NCBI GenBank assembly: GCA_035652355.1 | Contig: DASRDY010000285.1 | Span: forward strand, 24,300-88,299 | Source of the DNA: Blastocatellia bacterium | GTDB lineage: Bacteria; Acidobacteriota; Blastocatellia; DASRDY01 | Direction: 5' to 3' | Length of the DNA stretch: 64,000 nucleotides | Part shown: one piece after another, positions 1 to 64,000 of the stretch | How the letters are laid out: each line of letters opens with the position of its first letter | Numbering within the stretch: the stretch's first letter is position 1 | The notes under the pieces: generated by a model | What the model saw: the letters and a program-made list of their open reading frames with translations, nothing else | What the model was told of the DNA's origin: nothing | The model's database searches: none | Program-made: the position numbers and the translations under genes

Positions 1-1
1 C

Positions 2-2071
2 GAACCAGTTGCGGTTATCAGTTATGACCTGTGGCGCAGCTACAACCTGGACCCATCGATTATCGGCAGGAAAATAATTCTCCGCAAAACGCCTCTGACC
101 ATAATCGGAGTTGCACCAGACGGTTTTTTTGGGCTTGACCGCGGAAGAAAACCCGGTGTTTGGTGCCCAATAAATCTTGTTCCGGTTTTTGAGCCAGACA
201 ATCGTTTTCTGAAAAATATCAATTCCTCGTGGCTGGTAGTCATGGGAAGGCTAAAGCCGGGCATGACACAGATGCAGACGCAGCAAGAGCTGGATGTAAT
301 CTTCAAACAACAGACCGAAGAACTCATTTCGTCAAATCGCAAAATGTCTGAAAGCGAACGGCAGGCATTTCGTGCGCGGAAAATTGAAGTGGAGCAAGGC
401 AGCACCGGCCAGTCGTGGGCCAGAGTACAGTTCGGCCGTCAGACTCTGATCCTGATGATAGCGGTCGGATTGGTGTTGTTGCTGGCCTGTGCCAACGTCG
501 CCAACCTCTTAATGGCGCGTGCTGCTGCGCGGCAAAAAGAAATTGCGGTACGCCTTGCCATCGGTGCAAGTCGCTGGCGATTGGTTCGGCAGCTACTAAC
601 TGAAGGAATGGTACTGGCGATAATCGGCGGAGCTTTCGGTCTGGTCTTTGCGCATTGGGGTACGCGCATACTTTTAACCTATCTGCCGGAAAGGCTGACA
701 TACGGATACGATCTTAACCCGGATGGCCGCATCCTGCTATTTACCCTGTCAGTTTCCTTGATAACGGGAATTCTATTCGGCCTTGCTCCTGCCATGCGGG
801 CGACAAGGCTTGATTTGGCGAGCAGATTTAAAGATCAATCCAGCGGCATTACCGGGCGTTCGCGGTTTGCCATCAATAAGACTCTGATCGTCATACAAGT
901 TGCGCTGTCGGTATTCCTGTTGGTGGGAGCCGGGCTGTTCGTTCGCACTCTTCAAAATCTGAAAGGCGTGGATCTGGGATTCGACCGGAATAACTTGATG
1001 CAATTCGATGTGCGGTTGGGCAACGATTATAAAGTGCAGCAGCGAGTCAATTTTTATAAAGAAGCTCTGTCAAAGCTGGAATCTGTTCCCGGAGTGCACT
1101 CGGCCAGTATCTCCACTTTCGGGCTACTGGATGGCAGTCGAATCTATAATAGGATATCTGTTCCCGGTTATGTTCCCCAAACAGACGATGATGTTACCTG
1201 TAATGTACTCTATGTCAGCCCGAGGTTTTTTGAAACGATGGGCATAACATTGTTGTCGGGCCGTGTTTTTCAACCGCAGGACGACTTTTCAGCACAGCCG
1301 AGTGAACGAGCACCGGTTTCCCCCCCGTTATTAACTGTGATTAATCAGAAAATGGCGAATCATTTCTTCCCCGGAGAGAACCCGATTGGAAAGAGATTCA
1401 GCAACGGGATTGATCCGCAGAAAAGTCGCCAATTTGAAGTCATCGGTATCGTCAAAGACACCAACTACGAAACTCTGCGTGAAGAAAAAACAAAGATATT
1501 CTTTCTGCCTTATTTCCAGAGGCCAGACGACAGCGATATGACATTCGAAATTCGTGCTTCCGGAAGTCTGTCGAGTTACGCCCCGGCCATTCAAGGCGTT
1601 ATAAAAGATATAGATCCTAAACTACAGGTATCGGGATTTCTAACGATGAACGATCTTATCGATCGATTAGTCCTGCAGGAAAGATTCATGGCGCAACTGG
1701 CGGGTTTCTTTAGTCTCTTTGCATTGATGTTGGCCTGTATCGGTTTGTACGGAATCATGTCCTACACCGTGACCCAGAAAACAAATGAAATAGGGATAAG
1801 GATGGCGCTGGGAGCGGGCGGCGCTGATGTTATTCGACAGGTAATGAAAGAGGTTTCATTGCTGGTCGCAATCGGCATCTCCATCGGGCTGGCAGGCGCT
1901 CTTTTAGGCACCAGATTAGTCGGAAGTATGCTGTTTGGACTGACGCCGACCGATCCGGCAACGATTACATTCGCGGTTTTGTTACTTGCGATAGTTGCAG
2001 CGTTAGCCGGATTTATACCGGCGCGCAGGGCCTCGCGAATCGATCCGATGATAGCTCTCAGATATGAGTAG
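2..2071 (+). CDS. MacB/FtsX-type ABC efflux permease, ADOP-like; 5' end lies outside the window
   Basis: The frame of the listed 242..2071 ORF stays open to the window edge (EPVAVISYDLWRSYNLDPSIIGRKIILRKTPLTIIGVAPDGFFG precedes the listed Met). A large extracytoplasmic domain sits between TM blocks. The C-terminal FtsX block ends ARRASRIDPMIALRYE, the typical tail of this family. Confidence 0.85.
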   Translation, partial: EPVAVISYDLWRSYNLDPSIIGRKIILRKTPLTIIGVAPDGFFGLDRGRKPGVWCPINLVPVFEPDNRFLKNINSSWLVVMGRLKPGMTQMQTQQELDVIFKQQTEELISSNRKMSESERQAFRARKIEVEQGSTGQSWARVQFGRQTLILMIAVGLVLLLACANVANLLMARAAARQKEIAVRLAIGASRWRLVRQLLTEGMVLAIIGGAFGLVFAHWGTRILLTYLPERLTYGYDLNPDGRILLFTLSVSLITGILFGLAPAMRATRLDLASRFKDQSSGITGRSRFAINKTLIVIQVALSVFLLVGAGLFVRTLQNLKGVDLGFDRNNLMQFDVRLGNDYKVQQRVNFYKEALSKLESVPGVHSASISTFGLLDGSRIYNRISVPGYVPQTDDDVTCNVLYVSPRFFETMGITLLSGRVFQPQDDFSAQPSERAPVSPPLLTVINQKMANHFFPGENPIGKRFSNGIDPQKSRQFEVIGIVKDTNYETLREEKTKIFFLPYFQRPDDSDMTFEIRASGSLSSYAPAIQGVIKDIDPKLQVSGFLTMNDLIDRLVLQERFMAQLAGFFSLFALMLACIGLYGIMSYTVTQKTNEIGIRMALGAGGADVIRQVMKEVSLLVAIGISIGLAGALLGTRLVGSMLFGLTPTDPATITFAVLLLAIVAALAGFIPARRASRIDPMIALRYE

Positions 2072-2160
2072 TCGACCTGTCAAGCCACGCTTGTCACCCG
2101 AAGATTGGCGTGATATAGGTTCATTGTTATGGCAATGAACTTATCAGGATTGATTTGTTG

Positions 2161-3435
2161 ATGGCTTCGAATCGGTCGCCGCTGTTCATAATTTTTATAA
2201 CTGTTTTTATTGACTTGATTGGATTTGGAATTGTAATTCCGATCCTGCCGATTTATGCAGAGAAATTCGGCGCAACCCCGCTGACAGTTGGACTGTTGCT
2301 GGCCTCGTTTTCTGTTTGCCAGTTTTTAGCCACTCCGATACTTGGTCGACTTTCGGATCGGTACGGCCGACGGCCGATATTATTTTTCAGCCTGGCCGGT
2401 ACTTCGCTTGCATTTCTGACGATGGGATTCGCCAACGCTTTATGGCTGCTTTTCGTCGCCAGAATCGTGGATGGAATTACAGGCGGCAACATATCTACAG
2501 CGCAGGCGTATATTGCCGATGTCACGACTCCGGAAAATCGCGCAAAAGGATTGGGGATGATAGGAGCCGCATTCGGTCTTGGGTTCATAATCGGTCCGGC
2601 AATCGGCGGCGTGCTGAGTAAATTCGGTCTTCCTGTTCCTTTTCTGTTTGCATCAGCCCTGGCGGCGGCAAATGCGATTCTGCTTTATTTTCGTTTACCG
2701 GAAACAGTCAAACGTGACGGTTCGCCTGCGAAGGCTTCGGCGCGCAGAGGATGGGGGATTGTCGGGATTTCGTTACCAGACACCGGTCTTAAGCTGATCC
2801 TGATCGTTTACTTCGTCGGCACGGTAGCTTTCGCAACGCTGACTGCAACCCTGGCACTTTACACCAGTCACGCAAGGCAATTTCATTACGATGCTACGCA
2901 TAATGGCTACATCTTCACATTCGTGGGAATAATCGGCGCGATCGTTCAAGGAGGTCTGCTGGGACGATTGGTCAAACAATTTGGCGAATCACTGCTGGTA
3001 GTTGTGGGTTTGGTTTCATTAGGCGCAGGTCTCGCGTTTCTCCCTTACTTAACAACTTTGATTGGGCTGTTGGTCGCGCTGGCTCTGATAGCGATTGGCA
3101 ACGGTCTGGTTACGCCGAGCCTGACTGCGCTGGCTTCGAAACGCACTTCGGAAAAGAAACAGGGTGAAATTCTGGGAATAACTCAATCTTTGAACAGCCT
3201 TGCTCGAGTTATTGGGCCGATTGTTGGCAATTTTCTTTTAGGTTTCGGAATAACCGAAGCTGCCGGTTCGGTGAGCGAATCAACCAGCGTCCCTGGTCAG
3301 GCTATGGCATCGCCCTTTGTTATGAGCGCTATTGTGACAGCATTGGCGTTTGCGCTGGCAATCTTTTATTATCTGAAATGGGGAAACAAGAAATTAGTCG
3401 GTTTTGAACGGTCACAACAGCAATCGGAGACATAG
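2161..3435 (+). CDS. MFS transporter (drug/H+ antiporter-like, 12 TM)
   Basis: MFS motif A GRLSDRYGRRPILF lies after TM2 and the protein is hydrophobic throughout. The listed ORF begins at TTG 2155; the first ATG is 2161, so the start is uncertain by 2 codons. Confidence 0.85.
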   Translation: MASNRSPLFIIFITVFIDLIGFGIVIPILPIYAEKFGATPLTVGLLLASFSVCQFLATPILGRLSDRYGRRPILFFSLAGTSLAFLTMGFANALWLLFVARIVDGITGGNISTAQAYIADVTTPENRAKGLGMIGAAFGLGFIIGPAIGGVLSKFGLPVPFLFASALAAANAILLYFRLPETVKRDGSPAKASARRGWGIVGISLPDTGLKLILIVYFVGTVAFATLTATLALYTSHARQFHYDATHNGYIFTFVGIIGAIVQGGLLGRLVKQFGESLLVVVGLVSLGAGLAFLPYLTTLIGLLVALALIAIGNGLVTPSLTALASKRTSEKKQGEILGITQSLNSLARVIGPIVGNFLLGFGITEAAGSVSESTSVPGQAMASPFVMSAIVTALAFALAIFYYLKWGNKKLVGFERSQQQSET

Positions 3436-3437
3436 AA

Positions 3438-3644
3438 ATGAAACGTCAATTTAAAGCCACACTGACAGAAGAGAGCGGTATATTCGTGGCGCAGTGTCTC
3501 GATGTAGATGTCGCCAGTCAGGGTTCGACTGAGGCTGAGGCGCTTGCCAATTTAAAAGAAGCCTTAGAACTGCATTTTGAACCTCCTTACGCTACTGAAT
3601 ATCCAGCCGTAAAAAGTATAGAGGTTGACCTGTATGCCGCTTAA
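3438..3644 (+). CDS. hicB: HicB-family antitoxin-like protein (UPF0150 fold)
   Basis: This 68-aa protein reads FKATLTEESGIFVAQCLDVDVASQGSTEAEALANLKEALELHFE, the typical short HicB N-domain pattern. Its stop overlaps the start of a HicA-like frame by 11 nt. Confidence 0.7.
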   Translation: MKRQFKATLTEESGIFVAQCLDVDVASQGSTEAEALANLKEALELHFEPPYATEYPAVKSIEVDLYAA

Positions 3645-3857
3645 TCCTCTACCCTATCGAGAGGTGAAGCGTAGCCTTGAAGTTGCGGGTTTTTCTTAAG
3701 GTTAGCCAGAAGGGTAGCCATGTGAAGTTCGCGAAAAAAACGGACACAGGAACTCGAACCGCTATTGTTCGAGCCTATGCAGAAATAGCATCAGGAACGA
3801 TCCGAAGCATTATTCGCCCAGGCTGGCATTACTCGGGATGAATGGGAAACCTTATAA
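3634..3857 (+). pseudogene. hicA: HicA-family mRNA-interferase toxin gene disrupted by two frameshifts
   Basis: From ATG 3634, frame 1 gives MPLNPLPYREVKRSLEVAGF and then TAA at 3697. HicA-like sequence continues in frame 2 from the T5 run at 3690-3694 (FLKVSQKGSHVKFAKKTDTGTRTAIVRAYAEIASGTIRSIIR). The family-typical C-terminus QAGITRDEWETL* is in a third frame ending at 3857. Confidence 0.6.
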
Positions 3858-4261
3858 CCACCTGCATATCTCTCCAAAATATTTGCCGGGTTATGTAACG
3901 TTGTCGAGCCGATTTCACATAATTTTCCATAACTGCTTCGTTTCTTTGGCCTCAGCGTAATTGCACCTTGGCTCCAACATTTTACCACGCCTATAATGCC
4001 CCCAGCCTTGGATAGTCTCATCCGACTCCAAGCGCAGTACCAATAGAGTCGAGAGATTCTAATTCACGATTTCTGCCCTTATCAGCGCCGAAAATGTCGG
4101 CGCGCGCGAGCCCAATCACCCGTGGTTTGCGCGAAACAGATTTGTAAAGCGAGAGATAACTTCTACAGCTTTTTGCCCAGGCGTTCCGACGCATCTGCCC
4201 TTAACACAAGGCGAAAAGTTTGGACACAACTGGGCAACCCCACTCTAAAAGAGGGAGATAT

Positions 4262-7200
4262 ATGAGAACTGCAAGGGTACTATTCAAGCCTATAATCTGG
4301 CTGTTATTGGTTGGCGTTGCTGCATTGGCAATGACATTCGGCGCTGATTTGCTGTCTGGCTCAGCAAAGGCCGCCGGTTTCGCTAATAGCGCGTCGTTTA
4401 CTCTGTTCAGTCCGCCGCCACCATTCGTTCGATGCGTGACGACGGGTGCAATCGACCCAAGCTGTAATGATACTCACACTACAATCCAGGGCGCGATCAA
4501 TGCTGCCTTGCCTGGCGATACCATTTTGATTGCGCCGGGCACGTATATTGAGCAAATCACCGTCAACAAGAACCTGACCATTACCACCACCGGACCAGGA
4601 GTTGTTATTCAGTCGCCATCCACTCCGCTGGTTCCCGATGCCGTTGGACAACTTAATATTGTCACGATAACGGGTGGCGTAAATGTCAGTATCAGCAACC
4701 TGGTAGTACTCGGTCCTGGTCCTGGTCCATGCGCAAGCATAAACTCGGGCATATTTGTCAGCGGCAACTCGGTTGCTTCGATCACCGGGCTAATTATTCC
4801 CGAGATTCACGATAACCCATTTGGCGGCTGCCAGAACGGCGTCGGCATCCAGGTCGGAAAACAGTCCGTTGCGCAACTCGGTCACGCCGTCATCACAAAC
4901 ACCGCCGTGAGCAATTACCAGAAGGCGGGCATTGTCGTTGACGGAACAGGATCCGACGCGACCATAACGGGCGATACAATCGACGGCCACGGTAATACGA
5001 CCTTGATCGCTCAAAACGGCATTCAGATCAGCCGCGGAGCGACAGCGATCGTCGATAACAACCTTGTTCAGGGAAATGAATTCGACGGCCCCGGCAGTGG
5101 CAGTGACATTCTAAACGATGTACAGTCGGTCGGTATCCTTCTGTTTAATGCCGGCGATGGAACTGTTATCGAAAACAACAACGTCACCGCTAATGACATC
5201 GGCATTTATGACCTTAACTTAGGCGCAGTGAACATCAACAATAACCACCTGACGATCAACCGGTATGGCGGAATCGTACAGGATCAGGGAACTGGTAACC
5301 TGAATCACAATACTGTCAGCGGTGGACTTCATTCTGTGTTCGTGGCTTCGTTTAGCGGGGCTACCGGCGATTCAATAGCGATCCTGAATGGCAACACACT
5401 CAGTCCGGGTCCTGGCGGAACGGCCCTCGACACTGGTGATGCCGACACAGGAGATGCGTTTGTTCCGTTCTTCCAGAACGTTTTCTGTGCGGCTCCTCCT
5501 GCGGGCCTCGTTAGCTGGTATCCTGGCGATGGAAATGCGACTGACGTTGCCGGTGGACACGATGGCACTTTGGTGGGTGGAGCGACCTTCTCCCCCGCAG
5601 GCGAAGTCGGGCAAGCATTCAACTTTAACGGCATCAACGCGGGCGTCAGCGTTCCCGATACGGCCAGTCTGAATTTTGGAGCAAATTCCGACTTCTCGAT
5701 TGACGCCTGGATCCACATTCCCACGAGCGCCAATCCGACTAAAACGGTTGTCGATATCGTCGATAAGCGCTCATTCAGTCCCAACCCGATGGGCTACTCC
5801 ATGTTCCTGCTGAATGGACAACTGGGTGTTCAGCTTGCGGATGGCGCTACTGTCCACAATTACGTCGGTCCGAGCACCGGTGAGTTGCGCGATGGGCAGT
5901 TCCACTTTGTTGCTGCAACAGTAACCAGGGCTTCCGCCGGAACTTTTGCGGTCAATCTCTACGTTGACGGTGTTTTGAAAGATACGATAACCAGCAATGC
6001 GATCCTCGGTGACCTGACAAATACCGGAGCTCTGCAGATTGCATTCAATCCCGATCCCGGTGTTCCCGCTGCAACGAAATTTGCTCCGGGACTGTTCGAT
6101 GAGATCGAGATTTTCAACCGCGCTCTGAGTTCGGCCGACGTTGCGTCGCTTTTTAATCCGTTGATTGCGGGCAAATGCAAGGTGACCGATGTCGGGCTCA
6201 CCAAAACGCACACAGGTACATTCACGGTCGGACTGACCGGGACATACAACCTGACGGTTACCAATGTCGGAACCCTCAGAGCAACTTCACCTATCACGGT
6301 TTCGGACACACTGCCCGCCGGTATGAGCTTCTTAGCCGTCGGTGCAGGATCTGATCCGGGTTGGCTCTGCTCTGGCTCGACAACCGTTAATTGTACAAAC
6401 AATACACAGTTGCCAGTAAGTGCTTCATTCCCGCTCAACCTTGACGTCACTGTGACGCAGGGCGGTGCAAGAACGAACAATGCCGTTGTTTCAATGTTCG
6501 GCGACAGCAATTCGGGCAATGACAACGCCAGTGACACACTGACGGTGGCAAAGGCAAATACAAACACAGCTCTCGCGTCATCGGTAAATCCGTCTGTCTT
6601 CGGTCAGCCGGTAACATTTACGGCAACCGTGACAGCGACAGGAATTACTCCTGTCGGCAACGTCGAATTCTTTGACGGCTTAACCTCGCTGGGCGTGTTC
6701 CCGACCTCCGGTGGAATTGCATCAGTTACGGTGTCAAACCTGAATGTAGGTTCGCACTCTGTCACTGCGCAATTCACTGATGGCGGCGATTTCAATAACA
6801 GCACCGCCAGCGCGTTAAATCAGGTCGTTAATCCTGCAAATACGAATACTTCACTGGTTTCGTCGGTTAACCCGTCTGTCTTCCAGCAGACAGTGACTTT
6901 CACCGCAACTGTCACAGTAGTACCTCCGGGTGGCGGAACGTTGTCAAACACCGTGACCTTCAGGGACGGCACGACTGTGATTGACGTAGTACCTATTGGT
7001 CCTGGTGGCGTTGCGACGACCACACGGAACTCACTGTCGGTCGGCAGCCATCCGATAACGGCTTCCTATAATGGAGATGGCGCTCATAACGGAAGCCTGT
7101 CCAATACCGTAGTTCAGATAGTGAACAAGGCTAATACCACATTGACGCTGACCTCGTCGGCCAATCCTGGGAATCCGGGCGGCATCGTGATGTTCACAGC

Positions 7201-8557
7201 AACGATCGGTGTTGTTCCTCCGGGATCGGGATCACCGATACCGCCGACAGGAACGGTAACATTCAAGGAAGGCGCAACAACGCTTGGTATCCGACCGGTC
7301 GGAGGACCAGGAGTAGCAACGTTCTCAACCTCGTTGCTGGGCGCCGGTCAGCACTCGATCACCGCGTTCTACAGTGGCGATGGTAACTTTAACCCGAGCA
7401 CGTCAAACACGCTGGTGCAGACTATGGGTCGTGCAGATATGTTCGTCAACCAGAGTACGGGACAGGATCCTGTGATGGTTGGTGACACGCTGCATTTCGA
7501 CATCGGCGTCGGCAGCGGCGGACCAAACGACGCATTCAACGTGGTTCTGCACCTCAACACACCTTCTGGCACATTCTTCGCGGGCGTCACACCTGACGTC
7601 GGATCGTGCACAGCGCCGCAAGTAGGTTTGACTGGAGCAATCACTTGCAGCCTGGGCAATTTCTCGCCGGGTGAAAACCATCACGTACATCTCGATCTGT
7701 TCGTCGATACAACATATTCGACGATCACCAACGTCGCCCACGTGACGACGGATTCGCTTGATCCTGACCTGACCAACAACACCATCTCTCGCACGGTGAA
7801 AGTCACGCTGATAAGCGCGCTGAGCATGACGAGTGTGCCAGTGAGCAGCAAGGCGACAACCGTGACGGTGATCGGCACGAACTTCCAGGGTGGCTCGACG
7901 GTTGAAGTGAATGGCGTCAGCCGACCTGCGACGATGGTTAGCAGCGGCAGACTGAGCGTTACGTTGACAGCATCGGATCTGTCGAAGACGGGCACACTGA
8001 CCCTGAGAGTAGTTGATCCCAGCGGCAGGAAGTCGAACGCCAAGACGTTGAACGTGGTATCGTCGAGCAACCGACGAACCCACGGAGAGCAGACTGGCGA
8101 AGAGACCGGCAACGCAGGTGGCAGCGGAACAGCTTCTCCTGCGACGCAGTCTACACAGCCGACGACCTCAGGTCAGGGCAAGACTGTAAGCCCGGCATCC
8201 AATAGCGGATCACCTGTTATTATCATGCCGACCACTGGCGTCACCGATAAGGACACTAAGGGTGAGAACGAAGCGCAGGCTTCAATTGACACTCTCAGCG
8301 TTACTGATGTTCAAGTCGGCAGCAAGCCGGTGACGGTCAAGATCACGGGCGCGAACTTCGATTCCGGATTACTGATACAGGTAAACGGAGAGAGCAGAGT
8401 CGCCAAGCTCATCGACGCCAACACGATGAGCATCACGCTCACCAGCGAAGATCTGTCAAAGACGGGGACATTGACAGTGAACGTAATCGACCAGCAGGGT
8501 CATGTCTCGAATGCCAAGGTCATCGATGTGACCGCGAGCAAGAAGGGCAAGAAGTAG
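4262..8557 (+). CDS. Large secreted multidomain protein: beta-helix + LamG-like + DUF11-like + Ig-like repeats + 2 IPT/TIG-like domains
   Basis: GAGGGAG ends 4 nt before ATG 4262; the listed ORF starts at TTG 4220. The signal/anchor is IIWLLLVGVAALAMTFGADLLSGSAKA. Domains in order: parallel beta-helix-type repeats; a ConA/LamG-like block (DFSIDAWIH, LYVDGVL); DUF11-like units (TYNLTVTNVG..DTLPAGM); four repeats NTxLxSSxNPSxxxQxVTFTATV; and two related ~80-aa C-terminal units (TVTVIGTNFQGG.. / VTVKITGANFDSG..) split by an S/T/G/Q-rich linker. Confidence 0.8.
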   Translation: MRTARVLFKPIIWLLLVGVAALAMTFGADLLSGSAKAAGFANSASFTLFSPPPPFVRCVTTGAIDPSCNDTHTTIQGAINAALPGDTILIAPGTYIEQITVNKNLTITTTGPGVVIQSPSTPLVPDAVGQLNIVTITGGVNVSISNLVVLGPGPGPCASINSGIFVSGNSVASITGLIIPEIHDNPFGGCQNGVGIQVGKQSVAQLGHAVITNTAVSNYQKAGIVVDGTGSDATITGDTIDGHGNTTLIAQNGIQISRGATAIVDNNLVQGNEFDGPGSGSDILNDVQSVGILLFNAGDGTVIENNNVTANDIGIYDLNLGAVNINNNHLTINRYGGIVQDQGTGNLNHNTVSGGLHSVFVASFSGATGDSIAILNGNTLSPGPGGTALDTGDADTGDAFVPFFQNVFCAAPPAGLVSWYPGDGNATDVAGGHDGTLVGGATFSPAGEVGQAFNFNGINAGVSVPDTASLNFGANSDFSIDAWIHIPTSANPTKTVVDIVDKRSFSPNPMGYSMFLLNGQLGVQLADGATVHNYVGPSTGELRDGQFHFVAATVTRASAGTFAVNLYVDGVLKDTITSNAILGDLTNTGALQIAFNPDPGVPAATKFAPGLFDEIEIFNRALSSADVASLFNPLIAGKCKVTDVGLTKTHTGTFTVGLTGTYNLTVTNVGTLRATSPITVSDTLPAGMSFLAVGAGSDPGWLCSGSTTVNCTNNTQLPVSASFPLNLDVTVTQGGARTNNAVVSMFGDSNSGNDNASDTLTVAKANTNTALASSVNPSVFGQPVTFTATVTATGITPVGNVEFFDGLTSLGVFPTSGGIASVTVSNLNVGSHSVTAQFTDGGDFNNSTASALNQVVNPANTNTSLVSSVNPSVFQQTVTFTATVTVVPPGGGTLSNTVTFRDGTTVIDVVPIGPGGVATTTRNSLSVGSHPITASYNGDGAHNGSLSNTVVQIVNKANTTLTLTSSANPGNPGGIVMFTATIGVVPPGSGSPIPPTGTVTFKEGATTLGIRPVGGPGVATFSTSLLGAGQHSITAFYSGDGNFNPSTSNTLVQTMGRADMFVNQSTGQDPVMVGDTLHFDIGVGSGGPNDAFNVVLHLNTPSGTFFAGVTPDVGSCTAPQVGLTGAITCSLGNFSPGENHHVHLDLFVDTTYSTITNVAHVTTDSLDPDLTNNTISRTVKVTLISALSMTSVPVSSKATTVTVIGTNFQGGSTVEVNGVSRPATMVSSGRLSVTLTASDLSKTGTLTLRVVDPSGRKSNAKTLNVVSSSNRRTHGEQTGEETGNAGGSGTASPATQSTQPTTSGQGKTVSPASNSGSPVIIMPTTGVTDKDTKGENEAQASIDTLSVTDVQVGSKPVTVKITGANFDSGLLIQVNGESRVAKLIDANTMSITLTSEDLSKTGTLTVNVIDQQGHVSNAKVIDVTASKKGKK

Positions 8558-8582
8558 TCGATTACACTGATCTAAACCCAGG

Positions 8583-8613
8583 AAAAAGCCCGGCCAGACT
8601 GGTCGGGCTTTTT
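8583..8613. terminator. Bidirectional rho-independent terminator between convergent genes
   Basis: AAAAA-GCCCGGC-cagactg-GTCGGGC-TTTTT: a 7-bp GC-rich stem (one G.U) flanked by an A5 run and a T5 run. It lies between the + gene ending at 8557 and mnmA ending at 8737. Confidence 0.7.
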
Positions 8614-8736
8614 CCATGTGTGCGTCTGGGATACGCAAACCAACATCCGACTTTCAACTGGTTTTGTTTTTAGTTGAGGAAGGAAATGAATCAACCCAGG
8701 GGTATGTACCTATCCATCATGGATCAGCACTTTAGG

Positions 8737-9882
8737 TTAATTGTGGTTCTTTTCCGCTTCTGTAATCCAGCCGCCGCCGACGACCAGATCGCCATCATAA
8801 AACACAGTAGCTTGCCCCGGTGTGATTGCTCTCTGGGGTTCGTCGAAGACAACTCGGACATTTCCATCGTCGAGCGGACAGATTATCGCGTCGGCTTCGG
8901 CATTGCGATAGCGTATCTTTGCCTTTGCGCGAATTGGCTCGGTTAATCTCGAAATCGAAATCCAATTCACGTTGTTCGCGATCAAGCTGCGAGACATCAA
9001 TTGATCGTTAGTACCAACCACCAGCTTGTTGTTCGAAGTATCCAGCGAAACCACATACAACGGCAACGGATACGAAACCCCAATACCTTTACGCTGTCCA
9101 ATCGTAAATTTATGAATACCTGAATGCCGGCCCAGTTCTTTACCCTCTGCGGTGACTATGTCACCTGGTACTGGTTGCCAGTTTGCTACTTGCTGGTGAA
9201 ACTCTGGCGTGTGATGTTCCTCGTCGCGAACGTAATTCTCAACAAATCGAACGTAATCACCATCCGGTATGAAGCTGATGTCCTGACTCTCTTGTTTTTC
9301 AGAGACGGTAAGATCGTATTTTCGAGCCAGCTCGCGAACCTCAGACTTGATCATTCCGCCCAGCGGAAAGATCACTTTTGCCAGTTGGTTCTGCTTCAGG
9401 TCGAACAGGAAATAAGATTGATCCTTGTTCGGATCAACACCCTTTCGCAGTAAATAGCGTCCGCGTTCCGAATCAAATTCAACACGAGCGTAATGACCTG
9501 TGGCGACCTTTTCGACGCCGATGCCTTCTGCCATTTCGACCAGTTTGGCGAATTTCAACCGGCTGTTGCAGGCTACACAAGGAATTGGAGTGCGACCGCT
9601 CAAGTACTCGGCGACGAATGGCTGGACTACTTCTGTTTCGAACTGTTTTTCTAGATTGACTACATAGAAAGGGAAACCTAATTGTGAGGCGACCGCTCGC
9701 GCGTCATAGATGTCATCGAGTGAACAACAGCGAGATTGCAGCGGCTCGCCGTTTACATCCAGGGCTCGACTGTGATCCCACAGTTGCATCGAAAGCCCGA
9801 CAATCTCATGTCCTTGTTCAAGCAACAGAGCCGCAACCGTCGAACTGTCTACTCCGCCACTCATGGCGACCGCTATCTTCAT
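8737..9882 (-). CDS. mnmA: tRNA 2-thiouridine(34) synthase MnmA
   Basis: The N-terminal PP-loop is [20 protein letters not shown]. Conserved Cys residues are present (CCSLDD, PCVACN), and the 381-aa length is full for MnmA. Confidence 0.9.
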
Positions 9883-9935
9883 CCTTAAATCCCCCAGGGC
9901 TGATTATAGATAGCGGCGCGATTGTAAGAATGCAG

Positions 9936-10035
9936 GGGCAGGGCTCGTCCCTGCCCGGATTGCCGCAGGCAATTAAACGTTGTGTTACTCACCGATTTCA
10001 TCGTGCTTCGCACGATTCGGGCAGGGACCCTGCCC
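9936..10035. repeat. 100-nt intergenic module bounded by two copies of the palindrome GGGCAGGG/CCCTGCCC, enclosing two small hairpins
   Basis: GGGCAGGG-ctcgt-CCCTGCCC (9936-9956); ATTGCC-gca-GGCAAT (9959-9973); CGTGC-ttc-GCACG (10002-10014); GGGCAGGG-a-CCCTGCCC (10019-10035). Confidence 0.6.
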
Positions 10036-10215
10036 CTACAACGTTACCAACGATCGTAATTTCGCATCGATTTGGTGACACCATCTATAATCAGTCATGC
10101 ACTGGTAGCGTCAAACCAGCAATGGTAATATAAAAGTTTCGGTCGGGCAAACTTCGCCTATTTTAAGTTGATGAGCATTGCTCCAAAGTGACAACGATGC
10201 CAAAAACAGGAGATT

Positions 10216-11022
10216 ATGAGAGAGCAGGCAATCGAAAAATATAAACAAACCCACGAGCCTTTTTACATTTCTACTGCCAACGAAACTGACCTTTTCTTAG
10301 CCGCCCATAAAACGAAATTGCCGGTGATGTTGAAAGGTCCCACGGGATGCGGCAAGACGCGTTTCGTCGAATACATGGCTTGGCGTTTGAACCGTCCGCT
10401 TATAACAGTTGCATGCCACGAAGACCTGTCGGCAACAGACCTTGTCGGACGCTATCTGCTTGAGGGTGAAGACACGGTTTGGCACGACGGTCCCCTGACA
10501 ACCGCAGTTAAAAACGGAGCAATTTGCTATCTGGATGAGGTCGTCGAAGCTCGAAAAGACACTATCGTCCTTATCCACCCATTGACTGACGACCGGCGAA
10601 TCTTACCGGTTGAAAAGCTGGGCATCATCCTTGAAGCCCCTGACGAATTCATGCTGGTAGTTTCTTATAACCCGGGTTATCAGAGCGTCGTCAAGGATTT
10701 GAAACAATCGACCCGGCAGCGCTTTGTCAGCCTGGAATTTGATTACCCGAGCGTCACGAATGAAATCGCAATCGTCGCGCGGGAAGGGGGCATTGATGAA
10801 GCGACGGCTCGCGATCTGGTCGTGATCGGGCAAAAAGTGCGTAACTTGAAGGGTCACGGGTTAGAGGAAGGCGTTTCAACGCGTCTTCTGGTCTATGCTG
10901 CTCAATTGATAAGCAAAGGTATCCCTGCGCAGTCGGCATGTGAAGTCGCCATTATGAGCCCAATTACCGACGACAACGAACTCCAGCGGAGTATACGCGA
11001 AATCATAACAACCGTGATTTAG
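10216..11022 (+). CDS. MoxR-class AAA+ ATPase of the CbbQ/NirQ/NorQ/GpvN type
   Basis: Walker [13 protein letters not shown] and Walker [12 protein letters not shown] are present. The 268-aa length and overall pattern ([19 protein letters not shown]) fit CbbQ/NorQ. Confidence 0.85.
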
Positions 11023-11027
11023 AGGCA

Positions 11028-11104
11028 GTGGTCGGTGGTCAGTGGTCGGGGATCAGCAAAGAAAATTATTAAAAACTGATCCCTGACCACTGATCACCGA
11101 CCAC
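11028..11104 (+). promoter_or_regulatory. Very long intercistronic hairpin (29-bp stem, 19-nt A/T-rich loop)
   Basis: Left arm 11028-11056 (GTGGTCGGTGGTCAGTGGTCGGGGATCAG) pairs with right arm 11076-11104 (CTGATCCCTGACCACTGATCACCGACCAC): 27 Watson-Crick plus 2 G.U pairs. The right arm ends 12 nt before ATG 11117, and there is no Shine-Dalgarno sequence in between. Confidence 0.75.
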
Positions 11105-11116
11105 CGACCACCGTTT

Positions 11117-14100
11117 ATGGATAGCAAGAACAAGATCAACGACACACTGAAAAAACACCTGAAAGGTGTCGCTGATTCGACAATCGAGAATTTGAGCGAT
11201 CGCCTTGGCGCGCAATCAGTCGAGCGCACCTGGCTGATGATGGATTTTGGCGCATCGCTGGCCGGTTATTCGCTCCGCCTCGCGGTTGAGTTTCTTCGCG
11301 CGGCCCCTGAAATTGCGAAATACACCGATAACAACGATGTCCGCAAATGGAGTGAAATCGGCAAACGCCTCGCTTCAACTTCGACGGATGTTGCCATCGA
11401 ATTCTTTCAGTCAAGCGTCGCGGTTCTTGCGCCATTAACACCCGCACAGCGGTCGCAGATTCTCGATTTGGTCAATAAGCAGTCGACTTTGTCCGCGAGC
11501 ATTGCGCTTGAATCATTCCGCTCGGCTACCGCTATCATTAAAGAACTGCCCAATGAGGCAGAAGCCAACGAGATCCTCGAGATCTGCTACGAAATCGCGC
11601 GTCATTCGGTCAAACACAGCAGCGATCTATTGAAAGAAGCTCCCGTCGTTACTGCTCATCTCCACAAGCTCGATGGCGGAAGCGGACTCACAGACAAGGC
11701 GTTGAAATTGACAATGGCATTCGCTTTCCGCAGCGGCGGAACGGCGGCCGAGTTTTTTAGTGCATTGCCCGAAGTTCTTTCGACTGATGACAGCGGGTCG
11801 TATTTGCGACTTTTCGAGCATACCAGCATGTTTCTTGAGCGCGGCGGCGGAGTCGCTCTGCAGTATTTCCGCGCCGCCGGAATTGTTCTGAACAACGCCG
11901 GATTGAACGCGTTTGAACGCTGGACCTTGTTATGCCAGTCTGTGGCGGCGCAGGGAAACGCCGCCAGTTATCATTTCCTGAAGGCGAGTCCAAAGATAAT
12001 CACCGACCTGACCGCTCAGGCGGGCAAGCAGAAAGCGTCCGAGCTTATCAACGGCGTGTTGGAAATCGTGGAAGAGGTCGGGCAAAAGAACACCGACGCT
12101 GCCGTCGAGTGTTTCAAGGCCAGTCCTCAGGCGCTACACTCCGCCAGTCTTCAGCAATTTCGCGAATGGGCACTGCGCGGGATCGGTCTCTATGCGAAAA
12201 GCACGCGCCGCGCGCAGGCGTATTATGCGCTGGAATCAAAAAGCAGCCAGGATACGCTTCAGGCTGTTGACGGTGGCTTAACTCTCGAATCGATTGCGCA
12301 AACATTGCGCCTGTATGTTGAAGGTTTGACCGGCCGTGTATTTGTTATCGCTCCTCTTACAGCGATTCCGGACGAAGCCAAAATCGGCGATGGACGCACT
12401 ATCCATTTGCCCTCCGTCGTTGCCGAATTTCCGACCGAAGCCGAGAACTTTCGATTGTACAAGGTTCTTGCTGCGCACGCCGCCGGGCAGGTTGAATTCG
12501 AAACCTACGCAACGAACACTCCGGAATTGTCTGCTGCATTAACCGACGTTATTCAGACTTTTGTTACCGACCCGAGGAAAGTTGCGCAGACAATCGAGCA
12601 AAAAATAAAAGAAGAGCAGGAACGAGCCGCAAACCAGAAAGATTCCAGCAAAAAGAAAACCCGGCAAAACGGTAACGGAACTGCTCTGCAGAATATAGAT
12701 TTCTCTAGAATACTGCGCGAATTTCCGTACCCCGGAGTAGCGACAAGAATCTTTGCAACAATCGAAAACGGCCGAATTGATCGTCGATTGCGTTATGCCT
12801 ATCGCGGGATTCGCAGAGATTTGGATTTCGTTCGCGAGCGTCTGATACAGCGTCGGCCGAGCATTACAGATGTTCCGCCGCAAATGCTGCTGTTCGAGCT
12901 TTTGTTTCAGATCGCTCTTTGCGGTGGCGCGAGCGATGAAGCGCGAATGCATTTCGGCAAAATCATCACCTTGCTGGAAGACACAGTTGAATCGCATATC
13001 AACTCGCCGACAGCGTCGGTTGCAGACACTGTAATCGCCACTTTGCGTGTGTATGAAATGCTGGAAAAGCAACCTGATCAGGAACAATCGAAAGAAGGCG
13101 AGGGCAACGAGAACCAGCAGGACAGCGAAGGTGAAGAATCTTCTTCAGCTGACGCTACGACCGGAGAAGGCAAAGACGCTGCAGATGGAACGGACCCGTT
13201 GTCGTTCTGGACAGTAGATCAGTTGTCGGACTCTTCGCAGGAAGAGAAGACCAGCGCACTGTTTGAGACAACCGAATCGCCGGAGCAGGATTTGGAGCCC
13301 GGCGATAAGGCTTTCTATTACGATGAATGGGATCGCGAGTTAAGCGATTATCGCACGAAGTGGTGTCGGGTGATCCAACGTCGCAGTACGCGTGGCTCTC
13401 GCCAGTTTGTTGAAAAGACCCGAAGCCATTACGCCGGGGTTATCTCCTCGATTCGTTATCAGTTTCAGTTGTTGAAACTGGAGAGTCTGCGTCGCGTGTA
13501 CAACGAACTGGATGGTGAGGATTTCGATCTGCAATCAGTTATTCAATACATAGTTGATCGTCGAACAACCGGCAAAGTGTCAGAGCGACTCTACATTCGG
13601 AAACTTCGTCGCGAACGCGACGTCGCGGTCGGATTCCTTTTGGATATGTCCAGCTCGACTGCGCGAACGGTGGGCCGACACCCGAAACAACCTTATACAA
13701 AACCAGGACAGCGCATTATCGATATCGAAAAAGAAGGACTTGTATTGATGAGCGAGGCCCTGGAAGCCGTAGGTGATGCCTACGCGATGTACGGCTTCAC
13801 CAGTGAAGGCCGCCACAACGTGAAATTCTATGTGATTAAAGAATTTGGCGAACAGTATTCGGCCGAAGTCGAACGTCGCATAGGCGGAATCAGTTATCAG
13901 AACAATACTCGACTTGGCGCTGCGATTCGCCATTCGGCCGCGCATTTGCAGAAAGAATCAGCGCGGACAAAACTGCTGATTATTCTCAGCGATGGTCGAC
14001 CTTACGATCACGATTATGGCGACACGCGTTATGCTCGTGAAGACACAAAGATGGCCTTGCGGCAGGCGCGAATCAGCGGAATCACGCCGTTCTGCATCAC

Positions 14101-14224
14101 GATTGAGCGTGAAGGTGAAGATCAGTTAAAGGACATGTACGGCGAAGTCGGCTATACGATTATAGACAACGTGCTGTCGTTGCCGGAACGCTTGCCAGGC
14201 ATCTATCGCCGACTGACGACCTGA
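11117..14224 (+). CDS. VWA-domain protein, CbbO/NorD-like partner of the AAA+ ATPase, with a long N-terminal extension
   Basis: The C-terminal VWA domain has a MIDAS DxSxS motif ([11 protein letters not shown]) and [12 protein letters not shown]. There is an acidic low-complexity linker ([31 protein letters not shown]). It follows a CbbQ/NorQ-type gene, the canonical pairing. Confidence 0.75.
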
Positions 14225-14289
14225 TCGTCGGTTCCAGGCGCGATACCACAACTGTTACTGACGGCATGCACTTTTCGCGATACCTAAGA

Positions 14290-16233
14290 TTAAGCCGATG
14301 CGGTAAATATCGCTGCCAGATCTTCAATCCTCGAGGTTATTCTGCAATGCGGAAGACTTTCAAGGAAGATGCGACCGTATGCCTTTGTGCGCAGCCGGGG
14401 ATCAAGCACAGACAGGACGCCGCGGTCGGTTGTGCTCCTGATCAGTCGACCCAAACCCTGCTTCAGTGTGATTACTGCTTCCGGAACCGAGTATTCGAGG
14501 AAGGAATTCCCGCCGTGCGACTCTATATATTTTTGACGAGCGGCAACCACCGGATCGCTTGGAACGGCAAAAGGCAATTTGTCAATGATCACGCAGGAGA
14601 GCGCTTCGCCCTGCACATCTACACCCTGCCAGAAGCTGGATGTGGCAAACAAAACCGAATTCGGGGTCTTCTTGAACTTCTCGAGCAGCCCCGTCTTTGA
14701 ACCCTGGCCCTGGATCAGAAGAGGGAAATCGACCATTTCAGCAACCAGTTTGTATGCTTCGCGCATGGCGGTGACGCTGGTGAACAACACGAATGCGCGA
14801 CCAGAGGTTACTTCCAGCAGTTTCACTATTTCGTCGACGGCAGCAGACATATATTGCGGGCTTCTTGGGTCAGGCATTCGCGGAGGAAGATAAAGAATCG
14901 ACTGATTTTCAAAATCGAAATGCGAATCGATTATCAGCTCATCAGCTTGTTCAATACCTAATCGTGAGCGAATGAATTGAAAGCTGCCACCCGTAGTCAA
15001 CGTCGCCGAAGTCAGGATCGCCGTATTAACCTTTTCAAAGAGCCGTTCCGATAACAGCCCAGACACATCGATCGGCGTTGCCTGAAGGAAGACGCCGCGA
15101 CCACGACGCTCGTACCAGTAAACGAACGTCGGATCATCGCCGGTGACGATGAACTCCATTTCGTTCTTTATCTGCTTTGCGCGTCGCACCAGAGTTTCTA
15201 TCTCTGGCGGCGCTTCTTTGATTCCGGTTAAGGTGGCAATCATGCTATCGAGCGTGTTATCAACCGCGAGATAACTTTCGCCGGCCGCGCTCGGAGCGCG
15301 GCTTTCTCGATCATCGCGAAAGAAATGACTTCTCGGCAGCGCGTAGCGTCCATCATATATCTCTGCGCTGTGAAGAAAAGTCAGGAAGAACCGGTCGCTG
15401 CGTTGTTGCAATCGCGCGCAAACTCGGGCCAGTTCCGAATTGACGTCGGCATCCGGAATAAAAGTCAGGGTGACATCACGAACCAGATCAGCGATTCGAT
15501 AGTTGCTGACCTGCGCGCCGAAATAGTTAGCGGCTATGTCTTCGATCTCGTGGGCTTCATCAAAGATAACGATGTCGTAATCGGGAAGCACCGCTCCGTA
15601 ATCATTGTCGCGAAGCGCGAGATCAGCAAAGAACAGATGATGATTGACGATAACGATGTCGGAATCCAAAGCTCGCGTTCGCATTTTGGTGACAAAGCAC
15701 GGGTCGAAATCGGGACATTTCTGTCCTAGGCAGATTTCACCGCGAGCATCTATCGCATTCCAAAAGCTCAAATGCTCTGGCAGATCGACAAGCTCCGCCC
15801 GGTCGCCGATCTCGGTTGCCATCACCCATTTTCGAACGACGTCGAAATAATCGATATCTTCCAGACCCTCCAGGATCGGCATGTGCTCTGCCTTTTTCAG
15901 CCGGTAGAGGCAGGCGTAATTCGAGCGACCTTTCATATATGCGGCTCGGAATTTACGGGGAAGAATATCCTGTAAAAAGGGGATATCTTTGTGAAAGAGT
16001 TGTTCCTGCAAATTCTTCGTGCCCGTAGAGACAATGATCCGTTGTCCCGCCGCGATAGCGGGAATCAAATAGGCAAGCGTCTTTCCTGTCCCCGTTCCCG
16101 CCTCGACACACAGATGATGTCGATTTTCGATGGCGCGTTGAACTGCCTCAGCCATGACAATCTGACCGGGTCGGAATTCATAATTACTGTGGTGCTCGGC
16201 GATCAGACCACCGGGACCGAATACTGAGTGCAT
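14290..16233 (-). CDS. dinG: DinG/XPD-family ATP-dependent DNA helicase
   Basis: Walker A EAGTGTGKTLAYLIPA and DEAH box FDEAHEIED are present. The Cys cluster (ACLYRL, CLGQKCPDFDPCF) is consistent with the Fe-S domain. The C-terminal motif is SFWQGVDVQGEALSCVIIDKLPF. Confidence 0.85.
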   Translation of the reverse strand: MHSVFGPGGLIAEHHSNYEFRPGQIVMAEAVQRAIENRHHLCVEAGTGTGKTLAYLIPAIAAGQRIIVSTGTKNLQEQLFHKDIPFLQDILPRKFRAAYMKGRSNYACLYRLKKAEHMPILEGLEDIDYFDVVRKWVMATEIGDRAELVDLPEHLSFWNAIDARGEICLGQKCPDFDPCFVTKMRTRALDSDIVIVNHHLFFADLALRDNDYGAVLPDYDIVIFDEAHEIEDIAANYFGAQVSNYRIADLVRDVTLTFIPDADVNSELARVCARLQQRSDRFFLTFLHSAEIYDGRYALPRSHFFRDDRESRAPSAAGESYLAVDNTLDSMIATLTGIKEAPPEIETLVRRAKQIKNEMEFIVTGDDPTFVYWYERRGRGVFLQATPIDVSGLLSERLFEKVNTAILTSATLTTGGSFQFIRSRLGIEQADELIIDSHFDFENQSILYLPPRMPDPRSPQYMSAAVDEIVKLLEVTSGRAFVLFTSVTAMREAYKLVAEMVDFPLLIQGQGSKTGLLEKFKKTPNSVLFATSSFWQGVDVQGEALSCVIIDKLPFAVPSDPVVAARQKYIESHGGNSFLEYSVPEAVITLKQGLGRLIRSTTDRGVLSVLDPRLRTKAYGRIFLESLPHCRITSRIEDLAAIFTASA

Positions 16234-16389
16234 AGCGGATAAGTTTCGGGGCTGTGGGTGATACTGTCAAGGGTTCAGCGGCAAAGCTGTCATCGGTAAA
16301 GGAAAACTTGCGAATTTTAAAATAGTCTTCATAATTTTAAATAACTTCTCCCCGCAAAGACGGGCACCAAGCTAGTCAAGGGGAGGACG

Positions 16390-17337
16390 ATGTACCATCG
16401 GATTATCGATCTTGTCAGTATAAGTTCTGAGAGTTTCCATCGGCTAATTCTGACTTTTTCGTTTCTTATAGCGCTGGGGCTATTCCGTCTGATCGTTGAG
16501 CTGATCGGCCGGTTTGTGTTGCGTGGTCAGCACGAGCGAATGCGGTTCTGGCTGTGGCAAGTCATCAGCATGATCTCAGCGGTTGTGCTGGTGCTTGGAA
16601 TCGTTTCCATCTGGTTTGAAGATCCCAGGCGATTAACCACTGCAGTGGGACTCGTGACCGCAGGTGTGGCGTTCGCGCTGCAAAAGGTTATCACGGCTTT
16701 TGCAGGATATTTTGTGATTTTGCGTGGCAGGAACTTCACGATTGGCGATCGCATTGCGATGGGTGGCGTGCGCGGCGATGTTATGGCGCTAGGGTTTATG
16801 CAGACGACGATCATGGAGATGGGGCAGTCGCCGCCGGAACAGGAAGACGCTCCATCGGTGTGGATAAAAAGTCGACAGTACACGGGGCGAATCGTAACTG
16901 TCACCAACGATAAGATCTTTGAGCAACCTGTTTACAATTACACTCGCGAGTTTCCGTTTATCTGGGAAGAGATGACTCTTCCGATAGCCTACAAAGATAA
17001 TTACAAACGCGCGGAAGAGATCTTGTTGGAGGTCGCGGAACGTCACACGCAAAAAATGATAGAGCTGGCTGGTGAGGCGCTCGTGGAAATGAAGGAGCAC
17101 TATTACATGCATCCTTCGGTTATGAAACCGAAAGTGTATTACCGTCTTACCGACAACTGGATAGAGCTTGCGGTGCGTTTCATAACTACGACACCGGGAA
17201 CTCGCAGGATGAAGGACGCGATGAGTCGCGAGATACTGGCCGCACTCGAAGCGGCTAATATCGGGGTTGCTTCTTCGACATACGACATTGTGGGGTTTCC
17301 TCCGGTGCGTCTGCAACTGGAAAGGAAACCGAAGTAA
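16390..17337 (+). CDS. Mechanosensitive ion channel (MscS family) protein
   Basis: Three N-terminal TM helices are followed by the MscS beta-domain pattern FAGYFVILRGRNFTIGDRIAMGGVRGDVMALGFMQTTIME. Confidence 0.8.
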   Translation: MYHRIIDLVSISSESFHRLILTFSFLIALGLFRLIVELIGRFVLRGQHERMRFWLWQVISMISAVVLVLGIVSIWFEDPRRLTTAVGLVTAGVAFALQKVITAFAGYFVILRGRNFTIGDRIAMGGVRGDVMALGFMQTTIMEMGQSPPEQEDAPSVWIKSRQYTGRIVTVTNDKIFEQPVYNYTREFPFIWEEMTLPIAYKDNYKRAEEILLEVAERHTQKMIELAGEALVEMKEHYYMHPSVMKPKVYYRLTDNWIELAVRFITTTPGTRRMKDAMSREILAALEAANIGVASSTYDIVGFPPVRLQLERKPK

Positions 17338-17442
17338 CCCCGCAGCGTACGCATCTAGCATGCGTGGTTAATAAACAGGCCCGCTTTTGATAATAAAGAT
17401 CACCTGATGGGAGTTAAGCATCCGACGCGTGCTCTGCCAGGA

Positions 17443-20400
17443 TCAGGCAAACGCCTCGTTGACCAATTGGTGCTGTTCCATCTGGTGGATCGCGTAAACA
17501 CCGGTTGCAGGGCTCGCACTGCGTGCTCGACCAACGTATCTGACCGTGTAACCTTCGGGCAATACTTCATCGATACGCGGACGCACAAAAGTCCAGCCGC
17601 CCATATTCTTTGCCTCTTCCTGAACCCAGCGGAAATCCTTCGCTGAAGTAAAGGTCTTCAGGTAGCGCTCCATCATATTCTTCGGGAAAGGATAGAACTG
17701 TTCCAGGCGAACAATCGCGGTGCCGGTGTCTTTCAACTCCTGCCGTTTTGCATCAAGATCGTAATAAACTTTGCCGCTGCAGATCAGCACACGCTCAATT
17801 TGTGACGGATCCTTCACAATCGAGTCTTCGATGATCGGATTAAATCCGCCACTGGTGAACTCGTCGATTGGTGAAACCGCGTGCGGGTGACGCAGCAGAC
17901 TCTTTGGGGTCATCATTACCAAAGGCTTGCTGGGCGTCTGTTTGATTTGACGTCGCAGCACGTGAAAATATTGGGCCGGCGTCGAACAGTAAACGACCTG
18001 CATGTTGTCTTCAGCCGACAATTGCAGAAACCGTTCCAGTCGAGCGCTGGAATGTTCGGGGCCTTGACCTTCATAACCGTGCGGCAACAACATCACCAAT
18101 CTGCTCTTCTGATTCCATTTTTCTTCGCCTGCCGCGATGAACTGATCGACGATGACCTGAGCAACGTTCACGAAGTCGCCGAACTGCGCTTCCCACAAGG
18201 TCAATGTCTTTGGTGCGGCCACGCTGTAGCCATATTCGAAGCCGAGAACCCCTTGCTCCGACAATGAGCTGTCGAAAATCTCCAGACGCGCCTGGTCCGA
18301 TCTCATCTCTGCCAATGGAGTCCACGGCTGATCCGTCTGCGTATCGAACAGCACCATATGACGCTGACTGAACGTACCTCGACTGCTGTCCTCTCCCGTT
18401 AAGCGCACGGGAGTGCCTTCCAGCAACAGAGCGCCGAATGCGAGTGCTTCGGCAAACGCCCAATCTACAGGTACTTCGCCGGTCGCCATCTTTGCGCGAC
18501 GCGCGAGCAGCCCGACAACTTTTGGATTCAAATGAAAGCCTTTGGGAACGGTTGTCACAGCGCTGGCGATTGTTTGAAGCGTTCCCTGATCGACGTCGGT
18601 TTCAACCGTTTCGGTCTCGGCTTTCTCCTGAATGACGGGCGGGATCGTTATCGGTTGTCGACGGCTGACAATCTCCTTCGCGCCAAGATACGCGTTTTCA
18701 TAACGGCGATTGCGTTCGTCGTTTAATGCGTCGAACTCTTCCTGAGTATAAACGCCTTCTTTGACTAGTTTCTGTCCGTACAACATTCGCACACCCGGAT
18801 GCTCGCGGATGCGCTGGTACATGACGGGCTGTGTGTAGGACGGCTCGTCACCTTCATTGTGACCGTGACGCCGAAAACCAATCAGATCGATGACGACATC
18901 CTTATGGAACTTCATTCGATAGTCGAGCGCGATTCTCATCACATGATACGCGGCTTCCGGATCATCCGCGTTAACATGGAATATCGGGACCTGGATCATC
19001 TTCGCGACATCAGTGCTGTATAGCGATGAGCGAAGTTGCTCTGCCGGCGTCGTAAATCCAATCTGATTATTAACGATAATGTGAATAGTTCCACCGACAC
19101 GATAACCTTTCAGCTGAGAGAAATTCAGCGTCTCCGCCACTACTCCCTGACCGGAGAAGGCAGCATCGCCGTGAAGCAGGATAGGCATTGCCCTGTCATT
19201 GGCGCCATTCGCCCGACCGCCGAACAGCGTGTCTTGTTTAGCGCGAACTAATCCTTCCACTACGGGATCGACAAACTCGAGATGGCTGGGATTGAATGCA
19301 ACCGATAAAGCGATATTTCCGTATTCGGTCTCACGTTCGCCGCTGGCGCCCTGATGGTATTTTACGTCACCCTGATCTGATGGGAAATTTGGATGGACCG
19401 AGCCTTCAAAACTGGTGAAGATCCGCTCGCAGAAATGCCCAATCACATTGGCGATCACATTTAGCCGACCGCGATGCGACATTCCGATGGTTATGTCTTT
19501 GATCTCTCTTTCGGCGGCATGTTCGACCAGTTGATCCAGCAGCGCGACGGTCGTTTCCGTGCCTTCAACAGAGAAACGTTTTTGTCCAAGGTATTTTGTG
19601 CCCAGGAATTTTTCAAACAGCTCCGCCGAAATCAGCTTCCACAGGATACGTTTCCTGACCTCGACCGGTATTTCCGGTCGGGGTTCCTCAATGCGATCGC
19701 GCAGCCAGTCTTTTTCCGCAGGGCTCGAAATATTCCGATATTCAATTGCAATTGTGCCGCAGTATGCCTGTCGAAGTTTGGCTAGAATATCGCGCAGCGT
19801 CGCCTTTTCAACTCTGCCCAACCCGCCAGTGATGAATTCGCGATCGAGATCCCAGATCGTCAATCCGTAATACTCAATGTCCAGCTCGGGATGTTGTTGT
19901 ATGGCGGTGGCGCGGAGCGGATCGATATCGGCGATCATGTGACCGCGAACGCGGTAGGCATTTATCAATTCAATGACGCGAGCCTGTTTCTTAATCTCTT
20001 CCTGCCAGCGGTCGCCGCCAAGCAATGCAGGATTGCGATCAACAGCCCAGCGTAAAGGCTTGAACGGGATCTTCAGGTCGGCAAAGATCTCATCGTAGAA
20101 ATCATGTTTGCCCAGCAAATAGTCGCTAATCAGGGCAAGGAAAGCTCCGGATTCCGCACCTTGCACGATCCTGTGATCATAGGTGCTGGTAATCGTCATC
20201 ACCTTACTTATGCCAAGTTGCGAGAGCGCTTCGGGTGACATTGCCTGATATTCAGCCGGATATTCTATCGCGCCCGTTGCGATAATCAAACCCTGTCCCG
20301 ACATCAACCGAGGATTCGAAGCGTTAGTCCCGATTGTGCCAGGATTGGTCAGGCTTATAGTCGTTCCCTGGAAATCAGACACCTGAATCTTTCCATCGCG

Positions 20401-21102
20401 AGCGCGAAATACAATGTCGTCGTATGCGGCCAGCAATTGCGAAAAGGTGAGATGATTCGCGCCTTTGATATTCGGCACGAGTAACGTTCTGCTGCCGTCG
20501 CTTTTCGTCAGATCGATTGCTAATCCAAGGTTCACCTCAGATCGCTTTACTCGAAAAGCGCTCCCGTCGATAGCTTCGTAACCATCATTGAGCTGCGGGA
20601 ATTTCTGCAATGCCTTGATAATCGCCCATGCGATCAAATGAGTGTAAGAAGCCTTGCGTTTGCCATCGTGCTGTAATTGTTCATTGATCAAACGGCGATT
20701 TTCTTCCGCAACTTTCAATGGTATGTGTCGCTGCGAAGTCGCTGTCGGAACAGCAAGGCTCTGCTCCATATTCTCGGCGATCTTTAATGCGCCGCCTCGG
20801 ATGGGTACTTTGTCGCCCTCAAGCGAAATCTCTGCTTTTGGCGCAGGCCTGGTTTGAACCGGAGCAGGCGCTGACGCGACCGGTTCTGTTTTGGCCGCTC
20901 CTCCCCCGTTGGTCTCGCGCTTTGCTTTGCGGCTTGCTCCATCACTGTCGATAAGTCTTTCGAAATATTCGCGCCACTCTTCATCCACCAGCGCGGGATT
21001 TGCCTGAAATTGACTCAACAATTCTGCGACGTACGAGGCATTCGAGCCGAACTCAGCATCGATGATCTGAGTCAAGTCTGGTTCTTTCTGTCGTCTAGCC
21101 AC
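17443..21102 (-). CDS. odhA: Multifunctional 2-oxoglutarate dehydrogenase E1 with fused E2-type acyltransferase core (Kgd/OdhA type)
   Basis: The N-terminus FGSNASYVAELLSQFQANPALVDEEWREYF is SucA/Kgd-like. An internal 2-oxoacid dehydrogenase acyltransferase core carries TSTYDHRIVQGAESGAFL. The ThDP E1o region follows (MSHRGRLNVIANV, LLHGDAAFSGQGVV, RRHGHNEGDEPSYTQP). At 1219 aa it is far longer than the ~930 aa of plain SucA. Confidence 0.9.
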   Translation of the reverse strand: MARRQKEPDLTQIIDAEFGSNASYVAELLSQFQANPALVDEEWREYFERLIDSDGASRKAKRETNGGGAAKTEPVASAPAPVQTRPAPKAEISLEGDKVPIRGGALKIAENMEQSLAVPTATSQRHIPLKVAEENRRLINEQLQHDGKRKASYTHLIAWAIIKALQKFPQLNDGYEAIDGSAFRVKRSEVNLGLAIDLTKSDGSRTLLVPNIKGANHLTFSQLLAAYDDIVFRARDGKIQVSDFQGTTISLTNPGTIGTNASNPRLMSGQGLIIATGAIEYPAEYQAMSPEALSQLGISKVMTITSTYDHRIVQGAESGAFLALISDYLLGKHDFYDEIFADLKIPFKPLRWAVDRNPALLGGDRWQEEIKKQARVIELINAYRVRGHMIADIDPLRATAIQQHPELDIEYYGLTIWDLDREFITGGLGRVEKATLRDILAKLRQAYCGTIAIEYRNISSPAEKDWLRDRIEEPRPEIPVEVRKRILWKLISAELFEKFLGTKYLGQKRFSVEGTETTVALLDQLVEHAAEREIKDITIGMSHRGRLNVIANVIGHFCERIFTSFEGSVHPNFPSDQGDVKYHQGASGERETEYGNIALSVAFNPSHLEFVDPVVEGLVRAKQDTLFGGRANGANDRAMPILLHGDAAFSGQGVVAETLNFSQLKGYRVGGTIHIIVNNQIGFTTPAEQLRSSLYSTDVAKMIQVPIFHVNADDPEAAYHVMRIALDYRMKFHKDVVIDLIGFRRHGHNEGDEPSYTQPVMYQRIREHPGVRMLYGQKLVKEGVYTQEEFDALNDERNRRYENAYLGAKEIVSRRQPITIPPVIQEKAETETVETDVDQGTLQTIASAVTTVPKGFHLNPKVVGLLARRAKMATGEVPVDWAFAEALAFGALLLEGTPVRLTGEDSSRGTFSQRHMVLFDTQTDQPWTPLAEMRSDQARLEIFDSSLSEQGVLGFEYGYSVAAPKTLTLWEAQFGDFVNVAQVIVDQFIAAGEEKWNQKSRLVMLLPHGYEGQGPEHSSARLERFLQLSAEDNMQVVYCSTPAQYFHVLRRQIKQTPSKPLVMMTPKSLLRHPHAVSPIDEFTSGGFNPIIEDSIVKDPSQIERVLICSGKVYYDLDAKRQELKDTGTAIVRLEQFYPFPKNMMERYLKTFTSAKDFRWVQEEAKNMGGWTFVRPRIDEVLPEGYTVRYVGRARSASPATGVYAIHQMEQHQLVNEAFA

Positions 21103-21281
21103 GACAATTTCCTCTCTAAAAGACAGTGTCCGAACCTAGAATCATACAACGTAGGCACAAGTAAGCAAGGGAAAGCGATCTCTGGTAAAAAATCGTAAAA
21201 AGTCGACGTTTATCCTGCTGATGAAATCGAAACTGAGCTAAGATCAATCAAATTTCAGCGGCGTCAACGGTTGGTAAAATC

Positions 21282-21980
21282 ATGGAAAACACAAGTAGAT
21301 CGACAAACATCGGAAGGTTAATCATCGCACCATTTTTCGTCAGCCTTTTGATGACCATACTTCGGTTGAGCGGCGAACTTCATAATTGGTCAGACACGTG
21401 GTTCAGCCGAGAAACGGGAGGCCTGGTTCCGACATACACAAACTGGGTCGTCGGAATTACATGGCTGGCAATTCCCATCGGCGTGTATATGGCGTATGAA
21501 CTTGCCAAATCAGAATCGGTTGTTCCTAACCCGACCAAAATTATTATCCTCTCGATTACCGGTTTGGTGGTGCTTTACGGTTCACTTGGAATCTTGCCTT
21601 GGCTTAGAGAAAAGTTTTCCCTGGAATTTCACACTAGATTGCTCATAGTTTGGTCGGTAGCTGCTGCCTGTGGAGCAATCCAAGCATTCGGCTGGAAACG
21701 CCTCTTCAAAGCGTTACTTATGTACGGTTTTGCATCTCGCGCTATTATCGCCATCGTGATGTTTCTGGCGATGCGAGGGAACTGGGGCACGCATTATGAC
21801 TACTTCGATTTTCCTCCCGAATTGAAAACAGATTTTTGGTCAGAATATTTCTGGCTCGCCTTCTTTCCTCAGTTGATATTCTGGGTATTATTCACCGTTA
21901 TGGCTGGATCGCTTTCGGGTGGTATTACTCTGGCGATTATTTCTGCAAAAAGGAGAGAGGCGATTAGGGCCCACGCGTGA
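21282..21980 (+). CDS. Integral membrane protein, function unknown
   Basis: There are about 6 hydrophobic segments and no motif I recognise. It is followed 4 nt later by the DinB-family gene. Confidence 0.6.
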   Translation: MENTSRSTNIGRLIIAPFFVSLLMTILRLSGELHNWSDTWFSRETGGLVPTYTNWVVGITWLAIPIGVYMAYELAKSESVVPNPTKIIILSITGLVVLYGSLGILPWLREKFSLEFHTRLLIVWSVAAACGAIQAFGWKRLFKALLMYGFASRAIIAIVMFLAMRGNWGTHYDYFDFPPELKTDFWSEYFWLAFFPQLIFWVLFTVMAGSLSGGITLAIISAKRREAIRAHA

Positions 21981-21984
21981 ATAG

Positions 21985-22458
21985 ATGAAAGAAACAATTC
22001 AAGATTTTTGCGAGACGGTCGAAACCGCGTCAGAGCGTTTATTGATGATGACAGATGAACAGAGCATGATTCACCCTGCTCCGGGAAAATGGTCACCAAA
22101 GCAGATTATCGGTCATTTGATAGATTCTGCTGCTAATAACCATCAACGGTTTATCCGCGCGCAGTTTAAAGACGACCTTGTTTTCCCAGGCTATGAACAA
22201 GAATATTGGGTCAGCGTCCAAAATTATCAGCAGGAGTCCTGGAACGGACTTGTCCAACTATGGAAGCTTTACAATCTTCATATTGCGCATGTGATCGAAT
22301 TCATTTCGGAAGAGAGACTCAAACGCCCATGTCGTAAACACAATCTAAACCAGATCGCCTGGAAGGTGATCAGCGAAGATGAACCAGCTACCCTGGAATA
22401 TATGATTGTCGATTACATCGGTCATATGAAAAACCATCTGAATCAGATTTTTCCGTAA
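21985..22458 (+). CDS. DinB-superfamily (DinB_2-like) protein
   Basis: PGKWSPKQIIGHLIDSAANNHQRF and the C-terminal DYIGHMKNHLNQI supply the His residues typical of the DinB four-helix bundle. Confidence 0.7.
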   Translation: MKETIQDFCETVETASERLLMMTDEQSMIHPAPGKWSPKQIIGHLIDSAANNHQRFIRAQFKDDLVFPGYEQEYWVSVQNYQQESWNGLVQLWKLYNLHIAHVIEFISEERLKRPCRKHNLNQIAWKVISEDEPATLEYMIVDYIGHMKNHLNQIFP

Positions 22459-22500
22459 CGAACCTCTTTCTGACGTTCACGGAAGCTCTGTTGTTGTTCT

Positions 22501-23190
22501 TCAGAATTCAGAGCTCAGGACATTCTCTTTTTGATCTTTAGGAAGGTATTGCGAGTCGAGCGAGCTGGCGATTACGGCTCTGATTCTTTTCGACAGCTCG
22601 TGCGCGGCGGCGCGAACTTCAGTAGGCTGTGCTTTACTCATATCCGGAACTTCAATTGGCGGATGATAAGTTACAGTTACTTTTCCCGCACGCGGGAAAA
22701 TGTTACGCGACGGCCAAGCAGAGTAACCGCCATTTATTGTAACGGGGACGATCTGCGTGCCCACCGTCAGTGCTAATCGGGAAGCTCCGGGTTTGAATGG
22801 TTGAAGATATCCGTCAACTGTTCGTCCTCCTTCGGGAAAGATCATCAGTGCCTCGCCTGACCCCAGAACGTCGCTGGCGTCATGCAGCGCGCTTCGATCA
22901 AAGCGATCGATCTTTACGGGAAATGCGCCCAGGAAACGCATTATCCAGCCGACGATTGGCAGCCTGAATATCTGATCCCACGCCATATAATGCACACGAC
23001 GCTGCAGCGGAATCGTTACCCAGAAAGGATCGGCGTAAGAGACGTGATTCGGAGCCAGAATAATCGATCCGGTCATCGGAACGTTTTCGATGCCGAAGAA
23101 CCGGATGCGAAACAGCAGTTTACATATCAGCAGGCAGAGCGGCCTCAAAAAATAATCTATGACTAAGGTCTGCATAACGGTTCCGAACAA
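22501..23190 (-). CDS. plsC: 1-acyl-sn-glycerol-3-phosphate acyltransferase (lysophospholipid acyltransferase family)
   Basis: The HX4D motif (APNHVSYADPF) and the FPEGGRT motif are both present. Confidence 0.85.
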   Translation of the reverse strand: MFGTVMQTLVIDYFLRPLCLLICKLLFRIRFFGIENVPMTGSIILAPNHVSYADPFWVTIPLQRRVHYMAWDQIFRLPIVGWIMRFLGAFPVKIDRFDRSALHDASDVLGSGEALMIFPEGGRTVDGYLQPFKPGASRLALTVGTQIVPVTINGGYSAWPSRNIFPRAGKVTVTYHPPIEVPDMSKAQPTEVRAAAHELSKRIRAVIASSLDSQYLPKDQKENVLSSEF

Positions 23191-23400
23191 GAGGCCGCGT
23201 CGCCGATCAGCGACAATAATCTCTATTATGTTCTGTAATCAAAACGGTTTACAAAACTAAACACTTATTGTGCATTGCAAAAAGGCAAGTTTCAAGGTTA
23301 GAGTTTAGCCTTTCGACGGCCTGCTTTACGTCGATCAGGTAAGCTCAGTGACATGGCTCGCGCCTGTGTCGTACTGATCGCTATTGATCGAGGAGTGCGT

Positions 23401-24000
23401 ATGTCTAACGCCGTGCCTATCGAACTGTCAGATGACAGCCGGATATTTGTTCTCTCCCGGGCAGAGTTCGTTCAAAAGTTTGAGAAAGATACTGGAGAAG
23501 ACGACCTGTCTCTAATTCGTCGAGCCTATATTATTGGCGAGGCCCTGCATCGAGGCCAAACAAGAGACGAAGGCACGCCGTACTTCAATCACCCTATCCG
23601 AGTCGCTATGGTTTTGTCGGACGAGCTTAACCGTCGCGAAGCGACAATTCTATGCGGCGCATTACTGCACGATGTAGTTGAAGATAGTGATATAACCGTT
23701 GAAGACTTGCGGGCAATGTTCAATCCGGAGATTGCCGACGCCGTCAGGTTGCTTACCAAAAACGGCGGAGTGGAAACTGTAGATTATTTGAGGGCAATCG
23801 AAGAGGAAAGTCCCGGAGTGGCACTTCCAATAAAGCTGGGCGACCGACTTGATAATCTGCGTGGACTGCATCTCTCCAGGAAACCAAACAAACGAGCAAA
23901 ATACCTGGGCGAAACGATGAAATACTTTGTGCCATTGGCGGAACGACACAATATGTATGTTCACGATCAGTTTCGAAAACTGATCAATCTGCTATCGTAA
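23401..24000 (+). CDS. HD-domain (SpoT/RelA hydrolase-like) small alarmone hydrolase candidate
   Basis: Motifs are HRGQTRDEGTPYFNHPIRVA, LLHDVVEDS and the DRLDNL pattern of (p)ppGpp hydrolase domains. GAGGAG lies 5 nt before ATG 23401; the listed ORF starts 16 codons earlier. Confidence 0.75.
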   Translation: MSNAVPIELSDDSRIFVLSRAEFVQKFEKDTGEDDLSLIRRAYIIGEALHRGQTRDEGTPYFNHPIRVAMVLSDELNRREATILCGALLHDVVEDSDITVEDLRAMFNPEIADAVRLLTKNGGVETVDYLRAIEEESPGVALPIKLGDRLDNLRGLHLSRKPNKRAKYLGETMKYFVPLAERHNMYVHDQFRKLINLLS

Positions 24001-24054
24001 TGCTGCACCCAGGTTGTCTCGTCTGGCTTTTCAATCAAATCCAGCCAATGTATT

Positions 24055-24585
24055 ATGTCTGCCACTAATATGAGATTAATTTGTGAAGAGAACCGAATTA
24101 AGTTAACCGCGTTTTGTCTTATTGCTCTTTCGCTTGCGGCCTGTGCTTCGTGTACCGGAAAGCCATCGGCCGCTCCGAACAACAGCCAGCCTGTTGTTAC
24201 GGTTCAAAAGCAAGGGGACAAAATTATTACAACGACGAAATATCCAAATGGAACTGTTTCGGTCATCATTGCGCAGCCAAATCCGCCTGATAACCTTCCA
24301 AAGGATATTCCGAACGTTGCCGAAACAACAGATTCAACCTACACCTTCGATCCCGATGCAAAGCACGTAACGCTCGGCAGCTACTCACCCAAGGCTCAAA
24401 AAGAAGTCGCCGATTATTACGAGCATGAGTTGAGCTCCGCCGGATGGTCCGCCAGCATGTCGACTAATCCGAACAAGGTAATCTCCATCAAGGCCGATAA
24501 GAACGGACGCCAACTGGAAATAGATGTTCTGCCTTACAACAACACCGGCAGCCACATAATGCTGAAGTACAACGCATCGACGTAA
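24055..24585 (+). CDS. Putative lipoprotein, function unknown
   Basis: The signal peptide has a lipobox-like LSLAAC. There is no recognisable domain. Confidence 0.55.
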   Translation: MSATNMRLICEENRIKLTAFCLIALSLAACASCTGKPSAAPNNSQPVVTVQKQGDKIITTTKYPNGTVSVIIAQPNPPDNLPKDIPNVAETTDSTYTFDPDAKHVTLGSYSPKAQKEVADYYEHELSSAGWSASMSTNPNKVISIKADKNGRQLEIDVLPYNNTGSHIMLKYNAST

Positions 24586-24598
24586 CATCGACGTAACA

Positions 24599-26083
24599 AT
24601 GATTGAGATCAACGGAAACACTCTCACCCTGGAGCAATTGTCTGCCGTCAGCCGCCAGAGCGAACAAGTCAGCATTGCTCCTGAAGCAATAGAACGCATT
24701 AAAAGATCGCGCCGGACTGTCGACGAAATCCTCGAGAGCGGTCGCGCCGTTTACGGGATAAATACCGGTTTCGGAAAACTGGTCGACGTTCACATTCCGC
24801 CTGAGGAATTGCGCCAGTTACAGGTGAATCTGGTTCGGTCGCATTGCTGCGGCGTTGGCGAGCCGCTGGATGAACCAACGACTCGCGGGATGATGCTTTT
24901 GCGCGCGAATGTGCTGGCAAAAGGATTCTCCGGCGTCCGTCCTGTGGTTGCAGAACGACTGGTCCAGATGTTGAACGCCGGAATTCATCCTGTGATTCCG
25001 TCAAAGGGATCTGTTGGAGCGAGCGGCGATCTGGCCCCGCTTGCACATTTGGCGTTGGGTCTGATTGGCGAAGGCGAAGTCCTCTATAAAGGACACCGCT
25101 TGTCGGCGGCAGAGGCGATGAAGTCCGCCGGAGTGATCCCAGTTGAATTGGAAGCAAAAGAAGGGTTGGCGCTGATCAATGGTACACAGGCAATGGCCTC
25201 GATTGGCTCGCTAGCTGTACTTGATGCAGCGTCGCTGGTGAAAGCGGCCAACACAATCGCGGCAATGACCCTTGAGGCCTTGCGCGGAAGTCACCGGGCG
25301 TTCGACGAACGAATCCATTCCGCTCGCCCGCAGCCAGGGCAAAGTCGGGTTGCCAGGGCGATGCTTGAACTGCTGTCTGACAGCGAAATTGTTCACTCCC
25401 ACGAAAACTGCGGACGTGTGCAGGATGCATATTCGCTTCGATGTATTCCACAGGTGCACGGGGCGGTGCTGGACGTGGTTGATCACGTCCGCAAAGTTCT
25501 GGAAATCGAGATCAACAGCGCGACAGATAACCCGTTGGTTTTTCCTGAATCGGGCGAAGTTATATCCGGCGGTAATTTCCACGGAGAGCCGATCGCGCTT
25601 GCCCTGGATTATCTGGGATTCGCGGTTTCAGAACTTGCCAGCATTTCGGAGCGCAGAATCGAGCGACTTGTGAACGCCGATCTCAGCGACGGTCTTCCTC
25701 CTTTTTTGATTAAACACCCTGGAACAAATTCTGGATTTATGATCGCGCAGGTGACGGCTGTCGCTTTGCTGGCGGAGAACAAAGTTCTTGCTCATCCCGC
25801 ATCGGTTGACAATCTGCCGACGTCAGGCAATCGCGAAGATCATGTAAGTATGGGGATGACTTCTGCGAACAAGCTTCGCCAGATTATCGACAATGTAAAT
25901 AAAGTTTTAGCTATCGAAGCGATATGTGCCGCGCAGGGACTCGATTTCATTGCACCGCTTAAACCTGGAAAAGGAGCGCTTGCGGCTTATCAAAAAATTC
26001 GAGCATCGATTCCGTTTATAGAACAAGACACTGTACTGGCAGGTCACATCGAAACCGCGGCCAAGTTGATAAGACAATTTTGA
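24599..26083 (+). CDS. hutH: Histidine ammonia-lyase
   Basis: The MIO-forming triad sits in GSVGASGDLAPLAHL. It is a full-length aromatic amino-acid lyase family member of 494 aa. Confidence 0.9.
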   Translation: MIEINGNTLTLEQLSAVSRQSEQVSIAPEAIERIKRSRRTVDEILESGRAVYGINTGFGKLVDVHIPPEELRQLQVNLVRSHCCGVGEPLDEPTTRGMMLLRANVLAKGFSGVRPVVAERLVQMLNAGIHPVIPSKGSVGASGDLAPLAHLALGLIGEGEVLYKGHRLSAAEAMKSAGVIPVELEAKEGLALINGTQAMASIGSLAVLDAASLVKAANTIAAMTLEALRGSHRAFDERIHSARPQPGQSRVARAMLELLSDSEIVHSHENCGRVQDAYSLRCIPQVHGAVLDVVDHVRKVLEIEINSATDNPLVFPESGEVISGGNFHGEPIALALDYLGFAVSELASISERRIERLVNADLSDGLPPFLIKHPGTNSGFMIAQVTAVALLAENKVLAHPASVDNLPTSGNREDHVSMGMTSANKLRQIIDNVNKVLAIEAICAAQGLDFIAPLKPGKGALAAYQKIRASIPFIEQDTVLAGHIETAAKLIRQF

Positions 26084-26089
26084 CCCGGT

Positions 26090-26153
26090 GTTCAGAGTAC
26101 AAGCTTTAGCTTGCCTGTTTCCGAATCAGCAGCCTAAAGGCTGGACTCTGAAC
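26090..26153. other. 64-nt structured element filling the gap between convergent hutH and a DUF5658-like gene (predicted three-way junction)
   Basis: The closing stem GTTCAGAGT (26090-98) / ACTCTGAAC (26145-53) encloses CAAGC-ttta-GCTTG (26100-13) and CAGCC-taaa-GGCTG (26130-43). There is no U tract on either side. Confidence 0.55.
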
Positions 26154-26506
26154 TAGTGCGGATACTCTGTCATAAAGATGTAGATGTGATAAAAGGCGAT
26201 TAGCTGATAAATGATCGCCGTGAACCAGATCCCAATTCGACCCAGCGGTCGATCCCGAGTCACGTAACATATCCAGAGACCAACCGTTGTTAACAAAACC
26301 TTGACCCAGAAGAACGTTACCCAGCCAATACTGATAAAGTAGCGCATCACGGGGTTGAGCTCGACCGCTATGCCCGATGCGATATGATGAACAGTTGCCG
26401 TGGCGTCGAAACCCGCCAGGCAAAGAGAGAACAACAGCAGCGTGAATAAACGCCGGTCCCCAATTCCGGATTTGATGCCAGTTCTATAAAGGGAGGCTGC
26501 CAGCAT
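26153..26506 (-). CDS. Small 4-TM membrane protein, DUF5658-like
   Basis: It has a D..T......G..E.NP pattern (FDATATVHHIASGIAVELNPVM) in a 117-aa hydrophobic protein. The family name is recalled from memory. Confidence 0.55.
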   Translation of the reverse strand: MLAASLYRTGIKSGIGDRRLFTLLLFSLCLAGFDATATVHHIASGIAVELNPVMRYFISIGWVTFFWVKVLLTTVGLWICYVTRDRPLGRIGIWFTAIIYQLIAFYHIYIFMTEYPH

Positions 26507-26792
26507 CTATTAATTCCTATCGAACAGTTTAAGCTATCCGCGCCACTCTCTTAAACGCGAACGTCAGCTAAACGGATTCAAAACCTTTCTGAAGTTTATC
26601 ATTCGCACACTGAACAGAGAATAACAATTTATTTTTACTGACGTTTCTCAAAACTGCACATCGGCTTAATGCAGCTTGATGACCGTATCGCTGGCTGTTA
26701 GACTCAATGTTTAATGGATCTTTTGCCTGAGTCCTCGATTCTCCGCGTGGCAGTGAGTCAGTTCAGGTGATTACTACAAACCAGGAGCAGCA

Positions 26793-28202
26793 ATGAGCGA
26801 TTCATCGTCACCCCGCTGGGTTGTGCCGGGGTATTTGACCGAAGTTAACGGACACCTGAACATCAATGGCGCCGATGCGGTTGAGCTTGCGCGGCAATAC
26901 GGCACGCCGCTCTACGTTTTTTCAGAAGCAAGAATTACGGACAACATCAACCGGTTGAAATCCGCGGCAACGTCGGTTTGGCCGCGGGTAAAGCTCTGCT
27001 ATGCGTCAAAGGCCAATTCGACGATGGCGGTCCTGAATGTCGTCAAAGGCTCCGGCATCGATCTTGAGGTAAACAGCGGTGGCGAACTGTTCCAGGCGCT
27101 GAAAGTCGGTTTCACTGGTGATCAGATAATCTTTAACGGTGTCGCAAAGACCGAGAGAGAAATTGAAGAAGCGATCAACGCCGACATTTTCGCGATAAAC
27201 GTCGATTCGCTTTACGAGTTGGATTTGATTGTCGGCGTCGCCGAAAGGTTGAAACGCACTGCAAATGTAACTCTACGGCTTGTGCCAGAGATAATAACGC
27301 GCTCGCATGTGGGACTTCAGACAGCGCTCTACAAATCAAAGTTCGGCCTGTCGCCGCAGGAAGTGCAAAAAGGTTTCGACCGCGCTCTGTCATCAAAGTA
27401 CGTGCGGCTTCGCGGCATTCATATACACGTGGGATCGCAAACGCCGGACGCAGACGCATACGCCCGAGCGTTCGAGTTAATGTGGCATCATATGGTCTTG
27501 CTGTACCAACGCACGGGGTACCAACTGGATCACGTCAACCTTGGCGGTGGCATTCCTGTGAATTACCTGCGCGACGACTCTGAGGTTGATCAGATCGGCG
27601 AACGCGAACGGGTGATGCTCGGCGCGACCCTTGATTTATCAGAGATTCTTCGCACGGCCCTTGATGCTATCGCAAGTCAATTAACAACCAGCGTCTCTAA
27701 TGCAGAAGAAATGCTCAACAAATTGACGCTCCTGTTCGAACCGGGTCGAAGCATCATCGGCGACACCGGAGTGATGTTGACCCGAATTCACAATACGAAG
27801 ACTCGTCCGGAGACCGGCGATTCCTGGCTGCTGGTCGATGCTGGCTATAACCAGTTGCTGCCGATGAACAATTACAAGTGGTATTACCACGCAGTAGCTG
27901 CTGAACGTGCGGCTGAACCTCACACGGAAAAATATAAGCTGGCCGGGCCACTGTGTGATGGCGGCGATGTCTTCTTCGATTTGGAAGGAAACAGATTACC
28001 GGATTATCGATTACTGCCCAATGACGTCAGATCCGGTGATCTGATTGCGCTGCTGAATGTCGGTGCGTATACGCTAGCGCAGTTGTCCCGCTACAACAGT
28101 CGGACCGCGCCAGCGGTTATTATGATTTCGCGCGAAGGAAAAGCCAAAGTCGCACGACGCGCGGAAAGCTATGAAGACCTGATTGCTCGCGATTCCTGGT
28201 AA
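26793..28202 (+). CDS. PLP-dependent decarboxylase, alanine-racemase fold (diaminopimelate decarboxylase-like)
   Basis: The PLP-Lys context is LCYASKANS. Other motifs are HIHVGSQ, LGGGIPV, EPGRSIIGD and GPLCDGGDV. I cannot distinguish LysA from other family members by eye. Confidence 0.8.
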   Translation: MSDSSSPRWVVPGYLTEVNGHLNINGADAVELARQYGTPLYVFSEARITDNINRLKSAATSVWPRVKLCYASKANSTMAVLNVVKGSGIDLEVNSGGELFQALKVGFTGDQIIFNGVAKTEREIEEAINADIFAINVDSLYELDLIVGVAERLKRTANVTLRLVPEIITRSHVGLQTALYKSKFGLSPQEVQKGFDRALSSKYVRLRGIHIHVGSQTPDADAYARAFELMWHHMVLLYQRTGYQLDHVNLGGGIPVNYLRDDSEVDQIGERERVMLGATLDLSEILRTALDAIASQLTTSVSNAEEMLNKLTLLFEPGRSIIGDTGVMLTRIHNTKTRPETGDSWLLVDAGYNQLLPMNNYKWYYHAVAAERAAEPHTEKYKLAGPLCDGGDVFFDLEGNRLPDYRLLPNDVRSGDLIALLNVGAYTLAQLSRYNSRTAPAVIMISREGKAKVARRAESYEDLIARDSW

Positions 28203-28211
28203 GATTGACGG

Positions 28212-29435
28212 CTACTTACCCGTCACTTCACGGATGACTCGCATGAAGTTTCCGCCGAGGATCTTCTTAACATCTTCTTCGCTGTAGCCTTTTTTCAGCA
28301 AGGCTTCCGTGATGTGCGGGAGTTTTGACACGTCTTCCATGCCTTTAGGCAAACTCGGAACGCCATCGAAATCAGAGCCCAGACCCACGTGGTCTATCCC
28401 GGCGACCTTCACCGCGTGATCGATGTGTTCGATCAACATATCGAAAGTCGGAGGCACTGCGCCGCTCGGTGATCCGTAATCAAGTTTGTAATTCGCGGCG
28501 GCTTCGCCTTCAGGATTGTTCAGGTAATCTTCATGTTTGATGGCGGTTTTCGGATGTTGTTTGTCCCACTCGTCGCTGCGTCGATTGAAATCCTTTTCAA
28601 TGAATCCTGAGTTGAAGTTGATCCCGACGACTCCACCATTTTTGGCAAGCGCCCGCAGCATATCATCCGTCATGTTACGCGGAACGTCGCAAAGCGCTCG
28701 ACATGATGAATGTGATGCGATAACCGGTTTTGTCGTCACCGCCATCACATCATAGAACGTTTTGTCGGAAACATGAGAAATGTCGACGATCATTCCAATG
28801 CGGTTCATTTCGCGCACGACCTCTTTACCGAAATCGCTGAGCCCATCGGGAGCCTTAACATGATCGCGATTCTTGTTTCCCGACGAATCGGCCCAGTTGT
28901 TGGGATTCGACCAGGTCAGGGTCATGTAACTAACACCGAGTTGCCGATATAGCCTCAGAGTCGCCAGATCGTCATCAATCGCATGACCACCTTCAATTCC
29001 CATCAGCGCAGCGATCTTGCCCTCTTTGTTGGCGCGTTCAATGTCCGAAGCGTTTACGGCTAACTGCAAGTCCTTTGGATTTGCTGCAATCACTCTGTTC
29101 ATTGCGTCGATCAGATCGAGAGTACGTTTGACCGCCCACGGTCCTTCGAATACAGAGTCAATCCAGACCGAAAAGAACTCTGCCTTCATTCCACCTTCGC
29201 GCATTCGCGGAATATCGATGTGACCTCCGTCGGTGCGTTTACCGATATCGACATTGCCGATTAATACTCGCTGCAACGTATCAACATGGGTGTCGACGAC
29301 GGTGGCTTCGCTGTGAATCTTTTTAGCGCGTTCAGATACATCGGATTCAGTTGCGCCAGTCGTGCAGGCAACCAGGCAGATCGAAGCTACAAACAACAAA
29401 GTAAAAATGATGCTGAGAAGAGAAGGTCTGTTCAT
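28212..29435 (-). CDS. Membrane dipeptidase, peptidase family M19
   Basis: A signal peptide is present, with M19 motifs VVDTHVDT, MGIEGGH, VDISHVSDKTF and HVGLGSDFDG. Confidence 0.85.
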   Translation of the reverse strand: MNRPSLLSIIFTLLFVASICLVACTTGATESDVSERAKKIHSEATVVDTHVDTLQRVLIGNVDIGKRTDGGHIDIPRMREGGMKAEFFSVWIDSVFEGPWAVKRTLDLIDAMNRVIAANPKDLQLAVNASDIERANKEGKIAALMGIEGGHAIDDDLATLRLYRQLGVSYMTLTWSNPNNWADSSGNKNRDHVKAPDGLSDFGKEVVREMNRIGMIVDISHVSDKTFYDVMAVTTKPVIASHSSCRALCDVPRNMTDDMLRALAKNGGVVGINFNSGFIEKDFNRRSDEWDKQHPKTAIKHEDYLNNPEGEAAANYKLDYGSPSGAVPPTFDMLIEHIDHAVKVAGIDHVGLGSDFDGVPSLPKGMEDVSKLPHITEALLKKGYSEEDVKKILGGNFMRVIREVTGK

Positions 29436-29585
29436 GTCGGATTAACTCCATCGAAGAGGTCGATTTAGATAAGCGAAAGTTAACCGACACAACGGCTAAG
29501 AAGCAAGCCAGAAATGCTCGATGATTGAGATAGGCGCAGGGGAATTCCCACGAAGATCGAAAGCGGATTCGAGATTCGCGCCCGA

Positions 29586-29831
29586 TTACATCGCTTTCAA
29601 CTGGCCCTCTTCAGAGAGGCGTCGCAGAATCGGATAGAGCGCACGAACGGTGTTAGGGTCGCTTAATGAGACTTTATTCATCAATTCTCTCATGTGGGCA
29701 TCGATGGATTGTCTAACTTCCTGAGGCAATTCAGGCAGTGAAAGCAGGTCAGCAAATTTGTTCGCTAAAGAATCGTAATCACCCATAAGCGCTGCAAGTT
29801 GCATCGGATCAAGTCTTTGTGTTTCCTTCAT
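29586..29831 (-). CDS. Hypothetical 81-aa protein
   Basis: GAAGGGGG lies about 8 nt upstream of the ATG. No family is recognised. Confidence 0.4.
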   Translation of the reverse strand: MKETQRLDPMQLAALMGDYDSLANKFADLLSLPELPQEVRQSIDAHMRELMNKVSLSDPNTVRALYPILRRLSEEGQLKAM

Positions 29832-30059
29832 TCGCTGGCCCCCTTCGTACTTCTATTTGATAAACCGCGGATTTTCTCCGAATCCGCAGTCTGACAAGCC
29901 CTATAATTATATATCTTTGAGGTTCTTTTGGCCTACATCATAATCGTAAAGAAAAAAGCGGCCCAGACATTCAGTCTGCGCTCTTCGATTAGCTGATTTT
30001 CCGTTCGAACCTGACAGCGCATTCACCCAAACAGCGGAGACCAAATGTCTGATGCGCCA

Positions 30060-31055
30060 CTATTTTTCCTGTTTAGCCTCGGTTACGAAGCGTTTGTAAT
30101 CACTGAATTCGACCGTTGAGTCCGCCGACACACGATCAAAAAGTGTCGGATAGTCAGCGGCATTCAGACGCATTATGTGCGGTAACCAAGTCCCGTCCGG
30201 CAACCTGATCATATCCACATAAATTGGTGGAGCGATCTTGTCCGACAATTTCGCGTTACCCATTGCATTACCCGAACTGGCCGGCCAGCCAACCAGCTTA
30301 CTGACGATTCGATCCTGTTTATCGATCCATATTTCGCCTTTTAATTGCGATATATACTTCATAGCTTCATCCAGCTTGGCGTCGGCTCGTGGAGCGAAGC
30401 TGAAAACCAGCGTTTCGCGACCTTCGACTTGCTCCTGGCGAATCAGTTTCAGATCGCAGGAGCTCAGGAATATCCCAATACCAAGTCTCGCGCTACCTCT
30501 GCTAAATCCAAATACGCTGCTGTTGGTACTAAAGCTTGAATACGATCCTATAGGATGCATTCCCTTTATATCAGTCGGTTTGTTGTTCGATGCCGGCACG
30601 GATTTATGCGCGATCTTCTCTTCTTCCTTCTCCAGTCGCTCTCCTGCCTGCCTTCGCTCCTTTTCCAGTTCTTTACTGTCAACCGGGACACCGTTGTGGC
30701 TAACTGCCAACAGAATTCCACTCGCACTGGTTCCGTTCTTAAGAGTCGGAAGGTAAACCTCGAATAAGGTCGACTCTTCCTTGGCTTCACCCTTTTTATT
30801 GCGTTCGCGTTTTGTGTTTTTAAGGTTGTAAGTGAATTCTGTCAGGGCATCGCCGGCGCCTTTGCATGCAGCCTCTTTTACCAGAGCAGGGATATCAATA
30901 TCGCCCTCGACAGAAGCCGGAACGACGCCTTCGCAGATTTTGGGTATCGGGCTCAAGGGTTTGCCGAGATTGACTTTGACCCCCTGACCATCGGTAACAA
31001 TCGCGAGTAAGAGGATTGCAGACAGCATCTTGCTGACGATAATGGAATAACGCAT
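30060..31055 (-). CDS. Hypothetical secreted protein (possibly LolA-like lipoprotein-sorting fold)
   Basis: The signal peptide is MLSAILLLAIVTDGQG. The C-terminal pattern GEIWIDKQDRIV...DGTWLPHIMRL...VEFSDYKRF resembles LolA-fold proteins, but only weakly. Confidence 0.5.
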   Translation of the reverse strand: MRYSIIVSKMLSAILLLAIVTDGQGVKVNLGKPLSPIPKICEGVVPASVEGDIDIPALVKEAACKGAGDALTEFTYNLKNTKRERNKKGEAKEESTLFEVYLPTLKNGTSASGILLAVSHNGVPVDSKELEKERRQAGERLEKEEEKIAHKSVPASNNKPTDIKGMHPIGSYSSFSTNSSVFGFSRGSARLGIGIFLSSCDLKLIRQEQVEGRETLVFSFAPRADAKLDEAMKYISQLKGEIWIDKQDRIVSKLVGWPASSGNAMGNAKLSDKIAPPIYVDMIRLPDGTWLPHIMRLNAADYPTLFDRVSADSTVEFSDYKRFVTEAKQEK

Positions 31056-31177
31056 TTGGTTTCACCTGATTTTGTCGAACATTTTCGCGATATGAATCCG
31101 TACGTGTTGAGAAGCTGGGTAGTTGCAAAATATTGGGAGGTTCAGAGGCCTGTAACCCGAGCAACTTTTATATTGCA

Positions 31178-31220
31178 CAAAAGAAAGAACGCCCGCAAAT
31201 CCTGACGGAATTTGCGGGCG
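31178..31220 (-). terminator. Rho-independent terminator after pilC
   Basis: The 11-bp stem is CGCCCGCAAAT (31190-31200) / ATTTGCGGGCG (31210-31220). On the minus strand it is followed by TTCTTTCTTTTG. It sits 25 nt downstream of the pilC stop. Confidence 0.75.
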
Positions 31221-31244
31221 CTGGTTGGTTCTCGCCTTGGAGAA

Positions 31245-32471
31245 TTAATGACTTGCCAGTTTGGAAATCAACTTGAACAGTGGCAGGTACATTGCAATAA
31301 CGATGCTGCCGATGGTGATTCCCAGGAATCCGATCATTGCTGGCTCTAACATTGTCAACATCGATTTGACCGCGGTGTCCACTTCCTGTTCGTAGAAATC
31401 AGCGATCTTCGATAACATCGCATCCATAGCGCCAGTCGCTTCGCCGACGCCGATCATCTGCGAAACCATCGCAGGGAAGATCTGGGATGCCTTTAACGGC
31501 TCGACCATGGTTTGACCGCGTTCGATTGCCAGGCGGACTTTGCGGACCGCTTCCATAATTACAACGTTACCGGCGGTTCGACTGGTTATGTCCAATGACT
31601 CGAGGATCGGTACGCCCGACGAGAGCATCGTAGCCAGCGTTCGCGAGAATCTGGCAATTGCGATTTTTTTGAGCAGCGGTCCGATAATCGGAGCCTTCAG
31701 CATTATTGTATCAATGGTTTTGCGCCCACCGTCTGTTTTGTAGTAGGCCTTTATGCCCATTATTGCTGCGCCGATTACCAGGGCAATCAGCCACCAGTAA
31801 GACGCCATAAATGCGCTGATGGCAACGACAATCTCTGTCGGCAACGGCAGTGCCTCACCAGGGCCGACCATCGATTCGAAAATCTTTCTGAATGACGGAA
31901 TAACCCAGATCATGATTACCGCGATAACACCGACCGAGATCACGATGACCGATACCGGATAAATCATTGCCGATTTGACGTCGCCCTTCAACTTGACCAT
32001 CTTTTCGATGTAGACCGACAGTCGTTGCAGCACGATGTCCAGAATACCTGCGGCTTCACCTGCCGCCAGCATGTTCACATACAATGCCTCGAAGGCTCGT
32101 GGATGCTTGGCTGCGGCGTCAGACAGCGTCATACCGGCTTCGACGTCTGCACGGACTTGACCCAGGACAGCGCGGAATGTTTTGTTTTCCTGCTGCTGGC
32201 CTAACAGGTCCAGGCATTGCACCAGCGGCAAACCGGCGTCGATCATAATCGAGAACTGACGGGTAAATATCGCCAGGTCTTTATCCGGCACCTTCTTACC
32301 GCCGCCGCTCAGTTTCGGCAGAGCTATCTGTTTGCCTTTTTCGCGCGCGTTGGACAGTACGATCTGTTCTCTGCGCAGCATCATCTCCAGAGCGCCGCGA
32401 CTTGGCGCCATTCGCTCTCCGGATACGACTTCGTTAAAACGATTGCGACCTTTAAATACGTAAGTTGGCAT
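31245..32471 (-). CDS. pilC: Type IV pilus assembly platform protein PilC (GspF family)
   Basis: Two T2SSF repeats are present (FTRQFSIMIDAGLPL.., FSRTLATMLSSGVPIL..) with 3 TM segments, for a total of 408 aa. Confidence 0.9.
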   Translation of the reverse strand: MPTYVFKGRNRFNEVVSGERMAPSRGALEMMLRREQIVLSNAREKGKQIALPKLSGGGKKVPDKDLAIFTRQFSIMIDAGLPLVQCLDLLGQQQENKTFRAVLGQVRADVEAGMTLSDAAAKHPRAFEALYVNMLAAGEAAGILDIVLQRLSVYIEKMVKLKGDVKSAMIYPVSVIVISVGVIAVIMIWVIPSFRKIFESMVGPGEALPLPTEIVVAISAFMASYWWLIALVIGAAIMGIKAYYKTDGGRKTIDTIMLKAPIIGPLLKKIAIARFSRTLATMLSSGVPILESLDITSRTAGNVVIMEAVRKVRLAIERGQTMVEPLKASQIFPAMVSQMIGVGEATGAMDAMLSKIADFYEQEVDTAVKSMLTMLEPAMIGFLGITIGSIVIAMYLPLFKLISKLASH

Positions 32472-32677
32472 GCTATTTCACCTACACTACAAGGCAGATT
32501 CCAATTCTTTTCAGGTTGCAGGGATTCAGTGCTGTTGCTGTTCCCCTTCTTCTTTGTTTTCTGTTCGGGGCGACCCTGAACATAAACTTGCTTTCTGGTT
32601 CTCTCTCGAATACTTCTTTCGCGATCATCCCGCGATTTTGTTCGTAAACATTCGTTTCAAATAACGCGAATTCGCTG

Positions 32678-33859
32678 CTATTTTCCAAGCCTGCTAAACG
32701 GCGCGCCCTGCGGTCGCGGGGTGCTTGGCGGAGGCATCTGTGCGCCGCCTCCACTCTGTCTTGCGCCACCTCCGTGAATCAGTCCCGATCCACGGTTTAT
32801 CAACTCCTGTAATTCTTCCTGGTTCGATGATCTCGCCAGAGCCAGTTCCAGGGTAATCTGTTTTTGCATATACAGGGTCGCCAACGATTGGTTCAGCGTC
32901 TGCATCCCGTATTTTTCCTGACCGGTCTGCATCATCGAATAGATCTGGTGGATCTTGTCTTCTCGGATCAGGTTACGAACGGCTGCGTTCGGAATCAGGA
33001 TCTCCATCGCCATCACACGACCACTGCCGCTGGTAGTTGGCAACAGCGTCTGGCACATTACACCTTCCAGAACCAGTGAAAGCTGAGTTCGGATCTGCGC
33101 CTGCTGGTGCGAAGGGAAGATGTCGATGACGCGGTTGATGGTCGAATATGCCGAATTCGTGTGCAGCGTTCCAAAAGTTAAGTGACCAGTCTCTGCAATT
33201 CGCAAGGCAGATTCAACAGTTTCAAGGTCGCGCATTTCACCGATCAGCACGACGTCCGGATCCTGACGAAGGGCGGCTCTAAGCGCGTTCGAGAACGATT
33301 CCGTGTCCGCATGGACTTCGCGCTGGTTAACCAGACAACTCTTGTGCGGATGCAGGAATTCGATCGGGTCTTCGATTGTCAGAATGTGCTCGTGACGCTC
33401 CATGTTGATCTTGTCGATCATCGCGGCCAGCGTCGTCGATTTACCCGAACCAGTAGGACCGGTGACAAGGATCAAGCCGCGTGGCTTTTCGCAAAGCTTT
33501 TGCACTACCGGCGGCAAACCCAGGGCATCGAAGCTCTTGATTTCATACGGAATAACGCGGAAAACTGCGCCCACCGCGCCGCGCTGGTTAAAGAGGTTGG
33601 CTCGGAATCGGGCAACGCCTTTGATGCCGAAAGAGAAATCGAGCTCCAGGGCCTCTTCGAATCTGTGCTTTTGGGAGTCAGTCAAAACGGAATACGCAAG
33701 CTGCTTGGTATCGACGGGCGTTAGCTCTGCATAGCCCACCAGTGGTGATAAATGTCCGTGCACCCGGACTTGAGGTGCAGAGCTGGTCGCCAGGTGCAAG
33801 TCTGATCCACCCATTTCGACCATCTTCTTTAACAATTCGCTGAGCGACAGATTAGGCAT
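32678..33859 (-). CDS. pilT: Type IV pilus retraction ATPase PilT, with a ~45-aa Gly/Pro-rich C-terminal tail
   Basis: Motifs are GSDLHL, Walker A TGPTGSGKSTT, the Asp and His boxes, and the AIRNLIRE-like AVRNLIREDK motif. The tail is GSGLIHGGGARQSGGGAQMPPPSTPRPQGAPFSRLGK. Confidence 0.9.
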   Translation of the reverse strand: MPNLSLSELLKKMVEMGGSDLHLATSSAPQVRVHGHLSPLVGYAELTPVDTKQLAYSVLTDSQKHRFEEALELDFSFGIKGVARFRANLFNQRGAVGAVFRVIPYEIKSFDALGLPPVVQKLCEKPRGLILVTGPTGSGKSTTLAAMIDKINMERHEHILTIEDPIEFLHPHKSCLVNQREVHADTESFSNALRAALRQDPDVVLIGEMRDLETVESALRIAETGHLTFGTLHTNSAYSTINRVIDIFPSHQQAQIRTQLSLVLEGVMCQTLLPTTSGSGRVMAMEILIPNAAVRNLIREDKIHQIYSMMQTGQEKYGMQTLNQSLATLYMQKQITLELALARSSNQEELQELINRGSGLIHGGGARQSGGGAQMPPPSTPRPQGAPFSRLGK

Positions 33860-33876
33860 AACAGCAGTTGTCCCTT

Positions 33877-35649
33877 TCAGTATTTGACCGTTTCACGCAG
33901 AACTTCTTCGACCGTTGTGACGCCGCGACGCAGTTTCTCCAAACCTGAGCCGCGAAGCGACAGCATTCCTTCTTCGATAGCTTTCTTGCGCAATTCCAAA
34001 GCCGATGCGCCGATCAGTATCAGTTCGCGCAATTCGTCCGTAATTTCCATGACTTCGTAAAGACCGATTCGGCCTCTATAACCGGTGTTATTGCAGTTGC
34101 CACAGCCTTTGCCTTTAAAAGTCTGAATACTTCCCGCCTCGTCTTTCGAAAAACCCAGGTCCACTAGTGCCTGCGGTGGCGTATGTTGAACTTCTTTGCA
34201 CTGGGGGCAAACGCGACGGATCAGTCTCTGAGCCTGAATCAAGTTGACCGAAGTCGCGACCAGGAATGGTTCGATACCCATATTCATCAGTCGGCTGATG
34301 GTTGATGGCGCGTCGTTCGTGTGCAGAGTCGAGAGCACAAGGTGACCGGTGAGTGCTGCCTTCACAGCGATTTCCGCCGTTTCAAAGTCTCGGATTTCAC
34401 CGACCAGGATGATATTGGGGTCCTGACGCAGGAAAGATCTCAAGGCAGCGGCGAAATTGAGTCCGATCTGTTCCTTAATCTGAACCTGGTTGATACCGGG
34501 CAGATTGAATTCGACCGGATCTTCCGCAGTCATAATGTTAGTGTCGATTGTATTCAAACTCGACAGGGCAGAGTACAAAGTGTTTGTCTTACCAGAACCG
34601 GTAGGACCGGTTACCAGCACCATTCCGTATGGCTTCACGATGTTCCGCTGGAAACGGGCGAGCGAATCCTCTTCAAAACCAAGCTTGGTCATATCAAGCA
34701 TCAGTTTGTCTTTATCAAGGAGTCGGAGCACGATTTTTTCGCCGAACAGAGTTGGCAGCGTCGAAACGCGGAAGTCGAGCTCGCGCGAACGATCATCGAG
34801 TTTGACCTTGATCTTAATACGTCCGTCTTGCGGCAGTCGCTTTTCAGCGATGTCAAGTTTGGACATGATCTTGACACGCGAAGTCAGCGAATCGCGAAGC
34901 TTGAGCGGCGGGTTCATTATGTTGTACAGGACGCCGTCAATACGGTATCGAATGCGAAACTCTTTTTCATAGGGCTCGATGTGAATGTCTGACGCTCCGC
35001 GTCTGAGCGCATCGACCAGAACCACGTTTGCCAGTTTGACTACCGGAGCTTCTTCCGAAGATCTTTCGAGAGCTGCAATGTCGATTTCGTCTTCTTCGTT
35101 GAGAACGTCGAGAGTTGGTTCTTCGAACTCGTCGAAATCGACCGTCATCGTCTGCTGGCCAAATCCGTCAGTCGGACCTGAGGCAGGCGAGTCAGTTCCC
35201 GGGCGGGCAAGCTCCAGTTCGCGCGTTGCGCCGTAGAACTTTTCAAAGACAGCCTGAAATGCAGCTTCAGAGACGATGACAGGCTCGACAGAGAGCCCGG
35301 TCATGAACTTGATATCATCAATGGCGAAAACGTTGGTGGGATCGACCATCGCCAGGGTGAGCGTCGCTCCAACCCGTGACAACGGCAGAACCATGTATTT
35401 TGCCGCAACATCCTGCGGGACCAGCTTTACTGCTGTGCGATCAACTTCAAAAAATGACAGATTGACAGAAGGAACGCCATATTGCCGGCTGAGGTGCCTG
35501 GCGATCTCGTTATCTTCAATGATTCCAAGTTTTACAAGTGTTGTTCCGAGTCGGCCACCGTTTGTCCGCTGATATTCCAGAGCTTCTTTTAACTGCTGAG
35601 CCGAAATCAGGTTCTCGCGCAGTAATGACTCGCCCAATTTCGTTGACAT
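33877..35649 (-). CDS. pilB: Type IV pilus assembly ATPase PilB (GspE family) with N-terminal MshEN-like domain
   Basis: The N-terminal T2SSE_N pattern is followed by Walker A TGPTGSGKTNT and the tetracysteine motif CPQC...CGNC. Confidence 0.9.
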   Translation of the reverse strand: MSTKLGESLLRENLISAQQLKEALEYQRTNGGRLGTTLVKLGIIEDNEIARHLSRQYGVPSVNLSFFEVDRTAVKLVPQDVAAKYMVLPLSRVGATLTLAMVDPTNVFAIDDIKFMTGLSVEPVIVSEAAFQAVFEKFYGATRELELARPGTDSPASGPTDGFGQQTMTVDFDEFEEPTLDVLNEEDEIDIAALERSSEEAPVVKLANVVLVDALRRGASDIHIEPYEKEFRIRYRIDGVLYNIMNPPLKLRDSLTSRVKIMSKLDIAEKRLPQDGRIKIKVKLDDRSRELDFRVSTLPTLFGEKIVLRLLDKDKLMLDMTKLGFEEDSLARFQRNIVKPYGMVLVTGPTGSGKTNTLYSALSSLNTIDTNIMTAEDPVEFNLPGINQVQIKEQIGLNFAAALRSFLRQDPNIILVGEIRDFETAEIAVKAALTGHLVLSTLHTNDAPSTISRLMNMGIEPFLVATSVNLIQAQRLIRRVCPQCKEVQHTPPQALVDLGFSKDEAGSIQTFKGKGCGNCNNTGYRGRIGLYEVMEITDELRELILIGASALELRKKAIEEGMLSLRGSGLEKLRRGVTTVEEVLRETVKY

Positions 35650-36149
35650 TTCCTCTTCAGCTCCTAAATTGCTGTTATTGTTTTGTTAATGCTCTCAGGC
35701 GCGACTAGTTCCTCAGCGGAGCAAAAAGCCCACCCCGATTCTCATATCGGCAGGAACCTTGAAATGGTTAGAACAAGAAATAAGGTTGCGCGGCCAAACC
35801 TGACACGGGAAATTTATCGTCCGACGGATTGCGGAATCCCGATAAACGACCAGGTATGGTGGTTATCGGCAAAGTGATAATCGTGGCGTAGACTTTAGCC
35901 TGCGCCAAATATCGAACTTCCCGGGATCAATGGAAACAGCTCATGTGTGCCATTTTGTATCACAAGAAATCGAGTTTTGTTAAATGGTGTCACACTGTCA
36001 CAGCGAAGCGAAGCGCTTTACTTTCTATAGTTAAGGCTGTGACACCCCAGCGTGACGCTCAAAATCAGGGCCCAAGTGATGCCACGAGTTTGCGCGTTCG
36101 GGGATTCGATGCTATTAGTTCTAAAACCTGATTTCTGGAGATCGATGTT

Positions 36150-36602
36150 TTGGACACAAACAGCATAATCGGCCAGTTGAAAGATTTAAGCTCAGCCAGC
36201 GGCAATCGCGACGAGACTCTTAAAGAAGCCGTCCGTCTGATCCACGCCAGCAACCCCAGATACAACTGGACTGGCATTTATTTGCTGGAGGGCGACACCC
36301 TGGTTCTGCACAATTATATTGGGAAGCCAACCGAACACACCCATATACAGGTCGGAGTCGGTGTATGCGGAACCGCAGTAGCTGAAACTAGGGATATTAA
36401 TGTTGAGGACGTGACAAAACTCGATAATTACCTGGCCTGCAGCCTTGAAACGCGAGCGGAAATTGTTGTTTTAATTAAAGATAGCGAGAAGATTTACGGT
36501 CAGATAGATATCGATAGCGACACGCCAGGAGCCTTTACAGACCATGATGAGCAATTCCTTGGTAAAATAGCCGACCACCTCGCCACGATTCTTGGCGTTT
36601 GA
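36150..36602 (+). CDS. GAF-domain protein, free methionine-(R)-sulfoxide reductase-like
   Basis: YIGKPTEHTHIQVGVGVCGTAVAE...YLACSLETRAEIVVLI matches the YebR/fRMsr-type GAF pattern (GxGVCG, conserved Cys). The start is TTG 36150, with GGAG 9 nt upstream. Confidence 0.7.
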   Translation: MDTNSIIGQLKDLSSASGNRDETLKEAVRLIHASNPRYNWTGIYLLEGDTLVLHNYIGKPTEHTHIQVGVGVCGTAVAETRDINVEDVTKLDNYLACSLETRAEIVVLIKDSEKIYGQIDIDSDTPGAFTDHDEQFLGKIADHLATILGV

Positions 36603-36783
36603 CGTTGCTAACACATTGTCCTTTCGAGACATCTTTATATCAGAGTGCTGGAAACCTTGAGCAGACTTGAATTGGAGCCTGCTGCATAAAATCCAATCGG
36701 CACATTATTTGAAAACATTTTCAATTCACCTGTCGTAAGACGGTTTGTTCCCAGCAGGTCAATCTGACCGGAAGCCCAGTGTT

Positions 36784-38028
36784 ATGAAAAGCGTTTATTC
36801 ATTTTATGCAGACGCCGCCATTATCGCTTTGCAGTCAATTCTTGCGCACAAGCTCCGTGCATTTCTAACACTGATCGGAATAATTATTGGCGTCGCATCG
36901 GTGATTCTGGTAGCCGCCTCGATTGACGGTCTCAACTCTTATGTGACGGAAACCGTTTCCAAGGTTCTGGGTGCTAACCATTTCATGATCTCAAGGATTG
37001 CATTCGTCGGGAATGTTTCTCAAGAAGACTTCGAGAAGATGGATCGCCGCAATAAGCGCCTGACCTGGGAGGATCTGGACTGGCTGATTAACGAATGCAC
37101 CACGTGCAGCGAGGTCGGGGCAGAAGCCCAAACCAGACGCGACCTGAAGGAAAACGGCCAGGACTTATTCGGTACTCAGATTATCGGTGACACAGCTAAT
37201 ATGGCGGAAATCACCGACAAAACCATTTCTGAGGGCCGATTTCTGCTCCCCCACGAGGTTACTCATTCGGAATGGGTTTGCGTTATCGGCAACGACGTTC
37301 GCGAGAAATTCTTTCCCGGACAGAATCCCATCGATAAGACAGTGAAAATTGACGGGATGCCGATGCGAATTGTAGGCGTCGAAGAGAAGCGCGGCACAAT
37401 GTTCGGCAATTCGCTGGACAACATGGTGTACATACCGTTAACCAGTTTTGAGCGATTGTTCGGTCGGCGCTGGACTCTGCAGCTTCACGGAAAAGCCTCC
37501 AACCACGATGACTTCCAGTCAACTATCGAAGAAGCGCGAATGTCCATGCGCATCAAGCACAAGCTGAAGAGCAACGAAGAAGATGACTTCGGTCTGGTCA
37601 ATGTCGAGCAGGTTAACAATCAGGTTGATCAGTTCACCGGCGCAATCGCAACAGTAGTTGTCCCAATAACTTTTATCTCTCTCGTTGTCGGCGGCATTGT
37701 CGTGATGAACATTATGCTGGTCAGCGTCACGGAGAGGACTTTCGAAATCGGTCTTCGCAAAGCGCTCGGAGCCAGAAAAAGGCAGATACTGCTCCAGTTT
37801 CTGATCGAGTCATCATTTTTAACGACCGTTGGAGGTGCGATCGGTATTTTGGCCGCGATAGGAATTGCCAGGCTTATTACGTATGGGACCGGGATAACTA
37901 TGACGGTAAGTATTTTTTACGTAGTGCTGTCGGTGGCATTTTCGGGCGGAATCGGGATTATCGCTGGCCTTTATCCGGCTATGAAAGCCGCGAAACTGGA
38001 TCCGATCGTAGCTTTAACCAAGAACTAA
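36784..38028 (+). CDS. MacB/FtsX-type ABC transporter permease
   Basis: It has an N-terminal TM segment, a periplasmic MacB_PCD-like domain and a C-terminal FtsX block ([24 protein letters not shown]...LDPIVAL). The start could be ATG 36784 or TTG 36745. Confidence 0.85.
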
Positions 38029-38038
38029 CGGTGCATCG

Positions 38039-39298
38039 ATGAAGATCAGGTGGAACAGATTCTTTCCGATTGAAACAATACTGATGGCACTCGCCAACCT
38101 GCGCGGAAACAAATTCCGTAGCATACTGACGGTGGTCGGCATCGTCATCGGTGTGCTGACGGTTATCGTGATTGCCTCGCTTTTGACAGGCGTTCGTAAC
38201 AATATTGTTCAGATCGTCGAAGAATATGGCGTCAACAACATCTATGCATTTCACCTTTCAACCGGACCTAGGATCGGAAATCGCGATCGAAGTGAATACA
38301 AGCGGAAACCGTTAACCTCAGAAGACGGCGACGTCATAAGGGCGCAGGCAAGCGCGGTGGAAGATGTTGCGAACACCGCTTTTGTTTGGGGAATCGACAA
38401 TACGATCTCTTACAACGGATTTACGTACAAGCAAGCCGATCTTCAGGGCGCGTCACCGAGTTATGCCCGGGTAGCCAACCTGTCGATTCGCGAAGGACGC
38501 TTTTTCAACGACATCGACGATGATCACCGGCGCAACGTGATGGTCCTGGGTGTAAACGCCGCCAACGCTATGTTTCCCAACAGCTCGAAAATCGCGGGCT
38601 CTGAAGTTCAGATGGCCGGCAAAACCTGGGAAGTCGTCGGTGTGCTGGAAAAGAGGAAAGGTTCGTTTTTTGGCGAAAATGAAGAGGACAACTTAGTCCT
38701 GATACCATTCCAAACCGTTCGCAAGCTTTCAGCGCGCAGTGACTTCGTAATGCTGGTTATTCGAGCAAAGACGGGGCAGTTGCCTCAGGCCATGGATCAG
38801 ATCGAAGAGATACTTCGGCGGCAGCGCGGTGTAAAATTCAACGAGCCAAACAATTTTGATCTCGGAACCGCTGACCGTTTCATTGAGCAGTTCGATAGTA
38901 TATTCGGAGCGATTGGTCTGATCGCCATTGCGATCTCCAGCGTTGGATTGCTGGTCGGCGGAATCGGCGTGATGAATATCATGTTGGTCAGTGTGACAGA
39001 GCGTACACGCGAGATCGGCGTGCGCAAAGCTATCGGCGCCCGTCGCCGTGACATAGTGAGTCAGTTCCTGTTTGAAGCAATGACATTGACTTTTATGGGT
39101 GGCTTGATTGGAGTCGTTCTGGCCATCGGAATCAGTTACCTGTTGATGTTGCTGCTGCCAAGCCTGCCGGCTTCGATTCCATTGTGGGCAATAGTCGCGG
39201 GGCTTGGCGTGTCAATCGCAGTCGGTTTGATCTTTGGTGTTTGGCCTGCGAGGAAGGCATCTCGACTCGATCCCATCGAGGCGCTTCGTTATGAATGA
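38039..39298 (+). CDS. MacB/FtsX-type ABC transporter permease (paralogue of the preceding gene)
   Basis: The architecture is the same: [24 protein letters not shown]...RLDPIEALRYE. No ATPase gene is adjacent. Confidence 0.85.
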   Translation: MKIRWNRFFPIETILMALANLRGNKFRSILTVVGIVIGVLTVIVIASLLTGVRNNIVQIVEEYGVNNIYAFHLSTGPRIGNRDRSEYKRKPLTSEDGDVIRAQASAVEDVANTAFVWGIDNTISYNGFTYKQADLQGASPSYARVANLSIREGRFFNDIDDDHRRNVMVLGVNAANAMFPNSSKIAGSEVQMAGKTWEVVGVLEKRKGSFFGENEEDNLVLIPFQTVRKLSARSDFVMLVIRAKTGQLPQAMDQIEEILRRQRGVKFNEPNNFDLGTADRFIEQFDSIFGAIGLIAIAISSVGLLVGGIGVMNIMLVSVTERTREIGVRKAIGARRRDIVSQFLFEAMTLTFMGGLIGVVLAIGISYLLMLLLPSLPASIPLWAIVAGLGVSIAVGLIFGVWPARKASRLDPIEALRYE

Positions 39299-39323
39299 AG
39301 TAGCGCCAACGTCTTCGATCGCG

Positions 39324-39716
39324 CTACTTTTGCCAGGCGGACAGCGCCAGCAAAAACCATCCTGCCAAAAACAGTAATCCTCCGATCGGAGTGATTGCGC
39401 CCAGCCACCGGGTTCCAGTTATACTCAAAATATAAAGGCTCCCGCTGAAGAAGACGGTCCCCAGCACAAACGCCCATCCGGCCCAGGCGGTTAGGCTGTT
39501 TTGCCGATGAACATATGCCCAGGCGACCGCGAGCAGCGCCAGCGCGTGATACATCTGATACCTCGCGCCTGTTTCAAAAACGGTAAGCATCTCGGGACTG
39601 ATACGACTTCTTAAACCGTGAGCGCCAAACGCTCCCATTGCGACTGAGATCAAAGCGGAGATGCTTCCAAGAGTGAAGAAGGTTCTATCCATATGGGAAT
39701 ACCTCTGAGTTTGCAT
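39324..39716 (-). CDS. DUF423-family small membrane protein
   Basis: SVAMGAFGAHGL plus 4 TM segments fits DUF423. An internal ATG at 39692 is an alternative start. Confidence 0.75.
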   Translation of the reverse strand: MQTQRYSHMDRTFFTLGSISALISVAMGAFGAHGLRSRISPEMLTVFETGARYQMYHALALLAVAWAYVHRQNSLTAWAGWAFVLGTVFFSGSLYILSITGTRWLGAITPIGGLLFLAGWFLLALSAWQK

Positions 39717-39747
39717 GAGCCGCTTGAAATCTTAATCCCACACGGCG

Positions 39748-40536
39748 TCAAACCAAAGTGTTTCTGACGTAAACGGCCGGTAGAAGTTCGCCTGGCATTG
39801 GATCGTTTGCGTATCGCACTGCTTCGAGAAAGAGACCGGAAGGTGGCGCAGTCCATTTCGCCGTAGTCGAGGACTTTGTCGTGAGTAACTCTTTGATTGC
39901 ATCCGGCTTAATTTCGTTGCGGCCGATTTCGACAAGCGTCCCGACTACCCGCCTGACCATCTTCCACAAGAAATGCGAGGCTCCGATGCGAAACAGGATC
40001 AAGTCACCGCGCCATCCGATCTCACAGTGCGTCACCTCAACTAAGGTCGAAGATTGCTGAGCCGGAGATTCGGTAAACGACGCGAAATCGTGACGTCCAT
40101 GAATATGAGCAACAGCATTCTGCATTGCCTCAACATCTAATTTATCTTTGATCCACCAGACGAAAGGTTTTGCAAAAGCCGTTCGGCGCGTTGCGATCTG
40201 GTAGATGTAATAGCGTTCAACAGCATCATGCCTGGCGTGAAATCTGTTAGGGACCTCCACAACGGAACGGATGCAAATATCTGCCGGCAGTCGATCATTC
40301 AATTCGTGTTGAAACTTTGTGGATGGAACAATCTTTAATGCTTTGAGGTGCGCCACCTGGGCGAGCGCGTGTACTCCAGCGTCGGTGCGACCGGCGCCCG
40401 CAATGTCGACCTTATCGCCTAAATAAGCCTCGGACGCTTTACGGAGTTCTCCCTGGATTGTTCGAGCATTCGGCTGCTCCTGCCAGCCGTGATAGCGAGT
40501 TCCCTGGTACTCGATTGTCAGTTTCCATTTTGGCAT
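39748..40536 (-). CDS. truA: tRNA pseudouridine(38-40) synthase TruA
   Basis: KLTIEYQGTRYHGWQEQPN and the catalytic-Asp motif AGRTDAGVHA are present. Confidence 0.9.
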   Translation of the reverse strand: MPKWKLTIEYQGTRYHGWQEQPNARTIQGELRKASEAYLGDKVDIAGAGRTDAGVHALAQVAHLKALKIVPSTKFQHELNDRLPADICIRSVVEVPNRFHARHDAVERYYIYQIATRRTAFAKPFVWWIKDKLDVEAMQNAVAHIHGRHDFASFTESPAQQSSTLVEVTHCEIGWRGDLILFRIGASHFLWKMVRRVVGTLVEIGRNEIKPDAIKELLTTKSSTTAKWTAPPSGLFLEAVRYANDPMPGELLPAVYVRNTLV

Positions 40537-40558
40537 TCGGAAGGTGAGTCTATCACAT

Positions 40559-41533
40559 CTAACTGGCTAATCGCTTTGCCTCCAATTGTTGATAAACCGG
40601 CATTACCCATTTCTCAGTCATCTGGCGAACAAACTCTGATGCCTGTGATTGCTTTGCTTTGGTGTCGTCGGTGTACGGCGCGGATGGCCGCTTTGCGTGT
40701 AGAGTTGAAACCTTTTTCATAGCTTCGATCTCTTCGGCCGAAAATTCCGATCGAAAGACGGCTGGCAGATCCGTCAAGACAAAGTCAGGCAACTGTCGAT
40801 AATTTACCAGAACTGTTTTATCGTCGAGATGATCCAGACCGGCCTGACAGAATCGATTGAGACAAATAGCCAGATACTCTTCAAAGCGCATTTGAAAGAC
40901 AGACTGATAGTCTAATCCCAGGATTGCCGGATCGACCGCTGATGGCAGGAATTTCCCGGCAATTTCGTTCAGATTCGAAACCATTACCGGAACAGGATCG
41001 CGATAAAGGAATATTCTTGGGACATCAGGAAATGCCTGCTTGATCAATGGCAAATCAAGAACTGCCCAGTTATCGAACTTGACGAAGTAGCGATGCTCCT
41101 CACTGAATCGTTTTTGACCAAGAGCGCCTATAAGGCAGCGCAACAGCTCTACTCGTTGTTCATTTGAGAATTTCCTGGAACTTGCATTCGAACTGAAGAC
41201 CGCATCGACAATTTCCGGTTCCGAAATGACAACGTTTTGTGACGATGTTGCCAGCATCTGGGAGATTAACGTCGAGCCGCATCGAGACATATGGAAAATG
41301 AATCCAGTAGGCCGCAGTCCAGGATAGGTTTCGCAAAATTCCGTTAACTGCTCGATGCTTGTCTGATGCCTGAATAAAACATTGAACGGTCGTTGCAACA
41401 GCGACTCGACTGTGTCCTTGAAGAAAGGAAGCGTGAACCGCCTGTCGTAGGCGTAGCACCAATCAATCATTTGCTGCCCGTTCCTGGCATAAGATTGGAT
41501 TGGAATCCAACCTGCCAGCTGGTGGTGCTTCAC
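40559..41533 (-). CDS. Sulfotransferase-family protein (putative)
   Basis: PAPS-binding-like motifs are present: FHMSRCGSTLISQML (5'-PSB, RxGST) and FLYRDPVPVMVS (3'-PB, RDPxxxxxS). Its GTG start overlaps the upstream stop as GTGA. Confidence 0.6.
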   Translation of the reverse strand: MKHHQLAGWIPIQSYARNGQQMIDWCYAYDRRFTLPFFKDTVESLLQRPFNVLFRHQTSIEQLTEFCETYPGLRPTGFIFHMSRCGSTLISQMLATSSQNVVISEPEIVDAVFSSNASSRKFSNEQRVELLRCLIGALGQKRFSEEHRYFVKFDNWAVLDLPLIKQAFPDVPRIFLYRDPVPVMVSNLNEIAGKFLPSAVDPAILGLDYQSVFQMRFEEYLAICLNRFCQAGLDHLDDKTVLVNYRQLPDFVLTDLPAVFRSEFSAEEIEAMKKVSTLHAKRPSAPYTDDTKAKQSQASEFVRQMTEKWVMPVYQQLEAKRLAS

Positions 41534-41739
41534 TGATCGAGCCGCCTTTCAAACCATTTTCGCCTGCTTTCTCGGTACGCGGCCGCGACATCTTCCGCCG
41601 TGAAGCTGTAACCGCGCTGATTACCTGATTGGACGGTCAATTCGACGAACGCATTGTAGTCACGTTCGTTTCTGAGAATTTCCTGCAGTGCCACATCTTC
41701 CAGCACGAGCTTACGAAAATTTTCTAATTGCTCGGACAT
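41530..41739 (-). CDS. Nif11-domain small protein (69 aa)
   Basis: MSEQLENFRKLVLEDVALQEILRNERDYNAFVELTVQSGNQRGYSFTAEDV fits the Nif11 N-terminal domain pattern (MSxxxLxxFxxxVxxDxxLQexL...G..FTxEd). An 18-aa basic tail AAAYRESRRKWFERRLDQ follows. Confidence 0.6.
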   Translation of the reverse strand: MSEQLENFRKLVLEDVALQEILRNERDYNAFVELTVQSGNQRGYSFTAEDVAAAYRESRRKWFERRLDQ

Positions 41740-41779
41740 TGTGTTTAAGACCGAAGTTTTATCGAAGGGAATTCAAGTT

Positions 41780-42892
41780 TCAAATAAAACGATAACGCAA
41801 ACCCGGGTTGTTACCCAACGAGTACCTGAATTCTATTTCCGTTCCTTCTTTAATCTCGCCGATCTCGAATATTGGAGTTGGAAAGGTCAGCCAGCTTTCG
41901 TTTGTTCTGAGTTCGATTGATCCAAAAACTGTTATGCTTGTCAGGATCGCGACCTTCCGGTTTCCTGAGACGTCTTCGTTAATTCGGATTACAGCCGGAG
42001 GGAACGCTGCTCCATTGCCGTTGTTCAAGAGCGTCGGCATTTGCCCGGCGATTTCTTTATTAATCTCGAACGCCTTACCAAGGCTCACGATCGATTCTTC
42101 GGGGACTATCACTTTGTCTGGATCTGTTCCCGCGTCAGGTGATATTTCAGCCAGTCCAATGTCGAGAGTCACTTTTTCCGGAATCAGAATTCCATTGGTA
42201 GCGAGTTGCGGCACAAGATTGAGAGTGATTGCAACCTGAGGTTCTTTTATCAGCGCCTTTTGCATGGTTTCCGTGACTGCAATATGGAATAGGTCGTCAT
42301 TAGGATGGCGGTACTCGGCTGCGTCACAGCGTATAAAGCCCTTTATATAAGAAGAGATTCCCAGTGCATCAGCAATTGTGCGAACGCAATCCAGAGACTT
42401 TTGATGAATGTCAAGTAACGTGAACTGCACCTCATTAGCGCTGAACTTCGTAGTGAGCGGTATCGCCAGCGTCGCATAAGGTCCGCATCCAGCGTAGAGC
42501 ACGTGGATGACACTGGACGGAAATCGCTTTTGTGCTTCGACGATTGCGTCGTGCAGACCGCGAAGATACCGAGCAGTTCTTTCGTTATGAAATATACAAC
42601 GACCAGCACCTCTCGGAGACAACGCAAGCCCGTGATCAAGATAGGTGTCGGTGACATCTTCTTCTAACTCGCTGAACGCATCCAATCCTGTAATCTCGGA
42701 AAACAGTGTGTACAGACTGCCGATAGCGCAGTTCTTATCGCCGTCGGTGCTGTCCGGATCCAAGAGCGTATCGGTGGCCGTCTTCAGGATAAGCGCGCGT
42801 TCGTCTCTGCGATTGTTTATAGCCTCGTCCTTAATCGCAGCAGCTGATTCTGAAAGAGTATCTGTTCTTTCGTGTGATTTAACTGTAGTCAT
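41780..42892 (-). CDS. Class I SAM-dependent methyltransferase-like protein (putative)
   Basis: There is a motif I-like VLYAGCGPYATLAIPL, an acidic post-I FTLLDIHQKS, and VTETMQKALIKEP, which is reminiscent of the PRMT double-E loop. The start is uncertain (ATG 42892 or TTG 42979). Confidence 0.5.
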   Translation of the reverse strand: MTTVKSHERTDTLSESAAAIKDEAINNRRDERALILKTATDTLLDPDSTDGDKNCAIGSLYTLFSEITGLDAFSELEEDVTDTYLDHGLALSPRGAGRCIFHNERTARYLRGLHDAIVEAQKRFPSSVIHVLYAGCGPYATLAIPLTTKFSANEVQFTLLDIHQKSLDCVRTIADALGISSYIKGFIRCDAAEYRHPNDDLFHIAVTETMQKALIKEPQVAITLNLVPQLATNGILIPEKVTLDIGLAEISPDAGTDPDKVIVPEESIVSLGKAFEINKEIAGQMPTLLNNGNGAAFPPAVIRINEDVSGNRKVAILTSITVFGSIELRTNESWLTFPTPIFEIGEIKEGTEIEFRYSLGNNPGLRYRFI

Positions 42893-43141
42893 CCGAATCG
42901 AGTGAACCTCAAACTTTCCGCGAGCTTTTTGAGAATCAAGTTCGATGGCAGAATATCGTCTAAGATGTCTTTTAAGCAAGCGTTGGTATCAAATAAATAT
43001 AATTCAGTTTGTTCATCTGGATAATTTTGGTTTCGCGAGACTTTGATGCCGTCGCTATTGAATTTCACGCCGCAGGCATTCATAATCCGCACGTCTGCGC
43101 AGCAAGGTACTTCAAGTTGCGCATCGCTTTTCCTAAAGCGA

Positions 43142-43660
43142 ATGATTGTATCAGCGAAAAAGGATGCAGGTTTGTCAGACAGTCTAAGTCGAATTTCGCT
43201 TCGGCGGGCTCTTGTGGAAGACGAAGAATTCCTCTTTAAAGTATATGCTGCCACCCGTCGGGAAGAGATTGCGGGGTGGGGCCTGGATGCCGCGCAACAG
43301 GAGATGTTCCTGCGAATGCAGTTTCGCGCTCAACAATTTCAATACGAAGACTACGACGACTCCGGTAAATCTATCATCATGGAGGATGATGGCCCGATCG
43401 GTCGTCTAATTGTTAGTAGAAGCGAATCGGAGATCCACCTTGTAGATATTGCGTTGCTGCCCGAGCATCGGTCCGGCGGGATCGGCACAAAGATACTAGA
43501 AGATCTTTTTAATGAAGCTAGTGAAAGAAATATCCCGTTGCGCCTTGAAGTCTCAGCAGTCAACAGGGCGGCGGGGCTGTACAAAAGGCTTGGATTCCGG
43601 ATTGTTGATGAATCCGAAACTTATTTGAGGATGGAATGGAGATCGGCTGGCCAGTCTTAA
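43142..43660 (+). CDS. GNAT-family N-acetyltransferase
   Basis: The acetyl-CoA-binding pattern is DIALLPEHRSGGIGTKIL, with YKRLGF. It is paralogous to 44088..44567 (shared FLFKVY, MQFxAQ, IGRL, DIALLP.HR.SGIG). The start is uncertain (43142 ATG, 43172 TTG; the listed 43043 is probably too long). Confidence 0.75.
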   Translation: MIVSAKKDAGLSDSLSRISLRRALVEDEEFLFKVYAATRREEIAGWGLDAAQQEMFLRMQFRAQQFQYEDYDDSGKSIIMEDDGPIGRLIVSRSESEIHLVDIALLPEHRSGGIGTKILEDLFNEASERNIPLRLEVSAVNRAAGLYKRLGFRIVDESETYLRMEWRSAGQS

Positions 43661-43761
43661 GTAGTCGCGCTGGGTGCAGGCAATTGCGTTACCGACCGAT
43701 CCCGTTAAATGGCATAAACAGATAATAATGAAGGAAGGGAAAAGACTCGTCGTCAAGATCT

Positions 43762-44073
43762 ATGCTGGAAACATGTACACACTCAACATTTAATAATCTT
43801 ACGGACCGAAAGTTTACAATTTATCACGGTTCTGACCAGCCACTCGAGACAGAGTTGATCGAGGTAGGGGATTTGGTCGAAACCAACCGTCAGGAAATGT
43901 TTGCCATTTATTTCAGAGTTCCTGATGGCGTAATACCCGCCCAGGGTTCATACAAACTGGTGAATTCAGAATTAGGAGAACTTATCCTCTTGCTGGTGCC
44001 TGTTATTCATGACGAGTCTATTATTTATGAAGCAGTCTTTAACCGCCTGAAGAAAAAAAAACCGACGGCCTAA
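43762..44073 (+). CDS. Hypothetical 103-aa protein between the two GNAT genes
   Basis: The pattern F.I....D..LE.ELIEV.......RQEMFAIYF.VP....P.QGSYKL.N..LGEL.LLLVPV......IYEAVFN recalls a DUF (possibly DUF6916). I cannot verify the accession. Confidence 0.5.
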   Translation: MLETCTHSTFNNLTDRKFTIYHGSDQPLETELIEVGDLVETNRQEMFAIYFRVPDGVIPAQGSYKLVNSELGELILLLVPVIHDESIIYEAVFNRLKKKKPTA

Positions 44074-44087
44074 AACCCCCGAATCTC

Positions 44088-44567
44088 ATGAACATAAATT
44101 ATCGCCCTGTAACCGATAATGACAAGCAGTTCCTGTTTAAGGTGTACTGCTTCAGCCGAGCCGTGGAGATGGCTCAGGTCCCCTGGAGCGACGCGCAAAA
44201 GGAAGCCTTTTTGATGATGCAGTTTCAGGCGCAGTCTAGCCATTATCAGGAGTACTACCCCAACAGTGATCATAAAATAATCCTGCTGGATGACCAGGCG
44301 ATAGGTCGTCTCTATCTTGCGTACGAGGATGATCGAATCGAAATCCTTGATATTGCCCTCTTGCCTCAGCATCGCGGATCGGGGATTGGCAAAAGAATCA
44401 TTGGTGAGCTTACCCATCAGGCGGAAACCGCTGGTCTTCCTCTGTGTATTTATGTGGAAACGTTTAATCCGTCGGTAGGGATATTTGAACGGTTGGGATT
44501 TAGCCAGAAAGAGACTGACGGGGTGAACATTCGATTCGAATGGCGGCCAACGAGCAGGCTGTTGTAA
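44088..44567 (+). CDS. GNAT-family N-acetyltransferase (paralogue)
   Basis: DIALLPQHRGSGIGKRII and FERLGF are present. Clear paralogy with 43142..43660 supports the + strand over the overlapping minus-strand 171-aa ORF. Confidence 0.8.
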   Translation: MNINYRPVTDNDKQFLFKVYCFSRAVEMAQVPWSDAQKEAFLMMQFQAQSSHYQEYYPNSDHKIILLDDQAIGRLYLAYEDDRIEILDIALLPQHRGSGIGKRIIGELTHQAETAGLPLCIYVETFNPSVGIFERLGFSQKETDGVNIRFEWRPTSRLL

Positions 44568-44935
44568 CTCGACTTGAAATCGCAACGTCCAATTTGCGAG
44601 ACGGATTTTCTCATTTTTTCTTGCTTATTAGTTTTTTCGAAGTTAGAATCGCCGGGCTCAGGTAAAGGATTCCTAAAAAGCTCAAATTATATGGGCTATC
44701 GAATAGACCGTCGGATTGTAACTTGTAATTTAGATGGCCGTATTGCGCTTGAAGGAAAGGTACGGCAGTCTGCGGGCCTGCTCTCGCTGTTTGTAACAAC
44801 ATTGTCTGGTTCAGCGATGTCACTGTTTAGGGTGGCAGTTCTAACGATCTCGTAGTCAGGCACATCTCTTAGTTGAGAGCCGTACAACTTCCGGCCGTGT
44901 AAACGATTGTTTTGAAGGTTTGCGAATCCGGCCGC

Positions 44936-44965
44936 TTGACTTGAATTAATTGGTCGTAATAGAAT
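44936..44965 (+). promoter_or_regulatory. Candidate sigma70-type promoter about 230 nt upstream of the tail-collar genes
   Basis: TTGACT (44936-41) - 18 nt - TAGAAT (44960-65) lies inside a 627-nt non-coding gap. The call rests on sequence match only. Confidence 0.3.
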
Positions 44966-45194
44966 CGCGGCGGCTTGAATTCAGTCTCAGCCCTTGTCGG
45001 CTAGAAAGTGTGGAACGCGCCGACAATGGCTTCGTCATTTAACCCTGTATTTACTTCGGATTGCCCGCGAATGATAAAAGCTGAGGAACGGCTGACTCTC
45101 TCTGATCAATTAGGAAGGGTTATTTACATTATCAGAGATGCATTCGGGCCGGAAATCTCGCGGCAATAAAATTCAAGGCGGAGGAGAATAAAAA

Positions 45195-45719
45195 ATGAGC
45201 AGTCCATACGTTGGGGAGATCAGGATGTTTGGCGGTAGCTTCGCGCCGGTCGGCTGGGCATTGTGCCAGGGCCAGACGATTCCAATTTCGCAAAATGACA
45301 CGCTCTTTAACTTGATCGGCACTACATATGGTGGTGACGGGCAGGAAACGTTTGACCTTCCAAATCTTGCCGGCAGAGTGCCCGTTCACCAGGGACAAGG
45401 TCCTGGCATAAGTCAAAATTACGTAATCGGTGAGACGGGCGGCGTCGAAGGTGTCACTTTAACAACCCAGCAAATTCCCAACCATTCACACCTTCCCGCG
45501 TGCAATAACACCAGTGCTGGTGCCACTACGAACGGTGGGGTATGGGGAACTGCGCCGACGACCGCAAACACTTTTTACGGCCCAACTCCCGCTAACGTGG
45601 CGTTCAACGCGCAGGCGATTCAACCCCAGGGCGGCAGTCAACCGCACGAGAATATGCAGCCGTTTCTGGTTGTAACCTTCATTATCTCTTTATTTGGCAT
45701 CTTTCCGACACAGAATTAA
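45195..45719 (+). CDS. Phage tail-collar domain protein (COG4675 / MdpB-like), paralogue 1
   Basis: GGAGGAG RBS. N-terminus: PYVGEIRMFGGSFAPVGWALCQGQTIPISQNDTLFNLIGTTYGGDGQETFDLPNLAGRVP. C-terminus: GGSQPHENMQPFLVVTFIISLFGIFPTQN. Confidence 0.85.
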   Translation: MSSPYVGEIRMFGGSFAPVGWALCQGQTIPISQNDTLFNLIGTTYGGDGQETFDLPNLAGRVPVHQGQGPGISQNYVIGETGGVEGVTLTTQQIPNHSHLPACNNTSAGATTNGGVWGTAPTTANTFYGPTPANVAFNAQAIQPQGGSQPHENMQPFLVVTFIISLFGIFPTQN

Positions 45720-45775
45720 CGGAGTTGTTCAGGTGCTGAGGCGTTTCACATATAGAGTGCAATAGGAGAAACCAA

Positions 45776-46270
45776 ATGGGTACACCTTTTTTGGCAGAGA
45801 TGAGATTAATAAGTTTTAACTTTGCGCCCAAAGGCTGGGCCTTGTGCAATGGGCAATTGTTGCCAATTAATCAGAACCAGGCACTGTTTTCGATCCTGGG
45901 AACAACATACGGCGGGAATGGACAGACGACTTTCGCGCTCCCGGATTGCAGGAGTCGCGTTCCGATTCATACGGGACCGCAATTTAGTACCCTGGGGGAA
46001 AGGGGAGGTGAAGAATTTCATACTGTAATCCAGTCTGAGATGCCTGCGCATCTTCATTTCGTGCAGGCCAGCACTCTGGCCGCAAACGTCGCCAGCGAGA
46101 GTTCCGCTTTCTGGAGTACCACGACTGCATATGCGGGAGCACCCAATTCCACCATGGATCCTTCCTCCATTACAAGTATCGGAGGGTCTCAGCCGCACGA
46201 GAATCGGCAGCCTTATCTGGTGCTAAACATCATTATTGCGCTTCAGGGCGTCTTCCCAAGCAGAAATTAG
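45776..46270 (+). CDS. Phage tail-collar domain protein, paralogue 2
   Basis: AGGAGA RBS. N-terminus: FAPKGWALCNGQLLPINQNQALFSILGTTYGGNGQTTFALPD. C-terminus: GGSQPHENRQPYLVLNIIIALQGVFPSRN. Confidence 0.85.
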   Translation: MGTPFLAEMRLISFNFAPKGWALCNGQLLPINQNQALFSILGTTYGGNGQTTFALPDCRSRVPIHTGPQFSTLGERGGEEFHTVIQSEMPAHLHFVQASTLAANVASESSAFWSTTTAYAGAPNSTMDPSSITSIGGSQPHENRQPYLVLNIIIALQGVFPSRN

Positions 46271-46287
46271 AGAATAAGGAGAAAAAT

Positions 46288-46821
46288 ATGTCAGCTCCGT
46301 TCGTAGCCGAAATAAAAATGTGGGCCGGAAATTTTGCGCCCACCGGATATGCCTTATGTGACGGTCAGTTATTGCCGATCAGTCAAAACACCGCTCTTTT
46401 CTCTCTGCTTGGAACCTTTTATGGCGGTGACGGCAAGAGTACTTTTGCTCTGCCGAACATGCAGGACAGCGTTCCTATAAATCAGGGGCAAAGCTCTGCC
46501 AGCGGTACGGATTATTTTATCGGAGAGCAATCAGGGGTTCCGTTTGTAACATTGATAACGACCGAGATGCCTGTACACACGCATACGGCGCAGGGCGGTT
46601 CAAGCGGTACGAGCAACAACCCGCAAAGTCTCACTTGGGGGCAAATGGCAGTTGGCCGAACCGGCACTCCGCTGTATCAAAGCGCCAATACTAATCTGAC
46701 AACAATGAACCCGCAATCCTTAGGGATCGCCGGAGGCAGTCAACCGCATAATAATATGATGCCTTTTATTGTATTGACCTTTATTATCGCGCTTCAGGGT
46801 ATCTTTCCAGCGCGATCCTAG
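46288..46821 (+). CDS. Phage tail-collar domain protein, paralogue 3
   Basis: AAGGAGA RBS. N-terminus: FAPTGYALCDGQLLPISQNTALFSLLGTFYGGDGKSTFALPN. C-terminus: GGSQPHNNMMPFIVLTFIIALQGIFPARS. Confidence 0.85.
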   Translation: MSAPFVAEIKMWAGNFAPTGYALCDGQLLPISQNTALFSLLGTFYGGDGKSTFALPNMQDSVPINQGQSSASGTDYFIGEQSGVPFVTLITTEMPVHTHTAQGGSSGTSNNPQSLTWGQMAVGRTGTPLYQSANTNLTTMNPQSLGIAGGSQPHNNMMPFIVLTFIIALQGIFPARS

Positions 46822-47162
46822 CCGATCGGCGTTACGACGGTTGGGCCATTTTGTGAGGAGGGCGGTTTTCAGTGCGAACTGTTATTTTCGTGGATAAGTC
46901 GCCGCCTGGAACGCAAACAAGCGTGCCAGGTGGCTTCAATTATCGATCCGCCCAGCTCGACTCCCCAAACATTGTTCATTTAAGTCGCTGCGATTGTGTG
47001 GATCGCCGCAAGTCAAGACGCAAACTAAAAAAGGATATTGTCGGCTCGGCCTAATGGATCGGGATTGCTCTAGTCTGGTCCGGTTCCATATCCGTTGTTC
47101 GAGCCTCTGCGGTCGGTTCTGATTGCAGGAGTCGTTCTGTTTTATCGCATGAAGGAGATCAC

Positions 47163-50100
47163 ATGAAGACATTGATTCGTCGTTTTGGATTCACCAGATT
47201 TGTTGTTCTGACGTTATGCATTACGTTCGTGTTGGTGCTGGTCAAGCGTGAATCAATGGTCCTTGCAACCAGCCTGTTTCATGCGGCGACATCGGGTCGC
47301 ACCCAAACCAAGGACAATACCCAGGCTAAAGATCACACTCAGCTTAAAGTTCTGAGTTCTGTCAAAGTTCGGCCGACATCTATAGCGAAGCCGATGATCA
47401 AGCTTCAGGACAGTCGCGAGCTTTCATCTGACAGCGCGAGCGCTGTGGGTACATCGCATCAATCACTGGCGCTTAACTCGCCCATAGCAGGCTCGCTCAG
47501 ACCTGCCGATTCGATTTATAGTTCTCTGCGGCAAGCGGGCGCACGGCCGCTCGCCCTGGCGACTGCGGATATTAATCGGGACGGATTCCCCGATCTGATT
47601 ACAGGCTACGCGACTTCCGGGGGCGGAGTATTGATGTTGCGGTGGGCCAACGAGCAGGCCTATGCTCCCAGCGATCCGGCTGTCCTCGAAGGTATTAGAC
47701 AGCGCCGGTTTCCCAATCCATTCTTTGATGATGGGGCCACGATCGAACTGCCCGAAGCTCCTGATTTTGTATTAACCGGTGATTTCAACCATGACGGCAT
47801 AGTGGATGTTGTGGTTGCCGCCAAGGGCAGCAATGCGTTCTACCTCCTTGCGGGGGATGGACTGGGCGGATTTTCCGCTCCGACGCGCAAAGAATTGCCA
47901 GGCGCGGTAACGGCAATGACTGCGGGAGAGTTCGGCGCCCAGGATGGCTCGATGGACCTTGTTATAGGCGTCAATGGCTCCGGGGGATCTTCAGTACTGA
48001 TTTTCGATAAACACGAGAGCATTATCGATTCCACTCCTGAGGTTCGCGGTATATCAGGGTCGATCACGACATTGGCGCTGGGTTCACTTGATGGCGATCA
48101 ATTCAACGATCTTGCCATACTGGCGGGAGGCAGGCTGAGTGTTCTGCACGGCCAGGATCGCCTGGAAGGAGTGGATTCAGCAGCGACAGCCAGGCTTGAG
48201 AGCATTCCGTTATCGTTTGCTCCTAAATCATTTTCGCTGGGGAATTTCATCTGGGACCGTGAGGATAAGACTGAGATAGCCGTAATGTCGGCCGATAATC
48301 AGGTTCACATTCTTGCCCGCGGCAGTCTTGACGTTCGTCCCTTTACAGAAGAGGAAGTTCTGGCGAGTCGCAAGGACAAAGAAGCAAAAACCATTGCGAT
48401 GGCGAACGGTACTTATGTCGCGCCGGTTCTGAGCCAGTCGGCGGCAAACCAAAAATGGGCAATTGCGGAAGATGTTCCGGTTGAATCGACTGGAGTCGGC
48501 AATTCCGCGCCAATCCTGCTTACCACCAGAATGTCCTCCGTTCCTGCGGATGATCTGCTGGTCAAGGTTCCTGGCGGCACCCAAATTCAGGTTATGTACA
48601 AAGACACGAATCAGTCGGTAACTCGTAGCCGCACCAGCGGACGAGTGATGACTGGTAGAACTCCCGTGACGCTTGATTCAGCCAGCGAACCAGTCGCGGT
48701 ACTGCCGATGCGGGTCAATGTCGATGGTCGACCTGGTCTGGTTGTAATGAGCCAGGGTAATGTGACCGCTTCAGTTATAATGCCTGAAGGCGGCACCACC
48801 ATCACGGTCAACTCTGCCACGGACGTTATTCACAGTCCCGGATGCGCAACGACTGGCACAGGTACTTGTTCGCTCAGGGATGCGATTATCTTCTCGAACG
48901 CCGATACGGGCGCCGCAGATACGATTGTTTTCAGCGTTGGTATTAATCCAACTTTAACCATATCCAGTGGAGGCGCGGCGGAAAACAATGCGCAATCCGG
49001 AGATTTGGACATTAATCGCAGTGTTACCATAACCGGGAATGCTCCTACGACAGTCAGTACTACGTTCGATAATACCTGCGGCGACTGCAAGGTTTTCGGA
49101 ATCGATCAGACGGGTTTATTCCCTGGCGAGACTGTAAGTATGTCTGGTCTTACGATCCAGAATGGTGTTAATCACGGAAACGCAGGTTCGATTTGCGGTA
49201 CGTTCTTCGAAACGGGCGGCGGCATTGACGTCTTTTTCAAATCCTCTGGAAATTCCTTCACGTTGACGAATTCAACAGTAACAAACAATAGAACCGACCT
49301 TTGTGTGGCTGCCGGGCAGCATAGTCACGGCGGTGGCATCAACATCGATAGCAATAATCAGGCAATTGTAGGGGGCGCCAGCGCCGGTACGGCAACATTA
49401 ACTAATGTTACAGTCAGCAATAATATCGCGGGTCTTCAGGCTGGCGGAATTGGTCTTTTAGCGGACGTCCACAACGTGAACTTGACCAACGTTACAATAA
49501 CTGGCAACCAGAGCCAGCATTCAGATGGAGGCGGAGTATTCGTTTTACACAGCTTTGGTGGAACCGATACGTTTTCCAACGGATCGGTCTCGAGTAACAC
49601 GTCAGATGGGATAGGCGGTGGAGTTGAAATTGACGGTAATCAGGTAGTCAATTTTACAGGGACGACTTTTACCAGCAATACCGCCACTGGCACCGGCGCG
49701 AGTTCATTGGGCGGTGGGCTTGCCATTACCAACATTGGAGCGGCAGGCGTTACCGGAAGCACATCATTAACGAACTGCACCATAGATAGTAACCACGCCA
49801 ACAACGGCGCAAATTCAGGTGGTGGTGGTGTCTATTTCAACGGGGGTTACTCGTTGACTATTTCCGCCTGCGATATTAAAAACAACACCGGCGGTCAGGG
49901 TGGGGGTATTTTCAACGGTGGCAGCAACAGCTCGCCTGGCAGCACTGTAACGATAAATAATCTGACACTTATACACGGCAATTCAGCCGTCACCACTGGC
50001 GGTGGCAACGGAGATGGCGGAGGTATTGCAAACGGCCAAATCGGTGGAGCTGGGACTCAGTCTGGAACCATCGTAACCAAAACTCATATATTCGGAAACA

Positions 50101-53100
50101 CGGCGGCTAACAATGGTGGTGGTATCGCAGTTGGTCCTTTGACTAATGGAGCGACGTTTTCGATGAGCTTTAGCCGAATTGTTAATAACACTTCTAACGC
50201 TGCGACCAATCACGGAATCGAGGTTAATGGCACGAACGCAGTTGCGAGTGTGGCCGACAACTGGTGGGGTTGTTCGCAGAATCCGATCGGCAGTACTCAG
50301 TGCGACTCTGCGCACGCGACATCCGGAACGCTGACGGTTACCCCATTCCTGCAGATCACCAATTCGGCGGCGCAGAATCCGATTAAAGTTGGAGCAACCA
50401 CGACTCTGACTGCTACGGTTCAGGATTCGAACGGAATAAATCAGTCGTCAGCCAATTTGGACGTCTTTATTACCAGCAATGCAACCGCTGGAACCCCGTT
50501 GCCTGTAACCTGGAGCGCTGCGACAAACTCAATCACAATTGACGCGAACAGCTCGCCGCTTAAGAACGTCGGCGGAGTCGTTCAGGTGACGGCCACATAT
50601 AACGGGACAAATCCTGTGCATCATGATCCGGCGGCGGCCAAGGTCGATAACGATTTCACGACCGGATCGCATCCGAATGTGGTTTTGATGACTGTCCTCT
50701 CGCCGCCTAGCATTGCAAAAGCGTTCGGATCGCCAAATGTTGCGATAAACGGTGCACCAAACACGACGACTTTGACGTTTACGATAACAAACCCGAATGT
50801 GGGCGACGGGTTGAATGGACTTGCGTTTACAGATACCTTCGCGCCTGGCGCGGCAAATATCAAAGTCGCATCTCCGCCCAATGCATCGACCACTTGCGGC
50901 GGCGGAACGGTGACGGCGGTTGCAGGCTCAGGCTCCGTTTCATTGAGCGGTGGCACGATCGGCATAAATACTACTTGTACCGTTACCGTCACTGTTCAAG
51001 GCCAAGCTCCTGACGGTACAGCTAATAACACCAGCGGGAATGTTACGGCCACCGATGCGGGTGGTTTGACTGGCAACACTGCCAGTGCCAGCACGCTTGT
51101 GGCCGATGCGCCAACTATCGCAAAACTATTCGGCGCCGCTACAATACCGCTGAACGGCACCACGTCGTTGACATTCACTCTTCAGAATACGAACGCGAAT
51201 ACAGCGCTGAGCGGAGTCGCGTTTAGCGACACTCTGCCCGCTGGATTGACAGTCGCTACCCCAGGAAACCCGAGCACCAACTGCCCAGGCGGAACTGTTA
51301 CCGCTACGAATGGGTCATCGAGCATAACCCTCTCGGGTGCATCGCTCGCAACCGGGGCAACTTGCACTGCAACGGTTACCGTTCAGGGAACAACAGCCGG
51401 AGTGAAGAACAACACGGCATCCGCTTCATCTACGACTACGGGTGCTCTTACTAATTCGACAGGTACGGTTCCAATAACAGTTGTGGCGCCGCCGACGATC
51501 AGCAAGGCATTCGGTGCGCCCAGCATACCATTGAACGGCACGACAACGATGACCTTCACGATTACCAATCCGAATACCACGGTTGGTTTGAGTGGACTCG
51601 CATTTAGCGACACATTCCCATCAGGTCTGCAGGTGGCAGCGACACCGGGCGTGGTCAATAACTGCAACGGGACCTTCACTCCGGCAGCAGGTGATACTAC
51701 GGTCAGCCTCTCAGGAGGGACGGTCGGTACCAATACCTCCTGTACTATCACGGTTAATGTAACCGGAACAACAGCAGGTGCGATGGCGAATATAACCGGA
51801 GCGATTTCGTCGACCGAAGGCGGAACGGGCACAACCAGCAACACGGCAACGCTCAATGTGTTTGCGCCTCCTACAATTTCCAAGGCGTTTGGTGTCTCGA
51901 CGATAGCGGTCAATGGTACGACATCTCTCACCTTCACAATTACAAACCCGGCCTCGAATCCAGGGGCATTGACAGGTATTGGTTTTACCGATTCTCTGCC
52001 TGCGGGACTGGTGGTCGCGACGCCTAATGGGTTGTCAAACACTTGTAATGGTACAGTGACGGCGGTCGCCGGATCAGGTTCGATAACCCTGAATAACAAC
52101 GGCAGCATCACCACTCCTGGTACTACCTGTACGATCCAGGTAAATGTTACCGGCACCACTTCCGGGGTGAAAAACAACACAACCGGTGCTATATCATCGA
52201 CCAATGGCGGAACCGGCGCAACCAGTAACACTGCCACTTTGACGGTCGCATCGCCGCCGACTATTAGCAAGGCTTTCGGCGCGGCGACGATTCCGCTAAA
52301 CGGCACAACGTCAATGACGTTCACGATCAGCAATCCAAACTCGATTGGACTAACCGGTCTTGCGGTTTCGGATACTCTTCCGGCAGGTTTGGTTGTTGCA
52401 ACTCCGAACAACCTGAGCAATTCATGTAATGGCAGCGTGACGGCTACATCGGGTACAAATTCGGTGAGCCTGTCTGGCGGCACGATAGCGGCCAGTCCTG
52501 CTACCTGTACAGTGTCTGTAGATGTTCAGGGCACAACGGCCGGTGTGAAGAGCAACACTACTACCGCAATCACTTCTACTGAAAGCGGACCCGGCACAAC
52601 CAGCAACACCGCGACAGTAACAGTGGTAGCACCGCCTACAATCAGCAAGGCGTTCGGCGCTGCCAGTGTGGCGGTCAATGGCAGCACGACGTTGACATTC
52701 ACGATAAGTAATCCTAACGCTACAGTCAGCCTGACGGGCCTGGCATTTAATGACAGCTTCCCGTCGGGTCTTCAGGTAGCATCGACACCTGGCGTCGTCA
52801 ACAACTGCGGTGGGACCTTTACTGCGAATGCTAATGCGACATCTGTGAGCCTGTCGGGTGGCACGGTTGGTACTGGCGGGTCGTCGACTTGTACAATAAC
52901 AGTCAATGTTACCGGTACATCGGCAGGCGCGAAGGCCAATACTACTGGCGCAGTCTCCTCGACTGAGGGCGGAACCGGCGCAGTCAGCAACACCGCGACA
53001 CTAAACGTGTTTGCTCCGCCGACGATCAGCAAAGCATTTGGTACTAGTCAGGTCCCGCTCGGTGGAACTACGACCCTGACCTTTACGATCACTAATCCGG

Positions 53101-56100
53101 CGGCTAATCCCGGTGGGCTAACAGGAATCGGCTTCACGGATACGCTGCCAGCGGGGCTTGTTGTCGGAACGCCGAACAATCTCTCGAACACCTGCAGCGG
53201 TACCGTAACCGCGACTGCCGGGTCGAGTTCGATATCCCTTAATAACAACGGCAGCATCGCTACGCCGGGGAATACCTGTACGATTCAGGTAGATGTGACG
53301 GGAACTACCTCGGGAGTGAAAAACAATACCACAGCCGCGATTACATCGACCAATGGCGGCACAGGCGCAACCAGCAATACCGCGACGCTGACGGTGGCGT
53401 CCCCGCCGGTCATCTCGAAGTCGTTTACTCCTTCGACGGTAGGGGTAAATGGTTTCTCGAGCCTGTCATTTACCATTCAAAATAACAACAATGCGGGTTC
53501 GCTGACTGGTGTAGGCTTCACCGACAATCTGCCTGCAAACCTGGTTGTGTTCACTCCGAATGGATTATCGGGAAGCTGCGGAGGCGGCACAATCAGCGCA
53601 GTGGCGGGATCATCGACGATCAGCCTTACGAATGCGACTCTGCCTGCAAGCAGCAGTTGTACTTTCTCTGTTGCTGTAACGCCGGAAACGGTCGGGACAT
53701 TCAACAACACAACAACTAATGTTACATCCAACGAGGCAGGCAACGGCAATCAGGCCAGCGCCACGCTTACCTCGCTGAATCCTCCTAGCATTGCCAAGTT
53801 CTTTGGCGCTCCGCGCATCGATGTGGGAACTTCCACTTCTCTGACTTTCCAGATCGACAACTTCAACGGCGCTGATTCTCTTACGGGAGTGCACTTCCTG
53901 GATACTTTGCCTTCAGGTTTGAGGGTAGCTACTCCCAATGGCGTAAGCGGCAACTGCGGTGGTGTGGTTGTTGCGAATGCGGGATCCAGCACGATCAGCC
54001 TGACGAACGGTAGTCTTGCGCCCGGGGCTAATTGCAGCTTCAGCGTCAATGTCACGGCAATCAGCGGAGGCACTCAGGTCAACGTCACTGGCAACGTCAT
54101 TTCCACCAATGGCGGCTCGGGCAACACAGCCACTGCTCAGATCGATACCTGCAGTTATGTGGTCTCACCAGTTTCGCTGTCATACCCAATATCGGGTGGC
54201 ACGGGCACGGTGACAGTGACGCCCAACATCGGGACCTGTTCATGGACAGCAGTCAGCAATGACAGCTTTGTCCACATTACCAGTGGAGCCGGACCAACAA
54301 CTGGCAACGGCAGTGTGCAGTTCACTGTCGACAACTCAGGCGGCACACCAAGAACCGGAACGATGACCATTGCCACAAACACCGTGGTGGTGGATCAGAC
54401 CAATCCGACTGCGATCAATCTCAACAGCTTCACCGCCACCAAGATCGGATCGGCAACGCTGCTGAAGTGGCAGACCGGTATGGAAGTTCACAACCTTGGT
54501 TTCAACATCTACCGGGATGACAATGGTCAGAAGGTGCAGATCAATCCTTCTCTGATTGCCGGATCAGCACTGAGAGTGGGAATGAATACCAACGTGCAGT
54601 CAGGCTTCGGCTACTCCTGGGTTGATCATTCGGGCGGCGGCAGCTACTACCTTGAAGACGTCGATCTCAACGGCACCAGCACCCTGCACGGACCGTTCAG
54701 TGCCACATCGGGCACTGCAGATTTGACCGCCAATTCGATGATGCTCTCAGAGGTCAACAGCGCCGCGGCACAGAGCTATTCACTGCAGCGAGGCTATCCT
54801 GCAGGAGTGGAGATCAGCTCAGGCAGTGCGTCCTCTGCTGATACGACTGCAAGAACAGCGGGAAGAAGCCCGAACCGACCCGCGACTGTCAGCAACGCAC
54901 TGAAGAAGCAGTGGTCGATAGCTTCGCAATCGGCAGTGAAGATCGGAGTGAACAAGACGGGCTGGTATCAAGTCAATGCTGTTGATCTGTTCACGGCGGG
55001 ACTCGACACCGCCGCGAAACCCGGCAACCTGCAGATGTTTGTGGGCGGAGCAGAGGTACCGATCAAGGTCAATGCCGCCAGTTCGGATCATCTGTCAGTG
55101 GGAGACACAATCGAGTTCTACGGAGCTGCGCTTGATACTACTACCGCCAATACCCGGGTCTACTGGCTGACATCAGGAACTTCAGCAGGCAGACGAGTGG
55201 GCAGTGTCACTGCCTCGGCAAGCTCAGGTAATGGCGGATCATTCGCTTACACCGTGGAGCGGCAGGACAAGAGCATCTACTTCTCCGGTCTGCTCAATGG
55301 AGAGGCCGAGAACTGGTTTGGCGCCCTGGTTAACACCACTCCCGCAACACAGAACCTGACCATCAACCATCTGGATCAGAACTCCGCTGATCCTGCTGTG
55401 ATAGAGGTAGGGCTGCAGGGAGCGACAGGATCGCTGCACAACGTGACGGTGATGCTGAACGGAACAGCGATTCAGAACATCAACTTCAACGGACAGGCGC
55501 ATCAGGTGGTACAGATAGAAGTACCGCAAAGTGGGCTGGTTGAAGGCAATAACACGGTAAGCCTTGCTGCTGCGGCAGGCGGAGACATCTCGCTGGTGGA
55601 TTATGTGAAGATTACCTACGCACACAGCTATCAGGCAGAGAACAACAGCCTGTTCACCAACGTACCGGCCAATCAGGCGGTGAGCATCACAGGCTTCACA
55701 TCGAATCAGATCAGAGCCATCGATGTCAGCAATCCACTGCAACCACTGGAACTGCAGGGAGCGATAGATACATCGGATGCGAATATCTCCACGATCAGCC
55801 TGGTTACCGGCAAACAGAGCAACCTGATTGCGTTCACGCCCGATCAGATGCTCAGTCCGGTGTCTATCACCGCAAACAATCCTTCATCTCTCAATCAAGG
55901 AGGAGCGGGAGCCAACCTGGTGATCATCGGCTACAGAGACTTCCTGCAGAGCGTACAGCCGCTGGTGGCGCTAAAACAGAGCCAGGGCTACGCGGTAGCA
56001 GTAGTGGATGTAGAGGACATCTACGATGAGTTCAGCTATGGAGTGCATTCGCCACAGGCGGTGAAGGACTTCCTCAGCTGGAGCTATCTGCACTGGCAGA

Positions 56101-56924
56101 AGCAGCCACAGTACGTGATGCTGGCGGGAGACGCTTCATACGATCCGAAGGGTTATCTGGGACTGGGCAATCAGGACTTCGTGCCGACGAAGCTGATAGA
56201 CACTGCCAATATGGAGACAGCCAGTGACGGCTGGCTGGTGGATTTCAACAATGATGGCACAGAGCAGATGGCCATAGGCCGACTACCGGTACGAACAGCG
56301 GCGGATGCCACGGCAATGGTCAACAAGATCGTTGCCTACGAGCAGACAGGCACAGCGCAGACGATGGTGCTGGTGTCAGACCTTAACGATGGGCTGGACT
56401 TTGCGGCAAGCAATGCTCAGATCGGAGCAATGGCGCCGTCGCAGATGTCTGTAGTCAATATAGTGAGAGGACAGACAACAACAGATGCCAGGACGGAATT
56501 GCTGGATCAATTGTCGCAGGGTGGCCGAATAGTGAACTATGCGGGACACGGGTCGGTGAACCTGTGGCGAGGGAATCTGCTGACGAACGATGATATGTCT
56601 GTGCTAACCAACAGCAAGACATCGGCGCTGGTAGTGACAATGACCTGTCTGAACGCCTATTCACTGGATTCGAGACTGCCAAGCCTTGGAGAAGCGTTGC
56701 TGAACGTAAAACAAGGCGGAGCAGTATCGGTGTGGGCATCGACAGCAATGACCGATATGAGCAACCAGAGCGGAATGAACCAGGCGTTGTTCCGGCAGTT
56801 GCTGGGAAACAGTCAGATCACCATAGGAGACGCGATCAGAACAGCGAAGAAGACAGAGCCGAATAATGATGTAAGAAGGAGCTGGATGCTGTTCGGCGAT
56901 CCGACAATGAAGATAAAGCAGTAG
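47163..56924 (+). CDS. Giant (3253 aa) secreted/anchored protein: FG-GAP propeller + beta-helix + 9 DUF11-like repeats + BACON-like domain + C-terminal peptidase C25 (gingipain-like) domain
   Basis: AAGGAG RBS. The N-terminal anchor is FVVLTLCITFVLVLV. FG-GAP/VCBS-type blades are present (DINRDGFPDLITG, GDFNHDGIVDVVVAA, LDGDQFNDLAIL). The hallmark CSLRDAIIFSNADTGAADTIVF is followed by G-rich beta-helix turns. Nine ~127-aa repeats follow, then CSYVVSP..GGTGTVTVTPNIGTCSWTAVSND (BACON-like). The C25-like end has VIIGYRDFLQSVQPLVALKQSQGYAVAVVDVEDIYDEFSYG, YAGHGSVNLW (His) and LVVTMTCLNAY (Cys). Confidence 0.85.
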   Translation: MKTLIRRFGFTRFVVLTLCITFVLVLVKRESMVLATSLFHAATSGRTQTKDNTQAKDHTQLKVLSSVKVRPTSIAKPMIKLQDSRELSSDSASAVGTSHQSLALNSPIAGSLRPADSIYSSLRQAGARPLALATADINRDGFPDLITGYATSGGGVLMLRWANEQAYAPSDPAVLEGIRQRRFPNPFFDDGATIELPEAPDFVLTGDFNHDGIVDVVVAAKGSNAFYLLAGDGLGGFSAPTRKELPGAVTAMTAGEFGAQDGSMDLVIGVNGSGGSSVLIFDKHESIIDSTPEVRGISGSITTLALGSLDGDQFNDLAILAGGRLSVLHGQDRLEGVDSAATARLESIPLSFAPKSFSLGNFIWDREDKTEIAVMSADNQVHILARGSLDVRPFTEEEVLASRKDKEAKTIAMANGTYVAPVLSQSAANQKWAIAEDVPVESTGVGNSAPILLTTRMSSVPADDLLVKVPGGTQIQVMYKDTNQSVTRSRTSGRVMTGRTPVTLDSASEPVAVLPMRVNVDGRPGLVVMSQGNVTASVIMPEGGTTITVNSATDVIHSPGCATTGTGTCSLRDAIIFSNADTGAADTIVFSVGINPTLTISSGGAAENNAQSGDLDINRSVTITGNAPTTVSTTFDNTCGDCKVFGIDQTGLFPGETVSMSGLTIQNGVNHGNAGSICGTFFETGGGIDVFFKSSGNSFTLTNSTVTNNRTDLCVAAGQHSHGGGINIDSNNQAIVGGASAGTATLTNVTVSNNIAGLQAGGIGLLADVHNVNLTNVTITGNQSQHSDGGGVFVLHSFGGTDTFSNGSVSSNTSDGIGGGVEIDGNQVVNFTGTTFTSNTATGTGASSLGGGLAITNIGAAGVTGSTSLTNCTIDSNHANNGANSGGGGVYFNGGYSLTISACDIKNNTGGQGGGIFNGGSNSSPGSTVTINNLTLIHGNSAVTTGGGNGDGGGIANGQIGGAGTQSGTIVTKTHIFGNTAANNGGGIAVGPLTNGATFSMSFSRIVNNTSNAATNHGIEVNGTNAVASVADNWWGCSQNPIGSTQCDSAHATSGTLTVTPFLQITNSAAQNPIKVGATTTLTATVQDSNGINQSSANLDVFITSNATAGTPLPVTWSAATNSITIDANSSPLKNVGGVVQVTATYNGTNPVHHDPAAAKVDNDFTTGSHPNVVLMTVLSPPSIAKAFGSPNVAINGAPNTTTLTFTITNPNVGDGLNGLAFTDTFAPGAANIKVASPPNASTTCGGGTVTAVAGSGSVSLSGGTIGINTTCTVTVTVQGQAPDGTANNTSGNVTATDAGGLTGNTASASTLVADAPTIAKLFGAATIPLNGTTSLTFTLQNTNANTALSGVAFSDTLPAGLTVATPGNPSTNCPGGTVTATNGSSSITLSGASLATGATCTATVTVQGTTAGVKNNTASASSTTTGALTNSTGTVPITVVAPPTISKAFGAPSIPLNGTTTMTFTITNPNTTVGLSGLAFSDTFPSGLQVAATPGVVNNCNGTFTPAAGDTTVSLSGGTVGTNTSCTITVNVTGTTAGAMANITGAISSTEGGTGTTSNTATLNVFAPPTISKAFGVSTIAVNGTTSLTFTITNPASNPGALTGIGFTDSLPAGLVVATPNGLSNTCNGTVTAVAGSGSITLNNNGSITTPGTTCTIQVNVTGTTSGVKNNTTGAISSTNGGTGATSNTATLTVASPPTISKAFGAATIPLNGTTSMTFTISNPNSIGLTGLAVSDTLPAGLVVATPNNLSNSCNGSVTATSGTNSVSLSGGTIAASPATCTVSVDVQGTTAGVKSNTTTAITSTESGPGTTSNTATVTVVAPPTISKAFGAASVAVNGSTTLTFTISNPNATVSLTGLAFNDSFPSGLQVASTPGVVNNCGGTFTANANATSVSLSGGTVGTGGSSTCTITVNVTGTSAGAKANTTGAVSSTEGGTGAVSNTATLNVFAPPTISKAFGTSQVPLGGTTTLTFTITNPAANPGGLTGIGFTDTLPAGLVVGTPNNLSNTCSGTVTATAGSSSISLNNNGSIATPGNTCTIQVDVTGTTSGVKNNTTAAITSTNGGTGATSNTATLTVASPPVISKSFTPSTVGVNGFSSLSFTIQNNNNAGSLTGVGFTDNLPANLVVFTPNGLSGSCGGGTISAVAGSSTISLTNATLPASSSCTFSVAVTPETVGTFNNTTTNVTSNEAGNGNQASATLTSLNPPSIAKFFGAPRIDVGTSTSLTFQIDNFNGADSLTGVHFLDTLPSGLRVATPNGVSGNCGGVVVANAGSSTISLTNGSLAPGANCSFSVNVTAISGGTQVNVTGNVISTNGGSGNTATAQIDTCSYVVSPVSLSYPISGGTGTVTVTPNIGTCSWTAVSNDSFVHITSGAGPTTGNGSVQFTVDNSGGTPRTGTMTIATNTVVVDQTNPTAINLNSFTATKIGSATLLKWQTGMEVHNLGFNIYRDDNGQKVQINPSLIAGSALRVGMNTNVQSGFGYSWVDHSGGGSYYLEDVDLNGTSTLHGPFSATSGTADLTANSMMLSEVNSAAAQSYSLQRGYPAGVEISSGSASSADTTARTAGRSPNRPATVSNALKKQWSIASQSAVKIGVNKTGWYQVNAVDLFTAGLDTAAKPGNLQMFVGGAEVPIKVNAASSDHLSVGDTIEFYGAALDTTTANTRVYWLTSGTSAGRRVGSVTASASSGNGGSFAYTVERQDKSIYFSGLLNGEAENWFGALVNTTPATQNLTINHLDQNSADPAVIEVGLQGATGSLHNVTVMLNGTAIQNINFNGQAHQVVQIEVPQSGLVEGNNTVSLAAAAGGDISLVDYVKITYAHSYQAENNSLFTNVPANQAVSITGFTSNQIRAIDVSNPLQPLELQGAIDTSDANISTISLVTGKQSNLIAFTPDQMLSPVSITANNPSSLNQGGAGANLVIIGYRDFLQSVQPLVALKQSQGYAVAVVDVEDIYDEFSYGVHSPQAVKDFLSWSYLHWQKQPQYVMLAGDASYDPKGYLGLGNQDFVPTKLIDTANMETASDGWLVDFNNDGTEQMAIGRLPVRTAADATAMVNKIVAYEQTGTAQTMVLVSDLNDGLDFAASNAQIGAMAPSQMSVVNIVRGQTTTDARTELLDQLSQGGRIVNYAGHGSVNLWRGNLLTNDDMSVLTNSKTSALVVTMTCLNAYSLDSRLPSLGEALLNVKQGGAVSVWASTAMTDMSNQSGMNQALFRQLLGNSQITIGDAIRTAKKTEPNNDVRRSWMLFGDPTMKIKQ
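50703..54147 (+). repeat. Nine in-frame tandem coding repeats of ~381 nt (~127 aa) inside the giant gene
   Basis: Each unit reads PPxIxKxFG..(I/V)..NG.T.LTFTIxNPN...LTGxxFxDxLPxGLxVATPxxxxxxCxGTVTAxxGxxxIxLxxGxIxxxxxCTxxVxVxGTxxGxxxNxTxxxxSxxGGxGxxSNTATLxV, with one conserved Cys pair. Units 3/6 and 4/7 are much more alike than neighbouring units. Confidence 0.85.
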
Positions 56925-56933
56925 CGCACCCGG

Positions 56934-57024
56934 GAGCGCAGGCATCCTGCCTGATTGGCATCCGTAGTAGCGTTAATTTTGAAATCGCCAGTCCCGAGGG
57001 CCAGCAGGCAGGACGCCTGGGCTC
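56934..57024. repeat. Imperfect 20-nt inverted repeat bracketing ~50 nt between the giant gene and the Cys-rich peptide gene
   Basis: GAGCGCAGGCATCCTGCCTG (56934-53) against the reverse complement of CAGGCAGGACGCCTGGGCTC (57005-24) matches 17/20. Each arm can also form its own hairpin (CAGGCA-tcc-TGCCTG; CAGGC-aggac-GCCTG). Confidence 0.5.
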
Positions 57025-57060
57025 TCAGGACTGCGCGTAACAGATCGGAATGGAGCAGAT

Positions 57061-57537
57061 ATGAGCAAGAAAGAGACGAAGCCCTGCGCCAGGAGCAAGG
57101 GACTGGTGGTACAAAAGCTGGAAGGAGAAGTGCTGGTCTATGACACAGAGAAGCAGCAGGCGCACTGCCTCAATGGAACGGCCGCACTGATCTGGGAGCA
57201 GTGTGATGGAACGAGAACAGTGAAGGAACTTGCCGGTCTGCTTCGAGGAGATGTAACAGAGCGAGAGAGGGAAGAGCTGGTCTGGATCGCGCTTGAAGAG
57301 CTAAACAGATCAAATCTGTTGGAAGAGCCGCTGGCACGACCATCAGCCATAAGCGGACTCAGCCGAAGACAGATGCTGAAGGCAGCCGGGGTTGCGGCCA
57401 TGATCGCGGTTCCTGTCGTGAGCACAATAGTAGCACCAAAAGCAGCACAGGCATCGACTTGTCTTCCGACCAGCGCCGGTTGCACGATCAGCGCTCAATG
57501 TTGCAGCGGTATCTGCTCTGGCGGCGCGTGTGCGTAA
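57061..57537 (+). CDS. PqqD-like (RRE-type) domain fused to a Tat-motif hydrophobic segment and a 27-aa six-cysteine C-terminal peptide
   Basis: GGAG lies 5 nt before the ATG. The PqqD pattern is LVVQKLEGEVLVYDTEKQQAHCLNGTAALIWEQCDGTRTVKELAGLL..LEELNRSNLL. Then come SRRQMLKAAGVAAMIAVPVVSTIVAPKAAQA and STCLPTSAGCTISAQCCSGICSGGACA. Confidence 0.7.
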   Translation: MSKKETKPCARSKGLVVQKLEGEVLVYDTEKQQAHCLNGTAALIWEQCDGTRTVKELAGLLRGDVTEREREELVWIALEELNRSNLLEEPLARPSAISGLSRRQMLKAAGVAAMIAVPVVSTIVAPKAAQASTCLPTSAGCTISAQCCSGICSGGACA

Positions 57538-57560
57538 AATAACATTACCTGCTCCTTGCC

Positions 57561-57598
57561 ACGCAACAGGGACCTTGTGGGTGCCCTGTTGCGTTTTT
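57561..57598 (+). terminator. Rho-independent terminator
   Basis: ACGCAACAGGG (57561-71) - 12-nt loop - CCCTGTTGCGT (57584-94) is followed by TTTTT. It sits 24 nt after the stop at 57537. Confidence 0.8.
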
Positions 57599-57647
57599 CC
57601 TCCTACCAATCTGCGTAACTAACGAACTGCAAATCGCCGAATACCTG

Positions 57648-57989
57648 TTACTGCAACAGCTTCAGCTTTTTAAAAAATAAACCATCATTGGTTGGTCCAA
57701 CCGCAACAGCGGTCATTTCATTATTGAAATCCTCTTCGATAAAGCTCTCACATATCCGTCCATTTGATTCGATCTGATTTCCCCAGAAATCAAGTTCTTT
57801 TTCATCCTTGACGCCCAGAAGAACCAGTGTTCTATCATCTTCAGCCCACTTTTGAATCTAAGGATCGTCGCCATGACGCGAAATCAGATTTGCCAGCGCG
57901 TGACACGCCTGAACCGCTCTTTGGGCCCAGCATAAATCCTGGCGAACCAGGATATACACTTTCAATTTGCCGCAAGATTTTTCAGCCAT
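57648..57989 (-). CDS. PTH2-family (peptidyl-tRNA hydrolase 2-like) gene, 113 codons, with one in-frame TAG at codon 44 (57858..57860). It is either read through by the adjacent tRNA(CUA) or a nonsense pseudogene.
   Basis: My hand translation is MAEKSCGKLKVYILVRQDLCWAQRAVQACHALANLISRHGDDP[TAG]IQKWAEDDRTLVLLGVKDEKELDFWGNQIESNGRICESFIEEDFNNEMTAVAVGPTNDGLFFKKLKLLQ*. Family-like sequence is present on both sides of the TAG. ATG 57989 overlaps the upstream ORF's stop (ATGGCTGA). The gene is missing from the ORF track because neither half reaches 60 aa from a start codon. Confidence 0.6.
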
Positions 57990-58515
57990 TTTCTTCCTCC
58001 TTTAACGTCTTGCGGCTCGCCAGCGACGATTCGATGTGAGCCAGCTTTTCCGATCGATTTTTTAACCTGTTATCTATTTTCTTCAGATAACGGTAAGCCT
58101 GAATACAAATATATCGCTCTTTGCCTCTTCTCGCGTGGTGGCATAACCCTCCGTCTCGGATATTCCTTTGAAGCGCTTTGAATTCCGGAATATGCTCATC
58201 ATTCAATTTCAAAATAATCCGCGCGGTTAGCAGCACGGATGCGCGCCGCTTTGCCGAGATGTAGAGTTTCCAATCCGGATGTTTCTGAGACATATAACCG
58301 GTCCGCTTTTCGTAGCTCACCTTTGCCAGCTTCCACGCGGATACGGCCGTTGCTCTACGAGAGTTTCGGTTTACGAACGACTTTCCGTCAGGAGATACGT
58401 AGGCGATGTTTTCAAATGTTTCTCTGACTAAATTCTGATTTTTCAGCCTGTGAATCTCTTCCGATTGTTTACTGACGTAATATTGAAAAACCTGTGTTAT
58501 TGATACCATTGTCAT
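57982..58515 (-). CDS. Hypothetical 177-aa Lys/Arg-rich protein
   Basis: AAAGGA RBS lies before ATG 58515. No family is recognised. The gene is translationally coupled to the PTH2-like frame. Confidence 0.6.
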   Translation of the reverse strand: MTMVSITQVFQYYVSKQSEEIHRLKNQNLVRETFENIAYVSPDGKSFVNRNSRRATAVSAWKLAKVSYEKRTGYMSQKHPDWKLYISAKRRASVLLTARIILKLNDEHIPEFKALQRNIRDGGLCHHARRGKERYICIQAYRYLKKIDNRLKNRSEKLAHIESSLASRKTLKEEENG

Positions 58516-58786
58516 GTCCTTTCATATCAATTCGGCCAATTACTTACCTGATTTGTCGATCAGGCCGTTAAAGACACGGCAATGGCGGTCAAGGTGGACG
58601 AGCTACCTACAACATATCTTCCTCCAATGGGATTGAGTTAACCGCTGGACGGACACCACTGACGATCAATCCTGAGGCGCACAGGATTGCGACGGGACAA
58701 TTAAACTTCTGAAGGTAAAATCGAACTCGATTGTCAGCGGGTATGCGAGTTGGGATCTACGTGAAGACCATAATAATAATTCCAGA

Positions 58787-58858
58787 TGCGCCCTGTGGGA
58801 TTCGAACCCACACCCTGGCGCTTTAGAGACGCTTGCTCAACCATTGAGCTTAGGGCGC
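58787..58858 (-). tRNA. tRNA with anticodon CUA (amber/UAG-reading suppressor type); amino-acid identity undetermined
   Basis: The reverse complement is GCGCCCU-AA-GCUC-AAUGGUU-GAGC-A-AGCGU-CUCUAAA-GCGCC-AGGGU-GUGGG-UUCGAAU-CCCAC-AGGGCGC-A. All four stems pair, with one A.C and one U.G in the anticodon stem. G18G19, U33, A37, the T-loop UUCGAAU and the G53-C61 pair are present, and the 5-nt variable loop makes it class I. Atypical features are A8 and U21. CCA is not encoded. Confidence 0.8.
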
Positions 58859-58869
58859 TAAACAAAAAG

Positions 58870-58899
58870 AGTATAAGCGACAAATCCGGCCGGAATCAA
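58870..58899 (-). promoter_or_regulatory. Sigma70-like promoter for the CUA tRNA
   Basis: On the minus strand, TTGATT (58899-94) - 18 nt - TATACT (58875-70). The -10 element ends 11 nt before tRNA position 1. Confidence 0.5.
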
Positions 58900-58983
58900 G
58901 GAAATGATTTTCGTCAGGTTCGGCGGGCAAACGAAAGTCAGGCAGACCGGGAACAGCAGCTGTGATGTGACGTCACCTGGCTG

Positions 58984-59184
58984 TTATATCTGATGAGCGT
59001 AAATCTGCTCGTCGTTCAATATATTTGCCTGCCTAAAATAATTGAAGCATTCGCGAAGACTCCATTCAGGATTGTTATCCTGTATCTTCGCAACCTGGCT
59101 CAGTTCATTCCGTTTGTGCTCAGTCAGGGCTTCGAATGAATCGAATGTTGATTCGCAAAGGTGACAACGATATATGTAAGCCAT
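58984..59184 (-). CDS. Hypothetical 66-aa protein with a CxxC...H zinc-ribbon-like N-terminus
   Basis: A strong AGGAGG RBS lies 6 nt before the ATG. The N-terminus is YRCHLCESTFDSFEALTEHKR. No family is recognised. Confidence 0.55.
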   Translation of the reverse strand: MAYIYRCHLCESTFDSFEALTEHKRNELSQVAKIQDNNPEWSLRECFNYFRQANILNDEQIYAHQI

Positions 59185-59290
59185 ATCCAGCCTCCTGGCT
59201 CCGACAATCTCTGTATAAGAGAAATGCTCTAATCCCTGTCTTTTTTATCGTCGTTAGCCGGGGTGGCCTTTAAGAAAATAGGGGCCTAAA

Positions 59291-60346
59291 TCAAGGGACG
59301 CTGGTTAATTGATTTTGCTGGTGTTGCCGTATTTGCTGACGATATTGGGCAACCGCGCGGTTGTGTTCATCGATTGACCTCGAAAAGTGATGGCTGCCGT
59401 CGACGCCGGTCGCCACAAAATAGTAAAAGTCGGTCTCTGCAGGGTATAGAGCGGCTTCGAGTGACCGTCGTCCGGGCGAGGCTATCGGACCTGGTGGCAA
59501 TCCCTGAGTAACGTAAGTATTGTACGGAGATCTCCGAGTGCGATGACGCGGATTATTCACATTGCCATCGTAATCATTTGCCAGAATAGCCGCATAAATA
59601 AACGTCGGATCGGTTTCAAGGAGCATATTCTTTTTAAGTCGATTATAGAAGACAGAGGCAATTACCGGTCGCTCATCAGGGTTTTTAGCTTCCTTTTCGA
59701 TGATTGATGCCATGGTGACGATGTTGTGAATCGAGCTAATCTGATTCGCTCTTTCCCGCCATCCGACATTAAATACAGATCGGAATCTTTCGGTCATCTG
59801 CTTTACCAGTTCCTGTGGAGTGGTCTCGTAAGTATAAGTATAAGTATCTGGAAACAAATAGCCTTCCAGATCGCGAGCTTCGGGATCCAGATCCGAAATT
59901 AATGAAGGATCTGCTGTAAGCGCCAGGAATGTCGTCGCATCCGCCTTTCCCGTCTCTGCCAGGCGGTTAGCAATATCGAATCTATTATAACCTTCCGGGA
60001 TGGTAACGTGGTATTGGACCACTTCTCCTCGCTCCATTTTACCTATAGCTTCGATGGGAGTTATGGGCGACTGGAAGCGATATTCTCCGGCTTTGATAGC
60101 TTTGCCGTAATGTAATTTAGTATATAAAAGAACTGGAACTCGGGATGATATGATACCAGCATCATATAGGCGGTCAATTATTGCGCGAGTCCCCAAACCA
60201 CGGTCGATAATAACGCTTTTGTCTGCTGGCTGATGCACAAGAGGTGTGCGCAGTTCGTAAAAAGTCCAGACAGCGAATGACGCGATCAATACTACCAGTA
60301 TTCCTAACCCTGCAAGCAGTTTCTTCCTGTTGCGTCTTCTTCGCAT
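59291..60346 (-). CDS. mltG: Endolytic murein transglycosylase MltG (YceG-like)
   Basis: An N-terminal TM segment (LLAGLGILVVLIASFAVWTF) is followed by the YceG pattern (IPEGYNRFDIANRL, EGYLFPDTYTY, ASIIEKEA, NTYVTQGLPPGPIASPG). The start is placed at Met86 of the listed ORF, because the longer ORF overlaps ruvX by 157 nt. The start remains uncertain. Confidence 0.8.
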   Translation of the reverse strand: MRRRRNRKKLLAGLGILVVLIASFAVWTFYELRTPLVHQPADKSVIIDRGLGTRAIIDRLYDAGIISSRVPVLLYTKLHYGKAIKAGEYRFQSPITPIEAIGKMERGEVVQYHVTIPEGYNRFDIANRLAETGKADATTFLALTADPSLISDLDPEARDLEGYLFPDTYTYTYETTPQELVKQMTERFRSVFNVGWRERANQISSIHNIVTMASIIEKEAKNPDERPVIASVFYNRLKKNMLLETDPTFIYAAILANDYDGNVNNPRHRTRRSPYNTYVTQGLPPGPIASPGRRSLEAALYPAETDFYYFVATGVDGSHHFSRSIDEHNRAVAQYRQQIRQHQQNQLTSVP

Positions 60347-60444
60347 TGTGTTGACGGGCACTCCCAATATAGTTTCCGGCGCCGATGCGCCGGCAGGTGG
60401 ACCATTCCTCTTTTCATCGCCCTCTCCTGAGCTCTTGTTCGGTT

Positions 60445-60873
60445 CTATGTCCGATTCTGAAGACGGTCTTGCCTGGACAAATAATCTTCTAGCAGGATCA
60501 CCGCCGCCCATTCGTCCGACCTGGCCTTTCGCTCGTCGCGAGTATAGCCGCGTTCGAGCAGTATCTGGTCCGCTTCGCGCGATGTCAGTCGTTCGTCGCA
60601 AAGCTCGATCGGTACATCAACCAGCGCCCGAAGCCCGTCGGCAAATTCGCGAACGCGTCTGACCGCTGGTCCTTCGCTTCCGTCCATATTCAGCGGTAAT
60701 CCTATAACGATCTGTCTGGCGCCAAGTTCCTTTGAAAGCTCCGCAGCCCGGTGCAAAGCTTCTGACCGGTTTCGTCCGCCGATAGTCTCGACGGGTCGAA
60801 CGGTGATGCCCATCTCGTCACAAACGGCTACGCCCGTGCGTCTCGTCCCGCAGTCCAGCGCCATCACTCGCAT
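60445..60873 (-). CDS. ruvX: Holliday-junction resolvase-like / pre-16S rRNA nuclease RuvX (YqgF)
   Basis: MRVMALDCGTRRTGVAVCD and DERLTS motifs are present in a 142-aa protein. It sits next to mltG, as in many bacteria. Confidence 0.85.
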   Translation of the reverse strand: MRVMALDCGTRRTGVAVCDEMGITVRPVETIGGRNRSEALHRAAELSKELGARQIVIGLPLNMDGSEGPAVRRVREFADGLRALVDVPIELCDERLTSREADQILLERGYTRDERKARSDEWAAVILLEDYLSRQDRLQNRT

Positions 60874-61061
60874 AAGGCCACCCAGTATAGTTTCACGGTG
60901 AAATGGGTGTCAACTTAACCCAGAGAAGCAGCATCGGTGGAGGTGTTTTGGTAACGTAAGGCTGATCGACAAAAGGATTATATGTCAGGAGGCCGGCAAA
61001 GTAGCCAATGAAGACGGCTGTACCGACCTTCTCAAATGGAGTCCTGAAATTTGTTGACTGT

Positions 61062-62345
61062 TTAATCCGCCAGCAACTGCAGCGATTGATCCAACAACTT
61101 CGGTATGTCGTTGAGGATCTTGGCTGCGCTCTTTGGTTGCAAATTGACAAAGCGAGCCGCCGGGTGGGCGGCCAGATCTTCCGGGCGTATTTTGGTGAGA
61201 GCCTCTTCCAACTCTGCCCTTGGACGATTTAGTGAGTAAGTCGCCAGGGTGTCCGACAGGGCCGCGATGGCCACGTATTCGCGTTCGGTTGCGGCGACTT
61301 CCAGGTTGTGGTGGTTTGCCATGGATTCCACCACAGCTTCGGGTAAGCGCCAGTTGCTGCCGACTGAACGACCGACACCCTGATGATAAACCTTGACGAT
61401 CTCGGCCGCGCTCTCTTCAAGAGCCGGATCGCGCACGGCGCCATGGCCGAGAACGTCCTGAATCAGGGTGTACAGAACGCTCATCCCAAAATCCATCAGC
61501 AATCCGCACAGGAAAGCCAGATTGCCGTCAAGACCACCTGCTCTATTCGCTACCGAGCCGGCAAATGCAGCCGTAACAAGAGAGTGCGTCCACAGGCTCT
61601 TCCTGTTTGCCGCAAAGATGTCCCTGCCAGGTTGGCGCGCGCCCAGCGACGCTGCCAATGAAATGTTTACTACCTGATCTGTTCCCAACCGCTGCACGGC
61701 GCTCGGCAAAGTCTTTACTTCTTGTTCGTAATTGTGCAGGGCAGAGTTAGCATAACGCATGATCATCGCGACTATCGCAGGATCAGTAACGACTGTATCG
61801 GTGAGCTCGTCCATCGAGAAATTTTCGTCACGAGTCAGCTTCAGCAGCTTGGCGGTTACCTCGGGCATCGGAGGAACTTTGAAATCTTCTCTGAGCAAAC
61901 GATCCGCAACTTTGAGGCGTAGGGTGTCGGCAAGAGTAAGGGTGGTATTGGGAGCGTTTACCTCCATCCAATTACTAAGAGTCGGTTCTGAACGTTCCTC
62001 ATCATTAGAAGCCTCAGTTGGCTGCGATACCCCGATAATGTCCAGCAGCAGGAACTCAACCGGCAAATTGAGATTGGTTGAGGCGACTTTCTGCGGAAGT
62101 TTACTGTCTCTGAATTCGAATTGTCCCCACCGCCAGCGGACTGCCTCTGTCAGCATTACGCGGATGCTGTTGGCACTGTCCGAATCCGTCAGGTCAAACG
62201 CCGTGGCCGCGATTTTGCCCGCGGAGAAAAAGATGGCAAGGCGGTTGGGGGAGTGCTCGACCGTAAGCTCACCCGTGCGTTCAGTCAGCGCAACCCATTG
62301 TATTATGTCGAGAAGCGGGAACGTGTATATTTCGCCCTGAATCAT
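61062..62345 (-). CDS. HDOD-domain signalling protein with N-terminal DUF4388-like domain
   Basis: The N-terminus GEIYTFPLLDIIQWVALTERTGELTVEH is DUF4388/PATAN-like. The HDOD pattern is PPMPEVTAKLLKLTRDENFSMDELTDTVVTDPAIVAMIMRYANSALH. Confidence 0.7.
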   Translation of the reverse strand: MIQGEIYTFPLLDIIQWVALTERTGELTVEHSPNRLAIFFSAGKIAATAFDLTDSDSANSIRVMLTEAVRWRWGQFEFRDSKLPQKVASTNLNLPVEFLLLDIIGVSQPTEASNDEERSEPTLSNWMEVNAPNTTLTLADTLRLKVADRLLREDFKVPPMPEVTAKLLKLTRDENFSMDELTDTVVTDPAIVAMIMRYANSALHNYEQEVKTLPSAVQRLGTDQVVNISLAASLGARQPGRDIFAANRKSLWTHSLVTAAFAGSVANRAGGLDGNLAFLCGLLMDFGMSVLYTLIQDVLGHGAVRDPALEESAAEIVKVYHQGVGRSVGSNWRLPEAVVESMANHHNLEVAATEREYVAIAALSDTLATYSLNRPRAELEEALTKIRPEDLAAHPAARFVNLQPKSAAKILNDIPKLLDQSLQLLAD

Positions 62346-62704
62346 GAACTATTTCTCTTTCAACTTCTCTTCAGCAGGCATTTAAACCCGTGACAGGGAA
62401 GACGGTTAAAACTTATGTTTTTGCTCCATCAATATATAACGACAAATGGTACACTTTTGATTAGTTATTTCAGTAGGTACAAATGTGACTTTTTCGACAC
62501 GGCTGGACCGGACAGCTTGCCAGTGTTTGCGTCCAGCGAAACGCGTAAATCCTCAAACATTATTCTTTTGCAGAGCTTCCAGCCGTGATGTATTATCTGG
62601 TAGTTCACATGATTTTTGCCTGAAAAGAGACTTGTGTCTCTGCCGCCTTCGCCAAAGACTGACCGCGACGTCGGAATTGAGCGCAGTCCCAAGGAGTTTG
62701 TCGG

Positions 62705-63976
62705 ATGTCAACCAGGAGCAAGGTATTTGTTATCGCCTTCTCGACTATAGTCGTTTTTTACACCGTCGTCGGCGGAATCCTTTCCCACGCAATGGCTTTG
62801 GACAGCAAGGACAACAAATATGTCCAGATGACCATCTTCGATGCTGTCTTGCGCCACGTTGTGCGGGACTATGTTGACGAGCCTGATCTGGAAAAAGTAC
62901 GTATGGGAGCCCTTAGAGGATTGGCGGATGGCCTGGATCCATACAGTGCTTATCTGACTGCCCAACAGGTTGCGGATTATAACGCAGGCAAAAAGGCTAC
63001 TGGCGAAACGGGTATGACAGTGTCCAAGGTGGGCGGCTTCGGCTATGTTGTAGCCGTTCAAAAAGGCTCGCCGGCAGATACCCTGGGCATTCAGCCAGGC
63101 GATTTCATTGAGTATGTGGGCAAGAACGCTACACGCGACATCAGTCTTTATGATTTGATGGGACAGTTGAACGGCGCGCCTGGAACAGAGGTTGATATTT
63201 CGATCGTTCGACAGGGCAAGCCGCAAAAGCTAAAAGTCAAGCGTGCGACGCTTTCGGCTGCCGCGACAGAAACCAGAACTGAAGCAGGCAACACGGGCTA
63301 CATTCACATCACCGATCTTTCCACGGGTAAAGCGGACGAAGTCAAAGCCAAGATCAATGCGCTGAAATCGAGCGGCGCTAAACGCTATGTCCTGGACCTG
63401 CGCGGTGCGGCTTCGGGCGATCTGGCTGAGGCGGTCAAAGTTGCTAACTTCTTCGTACCGAGTGGAACGTTGGCCAAGAAGATCGGCCACAACAATGAAG
63501 AAAAGGAAACGTTTACAGCGACTGCGACCAATGCCATTGTCACCGACGCTCCGGTTGTTGTGATCATTGATCGCACGACGGCTGGACCGGCAGAGGCGAT
63601 TGCTTCCGCAATTCTGGAAAACAAGCGCGGCGAAGTTGTCGGCGAGAAATCATTCGGTGCGGGATCGCAGCAGGAACTGTTCCCGCTTCACGACGGCGGT
63701 GGAATGCTGCTGACAACGATCAGGTACGCTTCACCATCAGGTAAAGCTTTTATGGATGGCGGAGTGACTCCTTCGGACGAGATCAAGAGGGATGAGAACG
63801 CTGACCTGGCCGTGCCCGATGTTGATGGCAGCGACGGCAGCACCGATCAGGCTAATCCCGCGACAGGCGATCAGAAGCCAATGCAAAAGAAAGCAGAGCC
63901 ACAGGAAGACAAGCTGCTGAAGCGCGCAATGGAAATACTGAATGGTGCGCCGAAGGCCCAGAAAAAAGCGGCCTAG
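62705..63976 (+). CDS. S41 (C-terminal processing peptidase) family homologue with PDZ domain; the catalytic Ser/Lys dyad appears substituted
   Basis: AAGGAG RBS and an N-terminal anchor are present. The PDZ pattern is KGSPADTLGIQPGDFIEYVG. The S41 core reads VVIIDRTTAGPAEAIASAILENKRGEVVGEKSFGAGSQQ where the family has SASASE...TFGKGxVQ. Confidence 0.75.
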   Translation: MSTRSKVFVIAFSTIVVFYTVVGGILSHAMALDSKDNKYVQMTIFDAVLRHVVRDYVDEPDLEKVRMGALRGLADGLDPYSAYLTAQQVADYNAGKKATGETGMTVSKVGGFGYVVAVQKGSPADTLGIQPGDFIEYVGKNATRDISLYDLMGQLNGAPGTEVDISIVRQGKPQKLKVKRATLSAAATETRTEAGNTGYIHITDLSTGKADEVKAKINALKSSGAKRYVLDLRGAASGDLAEAVKVANFFVPSGTLAKKIGHNNEEKETFTATATNAIVTDAPVVVIIDRTTAGPAEAIASAILENKRGEVVGEKSFGAGSQQELFPLHDGGGMLLTTIRYASPSGKAFMDGGVTPSDEIKRDENADLAVPDVDGSDGSTDQANPATGDQKPMQKKAEPQEDKLLKRAMEILNGAPKAQKKAA

Positions 63977-64000
63977 GATTTTTATAGATTCATCCGATCT

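What the first reader, a model, noticed from the sequence alone, without database searches (positions are those of the whole stretch)
45195..46821. Three tandem phage-tail-collar paralogues with no other phage genes in 64 kb
Seen: three consecutive genes of 174, 164 and 177 aa are separated by spacers of 56 and 17 nt, and each has a strong RBS. They share the collar signature at both ends. The N-terminal signature is FAPxGW/YALCxGQxLPIxQNxALFxLxGTxYGGxGxxTFxLP, and the C-terminal signature is GGSQPHxNxxPxxxLxxIIxLxGxFPxxN/S. Their central ~70 residues are unrelated to one another. None has a signal peptide. No capsid, sheath, baseplate, tape-measure, terminase or integrase gene occurs anywhere in the window. 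Established knowledge: the tail-collar domain forms the trimeric receptor-binding tip of T4 gp12-type short fibres. COG4675 (MdpB-like) homologues also occur outside prophages, with unknown function. Inference: three distinct chains with conserved ends and variable middles fit a heterotrimeric fibre or lectin tip with a diversified binding surface. Their position between two GNAT genes and a 3253-aa adhesin/peptidase suggests a non-phage cell-surface or contact-dependent role.
Basis: partly seen in the sequence, partly recalled or inferred. Interest (0 to 1): 0.55.

Follow-up and report, generated by a model that had tools for sequence, protein, structure and literature searches.

The report
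Bacterial three-chain fibre-tip gene module
The three small "phage tail collar" genes are not phage leftovers: they are the A, B and C members of a widespread bacterial gene module (three collar genes, an acetyltransferase, a DUF6916 protein and a giant surface protein) that probably builds a three-chain binding tip of unknown target.

Summary
Three + strand genes (174, 164 and 177 aa; spacers 56 and 17 nt) each carry Pfam Collar (E about 1e-26). I found no phage genes among the window's ORFs of 150 aa or more.

The triplet is ancient rather than local. In 84 related loci from more than ten phyla, 256 collar proteins fall into three orthogroups (87, 84 and 83 members). Nearly every locus has exactly one of each.

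The genes sit in a conserved module. Among 57 loci with good flanks:
- a GNAT acetyltransferase is present in 46;
- DUF6916 is present in 43;
- a co-directional giant repeat/beta-helix protein is present in 51.

All five DUF6916 genes that I picked without regard to collars lie in the same module. Collar gene order tracks the class of giant protein.

A 2025 paper showed that three consecutive collar proteins of a virophage form a 1:1:1 heterotrimer that binds bacterial cells.

Best reading: an obligate A:B:C heterotrimer with a phage-fibre-tip fold. It has an HxH metal site and a hypervariable head of about 45 residues. It works with the giant exoprotein in surface recognition.

The heterotrimer, its location and its ligand are inferred, not shown. 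This is a new variant of a known kind, of moderate to high interest.

The parts
45195..45719 (+). Collar protein of orthogroup A (174 aa): N-terminal collar domain, PxHxH motif at residues 95-99, variable head about residues 101-145, conserved C-terminal GGSQPHxN...FP block
45776..46270 (+). Collar protein of orthogroup B (164 aa)
46288..46821 (+). Collar protein of orthogroup C (177 aa)
43043..43660 (+). GNAT acetyltransferase 1. The ORF as listed is 205 aa; similarity to GNAT 2 begins near 43190, so the true start is probably later.
   Evidence: Acetyltransf_7 E 3e-11; 40% identity to GNAT 2; GNAT present in 46 of 57 related loci
43762..44073 (+). DUF6916 protein, short form without export signal (103 aa); predicted six-stranded split beta-barrel
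44088..44567 (+). GNAT acetyltransferase 2 (159 aa)
47163..56924 (+). Giant exoprotein (3253 aa). Order of parts: signal-peptide-like N-terminus, FG-GAP repeats, beta-helix-like region (about residues 586-843), at least 9 DUF7933/DUF11 repeats, C-terminal Peptidase_C25.
   Evidence: a large co-directional neighbour in 51 of 57 related loci; DUF7933-type giants go with ABC gene order
40559..41533 (-). Sulfotransferase (Sulfotransfer_3). Possible accessory gene: similar genes recur next to the module in a few other loci. Membership is uncertain.
   Evidence: L001, L003; L013, L037

Best explanation
The three genes encode the A, B and C subunits of a conserved, chromosomal, non-phage module. Its parts are three collar proteins, one or two GNAT acetyltransferases, one or two DUF6916 proteins and a giant secreted repeat/beta-helix protein.

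Proposed mechanism. The three chains fold together 1:1:1 into one intertwined trimer of the phage fibre-tip type (T4 gp12/gp37). The conserved N- and C-terminal blocks form the collar. The six histidines of three HxH motifs hold one metal ion. The three different ~45-residue hypervariable segments form an asymmetric binding head. This tip would act outside the cytoplasm together with the neighbouring giant surface protein to recognise a surface ligand, most likely a glycan such as LPS or EPS.

Shown here: homology to fibre tips, the three orthogroups, the conserved module, the absence of phage genes, and the co-variation of collar gene order with the class of giant protein.

Inferred: the heterotrimer, export, a physical or functional link to the giant protein, and the ligand.

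Speculative: DUF6916 acts as an assembly chaperone or export carrier. The GNAT, often overlapping a collar gene, may acetylate the conserved M-[S/A/G]-x-P-[F/Y] N-termini.
For: 1. Fold family. Pfam Collar E about 1e-26 in each protein. A profile of the family matches solved phage fibre tips: 8kec long tail fiber E 2e-8 with the PxHxH motif aligned, T4 gp12 E 1e-4, and 9qgo E 6e-4 over residues 7-151.

2. Strict triplet. 77 of 85 sequences examined (84 loci plus the window) have exactly three collar ORFs and 4 have six. The 256 proteins cluster into groups of 87, 84 and 83. Loci read BAC (51), ABC (17, including the window), ACB (7), CAB (1) or BACBAC (1). Identity is 59-61% within a group and 47-50% between groups. 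Each group has its own signature residues.

3. Copy number. Phage genomes carry one copy per record in the top 25 hits listed, whereas most of the plasmid records listed (40 of 72) carry three.

4. Tight operon. The median gap between collar genes is 15 nt, and 91% of gaps are 60 nt or less.

5. Conserved module. Among 57 loci with at least 4 kb on both flanks, GNAT is present in 46, DUF6916 in 43, and an ORF of at least 800 aa within 3 kb in 51, mostly on the same strand. The same layout appears in annotated Rhizobium, Ruegeria and Paenibacillus replicons, with the GNAT overlapping a collar gene.

6. Reverse test.

7. Co-diversification. BAC order goes with giants carrying a shared ~630-aa beta-helix domain (39 of 51). 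ABC order goes with DUF7933-repeat giants (9 of 17, none with that domain).

8. Hypervariable head. Identity over residues 101-145 is 0.25 within orthogroups and 0.22 between them. Over the collar it is 0.76-0.79 within orthogroups.

9. Precedent. Three consecutive PF07484 proteins of virophage DSLV2 co-purify 1:1:1, form 16-nm fibres and bind Synechococcus cells (PMC12724248).

10. Hints of extracellular action.
- A collar protein is in the Ruegeria pomeroyi exoproteome (PMC4949626).
- Triplets with Sec signal peptides occur in loci L090 and L092.
- Tat-signal DUF6916 paralogues occur in about 25 loci.
- The Dyadobacter fermentans giant has a T9SS tail.

11. Expression. In Acaryochloris, the acetyltransferase, a conserved hypothetical protein and the three collar genes (AM1_3686-3690) are co-induced (PMC11633204).
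Against: No structural or biochemical test of the heterotrimer was possible. The AF2 monomer model was poor (pLDDT 48) and no multimer tool exists here.

All solved relatives are homotrimers, and each window chain has the complete motif set, so homotrimers are chemically possible.

The A, B and C proteins, the GNATs and the short DUF6916 have no signal peptide, and the window has no Tat-form DUF6916. A cytoplasmic role is therefore not excluded.

The giant proteins share no single domain across all loci. The window's giant matches the common beta-helix domain only at profile level (hhalign 90%, E 1.6e-6). Six of 57 loci have no large neighbour.

The loci analysed are the 80 closest relatives of collar A, out of at least 597 hits. 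The statistics therefore describe this subfamily, not all COG4675 proteins.

Exoproteome detection can reflect cell lysis.
Confidence: 0.55

Rival explanations
1. Three independent homotrimers. The paralogues each form their own gp12-like homotrimer and give the cell three binding specificities, kept together only by common regulation.
For: All solved relatives are homotrimers. Each window protein keeps every conserved motif, including HxH. In locus L091 the three copies have nearly identical middle segments, which looks like recent duplication rather than fixed distinct roles.
Against: Independent units should be gained and lost independently. Instead, 77 of 85 sequences examined have exactly three collar genes, with one member of each orthogroup, and doubled loci read BACBAC. 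Orthologues across phyla (59-61% identity) are more alike than paralogues in one genome (43-50%). Group-specific residues sit in the otherwise conserved scaffold, not only in the head. A virophage triplet was shown to be a heterotrimer.
Confidence: 0.17
2. Cytoplasmic role. The trimer, in whatever composition, works inside the cell together with the GNAT and the short DUF6916. It might be a metal-binding or modification-linked factor. On this view the adjacency to giant genes reflects co-regulation rather than physical partnership.
For: None of the 256 A/B/C proteins has a credible N-terminal signal: the collar domain starts at residue 4-8. The GNAT and the short DUF6916 also lack signals.
Against: Sec-signal triplets occur in Bacteroidota-like contigs and Tat-signal DUF6916 paralogues occur in the same module. 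A collar protein is found in the exoproteome of R. pomeroyi. The fold is known only as an extracellular receptor-binding tip. The hypervariable head and positive selection in Solibacter paralogues (PMC3174227) fit an outward-facing binding surface.
Confidence: 0.18
3. Phage or tailocin remnant. The genes are leftover or domesticated tail-fibre genes of a degraded prophage, with no dedicated cellular function.
For: The Pfam family and the NCBI names are phage-derived ('tail fiber protein', 'phage tail protein'). Real phage homologues exist at about 39% identity. A published genome paper listed such a triplet in Caulobacter K31 as a 'phage region' (PMC4221894).
Against: No phage structural, terminase or integrase gene was found in the 64-kb window, and GC content is flat at 0.48-0.55. 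The same module sits among housekeeping genes in more than 80 loci of more than ten phyla. Only 13 loci were found in 2.9 million viral contigs, against at least 597 in genomes. The ORFs are intact, with strong ribosome-binding sites and purifying conservation.
Confidence: 0.03

Closest known systems
Virophage DSLV2 tripartite tail proteins (QIG59353-59355; J Virol 2025, PMC12724248)
   Same: Three consecutive, co-directional PF07484 genes with a combined mass of about 58 kDa, each with a collar domain plus a variable head. They were shown experimentally to form a 1:1:1 heterotrimer and to bind bacterial cells, with LPS as the proposed ligand.
   Different: The virophage genes lie next to capsid genes and act as a virion attachment fibre. 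The window's triplet is chromosomal, has no virus genes nearby, and is tied to GNAT, DUF6916 and a giant exoprotein.
Phage T4 gp12 short tail fibre tip and gp37-type long-fibre tips (PDB 1ocy, 5iv5, 8kec, 9qgo)
   Same: The collar domain and the PxHxH motif align. The variable receptor-binding region lies between conserved N- and C-terminal collar strands.
   Different: The phage proteins are homotrimers, carry the tip at the end of a long shaft, and are baseplate or tail parts. The window proteins are tip-only (164-177 aa), come in three fixed paralogues, and have no tail to attach to.
COG4675 / MdpB 'microcystin-dependent protein', including Rhizobium RhiB and Microcystis MrpB
   Same: Same protein family by annotation: JGI names the close homologues 'microcystin-dependent protein', and RhiB is COG4675 (PMC6969944). 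These are non-phage bacterial collar proteins of unknown function.
   Different: The rhiABC operon has one collar gene. RhiB matches the collar profile distantly (E 3e-9), and RhiA and RhiC do not match at all. It has no GNAT, DUF6916 or giant neighbour and is controlled by quorum sensing. It is a different arrangement.
Complement C1q globular head (analogy only, from my own knowledge)
   Same: Three paralogous chains encoded by tandem genes assemble into one heterotrimeric recognition head in which each chain contributes different binding properties.
   Different: Unrelated fold and lineage. This is offered only as a working analogy for why three fixed paralogues might be kept.

Membership tests
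Pfam Collar (PF07484) / COG4675 MdpB | Significant match to the 57-residue collar profile | tested here: met
   E 2.7e-27, 6.9e-27 and 6.9e-26, all over the full profile. Close homologues are named 'microcystin-dependent protein' by JGI.
gp12/gp37-type phage fibre tip | HxH metal-binding motif downstream of the collar | tested here: met
   P95-x-H97-x-H99 is invariant in the three window proteins and in 30 homologues. It is conserved in all three orthogroups. It aligns to LPSHQH of 8kec and IPYHYH of 9qgo. Metal binding itself was not tested.
gp12/gp37-type phage fibre tip | Intertwined trimeric assembly | not testable with these tools
   Only monomer prediction is available. The monomer model failed (pLDDT 48), as is usual for obligate intertwined trimers with a shallow alignment.
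gp12/gp37-type phage fibre tip | Encoded within a phage or tailocin tail gene cluster and attached to a fibre shaft | tested here: not met
   No phage genes in the 64-kb window. The proteins are 164-177 aa and have no shaft. The same holds in related loci.
Virophage-type tripartite collar heterotrimer (PMC12724248) | Three consecutive co-directional PF07484 genes of similar length | tested here: met
   compare.
Virophage-type tripartite collar heterotrimer (PMC12724248) | Adjacent to the minor capsid gene; part of a virion | tested here: not met
   No capsid or other viral genes in the window.
Virophage-type tripartite collar heterotrimer (PMC12724248) | 1:1:1 heterotrimer | not testable with these tools
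   Supported only indirectly, by the one-of-each orthogroup composition of loci.
rhiABC operon (Rhizobium) | RhiA, RhiB and RhiC together, with LuxR/LuxI control | tested here: not met
   In pRL10 only RhiB matches the collar profile; RhiA and RhiC do not. The window instead has three collar genes. The window ORFs of 150 aa or more gave no Pfam hit to a LuxR or LuxI family.
Collar A/B/C - GNAT - DUF6916 - giant exoprotein module (defined here) | One member of each collar orthogroup in a tight co-directional array | tested here: met
   The window reads A-B-C, with spacers of 56 and 17 nt.
Collar A/B/C - GNAT - DUF6916 - giant exoprotein module (defined here) | GNAT and DUF6916 genes within 3 kb | tested here: met
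   Two GNATs and one DUF6916 at 43043-44567. Frequencies in related loci are 46 of 57 and 43 of 57.
Collar A/B/C - GNAT - DUF6916 - giant exoprotein module (defined here) | Adjacent co-directional giant repeat protein with a beta-helix region | tested here: met
   The 3253-aa protein starts 341 nt downstream. It carries DUF7933/DUF11 repeats. Its beta-helix region aligns to the common giant domain only at profile level (hhalign 90%, E 1.6e-6).

The most novel reading that the evidence does not exclude
Bacteria of many phyla use a domesticated, tip-only phage fibre head, built as an obligate A:B:C heterotrimer. It would serve as the exchangeable recognition unit of giant surface adhesins or enzymes. 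A dedicated helper set would serve it: DUF6916 as assembly chaperone or Tat 'hitchhiker' carrier for a signal-less, cytoplasmically folded metal-bound trimer, and the GNAT as its N-terminal acetylase. This would be a previously undescribed class of bacterial cell-surface recognition system, and the bacterial counterpart or source of the virophage tripartite fibre.
Probability: 0.25. Interest if true: 0.8.

Novelty: new variant of a known kind. Interest (0 to 1): 0.6.

Why it matters
Collar-domain genes outside prophages are routinely labelled 'tail fiber protein' and counted as phage remnants, as was done for Caulobacter K31. They distort prophage calls and hide a real cellular system.

This module is very common. 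DUF6916 alone has 6,356 clusters at 50% identity. The module spans Acidobacteriota, Proteobacteria, Actinomycetota, Bacteroidota, Chloroflexota, Cyanobacteria, Verrucomicrobiota, Bacillota and candidate phyla. COG4675 proteins are also detected in soil metaproteomes.

If the heterotrimer and its tie to giant exoproteins hold, three things follow:
- DUF6916 and COG4675 gain a function.
- The long-standing puzzle of RhiB/MrpB-type proteins gains context.
- A tractable model becomes available for how three fixed paralogues build an asymmetric binding site. Candidate organisms are Ruegeria sp. TM1040, Dyadobacter fermentans and Rhizobium bangladeshense.

Tried and rejected
- AF2 monomer model of collar A with a 30-sequence alignment: pLDDT 48, unusable, so no fold search was run on it.
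- NCBIfam: no family for the collar proteins or DUF6916.
- Looking for one shared docking domain in all giant proteins by BLAST of their termini: the N-terminal cluster turned out to be generic Big_9/cadherin repeats. A specific ~630-aa domain exists but in only about half the loci, and not clearly in the window.
- rhiABC as the same triplet: rejected, because RhiA and RhiC are not collar proteins.
- GNAT identity: only weak, generic matches to solved GNATs. The N-terminal-acetylation idea rests on gene overlap and on the conserved small second residue, and remains speculation.
- Rfam on 42500-58000: nothing significant, including the 627-nt gap upstream of the collar genes.
- Promoter and terminator scans: at chance level, so operon limits are undetermined.
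- Metagenome scan with the DUF6916 alignment failed because no stretch was conserved enough. The afdb50 fold library was unavailable.
- My signal-peptide heuristic flags 50 of 58 giants, but also 33% of ordinary ORFs and 17% of collar proteins. It is only weak support.
- Several literature searches were swamped by unrelated acronyms. No paper in the held library mentions DUF6916.
Full report
**1. The observation**

Spacers of 56 and 17 nt and purine-rich ribosome-binding sites are visible in the sequence.

Each protein matches the full Pfam Collar profile at residues 7-63, with E about 1e-26. The paralogues are 43-47% identical.

One detail is overstated. The stretch from residue 64 to 100 still holds invariant residues and a P-x-H-x-H motif. 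The really divergent part is about residues 101-145.

None of the three has a signal peptide.

Pfam scans of essentially all window ORFs of 150 aa or more found no capsid, tail, terminase or integrase genes. They found transporters, tRNA-modifying enzymes, a 2-oxoglutarate dehydrogenase, PilB/PilC-type genes, peptidases and similar. GC content is flat at 0.48-0.55 across the window. By an exact protein match, the window comes from a Blastocatellia (Acidobacteriota) metagenome-assembled genome.

**2. What the proteins are**

A profile of the family matches solved phage fibre tips:
- a long tail fibre (8kec, E 2e-8), with the PxHxH motif aligned to its LPSHQH;
- the T4 gp12 short fibre (E 1e-4);
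- another tail fibre (9qgo, E 6e-4), over residues 7-151.

The proteins are therefore tip-only versions of the collar-plus-head module of phage receptor-binding fibres, without any shaft. From my own knowledge, HxH motifs in T4 gp12 and gp37 coordinate metal ions on the trimer axis. Metal binding was not tested here. An AF2 monomer model was poor (pLDDT 48). That is unsurprising for an intertwined trimer, and it says nothing either way.

**3. The triplet is ancient and fixed**

A scan of one genome per species found at least 597 loci. The 80 best come from Acidobacteriota, Alpha-, Beta- and Gammaproteobacteria, Actinomycetota, Bacteroidota, Chloroflexota, Verrucomicrobiota, Cyanobacteria, Bacillota, Saccharimonadales, Eremiobacterota and Methylomirabilis. 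They are 53-66% identical to collar A.

Of 85 sequences examined (84 loci plus the window), 77 have exactly three collar ORFs and 4 have six.

Average-linkage clustering of 256 full-length proteins gives three groups of 87, 84 and 83 members. Loci read BAC (51), ABC (17, including the window), ACB (7), CAB (1) and BACBAC (1). The few exceptions are mostly at contig ends. Identity is 59-61% within a group and 47-50% between groups. Each group has its own signature residues inside the conserved scaffold.

Gaps between the genes have a median of 15 nt.

Phage genomes with homologues carry a single copy, whereas large plasmids mostly carry three.

If the three were independent units, copy number should drift. 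A fixed one-of-each set, equal in number to the chains of the fold, is what an obligate heterotrimer predicts. A caveat applies: the loci were chosen as the closest relatives of collar A. Presence of A is therefore by construction, but presence of B and C is not.

**4. The module**

Around the triplet the same partners recur. Among 57 loci with at least 4 kb on both sides:
- a GNAT lies within 3 kb in 46;
- a DUF6916 gene lies within 3 kb in 43;
- an ORF of at least 800 aa lies within 3 kb in 51, usually on the same strand;
- only two loci have none of these.

Called genes in metagenome contigs show the pattern directly. So do annotated replicons of cultured strains:
- Rhizobium bangladeshense p5: Ig-domain protein, three 'tail fiber' genes, an overlapping N-acetyltransferase, and a 97-aa hypothetical protein.
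- Ruegeria sp. TM1040 megaplasmid.
- Paenibacillus amylolyticus.

No other gene family is widely shared. A sulfotransferase and a Methyltransf_28/TPR protein recur in a few loci.

The reverse test also holds. Five DUF6916 proteins picked only for sitting on long contigs all lie next to three collar genes, a GNAT and a giant gene. DUF6916 has 6,356 clusters at 50% identity in a 1.84-billion-protein library. No paper in the held library mentions it.

**5. The giant proteins**

The giant proteins are heterogeneous. They contain Big_9/cadherin, He_PIG, DUF11/DUF7933, FG-GAP and beta-helix domains.

About half carry a shared ~630-aa domain with no Pfam model. It consists of an Ig-like part followed by a right-handed beta-helix. 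It sits at the C-terminus when the giant gene is upstream of the triplet, and at about residues 300-1000 when the giant gene is downstream.

The window's giant has FG-GAP repeats, at least nine DUF7933 repeats and a C-terminal Peptidase_C25. Its region 586-843 aligns to the shared beta-helix only at profile level (hhalign 90%, E 1.6e-6).

Collar gene order tracks the class of giant protein. BAC order goes with the 630-aa domain (39 of 51). ABC order goes with DUF7933-repeat giants (9 of 17, none with the 630-aa domain). This co-diversification is the best evidence here that the triplet and the giant protein work together rather than merely sitting side by side.

The Dyadobacter fermentans giant has a T9SS C-terminal tail, so at least that one is exported to the surface. 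A crude signal-peptide heuristic flags 50 of 58 giants. It also flags a third of ordinary ORFs, so it carries little weight.

**6. DUF6916 and the GNAT**

The family has two forms. One is a ~100-aa form without signal, as in the window. The other is a ~150-230-aa form with a clear twin-arginine signal (for example MSISRRKFLRSG), found in about 25 loci.

The two window GNATs are 40% identical to each other. They match solved GNATs only weakly.

All three collar orthogroups begin M-[S/A/G]-x-P-[F/Y] in about 90% of members. This, together with the GNAT overlapping a collar gene, suggests N-terminal acetylation. It is speculation.

**7. Where the trimer acts**

The A, B and C proteins have no export signal. 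Four things point outside the cytoplasm:
- Triplets of about 203-aa collar proteins, each with a Sec signal peptide, occur in Bacteroidota-like contigs (L090, L092).
- Tat-signal DUF6916 paralogues occur in the module.
- A collar protein is present in the Ruegeria pomeroyi exoproteome (PMC4949626).
- The fold is known only as an outward-facing binding tip.

The head segment is as variable among orthologues (identity 0.25) as among paralogues (0.22), while the scaffold is 0.72-0.79 identical within orthogroups. Solibacter paralogues were reported to be under positive selection (PMC3174227). A cytoplasmic role is not excluded.

**8. Literature**

The closest published system is the virophage DSLV2 tripartite tail. 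Its three consecutive PF07484 proteins co-purify 1:1:1, run at about 55 kDa on native PAGE, form 16-nm fibres and bind Synechococcus cells (PMC12724248).

The bacterial family is COG4675 or MdpB, which includes RhiB (PMC6969944) and, by similarity to RhiB, MrpB (PMC3328848). I fetched the rhi region of pRL10. Only RhiB matches the collar profile; RhiA and RhiC do not. rhiABC is therefore a different arrangement.

A triplet in Caulobacter K31 was listed as a 'phage region' (PMC4221894).

In Acaryochloris marina, the acetyltransferase, a conserved hypothetical protein and three collar genes (AM1_3686-3690) are among the genes most strongly induced in low far-red light, in two strains (PMC11633204). 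I did not verify that AM1_3687 is DUF6916.

**9. Verdict**

The non-phage reading and the conserved synteny are supported. The heterotrimer is well supported by comparative evidence and by precedent, but it has not been shown for these proteins. The surface-recognition role with the giant protein is the best-supported mechanism, yet it rests on inference.

The kind of thing (a heterotrimeric collar tip) is known. The chromosomal bacterial module with GNAT, DUF6916 and giant exoproteins appears to be undescribed in the library I could search. I rate it a new variant of a known kind, with interest 0.6.

Noticed in passing
window 57061-57537 (+): A 158-aa ORF just after the giant gene. It has a PqqD-like domain (E 5e-8), then an internal twin-arginine-like motif (SRRQMLKAAG), then a Cys-rich C-terminus (CLPTSAGCTISAQCCSGICSGGACA). 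It looks like a peptide-chaperone domain fused to a Cys-rich peptide. It was not seen in other collar loci.
   Followed up: partly
window 4220-8557 (+): A second large surface-type protein (1445 aa) with Beta_helix, Big_3_5 and DUF11 domains. It lies 37 kb from the collar genes and has no collar genes beside it.
   Followed up: partly
window 40559-41533 (-); also L001, L003, L013, L037: A Sulfotransfer_3 gene lies near the module in the window, and similar genes lie in or next to the module in a few other loci. It may be an optional tailoring enzyme.
   Followed up: partly
window 41780-42979 (-): A 399-aa ORF directly upstream of GNAT 1 with no Pfam hit. By eye it has a Rossmann-like 'VLYAGCGPYA' motif. 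It is not similar to the Methyltransf_28/TPR protein that follows the triplet in other ABC-type loci.
   Followed up: partly
window 44568-45194: A 627-nt non-coding gap between GNAT 2 and collar A, longer than in close relatives (266 nt in L004). There is no Rfam match. One promoter-like site lies at 44936-44965, but such sites occur at chance frequency in this region.
   Followed up: partly
L090 2099-3968; L092 1148-3018 (IMG/VR contigs): Triplets of about 203-aa collar proteins, each with a near-identical Sec signal peptide (MKKQI...SQ), followed by another signal-peptide protein. They do not sort cleanly into the A/B/C groups.
   Followed up: partly
L091 198-2037: A triplet of 183-aa collar proteins whose middle segments are almost identical to each other, unlike the window's. 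This suggests recent duplication or gene conversion in that lineage.
   Followed up: no
e.g. L072 8510-9166, L003 8588-9088, L062, L076, L056, L032: Long-form DUF6916 paralogues with clear twin-arginine (Tat) signal peptides occur in about 25 collar loci, often convergent with the GNAT. The window lacks this form.
   Followed up: partly
e.g. L008 7662-9479, L004 12768-14819, L065 C-terminus: A conserved ~630-aa domain with no Pfam model (Ig-like part plus right-handed beta-helix) is shared by the giant proteins of 43 loci across phyla.
   Followed up: partly
L011 4498-6123; also L021, L039, L050, L053, L105: A ~540-aa Methyltransf_28 plus TPR protein directly follows the triplet in several loci of the ABC / DUF7933 subtype, but not in the window.
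   Followed up: partly
window 10216-14224 (+): A CbbQ/NorQ-type AAA ATPase next to a 1035-aa VWA-domain protein. This is a typical MoxR-like pair and is unrelated to the finding.
   Followed up: no
window 31245-35649 (-): T2SSF (PilC-like) and two T2SSE (PilB/PilT-like) genes. This is a type IV pilus or type II secretion cluster about 10 kb upstream of the module. No link to the collar genes was tested.
   Followed up: no

Follow-up and report, generated by a model that had tools for sequence, protein, structure and literature searches.

Peptidases of family C25 are understood almost wholly through the gingipains of Porphyromonas and through PorU, the C-terminal signal peptidase/sortase of the T9SS of Porphyromonas gingivalis. 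In the gingipains RgpB and Kgp (MEROPS C25; PDB 1CVR, 4IEF, 4RBM), the catalytic domain is followed by an IgSF domain and a T9SS CTD, and in RgpA and Kgp adhesin-type modules are located C-terminally. The T9SS is described as specific to Bacteroidota/FCB (reviews PMC5445135 and PMC12398890), and no work on a T9SS in Acidobacteriota was found, as judged by titles and abstracts.

The gene described here carries the same catalytic machinery in a soil phylum for which no T9SS is known; there, a constant C-terminal module is found in thousands of proteins with interchangeable passengers. It lies in the window, i.e., the whole stretch of 64,000 nucleotides that was analysed, and its giant product is one of thousands of uncharacterised relatives. 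In contrast to the gingipains, to which its sequence identity is 17–20%, it has neither an IgSF domain nor a CTD after the catalytic domain, and its adhesin-type modules are N-terminal. Literature searches returned nothing on peptidase C25 in Acidobacteria or gingipains in Blastocatellia, and no paper describing the C25-module family or the exported knottin-like peptide family considered below. The giant protein was interpreted, with a probability of roughly one half, as an exported cysteine endopeptidase that is targeted by its passenger and linked in function to a six-Cys peptide.

Gene Structure and Assembly Integrity

The gene was delimited as follows:

47163..56924, + strand: whole gene, a single uninterrupted ORF of 3253 aa; the product is NCBI HZS48002.1

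The ORF product is identical to HZS48002.1, annotated as "C25 family cysteine peptidase" from a Blastocatellia MAG (soil bacterium), and a GGAG Shine-Dalgarno sequence is located 7 nt 5' of the ATG. BLAST of each protein module against all window ORFs revealed no paralogue within the window. In a promoter/terminator scan of 44.5–58.8 kb, counts did not exceed those expected from shuffled sequence, so that the scan was uninformative.

The length and repetitiveness of the gene and its origin from a MAG contig would favor an assembly chimera or a non-catalytic pseudo-enzyme; repeat-driven misassembly had also been named in the first-pass annotation as a possible origin. At the DNA level, however, the nine repeats of the passenger are only 46–71% identical, and their longest exact common word is 18 nt, so that repeat-driven misassembly is excluded. 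Tandem Repeats Finder detected no tandem repeat over 47–57 kb because the repeats are too diverged in DNA. The junction between the BACON-like domain and the C-terminal module was seen again on independent contigs, and a 345-aa fragment from read set SRR5581483 belongs to the same 90% cluster as the giant protein. Given, in addition, the invariance of the catalytic residues, the chimera or pseudo-enzyme reading is effectively refuted.

N-Terminal Signal and Passenger Domains

The following features were assigned upstream of the C-terminal module:

47163..47243, + strand: N-terminal Sec signal or signal-anchor, aa 1–27 (hydropathy)
47544..48812, + strand: FG-GAP/VCBS beta-propeller, aa ~128–550 (Pfam, AF2 model, Foldseek)
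48843..50267, + strand: CSLREA-type motif (CSLRDAI), then Gly/Asn/Thr-rich right-handed beta-helix, aa 561–~1035 (sub-threshold HMMs, motif conservation, AF2)
50340..50672, + strand: Ig-like domain resembling Big_3_5, aa ~1060–1170 (E = 5e-4, sub-threshold; PF16640 in relatives)
50703..54146, + strand: nine DUF7933 (DUF11-related) repeats of ~126–135 aa each, aa 1181–2328 (Pfam)
54147..54401, + strand: BACON-like Cys-bracketed beta module, aa 2329–2413 (sub-threshold HMM, homologous domains in relatives)

The N-terminal anchor proposed at first pass was recovered as the sole hydrophobic segment of the protein (aa 9–27; Kyte–Doolittle, 19-residue window, maximum 2.35), which reads as a Sec signal or signal-anchor and is followed by a low-complexity spacer up to about aa 125. 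Among the 32 Cys residues, 30 form 15 local pairs; the exceptions are one Cys in the signal peptide and the catalytic Cys. The single N-terminal hydrophobic segment and the paired Cys residues fit an oxidising, extracytoplasmic location. Judged from the sequence, the modular, exported architecture originally suggested appears to hold, and the protein may also be a surface-anchored adhesin that might process itself, as proposed at first pass.

The predicted FG-GAP propeller was confirmed by Pfam matches above threshold (FG-GAP_3, 59.2 bits in three stretches; FG-GAP, 43 bits in two stretches) and by its fold: the AF2 model reached a pLDDT of 80.3 and a pTM of 0.86, and its top Foldseek matches were beta-propellers, including ITFG2/KICSTOR, BBS1/BBS9, and CRTAC1, over 420–475 columns. 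The nine Cys-pair repeats likewise proved to be nine DUF7933 stretches (PF25564; 789.9 bits, E = 2.7e-242, above threshold) with one Cys pair in each.

For two other modules, HMM scores remained below the cut-offs. The CSLREA/beta-helix assignment stood with respect to the CSLRDAI motif, whose L, R, and A are invariant among 27 homologues, to the regular triplets of short strands in the AF2 model, and to the presence of the beta-helix model PF13229 in relatives, but not with respect to scores (CSLREA_Nterm TIGR04214, 16.1 bits against 25; Pfam Beta_helix, E = 9e-4, below cut-off). Similarly, the BACON and BACON_2 models (PF13004 / PF19190) gave only sub-threshold values of 20.4 and 15.4 bits against 25, with BACON_2 at 20.4 bits (E = 5e-4), while BACON-like domains 42–53% identical to this one were found in four large relatives, three of which carry the domain immediately N-terminal of the C25 module. 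The relative L058 has true BACON matches in its passenger. The Big_3_5-like domain was absent from the module list of the first-pass annotation.

The C-Terminal Module and Its Catalytic Domain

The remainder of the protein comprises these features:

54402..56921, + strand: conserved family module of 840 aa, aa 2414–3253, sharply bounded and always C-terminal
55920..56912, + strand: Peptidase_C25 catalytic domain, aa 2920–3250 (Pfam PF01364)
56379..56381, + strand: Asp3073 codon, aligned with RgpB Glu152 (third catalytic residue); Asp in 372/375 relatives
56547..56549, + strand: catalytic His3129 codon (NYAGHGS), aligned with RgpB His211; kept in 373/373 relatives
56646..56648, + strand: catalytic Cys3162 codon (VTMTCLNAY), aligned with RgpB Cys244; kept in 373/373 relatives

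A C-terminal region ending in C25 had been described as ~860 aa long; its ending was correct, but its true extent is 840 aa. It begins with a beta-sandwich bearing a W-x-T-G-x-E-x-x-N-L-G-F-N-x-Y-R motif (aa 2414–2515), followed by a disordered linker (aa 2533–2572) and by PorU-like and CBM35/36-like beta domains (aa ~2578–2905). These beta domains make up the ~330 aa before the catalytic domain, where gingipains carry an inhibitory prodomain.

The assignment to C25 was borne out by a Peptidase_C25 score (PF01364 / MEROPS C25) of 255.8 bits against a cut-off of 23 (E = 1e-75) and by a caspase-like (clan CD) alpha/beta fold. His3129 and Cys3162, the dyad picked out as candidates at first pass, align with the catalytic residues of both the gingipains and PorU, and the module is predicted from these residues to be catalytically competent. 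The acidic S1 residue associated with Arg specificity in RgpB, Asp163, is aligned with Asn, in a low-confidence stretch of the alignment. The protein stops three residues past the C25 domain and no CTD model matches, in agreement with the reported lack of a T9SS-type CTD.

Over its full length, the module is closest among characterised proteins to PorU (PDB 6ZA2, NF033707), and not only to the gingipains. PorU was the best PDB sequence match (E = 9.4e-13), the N-terminal beta region and C25 align over about 670 aa, and the His/Cys motifs (NYAGHG; T-C) are common to both proteins. The NCBIfam PorU models cover aa 2587–3252, corresponding to profile positions 3–733, and Foldseek aligned 807 columns. 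However, the NF033707 score was 253.3 bits against a curated cut-off of 420, and the post-catalytic domains and CTD of PorU (profile positions 734–1095, its C-terminal third) are missing. The giant protein also differs from PorU in its 2400-aa passenger, its multiple copies per genome, and its Blastocatellia host without a known T9SS; PorV, PorZ, and PorQ of the T9SS attachment complex were not seen among the window ORFs scanned. A closer structural relationship to PorU than to the gingipains was borne out only in part: alignment length and sequence scores favored PorU, whereas superposition of the catalytic domains did not.

The Module Family

At E ≤ 1e-30, the module family comprised 5305 clusters (50% identity), and in Blastocatellia it is multi-copy and often tandem. 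The module is invariably placed at the protein C-terminus, while passengers vary from 0 to about 2900 aa, many members consisting of the module only. The passenger types include LTD, Ig, BNR, CBM-like, cohesin, M12B metallopeptidase, and S24/S26 peptidase. A C-terminal C25 domain without a CTD is thus the rule across thousands of Blastocatellia proteins and not a peculiarity of this gene.

The passenger cassette also recurs elsewhere without C25. Acidobacterial FG-GAP/CSLREA/Ig-repeat surface proteins (e.g., P0272, P0273, P0287) match the passenger at 44% identity across as much as 97% of aa 90–1180 and share its modules (FG-GAP, Beta_helix, Big_3_5, DUF11, DUF7933), but they lack C25 and have HYR, PKD, or Ig modules at the C-terminus.

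The Partner Gene

A conserved partner gene follows the C25 gene:

57061..57537, + strand: conserved partner gene of 158 aa, 136 nt downstream of the C25 gene

Its product combines a PqqD/RRE domain, a Tat-like signal (SRRQMLKAAGVAAMIAVPVV...APKAAQAS), and a C-terminal six-Cys core of 25 aa. The exported knottin-like peptide family with its own RRE domain comprised at least 2479 clusters at 90% identity, and a literature search yielded nothing relevant on PqqD cysteine-rich precursors in Acidobacteria. Non-Cys residues of the core are strongly conserved (TTSAQCCSG), and the core is preceded by a conserved junction, A-x-Q/E-A-A-N/T | C.

The pairing was examined from both genes. The partner was present at 13 of 78 C25 loci, and among peptide loci of at least 9 kb a C25 module was located within 10 kb in 19 of 30 (63%). 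All 51 C25–peptide pairs were co-directional, with gaps of 7–160 nt in 18 of them; the pairing looks one-to-one, and the genes interleave within tandem arrays. Among unbiased members of the C25-module family, the peptide gene was directly downstream in about 11% and not in about 89%. The peptide-linked modules group together, as the nearest neighbor was also linked in 13 of 16 cases against a background of 17%, and the closest relative, L079 (module identity 76–77%), has the same gene order. The C25 subgroup of the giant gene regularly adjoins a small exported six-Cys peptide gene in an operon-like pair.

The tie between the protease and the Cys-rich peptide suggested at first pass is consequently supported as a conserved co-directional pairing, and the peptide is a candidate substrate. 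The companion suggestion, action on the collar proteins, was rejected, since collar genes stood beside C25 or peptide genes at just 2 of the 157 other loci.

At related loci, a PqqD domain, an HprK-related kinase A-like protein (TIGR04352, E = 2e-18, below the model cut-off), and NTP_transf_5 (E = 7e-28) adjoin C25 genes. The combination of PqqD/RRE, HPr-kinase-like kinase, and nucleotidyltransferase is known from lasso-peptide-type tailoring sets (the "HPr-rel-A" cassette). In contrast to such sets, neither a lasso cyclase nor a B2 protease was observed, and the putative precursor carries the RRE as part of its own chain. A tblastn search of the window with the HprK-like, NTP_transf_5, S26, small-ORF, and regulator neighbors found none of them.

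Proposed Function and Alternatives

According to the preferred reading, the N-terminal Sec signal/anchor would send the disulfide-rich modular protein out of the cytoplasm. The long passenger would provide binding or spacer modules (propeller, beta-helix, about ten Ig-like domains, and BACON-like domain) and bear at its far end the 840-aa enzyme module, in which beta-sandwich/CBM-like domains precede a gingipain-fold C25 peptidase. Cys3162 would act outside the cytoplasm as the nucleophile, with His3129 as general base oriented by Asp3073, and the passenger would set the location or binding target of the protease. The partner six-Cys peptide is the prime candidate substrate, and a cut near the A-x-Q/E-A-A-N/T | C junction would free the 25-aa core from a membrane-tethered leader. 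Ordinary signal peptidase could, however, cut at the A-x-A motif of the peptide, in which case no dedicated protease would be needed. With a peptide gene directly downstream in only about 11% of members, the general role of the family therefore cannot depend on the peptide.

The lack of a directly downstream peptide gene in about 89% of members speaks for the unlikely alternative of a general secreted nutritional or adhesive protease, functionally unrelated to the neighboring peptide gene. A large, multi-copy family with variable passengers would suit it, as would the fact that Blastocatellia isolates favor proteinaceous substrates, but the uniform co-direction and very short gaps of the pairs, the C25 gene at 63% of long peptide loci, and the nearest-neighbor grouping of linked modules all oppose it. 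The apparently one-to-one, interleaved pairing would also suit a six-Cys peptide that is a cognate inhibitor or latency factor of the protease rather than its substrate, and strong conservation of the non-Cys core residues is what docking at a conserved active site would call for. Protease inhibition is common among eukaryotic knottins, although we know of no knottin inhibitor of clan CD peptidases. The genes for an HprK-like kinase and NTP_transf_5 suggest that the product is a modified peptide and not a simple inhibitor, and most family members lack the peptide gene; such a role seems rather improbable.

A PorU-like sortase/transpeptidase, which would remove a cargo C-terminal signal and ligate the new C-terminus to a surface glycan or other amine, acting in trans or else on its own passenger in cis ("self-sorting"), is equally doubtful. 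The PorU matches over the module agree with it, and a constant C-terminal module with variable, at times enzymatic passengers resembles cargo plus a sorting device. Conversely, the NF033707 score is far under the PorU cut-off, the C-terminal third of PorU including the CTD is missing, the T9SS is described as specific to Bacteroidota/FCB with no Acidobacteriota paper evident by title and abstract, and many members are the module alone. A broader proposal was regarded as more speculative still, namely that in Blastocatellia a PorU/gingipain-type clan CD enzyme has turned into a portable C-terminal processing/ligating cassette instead of a plain protease. Its target would be a knottin-like peptide that has an RRE and Tat-like leader of its own and is tailored by the kinase and nucleotidyltransferase; the cassette would mature this peptide and perhaps also ligate or display it, or it would cut and attach its own passenger in cis. 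If true, the cassette would represent a "sortase-in-cis" that works without a T9SS, or the bacterial equivalent of the AEP–cyclotide pairing in plants. The resemblance to asparaginyl endopeptidase/cyclotide pairs (e.g., OaAEP1) is a lead only: those enzymes belong to another family (legumain family C13, not C25), and the peptide core has no C-terminal propeptide for transpeptidative cyclisation because one residue follows the last Cys in 105 of 107 sequences.

If the preferred pairing of enzyme and substrate is correct, a new peptide-maturation route would be defined, and there would be a tractable starting point for learning what this protein family, among the most expanded in the abundant soil lineage Blastocatellia, does. 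Should the protein be no more than a targeted protease, an 840-aa module with set boundaries and catalytic residues is still a useful annotation. As a separate observation, a protease size of 1000–3800 aa is atypical for a peptide-maturation enzyme and counts against that role.

Gene integrity and the C25 catalytic domain

The open reading frame at 47163-56924 (+) was uninterrupted, carried a GGAG Shine-Dalgarno sequence 7 nt upstream of its start ATG, and encoded a product of 3253 aa. An identical sequence is public as HZS48002.1 ("C25 family cysteine peptidase", Blastocatellia MAG), with the adjoining genes within the same record set. The first-pass annotation had allowed for a chimeric gene produced by repeat-driven misassembly; when examined, the gene was found not to be chimeric. 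No tandem DNA repeats were detected across it by TRF, and the nine repeats were diverged, with pairwise identities of 37-84% (protein) and 46-71% (DNA) and common exact words of at most 18 nt. In addition, the junction between the BACON-like domain and the C-terminal module was seen again on independent contigs, and a 345-aa fragment from read set SRR5581483 belonged to the 90% cluster of this protein. An assembly artefact was ruled out on these grounds.

Pfam placed Peptidase_C25 at aa 2920-3250 (E=1e-75). Among solved structures, PorU (6ZA2, E=9.4e-13) was the best match by sequence, ahead of RgpB (E=1.1e-8) and then Kgp. In the alignment with RgpB, whose chain numbering matches that of the literature, His3129 corresponded to His211, Cys3162 to Cys244 and Asp3073 to Glu152, and the position of the S1 residue Asp163 was occupied by Asn. 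The earlier C25 assignment was upheld by the Pfam match together with the aligned His and Cys; the assignment itself is already present in public annotation. Among 375 family sequences, His and Cys were each retained in 373/373 and Asp in 372/375, and this near-invariance argues that selection maintains the family members as active enzymes.

The PorU profile of NCBIfam, 1095 positions long, covered aa 2587-3252 with its positions 3-733 but scored 253 bits, short of the cut-off of 420. Judged by this match and by the RgpB and PorU alignments, the catalytic core is gingipain-like and the multi-domain layout ahead of it PorU-like. However, PorU and the gingipains both possess post-catalytic domains and a CTD, whereas the window protein has neither. 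According to reviews, PorU and T9SS are confined to Bacteroidota/FCB (PMC5445135, PMC12398890).

The C-terminal module and its family

A query with the last 724 aa retrieved 846 proteins. The best 120 of these aligned to 70-100% of the query (at least 92% in most full-length matches) with 42-62% identity, were mostly labelled Blastocatellia, and in 99 cases stopped exactly at the query end. With an upstream-extended query, the onset of homology was abrupt in most relatives, at aa 2413-2416, which delimits a module of 840 aa (aa 2414-3253). A sub-threshold BPA_C/CBM-like match was also noted in the C-terminal region by segment-wise Pfam scan. The shortest complete members, of about 875-900 aa, consisted of a signal peptide and the module.

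When 1.84 billion cluster representatives were searched exhaustively with HMMER, the numbers of matches were 18,390 (E<=1e-3), 11,033 (E<=1e-10) and 5,305 (E<=1e-30). Among the best 150, most spanned practically all 840 aa, with the match at the C-terminus in nearly every case; protein lengths were 724-3119 aa. Stretches encoding relatives numbered at least 558 in species-representative genomes, almost all of them from MAGs of Blastocatellia or Pyrinomonadaceae. Counting the top 80 loci only, at least five copies lay on one 7.9-Mb contig and at least eight in one MAG. The genes were frequently arranged in tandem; among the top loci, sizes ranged from about 834 to 3804 aa, three exceeding the window protein.

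Typical Blastocatellia-type C25 genes and neighbours were also present on contigs labelled "uncultured Clostridia bacterium" (L004, L019, L032, L033, L041, L053, L073); the taxonomic label of these MAGs is probably wrong.

The passenger

In the region preceding the module, termed the passenger, Pfam matched nine DUF7933 repeats (E=2.7e-242), FG-GAP_3, FG-GAP and DUF11. Segment-wise scans added sub-threshold matches to Beta_helix (E=9e-4), Big_3_5 (E=5e-4, about aa 1060-1170) and BACON_2 (E=5e-4, 20.4 vs 25 bits). NCBIfam CSLREA_Nterm remained under its cut-off (16.1 vs 25 bits), although the C-S-L-R-x-A motif was invariant across 27 homologues. An AF2 model of aa 90-1180 (pLDDT 80.3, pTM 0.86) had beta-propellers as top PDB matches (ITFG2 in KICSTOR, BBS1/BBS9, CRTAC1; 420-475 columns), followed by regular short-strand triplets resembling a beta-helix.

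The sole hydrophobic segment was located at aa 9-27. Thirty of the 32 cysteines were arranged as 15 local pairs: each DUF7933 repeat contained one, the beta-helix region five and the BACON-like module one. This pattern suggests an oxidising, extracytoplasmic location. The two unpaired residues were Cys19, in the signal segment, and Cys3162.

Within the DUF7933 array (50703-54146; units numbered 1-9), units 3/6 and 4/7 were 78% and 84% identical in amino acids, far above other unit pairs, which points to recent duplication within the array at a three-unit period.

Homologues of aa 90-1180 occurred in Acidobacteriota proteins (44% identity, coverage up to 97%) terminating in HYR, PKD, DUF11, Big_3_5 or DUF7933 modules, and none of these carried a C25 domain. 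Conversely, passengers in the C25 family were of unrelated types: LTD, Ig, BNR-like, cohesin, laminin-G, CBM-like and beta-helix, as well as enzymatic ones, namely an S24/S26 peptidase (protein P0041, an S24/S26-C25 fusion) and a reprolysin-type M12B metallopeptidase with BACON and Calx-beta. An N-terminal propeller or BACON-like domain was common to the window protein and some large relatives. Since none of 20 large relatives shared its DUF7933 array, the exact domain combination of the window protein is unusual; judged from these sequences, a variable passenger joined to a constant module is the family rule. Giant size and mixed domains are ordinary among soil-bacterial surface proteins.

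The M12B-containing member (L058:1172-12586 (+), 3804 aa) holds two different peptidases per chain, and a PqqD-Cys6 gene lies directly upstream of it. A second large surface-type protein of the window (4220-8557 (+), 1445 aa) contains Beta_helix, three Big_3_5 and two DUF11 domains without a C25 module; despite the same module vocabulary, it had no BLAST-detectable similarity to the passenger.

The downstream peptide and its pairing with C25 genes

Directly downstream of the C25 gene lies the following partner:

57061-57537 (+), PqqD-Cys6 gene, 158 aa

Its product combines a PqqD/RRE domain (E=5e-8) with a Tat-like signal, in which S-R-R-x-x-x-R/K is followed by a hydrophobic stretch and by A-P-x-A-x-Q-A-A, and with a C-terminal core containing six invariant Cys. 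The core was recognised in 107 of 120 further homologues, as 25 aa with the spacing C-x6-C-x5-CC-x3-C-x4-C in 79/107 and with a single residue after the last Cys in 105/107. We read this framework as possibly knottin-like. At 90% identity, the family in Blastocatellia falls into at least 2479 clusters; beyond the labels "PqqD family protein" and "PqqD family peptide modification chaperone", public databases give its members no name. It is unusual for an RRE to be joined to its own putative precursor.

Neighbour clustering of 78 loci gave one clearly recurrent partner, relatives of this gene, in 13/78. In the reverse test, based on 80 metagenome loci retrieved by peptide search, a C25 module lay within 10 kb of the peptide gene in 19 of the 30 loci of at least 9 kb. 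All 51 pairs were on the same strand; the peptide gene started 7-160 nt past the C25 stop in 18/51 and about 1.04-1.13 kb past the C25 gene in 9/51, a spacing that fits the order C25, HprK-like, PqqD of several genome loci. Among unbiased genome loci, the peptide gene was directly downstream of 9/80 modules. Peptide-linked modules cluster together: the nearest neighbour was also linked in 13/16, against a background of 17%. The closest relative of the window module (L079, 76-77% identity) had the same gene order.

In locus L001, which encodes the 56%-identical P0004, the C25 gene is preceded at a distance of about 3.7 kb by the gene of a 73-aa Cys_rich_CWC peptide (6112-6333 (+)), a member of another Cys-rich family than PqqD-Cys6.

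Other neighbours

Further recurrent neighbours were an HprK-related kinase A-like protein (TIGR04352, E=2e-18, under cut-off), NTP_transf_5 (E=7e-28) and an S26-like signal peptidase, none of which was found within the window. Cassettes adjoining C25 genes (L043:12691-14087, L005:7680-9260, L007:12568-15387 and similar) combine the HprK-like kinase, PqqD-Cys6, NTP_transf_5 and sometimes the S26-like gene. Together with the P0041 fusion, the cassettes suggest a tailored-peptide pathway.

In L004, L019 and L061, C25 genes were immediately preceded by a small conserved ORF (94-156 aa) without a Pfam or NCBIfam match, and homologues occurred in L038, L071 and L078; four of these six loci (L019, L038, L071, L078) also held a CadC/HilA-type winged-helix and TPR regulator of about 650 aa.

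Upstream of the window C25 gene, at 45195-46821 (+) and 43762-44073 (+), lie three tandem paralogous phage-tail-collar-domain genes (174, 164 and 177 aa) and, preceding them, a DUF6916 gene and two GNAT acetyltransferase genes. The collar proteins had been proposed as possible protease targets, a proposal that was not supported: collar genes were present in only 2/157 other loci and are not conserved partners. In L132, a collar and a DUF6916-like gene flank the C25/PqqD pair, and in L125 a collar gene precedes the PqqD gene; such co-occurrence is too rare for an association.

Interpretation

The comparisons established the architecture, fold, invariant catalytic residues, family rule and conserved co-directional pairing. 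On the reading preferred here, the window protein would be exported and its passenger would position or target an active cysteine endopeptidase. In the peptide-linked subgroup, the co-encoded peptide may be what the enzyme acts on; most plausibly, the six-Cys core would be cut free of its RRE and Tat-like leader.

Three rival explanations were weighed. The module might be a PorU-like transpeptidase, in trans or in cis, as its nearest solved relative and layout would allow; with the CTD missing and PorU restricted to Bacteroidota/FCB, this was considered unlikely. The peptide might be an inhibitor of the C25 protease, a rival to which similarly little probability was assigned; the associated HprK-like kinase and NTP_transf_5 genes speak more for a modified-peptide product. 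Finally, the two genes might be functionally unlinked, a rival consistent with direct linkage in only 9/80 unbiased modules, to be set against the uniform strand and the clustering of linked modules.

Literature searches turned up no work on C25 peptidases from Acidobacteria or Blastocatellia. What is new is that a known catalytic family occurs, reversed in architecture and without a CTD, in another phylum, where it is massively expanded; the peptide partner was previously unremarked, and its pairing with the module is the part worth following.

Elsewhere in the window, the gene at 17443-21102 (-) encodes a 1218-aa 2-oxoglutarate dehydrogenase E1 with an N-terminal 2-oxoacid_dh acyltransferase (E2-type) catalytic domain, a fused layout that recalls actinobacterial OdhA/Kgd.

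Follow-up and report, generated by a model that had tools for sequence, protein, structure and literature searches.

RREs described to date either stand alone or are fusion partners of biosynthetic enzymes, and the leader that they hold between strand beta3 and helix alpha3 belongs to a separate precursor (PMC7470986). In lasso clusters, the HprK-family protein PsmK phosphorylates a Ser of the precursor, and PsmN, an "uncharacterised NTP transferase", is required for hexose addition (PMC6993621). Bufferins are Cys-containing RiPP precursors that use a general export signal and signal peptidase, and bulky modifications make for poor Sec substrates (PMC11626156). We analysed a gene, designated T, in a 64,000-nucleotide stretch of DNA from a Blastocatellia bacterium (the window, to which all coordinates refer). 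An earlier note on this DNA had described the gene as a single ORF with a PqqD/RRE-like domain, an internal twin-arginine-type signal and a six-Cys tail of knottin pattern. The reading that we favour, and to which we give an even chance of being correct, is that the product of gene T is a precursor or carrier, complete in itself, of an exported cystine-knot mini-protein, with an RRE that handles its own leader and with a knottin as cargo.

Gene T occupies positions 57061..57537 of the forward strand, including the TAA stop codon. According to the ORF list and translation, it starts with ATG and encodes a 158-aa product in which the RRE domain, the RR signal and the knottin follow one another. 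The good ribosome-binding site and strong terminator claimed for it are both present: a Shine-Dalgarno-like GGAG (57052..57055, + strand), read off the sequence, lies 5 nt before the ATG, and an intrinsic terminator (57561..57599, +) consists of a 15-bp interrupted hairpin followed by U5. The hairpin (57561-57594) folds with -25 kcal/mol (z = -3.9), and 0/200 shuffles fold equally well; the terminator was missed by a simple terminator scan and was picked up by RNA folding. A simple promoter scan found no sigma-70-like promoter between gene T and the gene upstream of it, BIG, and it is therefore possible that the two are co-transcribed.

We considered whether gene T might be two genes or the product of a misassembly. 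The assertion that no start codon lies just upstream of the SRR motif was right in substance though not to the letter: an in-frame TTG is found at codon 87, 15 codons ahead of R102, without a Shine-Dalgarno (SD) sequence, and it falls within the conserved helix alpha3 of the RRE domain. The codon two before the RR pair is a possible start in 46 of 91 homologous genes, with an SD-like motif in 3 of the 46; therefore, the single fused ORF is the conserved state. Retention of the fusion in ~350 homologues, in independent assemblies and with no usable internal start, rules out two genes or a misassembly. Judged from the reading frames of these relatives, gene T is one gene.

Residues 12-90 (57094..57330, +) were assigned to a PqqD/RRE winged-helix domain using PF05402, AF2 and Foldseek, and are predicted to be cytoplasmic. 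PF05402 matched residues 23-72 of the gene T protein (E 5e-8) with 33.5 bits, exceeding the gathering score of 23.4, and it matched 102/102 aligned family members. The topology of the domain in two AF2 models is beta1-3 followed by alpha1-3, with pLDDT of about 90-96. Foldseek placed it onto the lasso B1 RREs TbiB1 and 6jx3, the structures of which were solved with leader peptides, with TM 0.81-0.83 and rmsd of about 2 A. H35, C36 and C48 are family-specific, near-invariant residues of the domain, and the translation has no hydrophobic segment at its N-terminus. It is strongly supported that residues 12-90 adopt the fold of a PqqD/RRE peptide-binding domain and remain in the cytoplasm, consistent with the original assignment of the N-terminal domain. 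The domain is followed by a variable, Pro-rich linker (residues 91-99; 57331..57357, +), the mean pairwise identity of which, 0.19, is the lowest of all segments.

At the other end of the protein, residues 132-158 (57454..57534, +; STCLPTSAGCTISAQCCSGICSGGACA) make up an inhibitor-cystine-knot (ICK, or knottin) module, the predicted exported cargo. The Cys spacing is C-x6-C-x5-CC-x3-C-x4-C, in the order C-C-CC-C-C, exactly as had been reported. Within the close family of gene T the six Cys hardly vary; all six are aligned in at least 210 of 351 homologues, and C1-C5 are kept in a further 63, in which C6 lies outside the aligned column. With scores somewhat inflated by Cys-rich composition, a profile built from 32 tails had, among 177,635 PDB sequences, its best match in the spider peptide U3-SYTX-Sth1h (E 9e-6), followed by Sth1a (3e-5), and also matched bidentatide and atracotoxin (about 9e-4 each), while Pfam Omega-toxin was matched at E<=1 by 24/32 tails (best 2e-4). 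Most of the profile matches were ICK-type knottins, and the remainder were a few Cys-rich modules of other kinds, Dickkopf among them. Both AF2 models give the tail a knottin fold, with pLDDT 88-96, and Foldseek aligned it with 1hvw over 25 residues at TM 0.84, rmsd 0.8 A and 40% identity, with an E value of 0.9 because the match is so short. C134-C148 (C1-C4) is the strongest covarying pair in the whole protein (z 12.2); disregarding kinship, C1 and C4 are lost jointly in 42 sequences, C1 alone in 5 and C4 alone in 22. The II-V and III-VI pairs hardly vary, whereas the I-IV pair does. This pattern in the alignment supports I-IV connectivity of the tail disulfides and strongly supports disulfide-like behaviour of C1-C4, and the ICK module would therefore work in an oxidising compartment outside the cytoplasm. 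The calculated mass of the mature ~27-aa peptide is 2444.92 Da with three disulfides.

Gene T has 115 close homologues. A profile of 19 aligned family sequences counted 356 family copies in species-representative genomes, and there are 1,817 representatives of the family at 50% identity and E<=1e-30. Nearly all copies belong to the Acidobacteriota (Blastocatellia/Pyrinomonadaceae), one of the most abundant and least understood phyla in soil. All three parts of the protein are kept together in at least 350 homologues, with mean segment identities of 0.53 for the h-region, 0.50 for the RR region, 0.46 for the RRE and 0.29 for non-Cys positions of the tail. The tail is conserved in close relatives; wider relatives have tails with 4 to 16 Cys, and tandem paralogues at four loci (L059, L065, L067 and L082) have a common leader and differing Cys frameworks. 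The alignments thus bear out the expectation that the N-terminal domain stays as the Cys-rich tail varies, and they strongly support a leader (RRE plus RR signal) that is conserved family-wide and a Cys-rich cargo that is variable. The generic pattern of RiPP precursors, a conserved leader, a variable core and several paralogous precursors per locus, is found here. No curated family model describes the architecture of the gene T protein, no NCBIfam model scored above its cutoff for this protein or for the neighbouring nucleotidyltransferase (NTase) of relatives, and no published description of an RRE - RR signal - knottin architecture was found in the literature. This is a large family that is undescribed by curated models or by the literature found, and the earlier note was correct in not recognising it. 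All the refuting conditions set out in that note were checked, and none of them held.

Between linker and tail lies a twin-arginine-type signal-like segment (residues 100-131; 57358..57453, +), identified by motif conservation and composed of LSRRQMLK, AAGVAAMIAVPVVSTIVAP and KAAQA. Its twin-arginine motif is S101-R-R-Q-M-L-K107, with the RR codons at 57364-57369. Residue 102 is Arg in 350/351 homologues and residue 103 in 346/351, and neither is ever Lys; around the pair, position -1 is Ser or Thr in 298 of the 351, positions +2 and +3 are hydrophobic, and +4 is Arg or Lys in 323. A signal-peptidase-I site, A-Q-A (residues 129-131; 57445..57453, +), is predicted, with cleavage before S132. 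Its -1 position is Ala in 327 of the 351 homologues, -3 is Ala, Val, Ser, Ile or Thr in 321, and -6 is Pro (P126) in 348. The segment that runs from RR through the hydrophobic stretch to AxA is the best conserved part of the family protein (identity 0.50-0.53). Its resemblance to a twin-arginine-type signal with a canonical AxA signal-peptidase site at its end is strongly supported, and the complete absence of Lys from the RR pair suggests Tat as the route. Pfam TAT_signal (PF10518) scored the gene T protein at 20.8 bits, just under the cutoff of 22.7, and TIGR01409 at 12.5 bits, under the cutoff of 16.7; no family member reached either threshold, and PF10518 gave E<=0.01 for 11/102. Because scores are below the HMM thresholds, the Tat assignment stands at the level of the motif only. 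Of the Tat signal described in the earlier note, the S-R-R-Q-M-L-K motif, the hydrophobic core and the AxA site are conserved features. Tat signals usually lie at the N-terminus; by contrast, the motif in gene T begins at residue 101, behind a folded 90-aa domain, and we know of no precedent for a cleavable Tat signal placed this far (~100 residues) into a protein.

Within this segment, PVVSTIVAP (residues 118-126; 57412..57438, +) is a Pro-bracketed, beta-branched heptapeptide that is predicted to form a beta-strand and is a candidate ligand in cis for the RRE groove. P118 is kept in 346 of 351 homologues and S/T122 in 335, alongside the 348 that keep P126. In independent AF2 models of two proteins with 44% identity, residues 120-124 form a strand, with local pLDDT of only 55-67, and residues 109, 117 and 122 covary weakly (z about 4, kinship ignored) with H35 in beta3 and with I76, E69 and R70 in alpha3. 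Strand 120-124 would pair with the beta3/alpha3 groove of the RRE, its candidate partner. In the reading that we favour, the RRE would bind PVV(S/T)(S/T)IVAP of the signal in cis in this groove, and would thereby chaperone or gate its own export signal. The hydrophobic segment would carry the C-terminus over the inner membrane, with Tat as the proposed route, given the invariant RR, and signal peptidase would free the ~27-aa peptide. We infer the Tat route and the cleavage, as well as any modification and the role of C25 that are discussed below.

Sequence evidence fits both alternatives of the earlier note, a cleaved precursor and an anchored display protein, and the strong conservation of AxA at -3 and -1 favours cleavage. 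The anchored alternative, which we consider rather unlikely, is an uncleaved type II (N-in/C-out) single-pass membrane adaptor, in which the hydrophobic segment would stay in place as an anchor after Sec/YidC insertion. On the cytoplasmic side the RRE would tether a peptide substrate, or the kinase and NTase found in relatives, to the membrane, and on the other side the knottin ectodomain would dock on the C25 protein in the periplasm or at the surface; in the assembly of exopolysaccharide or surface proteins, a step inside the cell would in this way be linked to one at the surface. The hydrophobic stretch after RR has 19 residues and a mean Kyte-Doolittle value of 1.98, is sufficient for a membrane span, is hydrophobic enough for insertion by Sec/YidC or for a stable anchor, and has positive charges on its N-terminal side; its conservation (0.53) is unusual for a disposable signal and fits a lasting role. 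The Tat HMM scores and the occurrence of T genes within Wzx/Wzy-type EPS loci with membrane machinery are also consistent with an anchor. However, an anchor has no need of the AxA and the -6 Pro, which are kept like those of a true signal-peptidase site. Midway along, the segment has two invariant prolines and beta-branched residues, and both AF2 models make it a strand and not a transmembrane helix. Moreover, the positive-inside rule alone would allow Lys in place of RR, and the variable tails and tandem paralogues with different cargos look precursor-like.

BIG (47163..56924, +), the partner gene, encodes a 3253-aa exported protein and lies 136 nt upstream of gene T in the same orientation. 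Its Pfam domains are FG-GAP, DUF11, nine DUF7933 repeats and a C-terminal PorU-like Peptidase_C25, and its N-terminus is a Sec-type signal or anchor. The C25 cysteine peptidase/transpeptidase domain spans residues 2920-3250 (55920..56912, +; PF01364, E 1e-75), in agreement with the earlier description of a giant protein ending in C25, and phmmer matched it to PorU (6za2, E 9e-14) and RgpB (1cvr, 2e-9). In the alignment, NYAGHGS and VTMTCLNA of BIG coincide with the motifs that contain the catalytic His and Cys in RgpB and PorU, and by this measure the dyad is retained. The BIG homologue at locus L038 scored 237 bits against NCBIfam T9SS_sortase, under the cutoff of 420. Co-occurrence with C25-domain proteins, which the earlier note had raised, is conserved: of the 44 T genes with full flanks, 28 have a C25-domain gene no more than 7 kb away on the same strand. 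Wherever a C25 gene was matched within the fetched flanks it was on the same strand as T and often directly adjacent, with several cognate T/C25 pairs per contig. In the reading that we favour, the knottin would act outside the cytoplasm with the PorU-like C25 of BIG, as ligand, inhibitor or substrate, and this action would be set in an exopolysaccharide locus.

In relatives, two further genes recur beside T. An HprK-like kinase gene is directly upstream in 27 of ~90 copies, and a gene for a PF14907 nucleotidyltransferase (NTP_transf_5) is directly downstream in 33 of ~90; among the 44 T genes with full flanks, the kinase was found for 23 and NTP_transf_5 for 30. At least one of C25, kinase and NTase accompanies 36/44 (82%) of these genes, and 8/44 have none of the three within 7 kb. 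The kinase and the NTase are both absent from the window, and the earlier note therefore had no means of noticing them. Both enzymes keep their catalytic motifs and are without hydrophobic segments. The upstream 275-aa kinase-like gene of relatives matched TIGR04352 with E 2e-16 and 60 bits, against a cutoff of 200, and searches of PDB sequences with the kinase-like and NTase partners gave no matches. The T gene often lies within an exopolysaccharide locus, including Wzx/Wzy-type EPS loci with other membrane machinery, and we observed no clear-cut correlation between tail type and genomic context. We also observed that Lon protease and its neighbour recur downstream of T on the opposite strand, which looks like plain synteny. 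A separate small precursor ORF beside the NTase was considered and rejected: the 58-aa ORFs of L006 and L003 are not conserved, that of L003 resembles a precursor belonging to an adjacent lasso cluster, and there is no conserved small ORF able to serve as a separate substrate.

As part of the favoured reading, the RRE would also present the protein to the cytoplasmic HprK-like kinase and PF14907 NTase that flank T in most relatives; by analogy with lasso pathways, in which a precursor Ser is phosphorylated and then glycosylated, such a kinase/NTase pair might modify it in the same way. A more elaborate form, which we put forward tentatively and regard as somewhat improbable, has the RRE bind and gate the internal RR signal for as long as decoration of the protein by an HprK-type kinase and a PsmN-type transferase is incomplete; Tat would then export the product, signal peptidase would free it and the PorU-like C25 transpeptidase would handle it. 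The C25 step in this gated export may be ligation to exopolysaccharide or to a surface protein, or it may be regulation.

A knottin-C25 interaction is proposed from gene neighbourhood, and a specific version of it, which we judge unlikely, would make the knottin a dedicated inhibitor, or a folding or immunity partner, of the adjacent C25 peptidase, with the RRE only controlling delivery. Many knottins inhibit proteases. The frequent same-strand C25 gene within 7 kb (28/44, often adjacent), the intact catalytic dyad and the strong conservation of both C25 and the canonical 6-Cys tail in the close family fit such a role, and the tail profile has a weak match to squash-type trypsin inhibitor knottins (E about 0.09). 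By contrast, 16/44 T genes have no C25 within 7 kb, many of them with kinase and NTase only; the tails nearest to that of gene T are more like ion-channel toxins than protease inhibitors; and cargos with 4-16 Cys are hard to reconcile with a single conserved protease target. Links to radical SAM or thiol-disulfide enzymes, which the earlier note had suggested looking for, were not found, the HprK-like kinase and PF14907 NTase recurring instead. It is highly improbable that gene T is a classical RiPP, with Cys that are enzymatically modified (thioethers, thiooxazoles etc.) or that bind a metal or cluster, in either case in the cytoplasm before Tat export, and with no knot: an RRE with a Cys-rich core is typical of sacti-/ranthipeptide-type and bufferin-type systems and a Tat-type motif would suit cytoplasmic maturation (PMC11626156), but radical SAM, MNIO, lanthipeptide, cyclodehydratase and thiol-disulfide genes do not recur within +/-10 kb at 87 loci, the tail fits the ICK sequence profile and fold, and C1 and C4 covary and are lost pairwise, like a disulfide.

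A reader such as an RRE fused to the exported product would extend the rule that RREs recognise separate precursors, and the order of RRE, RR signal and Cys-rich tail offers a handle for genome mining. Knottins are prized as scaffolds for drugs and pesticides, and nearly all known examples come from animals, plants and fungi; bacterial variants in their thousands, with 4-16 Cys and a bacterial export leader of their own, would provide a library for immediate use and might also serve as an expression system. The internal, conserved RR signal behind a folded domain provides a clean test case both for how Tat or Sec handles signals that are not N-terminal and for cis-chaperoning of signal peptides. 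The conserved linkage to PorU-like C25 and exopolysaccharide genes suggests an unstudied system of surface assembly or competition in Acidobacteriota. If the tentative gated export were true, leader recognition, export targeting and cargo would be united in one polypeptide in a RiPP-like pathway, and bacteria would have their first widespread family of native knottins, with gene T as founding member of a new class of exported mini-proteins, ribosomal knottins that have an RRE in cis in the precursor.

Compared with described systems, the gene T protein has PF05402, the winged-helix fold and the domain size in common with discrete RREs such as TbiB1 and PqqD, and differs from them in that the RRE is fused N-terminally to the signal and the cargo itself. 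Unlike lasso clusters, T loci are without a B2 protease or lasso cyclase: a B2 leader peptidase, an Asn-synthase-like cyclase and a short precursor were not among the recurring neighbour clusters at 87 loci, and the only Asn-synthase cluster seen, in L003, has its own separate 97-aa PqqD and a 58-aa precursor-like ORF. The HPr-rel-A system of Haft comprises HprK-related kinase A (TIGR04352) and a PqqD protein (TIGR04353), and in most relatives the T gene similarly lies between kinase-A-like and PF14907 genes. The gene T protein scored 16.9 bits against TIGR04353 (cutoff 35, E 0.009), and the HPr-rel-A PqqD protein, unlike it, is about 75 aa long and has no signal and no Cys-rich tail. The kinase/NTase pair near T genes resembles the tailoring pair of lasso clusters (PsmK/PadeK and PsmN), the NTase being likened to PsmN by kind. 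The lasso substrates of HprK-type kinases end in Ser, whereas a conserved Ser at the C-terminal residue is absent from the tails of the gene T family.

With Tat signals, gene T has in common the S-R-R-x-hydrophobic-hydrophobic-K/R motif, an h-region rich in Ala, Gly, Ser, Thr and Pro, the -6 Pro and AxA, although its h-region is more hydrophobic and far more conserved than that of ordinary signals. Actinobacterial Rieske proteins have internal Tat signals and are membrane proteins with dual Sec/Tat insertion; by contrast, the signal of gene T follows a folded soluble domain and not Sec-inserted helices, and its cargo is a 27-aa disulfide peptide, unlike the cofactor proteins exported by Tat. 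PorU, the C25 sortase of type IX secretion, joins surface proteins to a polysaccharide and is the closest relative of the C-terminal domain of BIG, not of gene T. The C25 of BIG ends a multi-repeat giant and not a PorU-type protein, and no other T9SS genes were among the recurring neighbours at 87 loci.

The Cys framework of the tail is the same as that of the ICK peptides omega-atracotoxin-Hv1a, U3-SYTX-Sth1, the omega-conotoxins, bidentatide and the squash inhibitors, with similar loops, and conotoxin precursors, like the gene T family, combine a conserved leader with a variable mature part. Gene T differs from eukaryotic ICK precursors in being bacterial, with an RRE and an RR-type signal in place of the ER signal and propeptide; given so tiny and Cys-dominated a motif, the similarity may be convergent. 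NHLP/Nif11 leaders and borosins are long-leader or cis-fused RiPP precursors. In these, in bufferins and in gene T, a short variable core follows a conserved N-terminal part the size of a protein; gene T differs in that its signal is internal and RR-type, and in that its N-terminal part, being an RRE, does the reading instead of being read.

The gene at 57061-57537 (+), referred to here as T, runs from an ATG through 158 codons to a TAA, as the earlier note had read it, and encodes MSKKETKPCARSKGLVVQKLEGEVLVYDTEKQQAHCLNGTAALIWEQCDGTRTVKELAGLLRGDVTEREREELVWIALEELNRSNLLEEPLARPSAISGLSRRQMLKAAGVAAMIAVPVVSTIVAPKAAQASTCLPTSAGCTISAQCCSGICSGGACA. GGAG lies five nucleotides 5' of the ATG, and 24 nt past the stop there is a hairpin of -25 kcal/mol followed by U5 (z = -3.9 relative to shuffled sequences). 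The statement in the earlier note that no start codon lies just upstream of the SRR motif needed amendment: there is an in-frame TTG at codon 87, but it belongs to a conserved helix and lacks a Shine-Dalgarno sequence. We found no sign of an internal start across 91 homologous genes; the codon two before the RR is start-capable in 46 of the 91, with a Shine-Dalgarno-like motif in only 3 of those 46, and is CTC in the window. The three-part fusion in one ORF is therefore real and conserved. Convergent with T is a 177-aa ORF (57982-58515, -) that has no Pfam match and is absent among the recurring neighbours in related loci.

A word-indexed search returned 115 full-length relatives of 155-175 aa, annotated at source as 'hypothetical' or 'PqqD family', and an exhaustive profile search returned 1,817 50%-identity representatives at E <= 1e-30 and 5,826 at E <= 1e-10; every relative comes from metagenomes or MAGs. 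Species-representative genomes held 356 copies. Among the best 80 of these, 73 were from records labelled Acidobacteriota, Blastocatellia or with names beginning Pyrinomonad, all of them MAGs, a single genome frequently containing several copies. The family lacks an NCBIfam model, and no description of it was found in the literature searched.

The N-terminal domain proved to be PqqD by Pfam (33.5 bits against a threshold of 23.4), and the same model was matched by 102/102 aligned relatives. AlphaFold2 predicted a beta1-beta2-beta3-alpha1-alpha2-alpha3 fold with pLDDT of 90-96 for both T and a relative 44% identical to it, and in Foldseek the domain superposed on two lasso-peptide RREs, TbiB1 and 6jx3 (TM 0.81-0.83), both solved together with leader peptides. 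By sequence and fold, T belongs to the PqqD/RRE superfamily. His35, Cys36 and Cys48 of this domain are near-invariant in the family (305, 329 and 336 of 351; H35-C36 at 57163-57171 and C48-D49 at 57202-57207 of the window) and are not general PqqD features. Cys36 and Cys48 are both kept in 319 of the 351 aligned members and both gone in 3, with about 25 single losses; this independent rather than pairwise loss argues against a structural disulfide, and the pattern would fit a metal or redox site beside the peptide-binding strand beta3.

The middle segment has the outline of a twin-arginine signal, as had been described: S-R-R-Q-M-L-K precedes a hydrophobic stretch of 19 residues, and Pro at -6 and A-Q-A complete the pattern. 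Of 351 aligned members, 350 retain the first Arg and 346 the second, and none has Lys at either position. At the putative cleavage site, position -1 is Ala in 327/351, position -3 is Ala, Val, Ser, Ile or Thr in 321/351, and position -6 is Pro in 348/351. Hydroxyl residues are conserved at S/T122 in the h-region (335/351) and at S/T133 just past AxA (333/351). There is strong support for reading this as an internal segment of export type that carries a signal-peptidase-like site. T does not reach the curated Tat models (PF10518, 20.8 against 22.7; TIGR01409, 12.5 against 16.7), only 11 of 102 family members match PF10518 at E <= 0.01, and the mean KD of the hydrophobic stretch, 1.98, is enough for Sec or YidC, so 'Tat-type' is a statement at the level of the motif only.

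When 32 bacterial tails were compared as a profile with all PDB sequences, mostly inhibitor-cystine-knot peptides were returned, Dickkopf being among the few Cys-rich modules of other kinds. The best matches were the spider peptides U3-SYTX-Sth1h (E = 9e-6) and Sth1a (3e-5), followed by bidentatide and omega-atracotoxin-Hv1 (about 9e-4), and then by conotoxins, huwentoxin and squash trypsin inhibitor. Foldseek placed the modelled tail of T on omega-atracotoxin-Hv1a, with 0.8 A over 25 residues and 40% identity. The pair C134-C148, the first and fourth tail cysteines (C1 and C4), was the top covarying pair of the whole protein (z = 12.2), and C1 and C4 were lost jointly in 42 sequences, C1 alone in 5 and C4 alone in 22, with kinship ignored in both analyses. 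Covariation and joint loss constitute independent evolutionary evidence for the C1-C4 disulfide of the knot, and the assignment of the tail as an extracytoplasmic disulfide knot is strongly supported. Since a disulfide module needs an extracytoplasmic site and the N-domain itself lacks a signal, the likely topology is N-in, C-out; a cytoplasmic location of the RRE domain is likewise strongly supported.

Mean pairwise identity was highest in the h-region (0.53), followed by the RR region (0.50), the RRE domain (0.46), non-Cys tail positions (0.29) and the linker (0.19), an order that is, as read from the aligned sequences, the reverse of signal-peptide expectation. The proposal that homologues might keep the N-terminal part while the Cys tail varies was borne out in the wider family, which holds the leader and changes the tail framework: 6-Cys knottins are commonest, 4-Cys forms lack exactly C1 and C4, 8-Cys forms also occur, and some tails have 10-16 Cys and up to about 100 aa, tandem knottins included. 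Tandem T paralogues in four loci (L059, L065, L067 and L082) have a common leader and different cargos. Conservation of the leader with diversification of the putatively exported part is the signature of a precursor family. We consider it somewhat improbable that T is instead an uncleaved type II membrane adaptor, a reading that would suit the hydrophobicity and conservation of the segment but is opposed by the conserved AxA/Pro site, the prolines within the segment and the precursor-like variation of the cargo.

T lies 136 nt past a gene on the same strand (47163-56924, +). The product of that gene, 3253 aa long, carries FG-GAP and DUF11 domains, nine DUF7933 repeats (E = 3e-242 in total) and, at its C-terminus, a Peptidase_C25 domain. 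The N-terminus of this giant is of the Sec type, and its C25 domain is nearest to the type IX sortase PorU and gingipains and keeps the catalytic His and Cys motifs. The domain is apparently active, and no recognisable T9SS C-terminal domain lies beyond it. The homologue of the giant in locus L038 matches the NCBIfam PorU sortase model, under the cutoff. Large C25-ending proteins are frequent in these Acidobacteriota loci, sometimes with several per contig. Directly upstream of the giant are three tandem paralogues of 174, 164 and 177 aa (45195-46821, +), each beginning with a phage-tail Collar domain (E about 1e-26), and a Collar-domain gene is also upstream in a related locus (L001).

We clustered the ORFs of 87 loci without prior labels and then annotated the recurring clusters. 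One arrangement reads GT4, priming glycosyltransferase, Wzy_C, TPR/CBM, FecR-domain, TPR/CBM, HprK-related-kinase-A-like protein (275 aa), T, the PF14907 NTP_transf_5 nucleotidyltransferase (NTase; 360 aa) and C25 giant; another reads C25 giant, kinase, T, NTase and, further on, Wza and Wzc. Co-occurrence was counted in the 80 best loci and 8 others, as raw numbers that ignore kinship, using the 44 T genes whose flanks reach 7 kb or more in each direction. The proximity to a C25-domain gene recurred: on the same strand and within 7 kb, such a gene was present for 28/44 T genes, an NTase for 30/44, a kinase-like gene for 23/44, at least one of the three for 36/44, and none of them for 8/44. EPS genes lay within 7 kb, on either strand, of 28/44. 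Linkage of T to C25, kinase and NTase genes is strongly supported. The kinase-like protein keeps its P-loop and the NTase its GDxD motif, and neither has hydrophobic segments; hence, both are probably active cytoplasmic enzymes. No small ORF that might be a separate substrate is conserved beside the kinase and NTase in the T loci.

Elsewhere in the window, a well-formed 72-nt tRNA (58787-58858, -; Rfam 63.5 bits), labelled 'tRNA-Pyl' by ARAGORN, has the anticodon CUA and would read UAG amber. TAG is a normal stop in the window, ending 12/38 long ORFs; these include the giant C25 gene, to which read-through would add only 9 codons. No CUA tRNA was found in the 87 related loci, and the present one could be a suppressor, a mutant form or a pseudo-tRNA. 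At 17443-21102 (-), a single 1219-aa polypeptide unites a 2-oxoacid dehydrogenase acyltransferase (E2) catalytic domain at residues 97-329 with a 2-oxoglutarate dehydrogenase E1 component at residues 496-1218. A 159-aa GNAT acetyltransferase ORF (44088-44567, +) lies in an overlap region (44070-44585) and is overlapped almost wholly by a 171-aa minus-strand ORF that has no Pfam match and is probably spurious.

We propose that the C-terminus of T would be exported and released by cleavage at AQA as a peptide of ~27 aa, STCLPTSAGCTISAQCCSGICSGGACA, with a calculated mass of 2444.92 Da with three disulfides and 2450.97 Da when reduced. The invariant RR suggests export via Tat, which would make sense if decoration or folding of the precursor preceded export, since Sec copes poorly with bulky modifications (PMC11626156). 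The RRE domain may bind its own leader in cis, which would explain why the 'signal peptide' is the best-conserved part of T. In RREs the bound leader forms an extra strand between beta3 and alpha3 (PMC7470986). The heptapeptide VV(S/T)(S/T)IVA, between two invariant prolines, is beta-strand rather than helix in both AlphaFold2 models (pLDDT 55-67), and three h-region positions (109, 117 and 122) show weak covariation with the beta3 residue H35 and the alpha3 residues I76, E69 and R70 (z about 4, kinship ignored); model and covariation hint weakly at cis binding. The RRE might also present T to the kinase and NTase and, outside the cytoplasm, the knottin could be a ligand, an inhibitor or a substrate of the PorU-like C25 domain. 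We would give this scheme, taken whole, an even chance. That the knottin is a dedicated C25 inhibitor, a reading that overlaps the last step of the scheme, seems unlikely to us. A precursor with enzymatically modified or metal-binding Cys is highly improbable given the C1-C4 covariation and the neighbourhood, where neither radical SAM nor other Cys-modifying enzymes, suggested earlier as possible partners, recur in the 87 loci.

The kinase/NTase pair that flanks T in related loci has a possible precedent in lasso clusters, where an HprK-family kinase (PsmK/PadeK) phosphorylates the C-terminal Ser of the precursor, and the addition of hexose to that phosphate depends on PsmN, an 'uncharacterised NTP transferase' with two essential Asp residues (PMC6993621). 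Unlike those precursors, T tails end without a conserved Ser. T was rejected as a TIGR04353 member or lasso B1 protein on score cutoffs and cluster composition. In one related locus (L003), a lasso-like cluster (3605-9811) directly upstream of the T homologue comprises a discrete 97-aa PqqD, an Asn-synthase-like cyclase, a 58-aa ORF with the motif LYRPPELLIYGNIREITK, which we take to be lasso-leader-like, a ScmC/HprK-like protein, a methyltransferase and NTP_transf_5; after it come the T gene and a C25 protein of 1603 aa, which suggests that lasso tailoring genes and the T module are evolutionarily connected. By analogy, the proposed working of T may be likened to that of bufferins, which are signal-bearing precursors, and its cis recognition module resembles borosin-type precursors, which are self-contained. 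Neither an RRE joined in one protein to export signal plus cargo nor a bacterial knottin family of wide distribution was described in the literature searched. The parts of T are all familiar; only tentatively, and with more doubt than confidence, would we see in it a new RiPP-like class in which a single polypeptide, handled by a PorU-like enzyme, would carry its own leader recognition and export gating along with the cargo.
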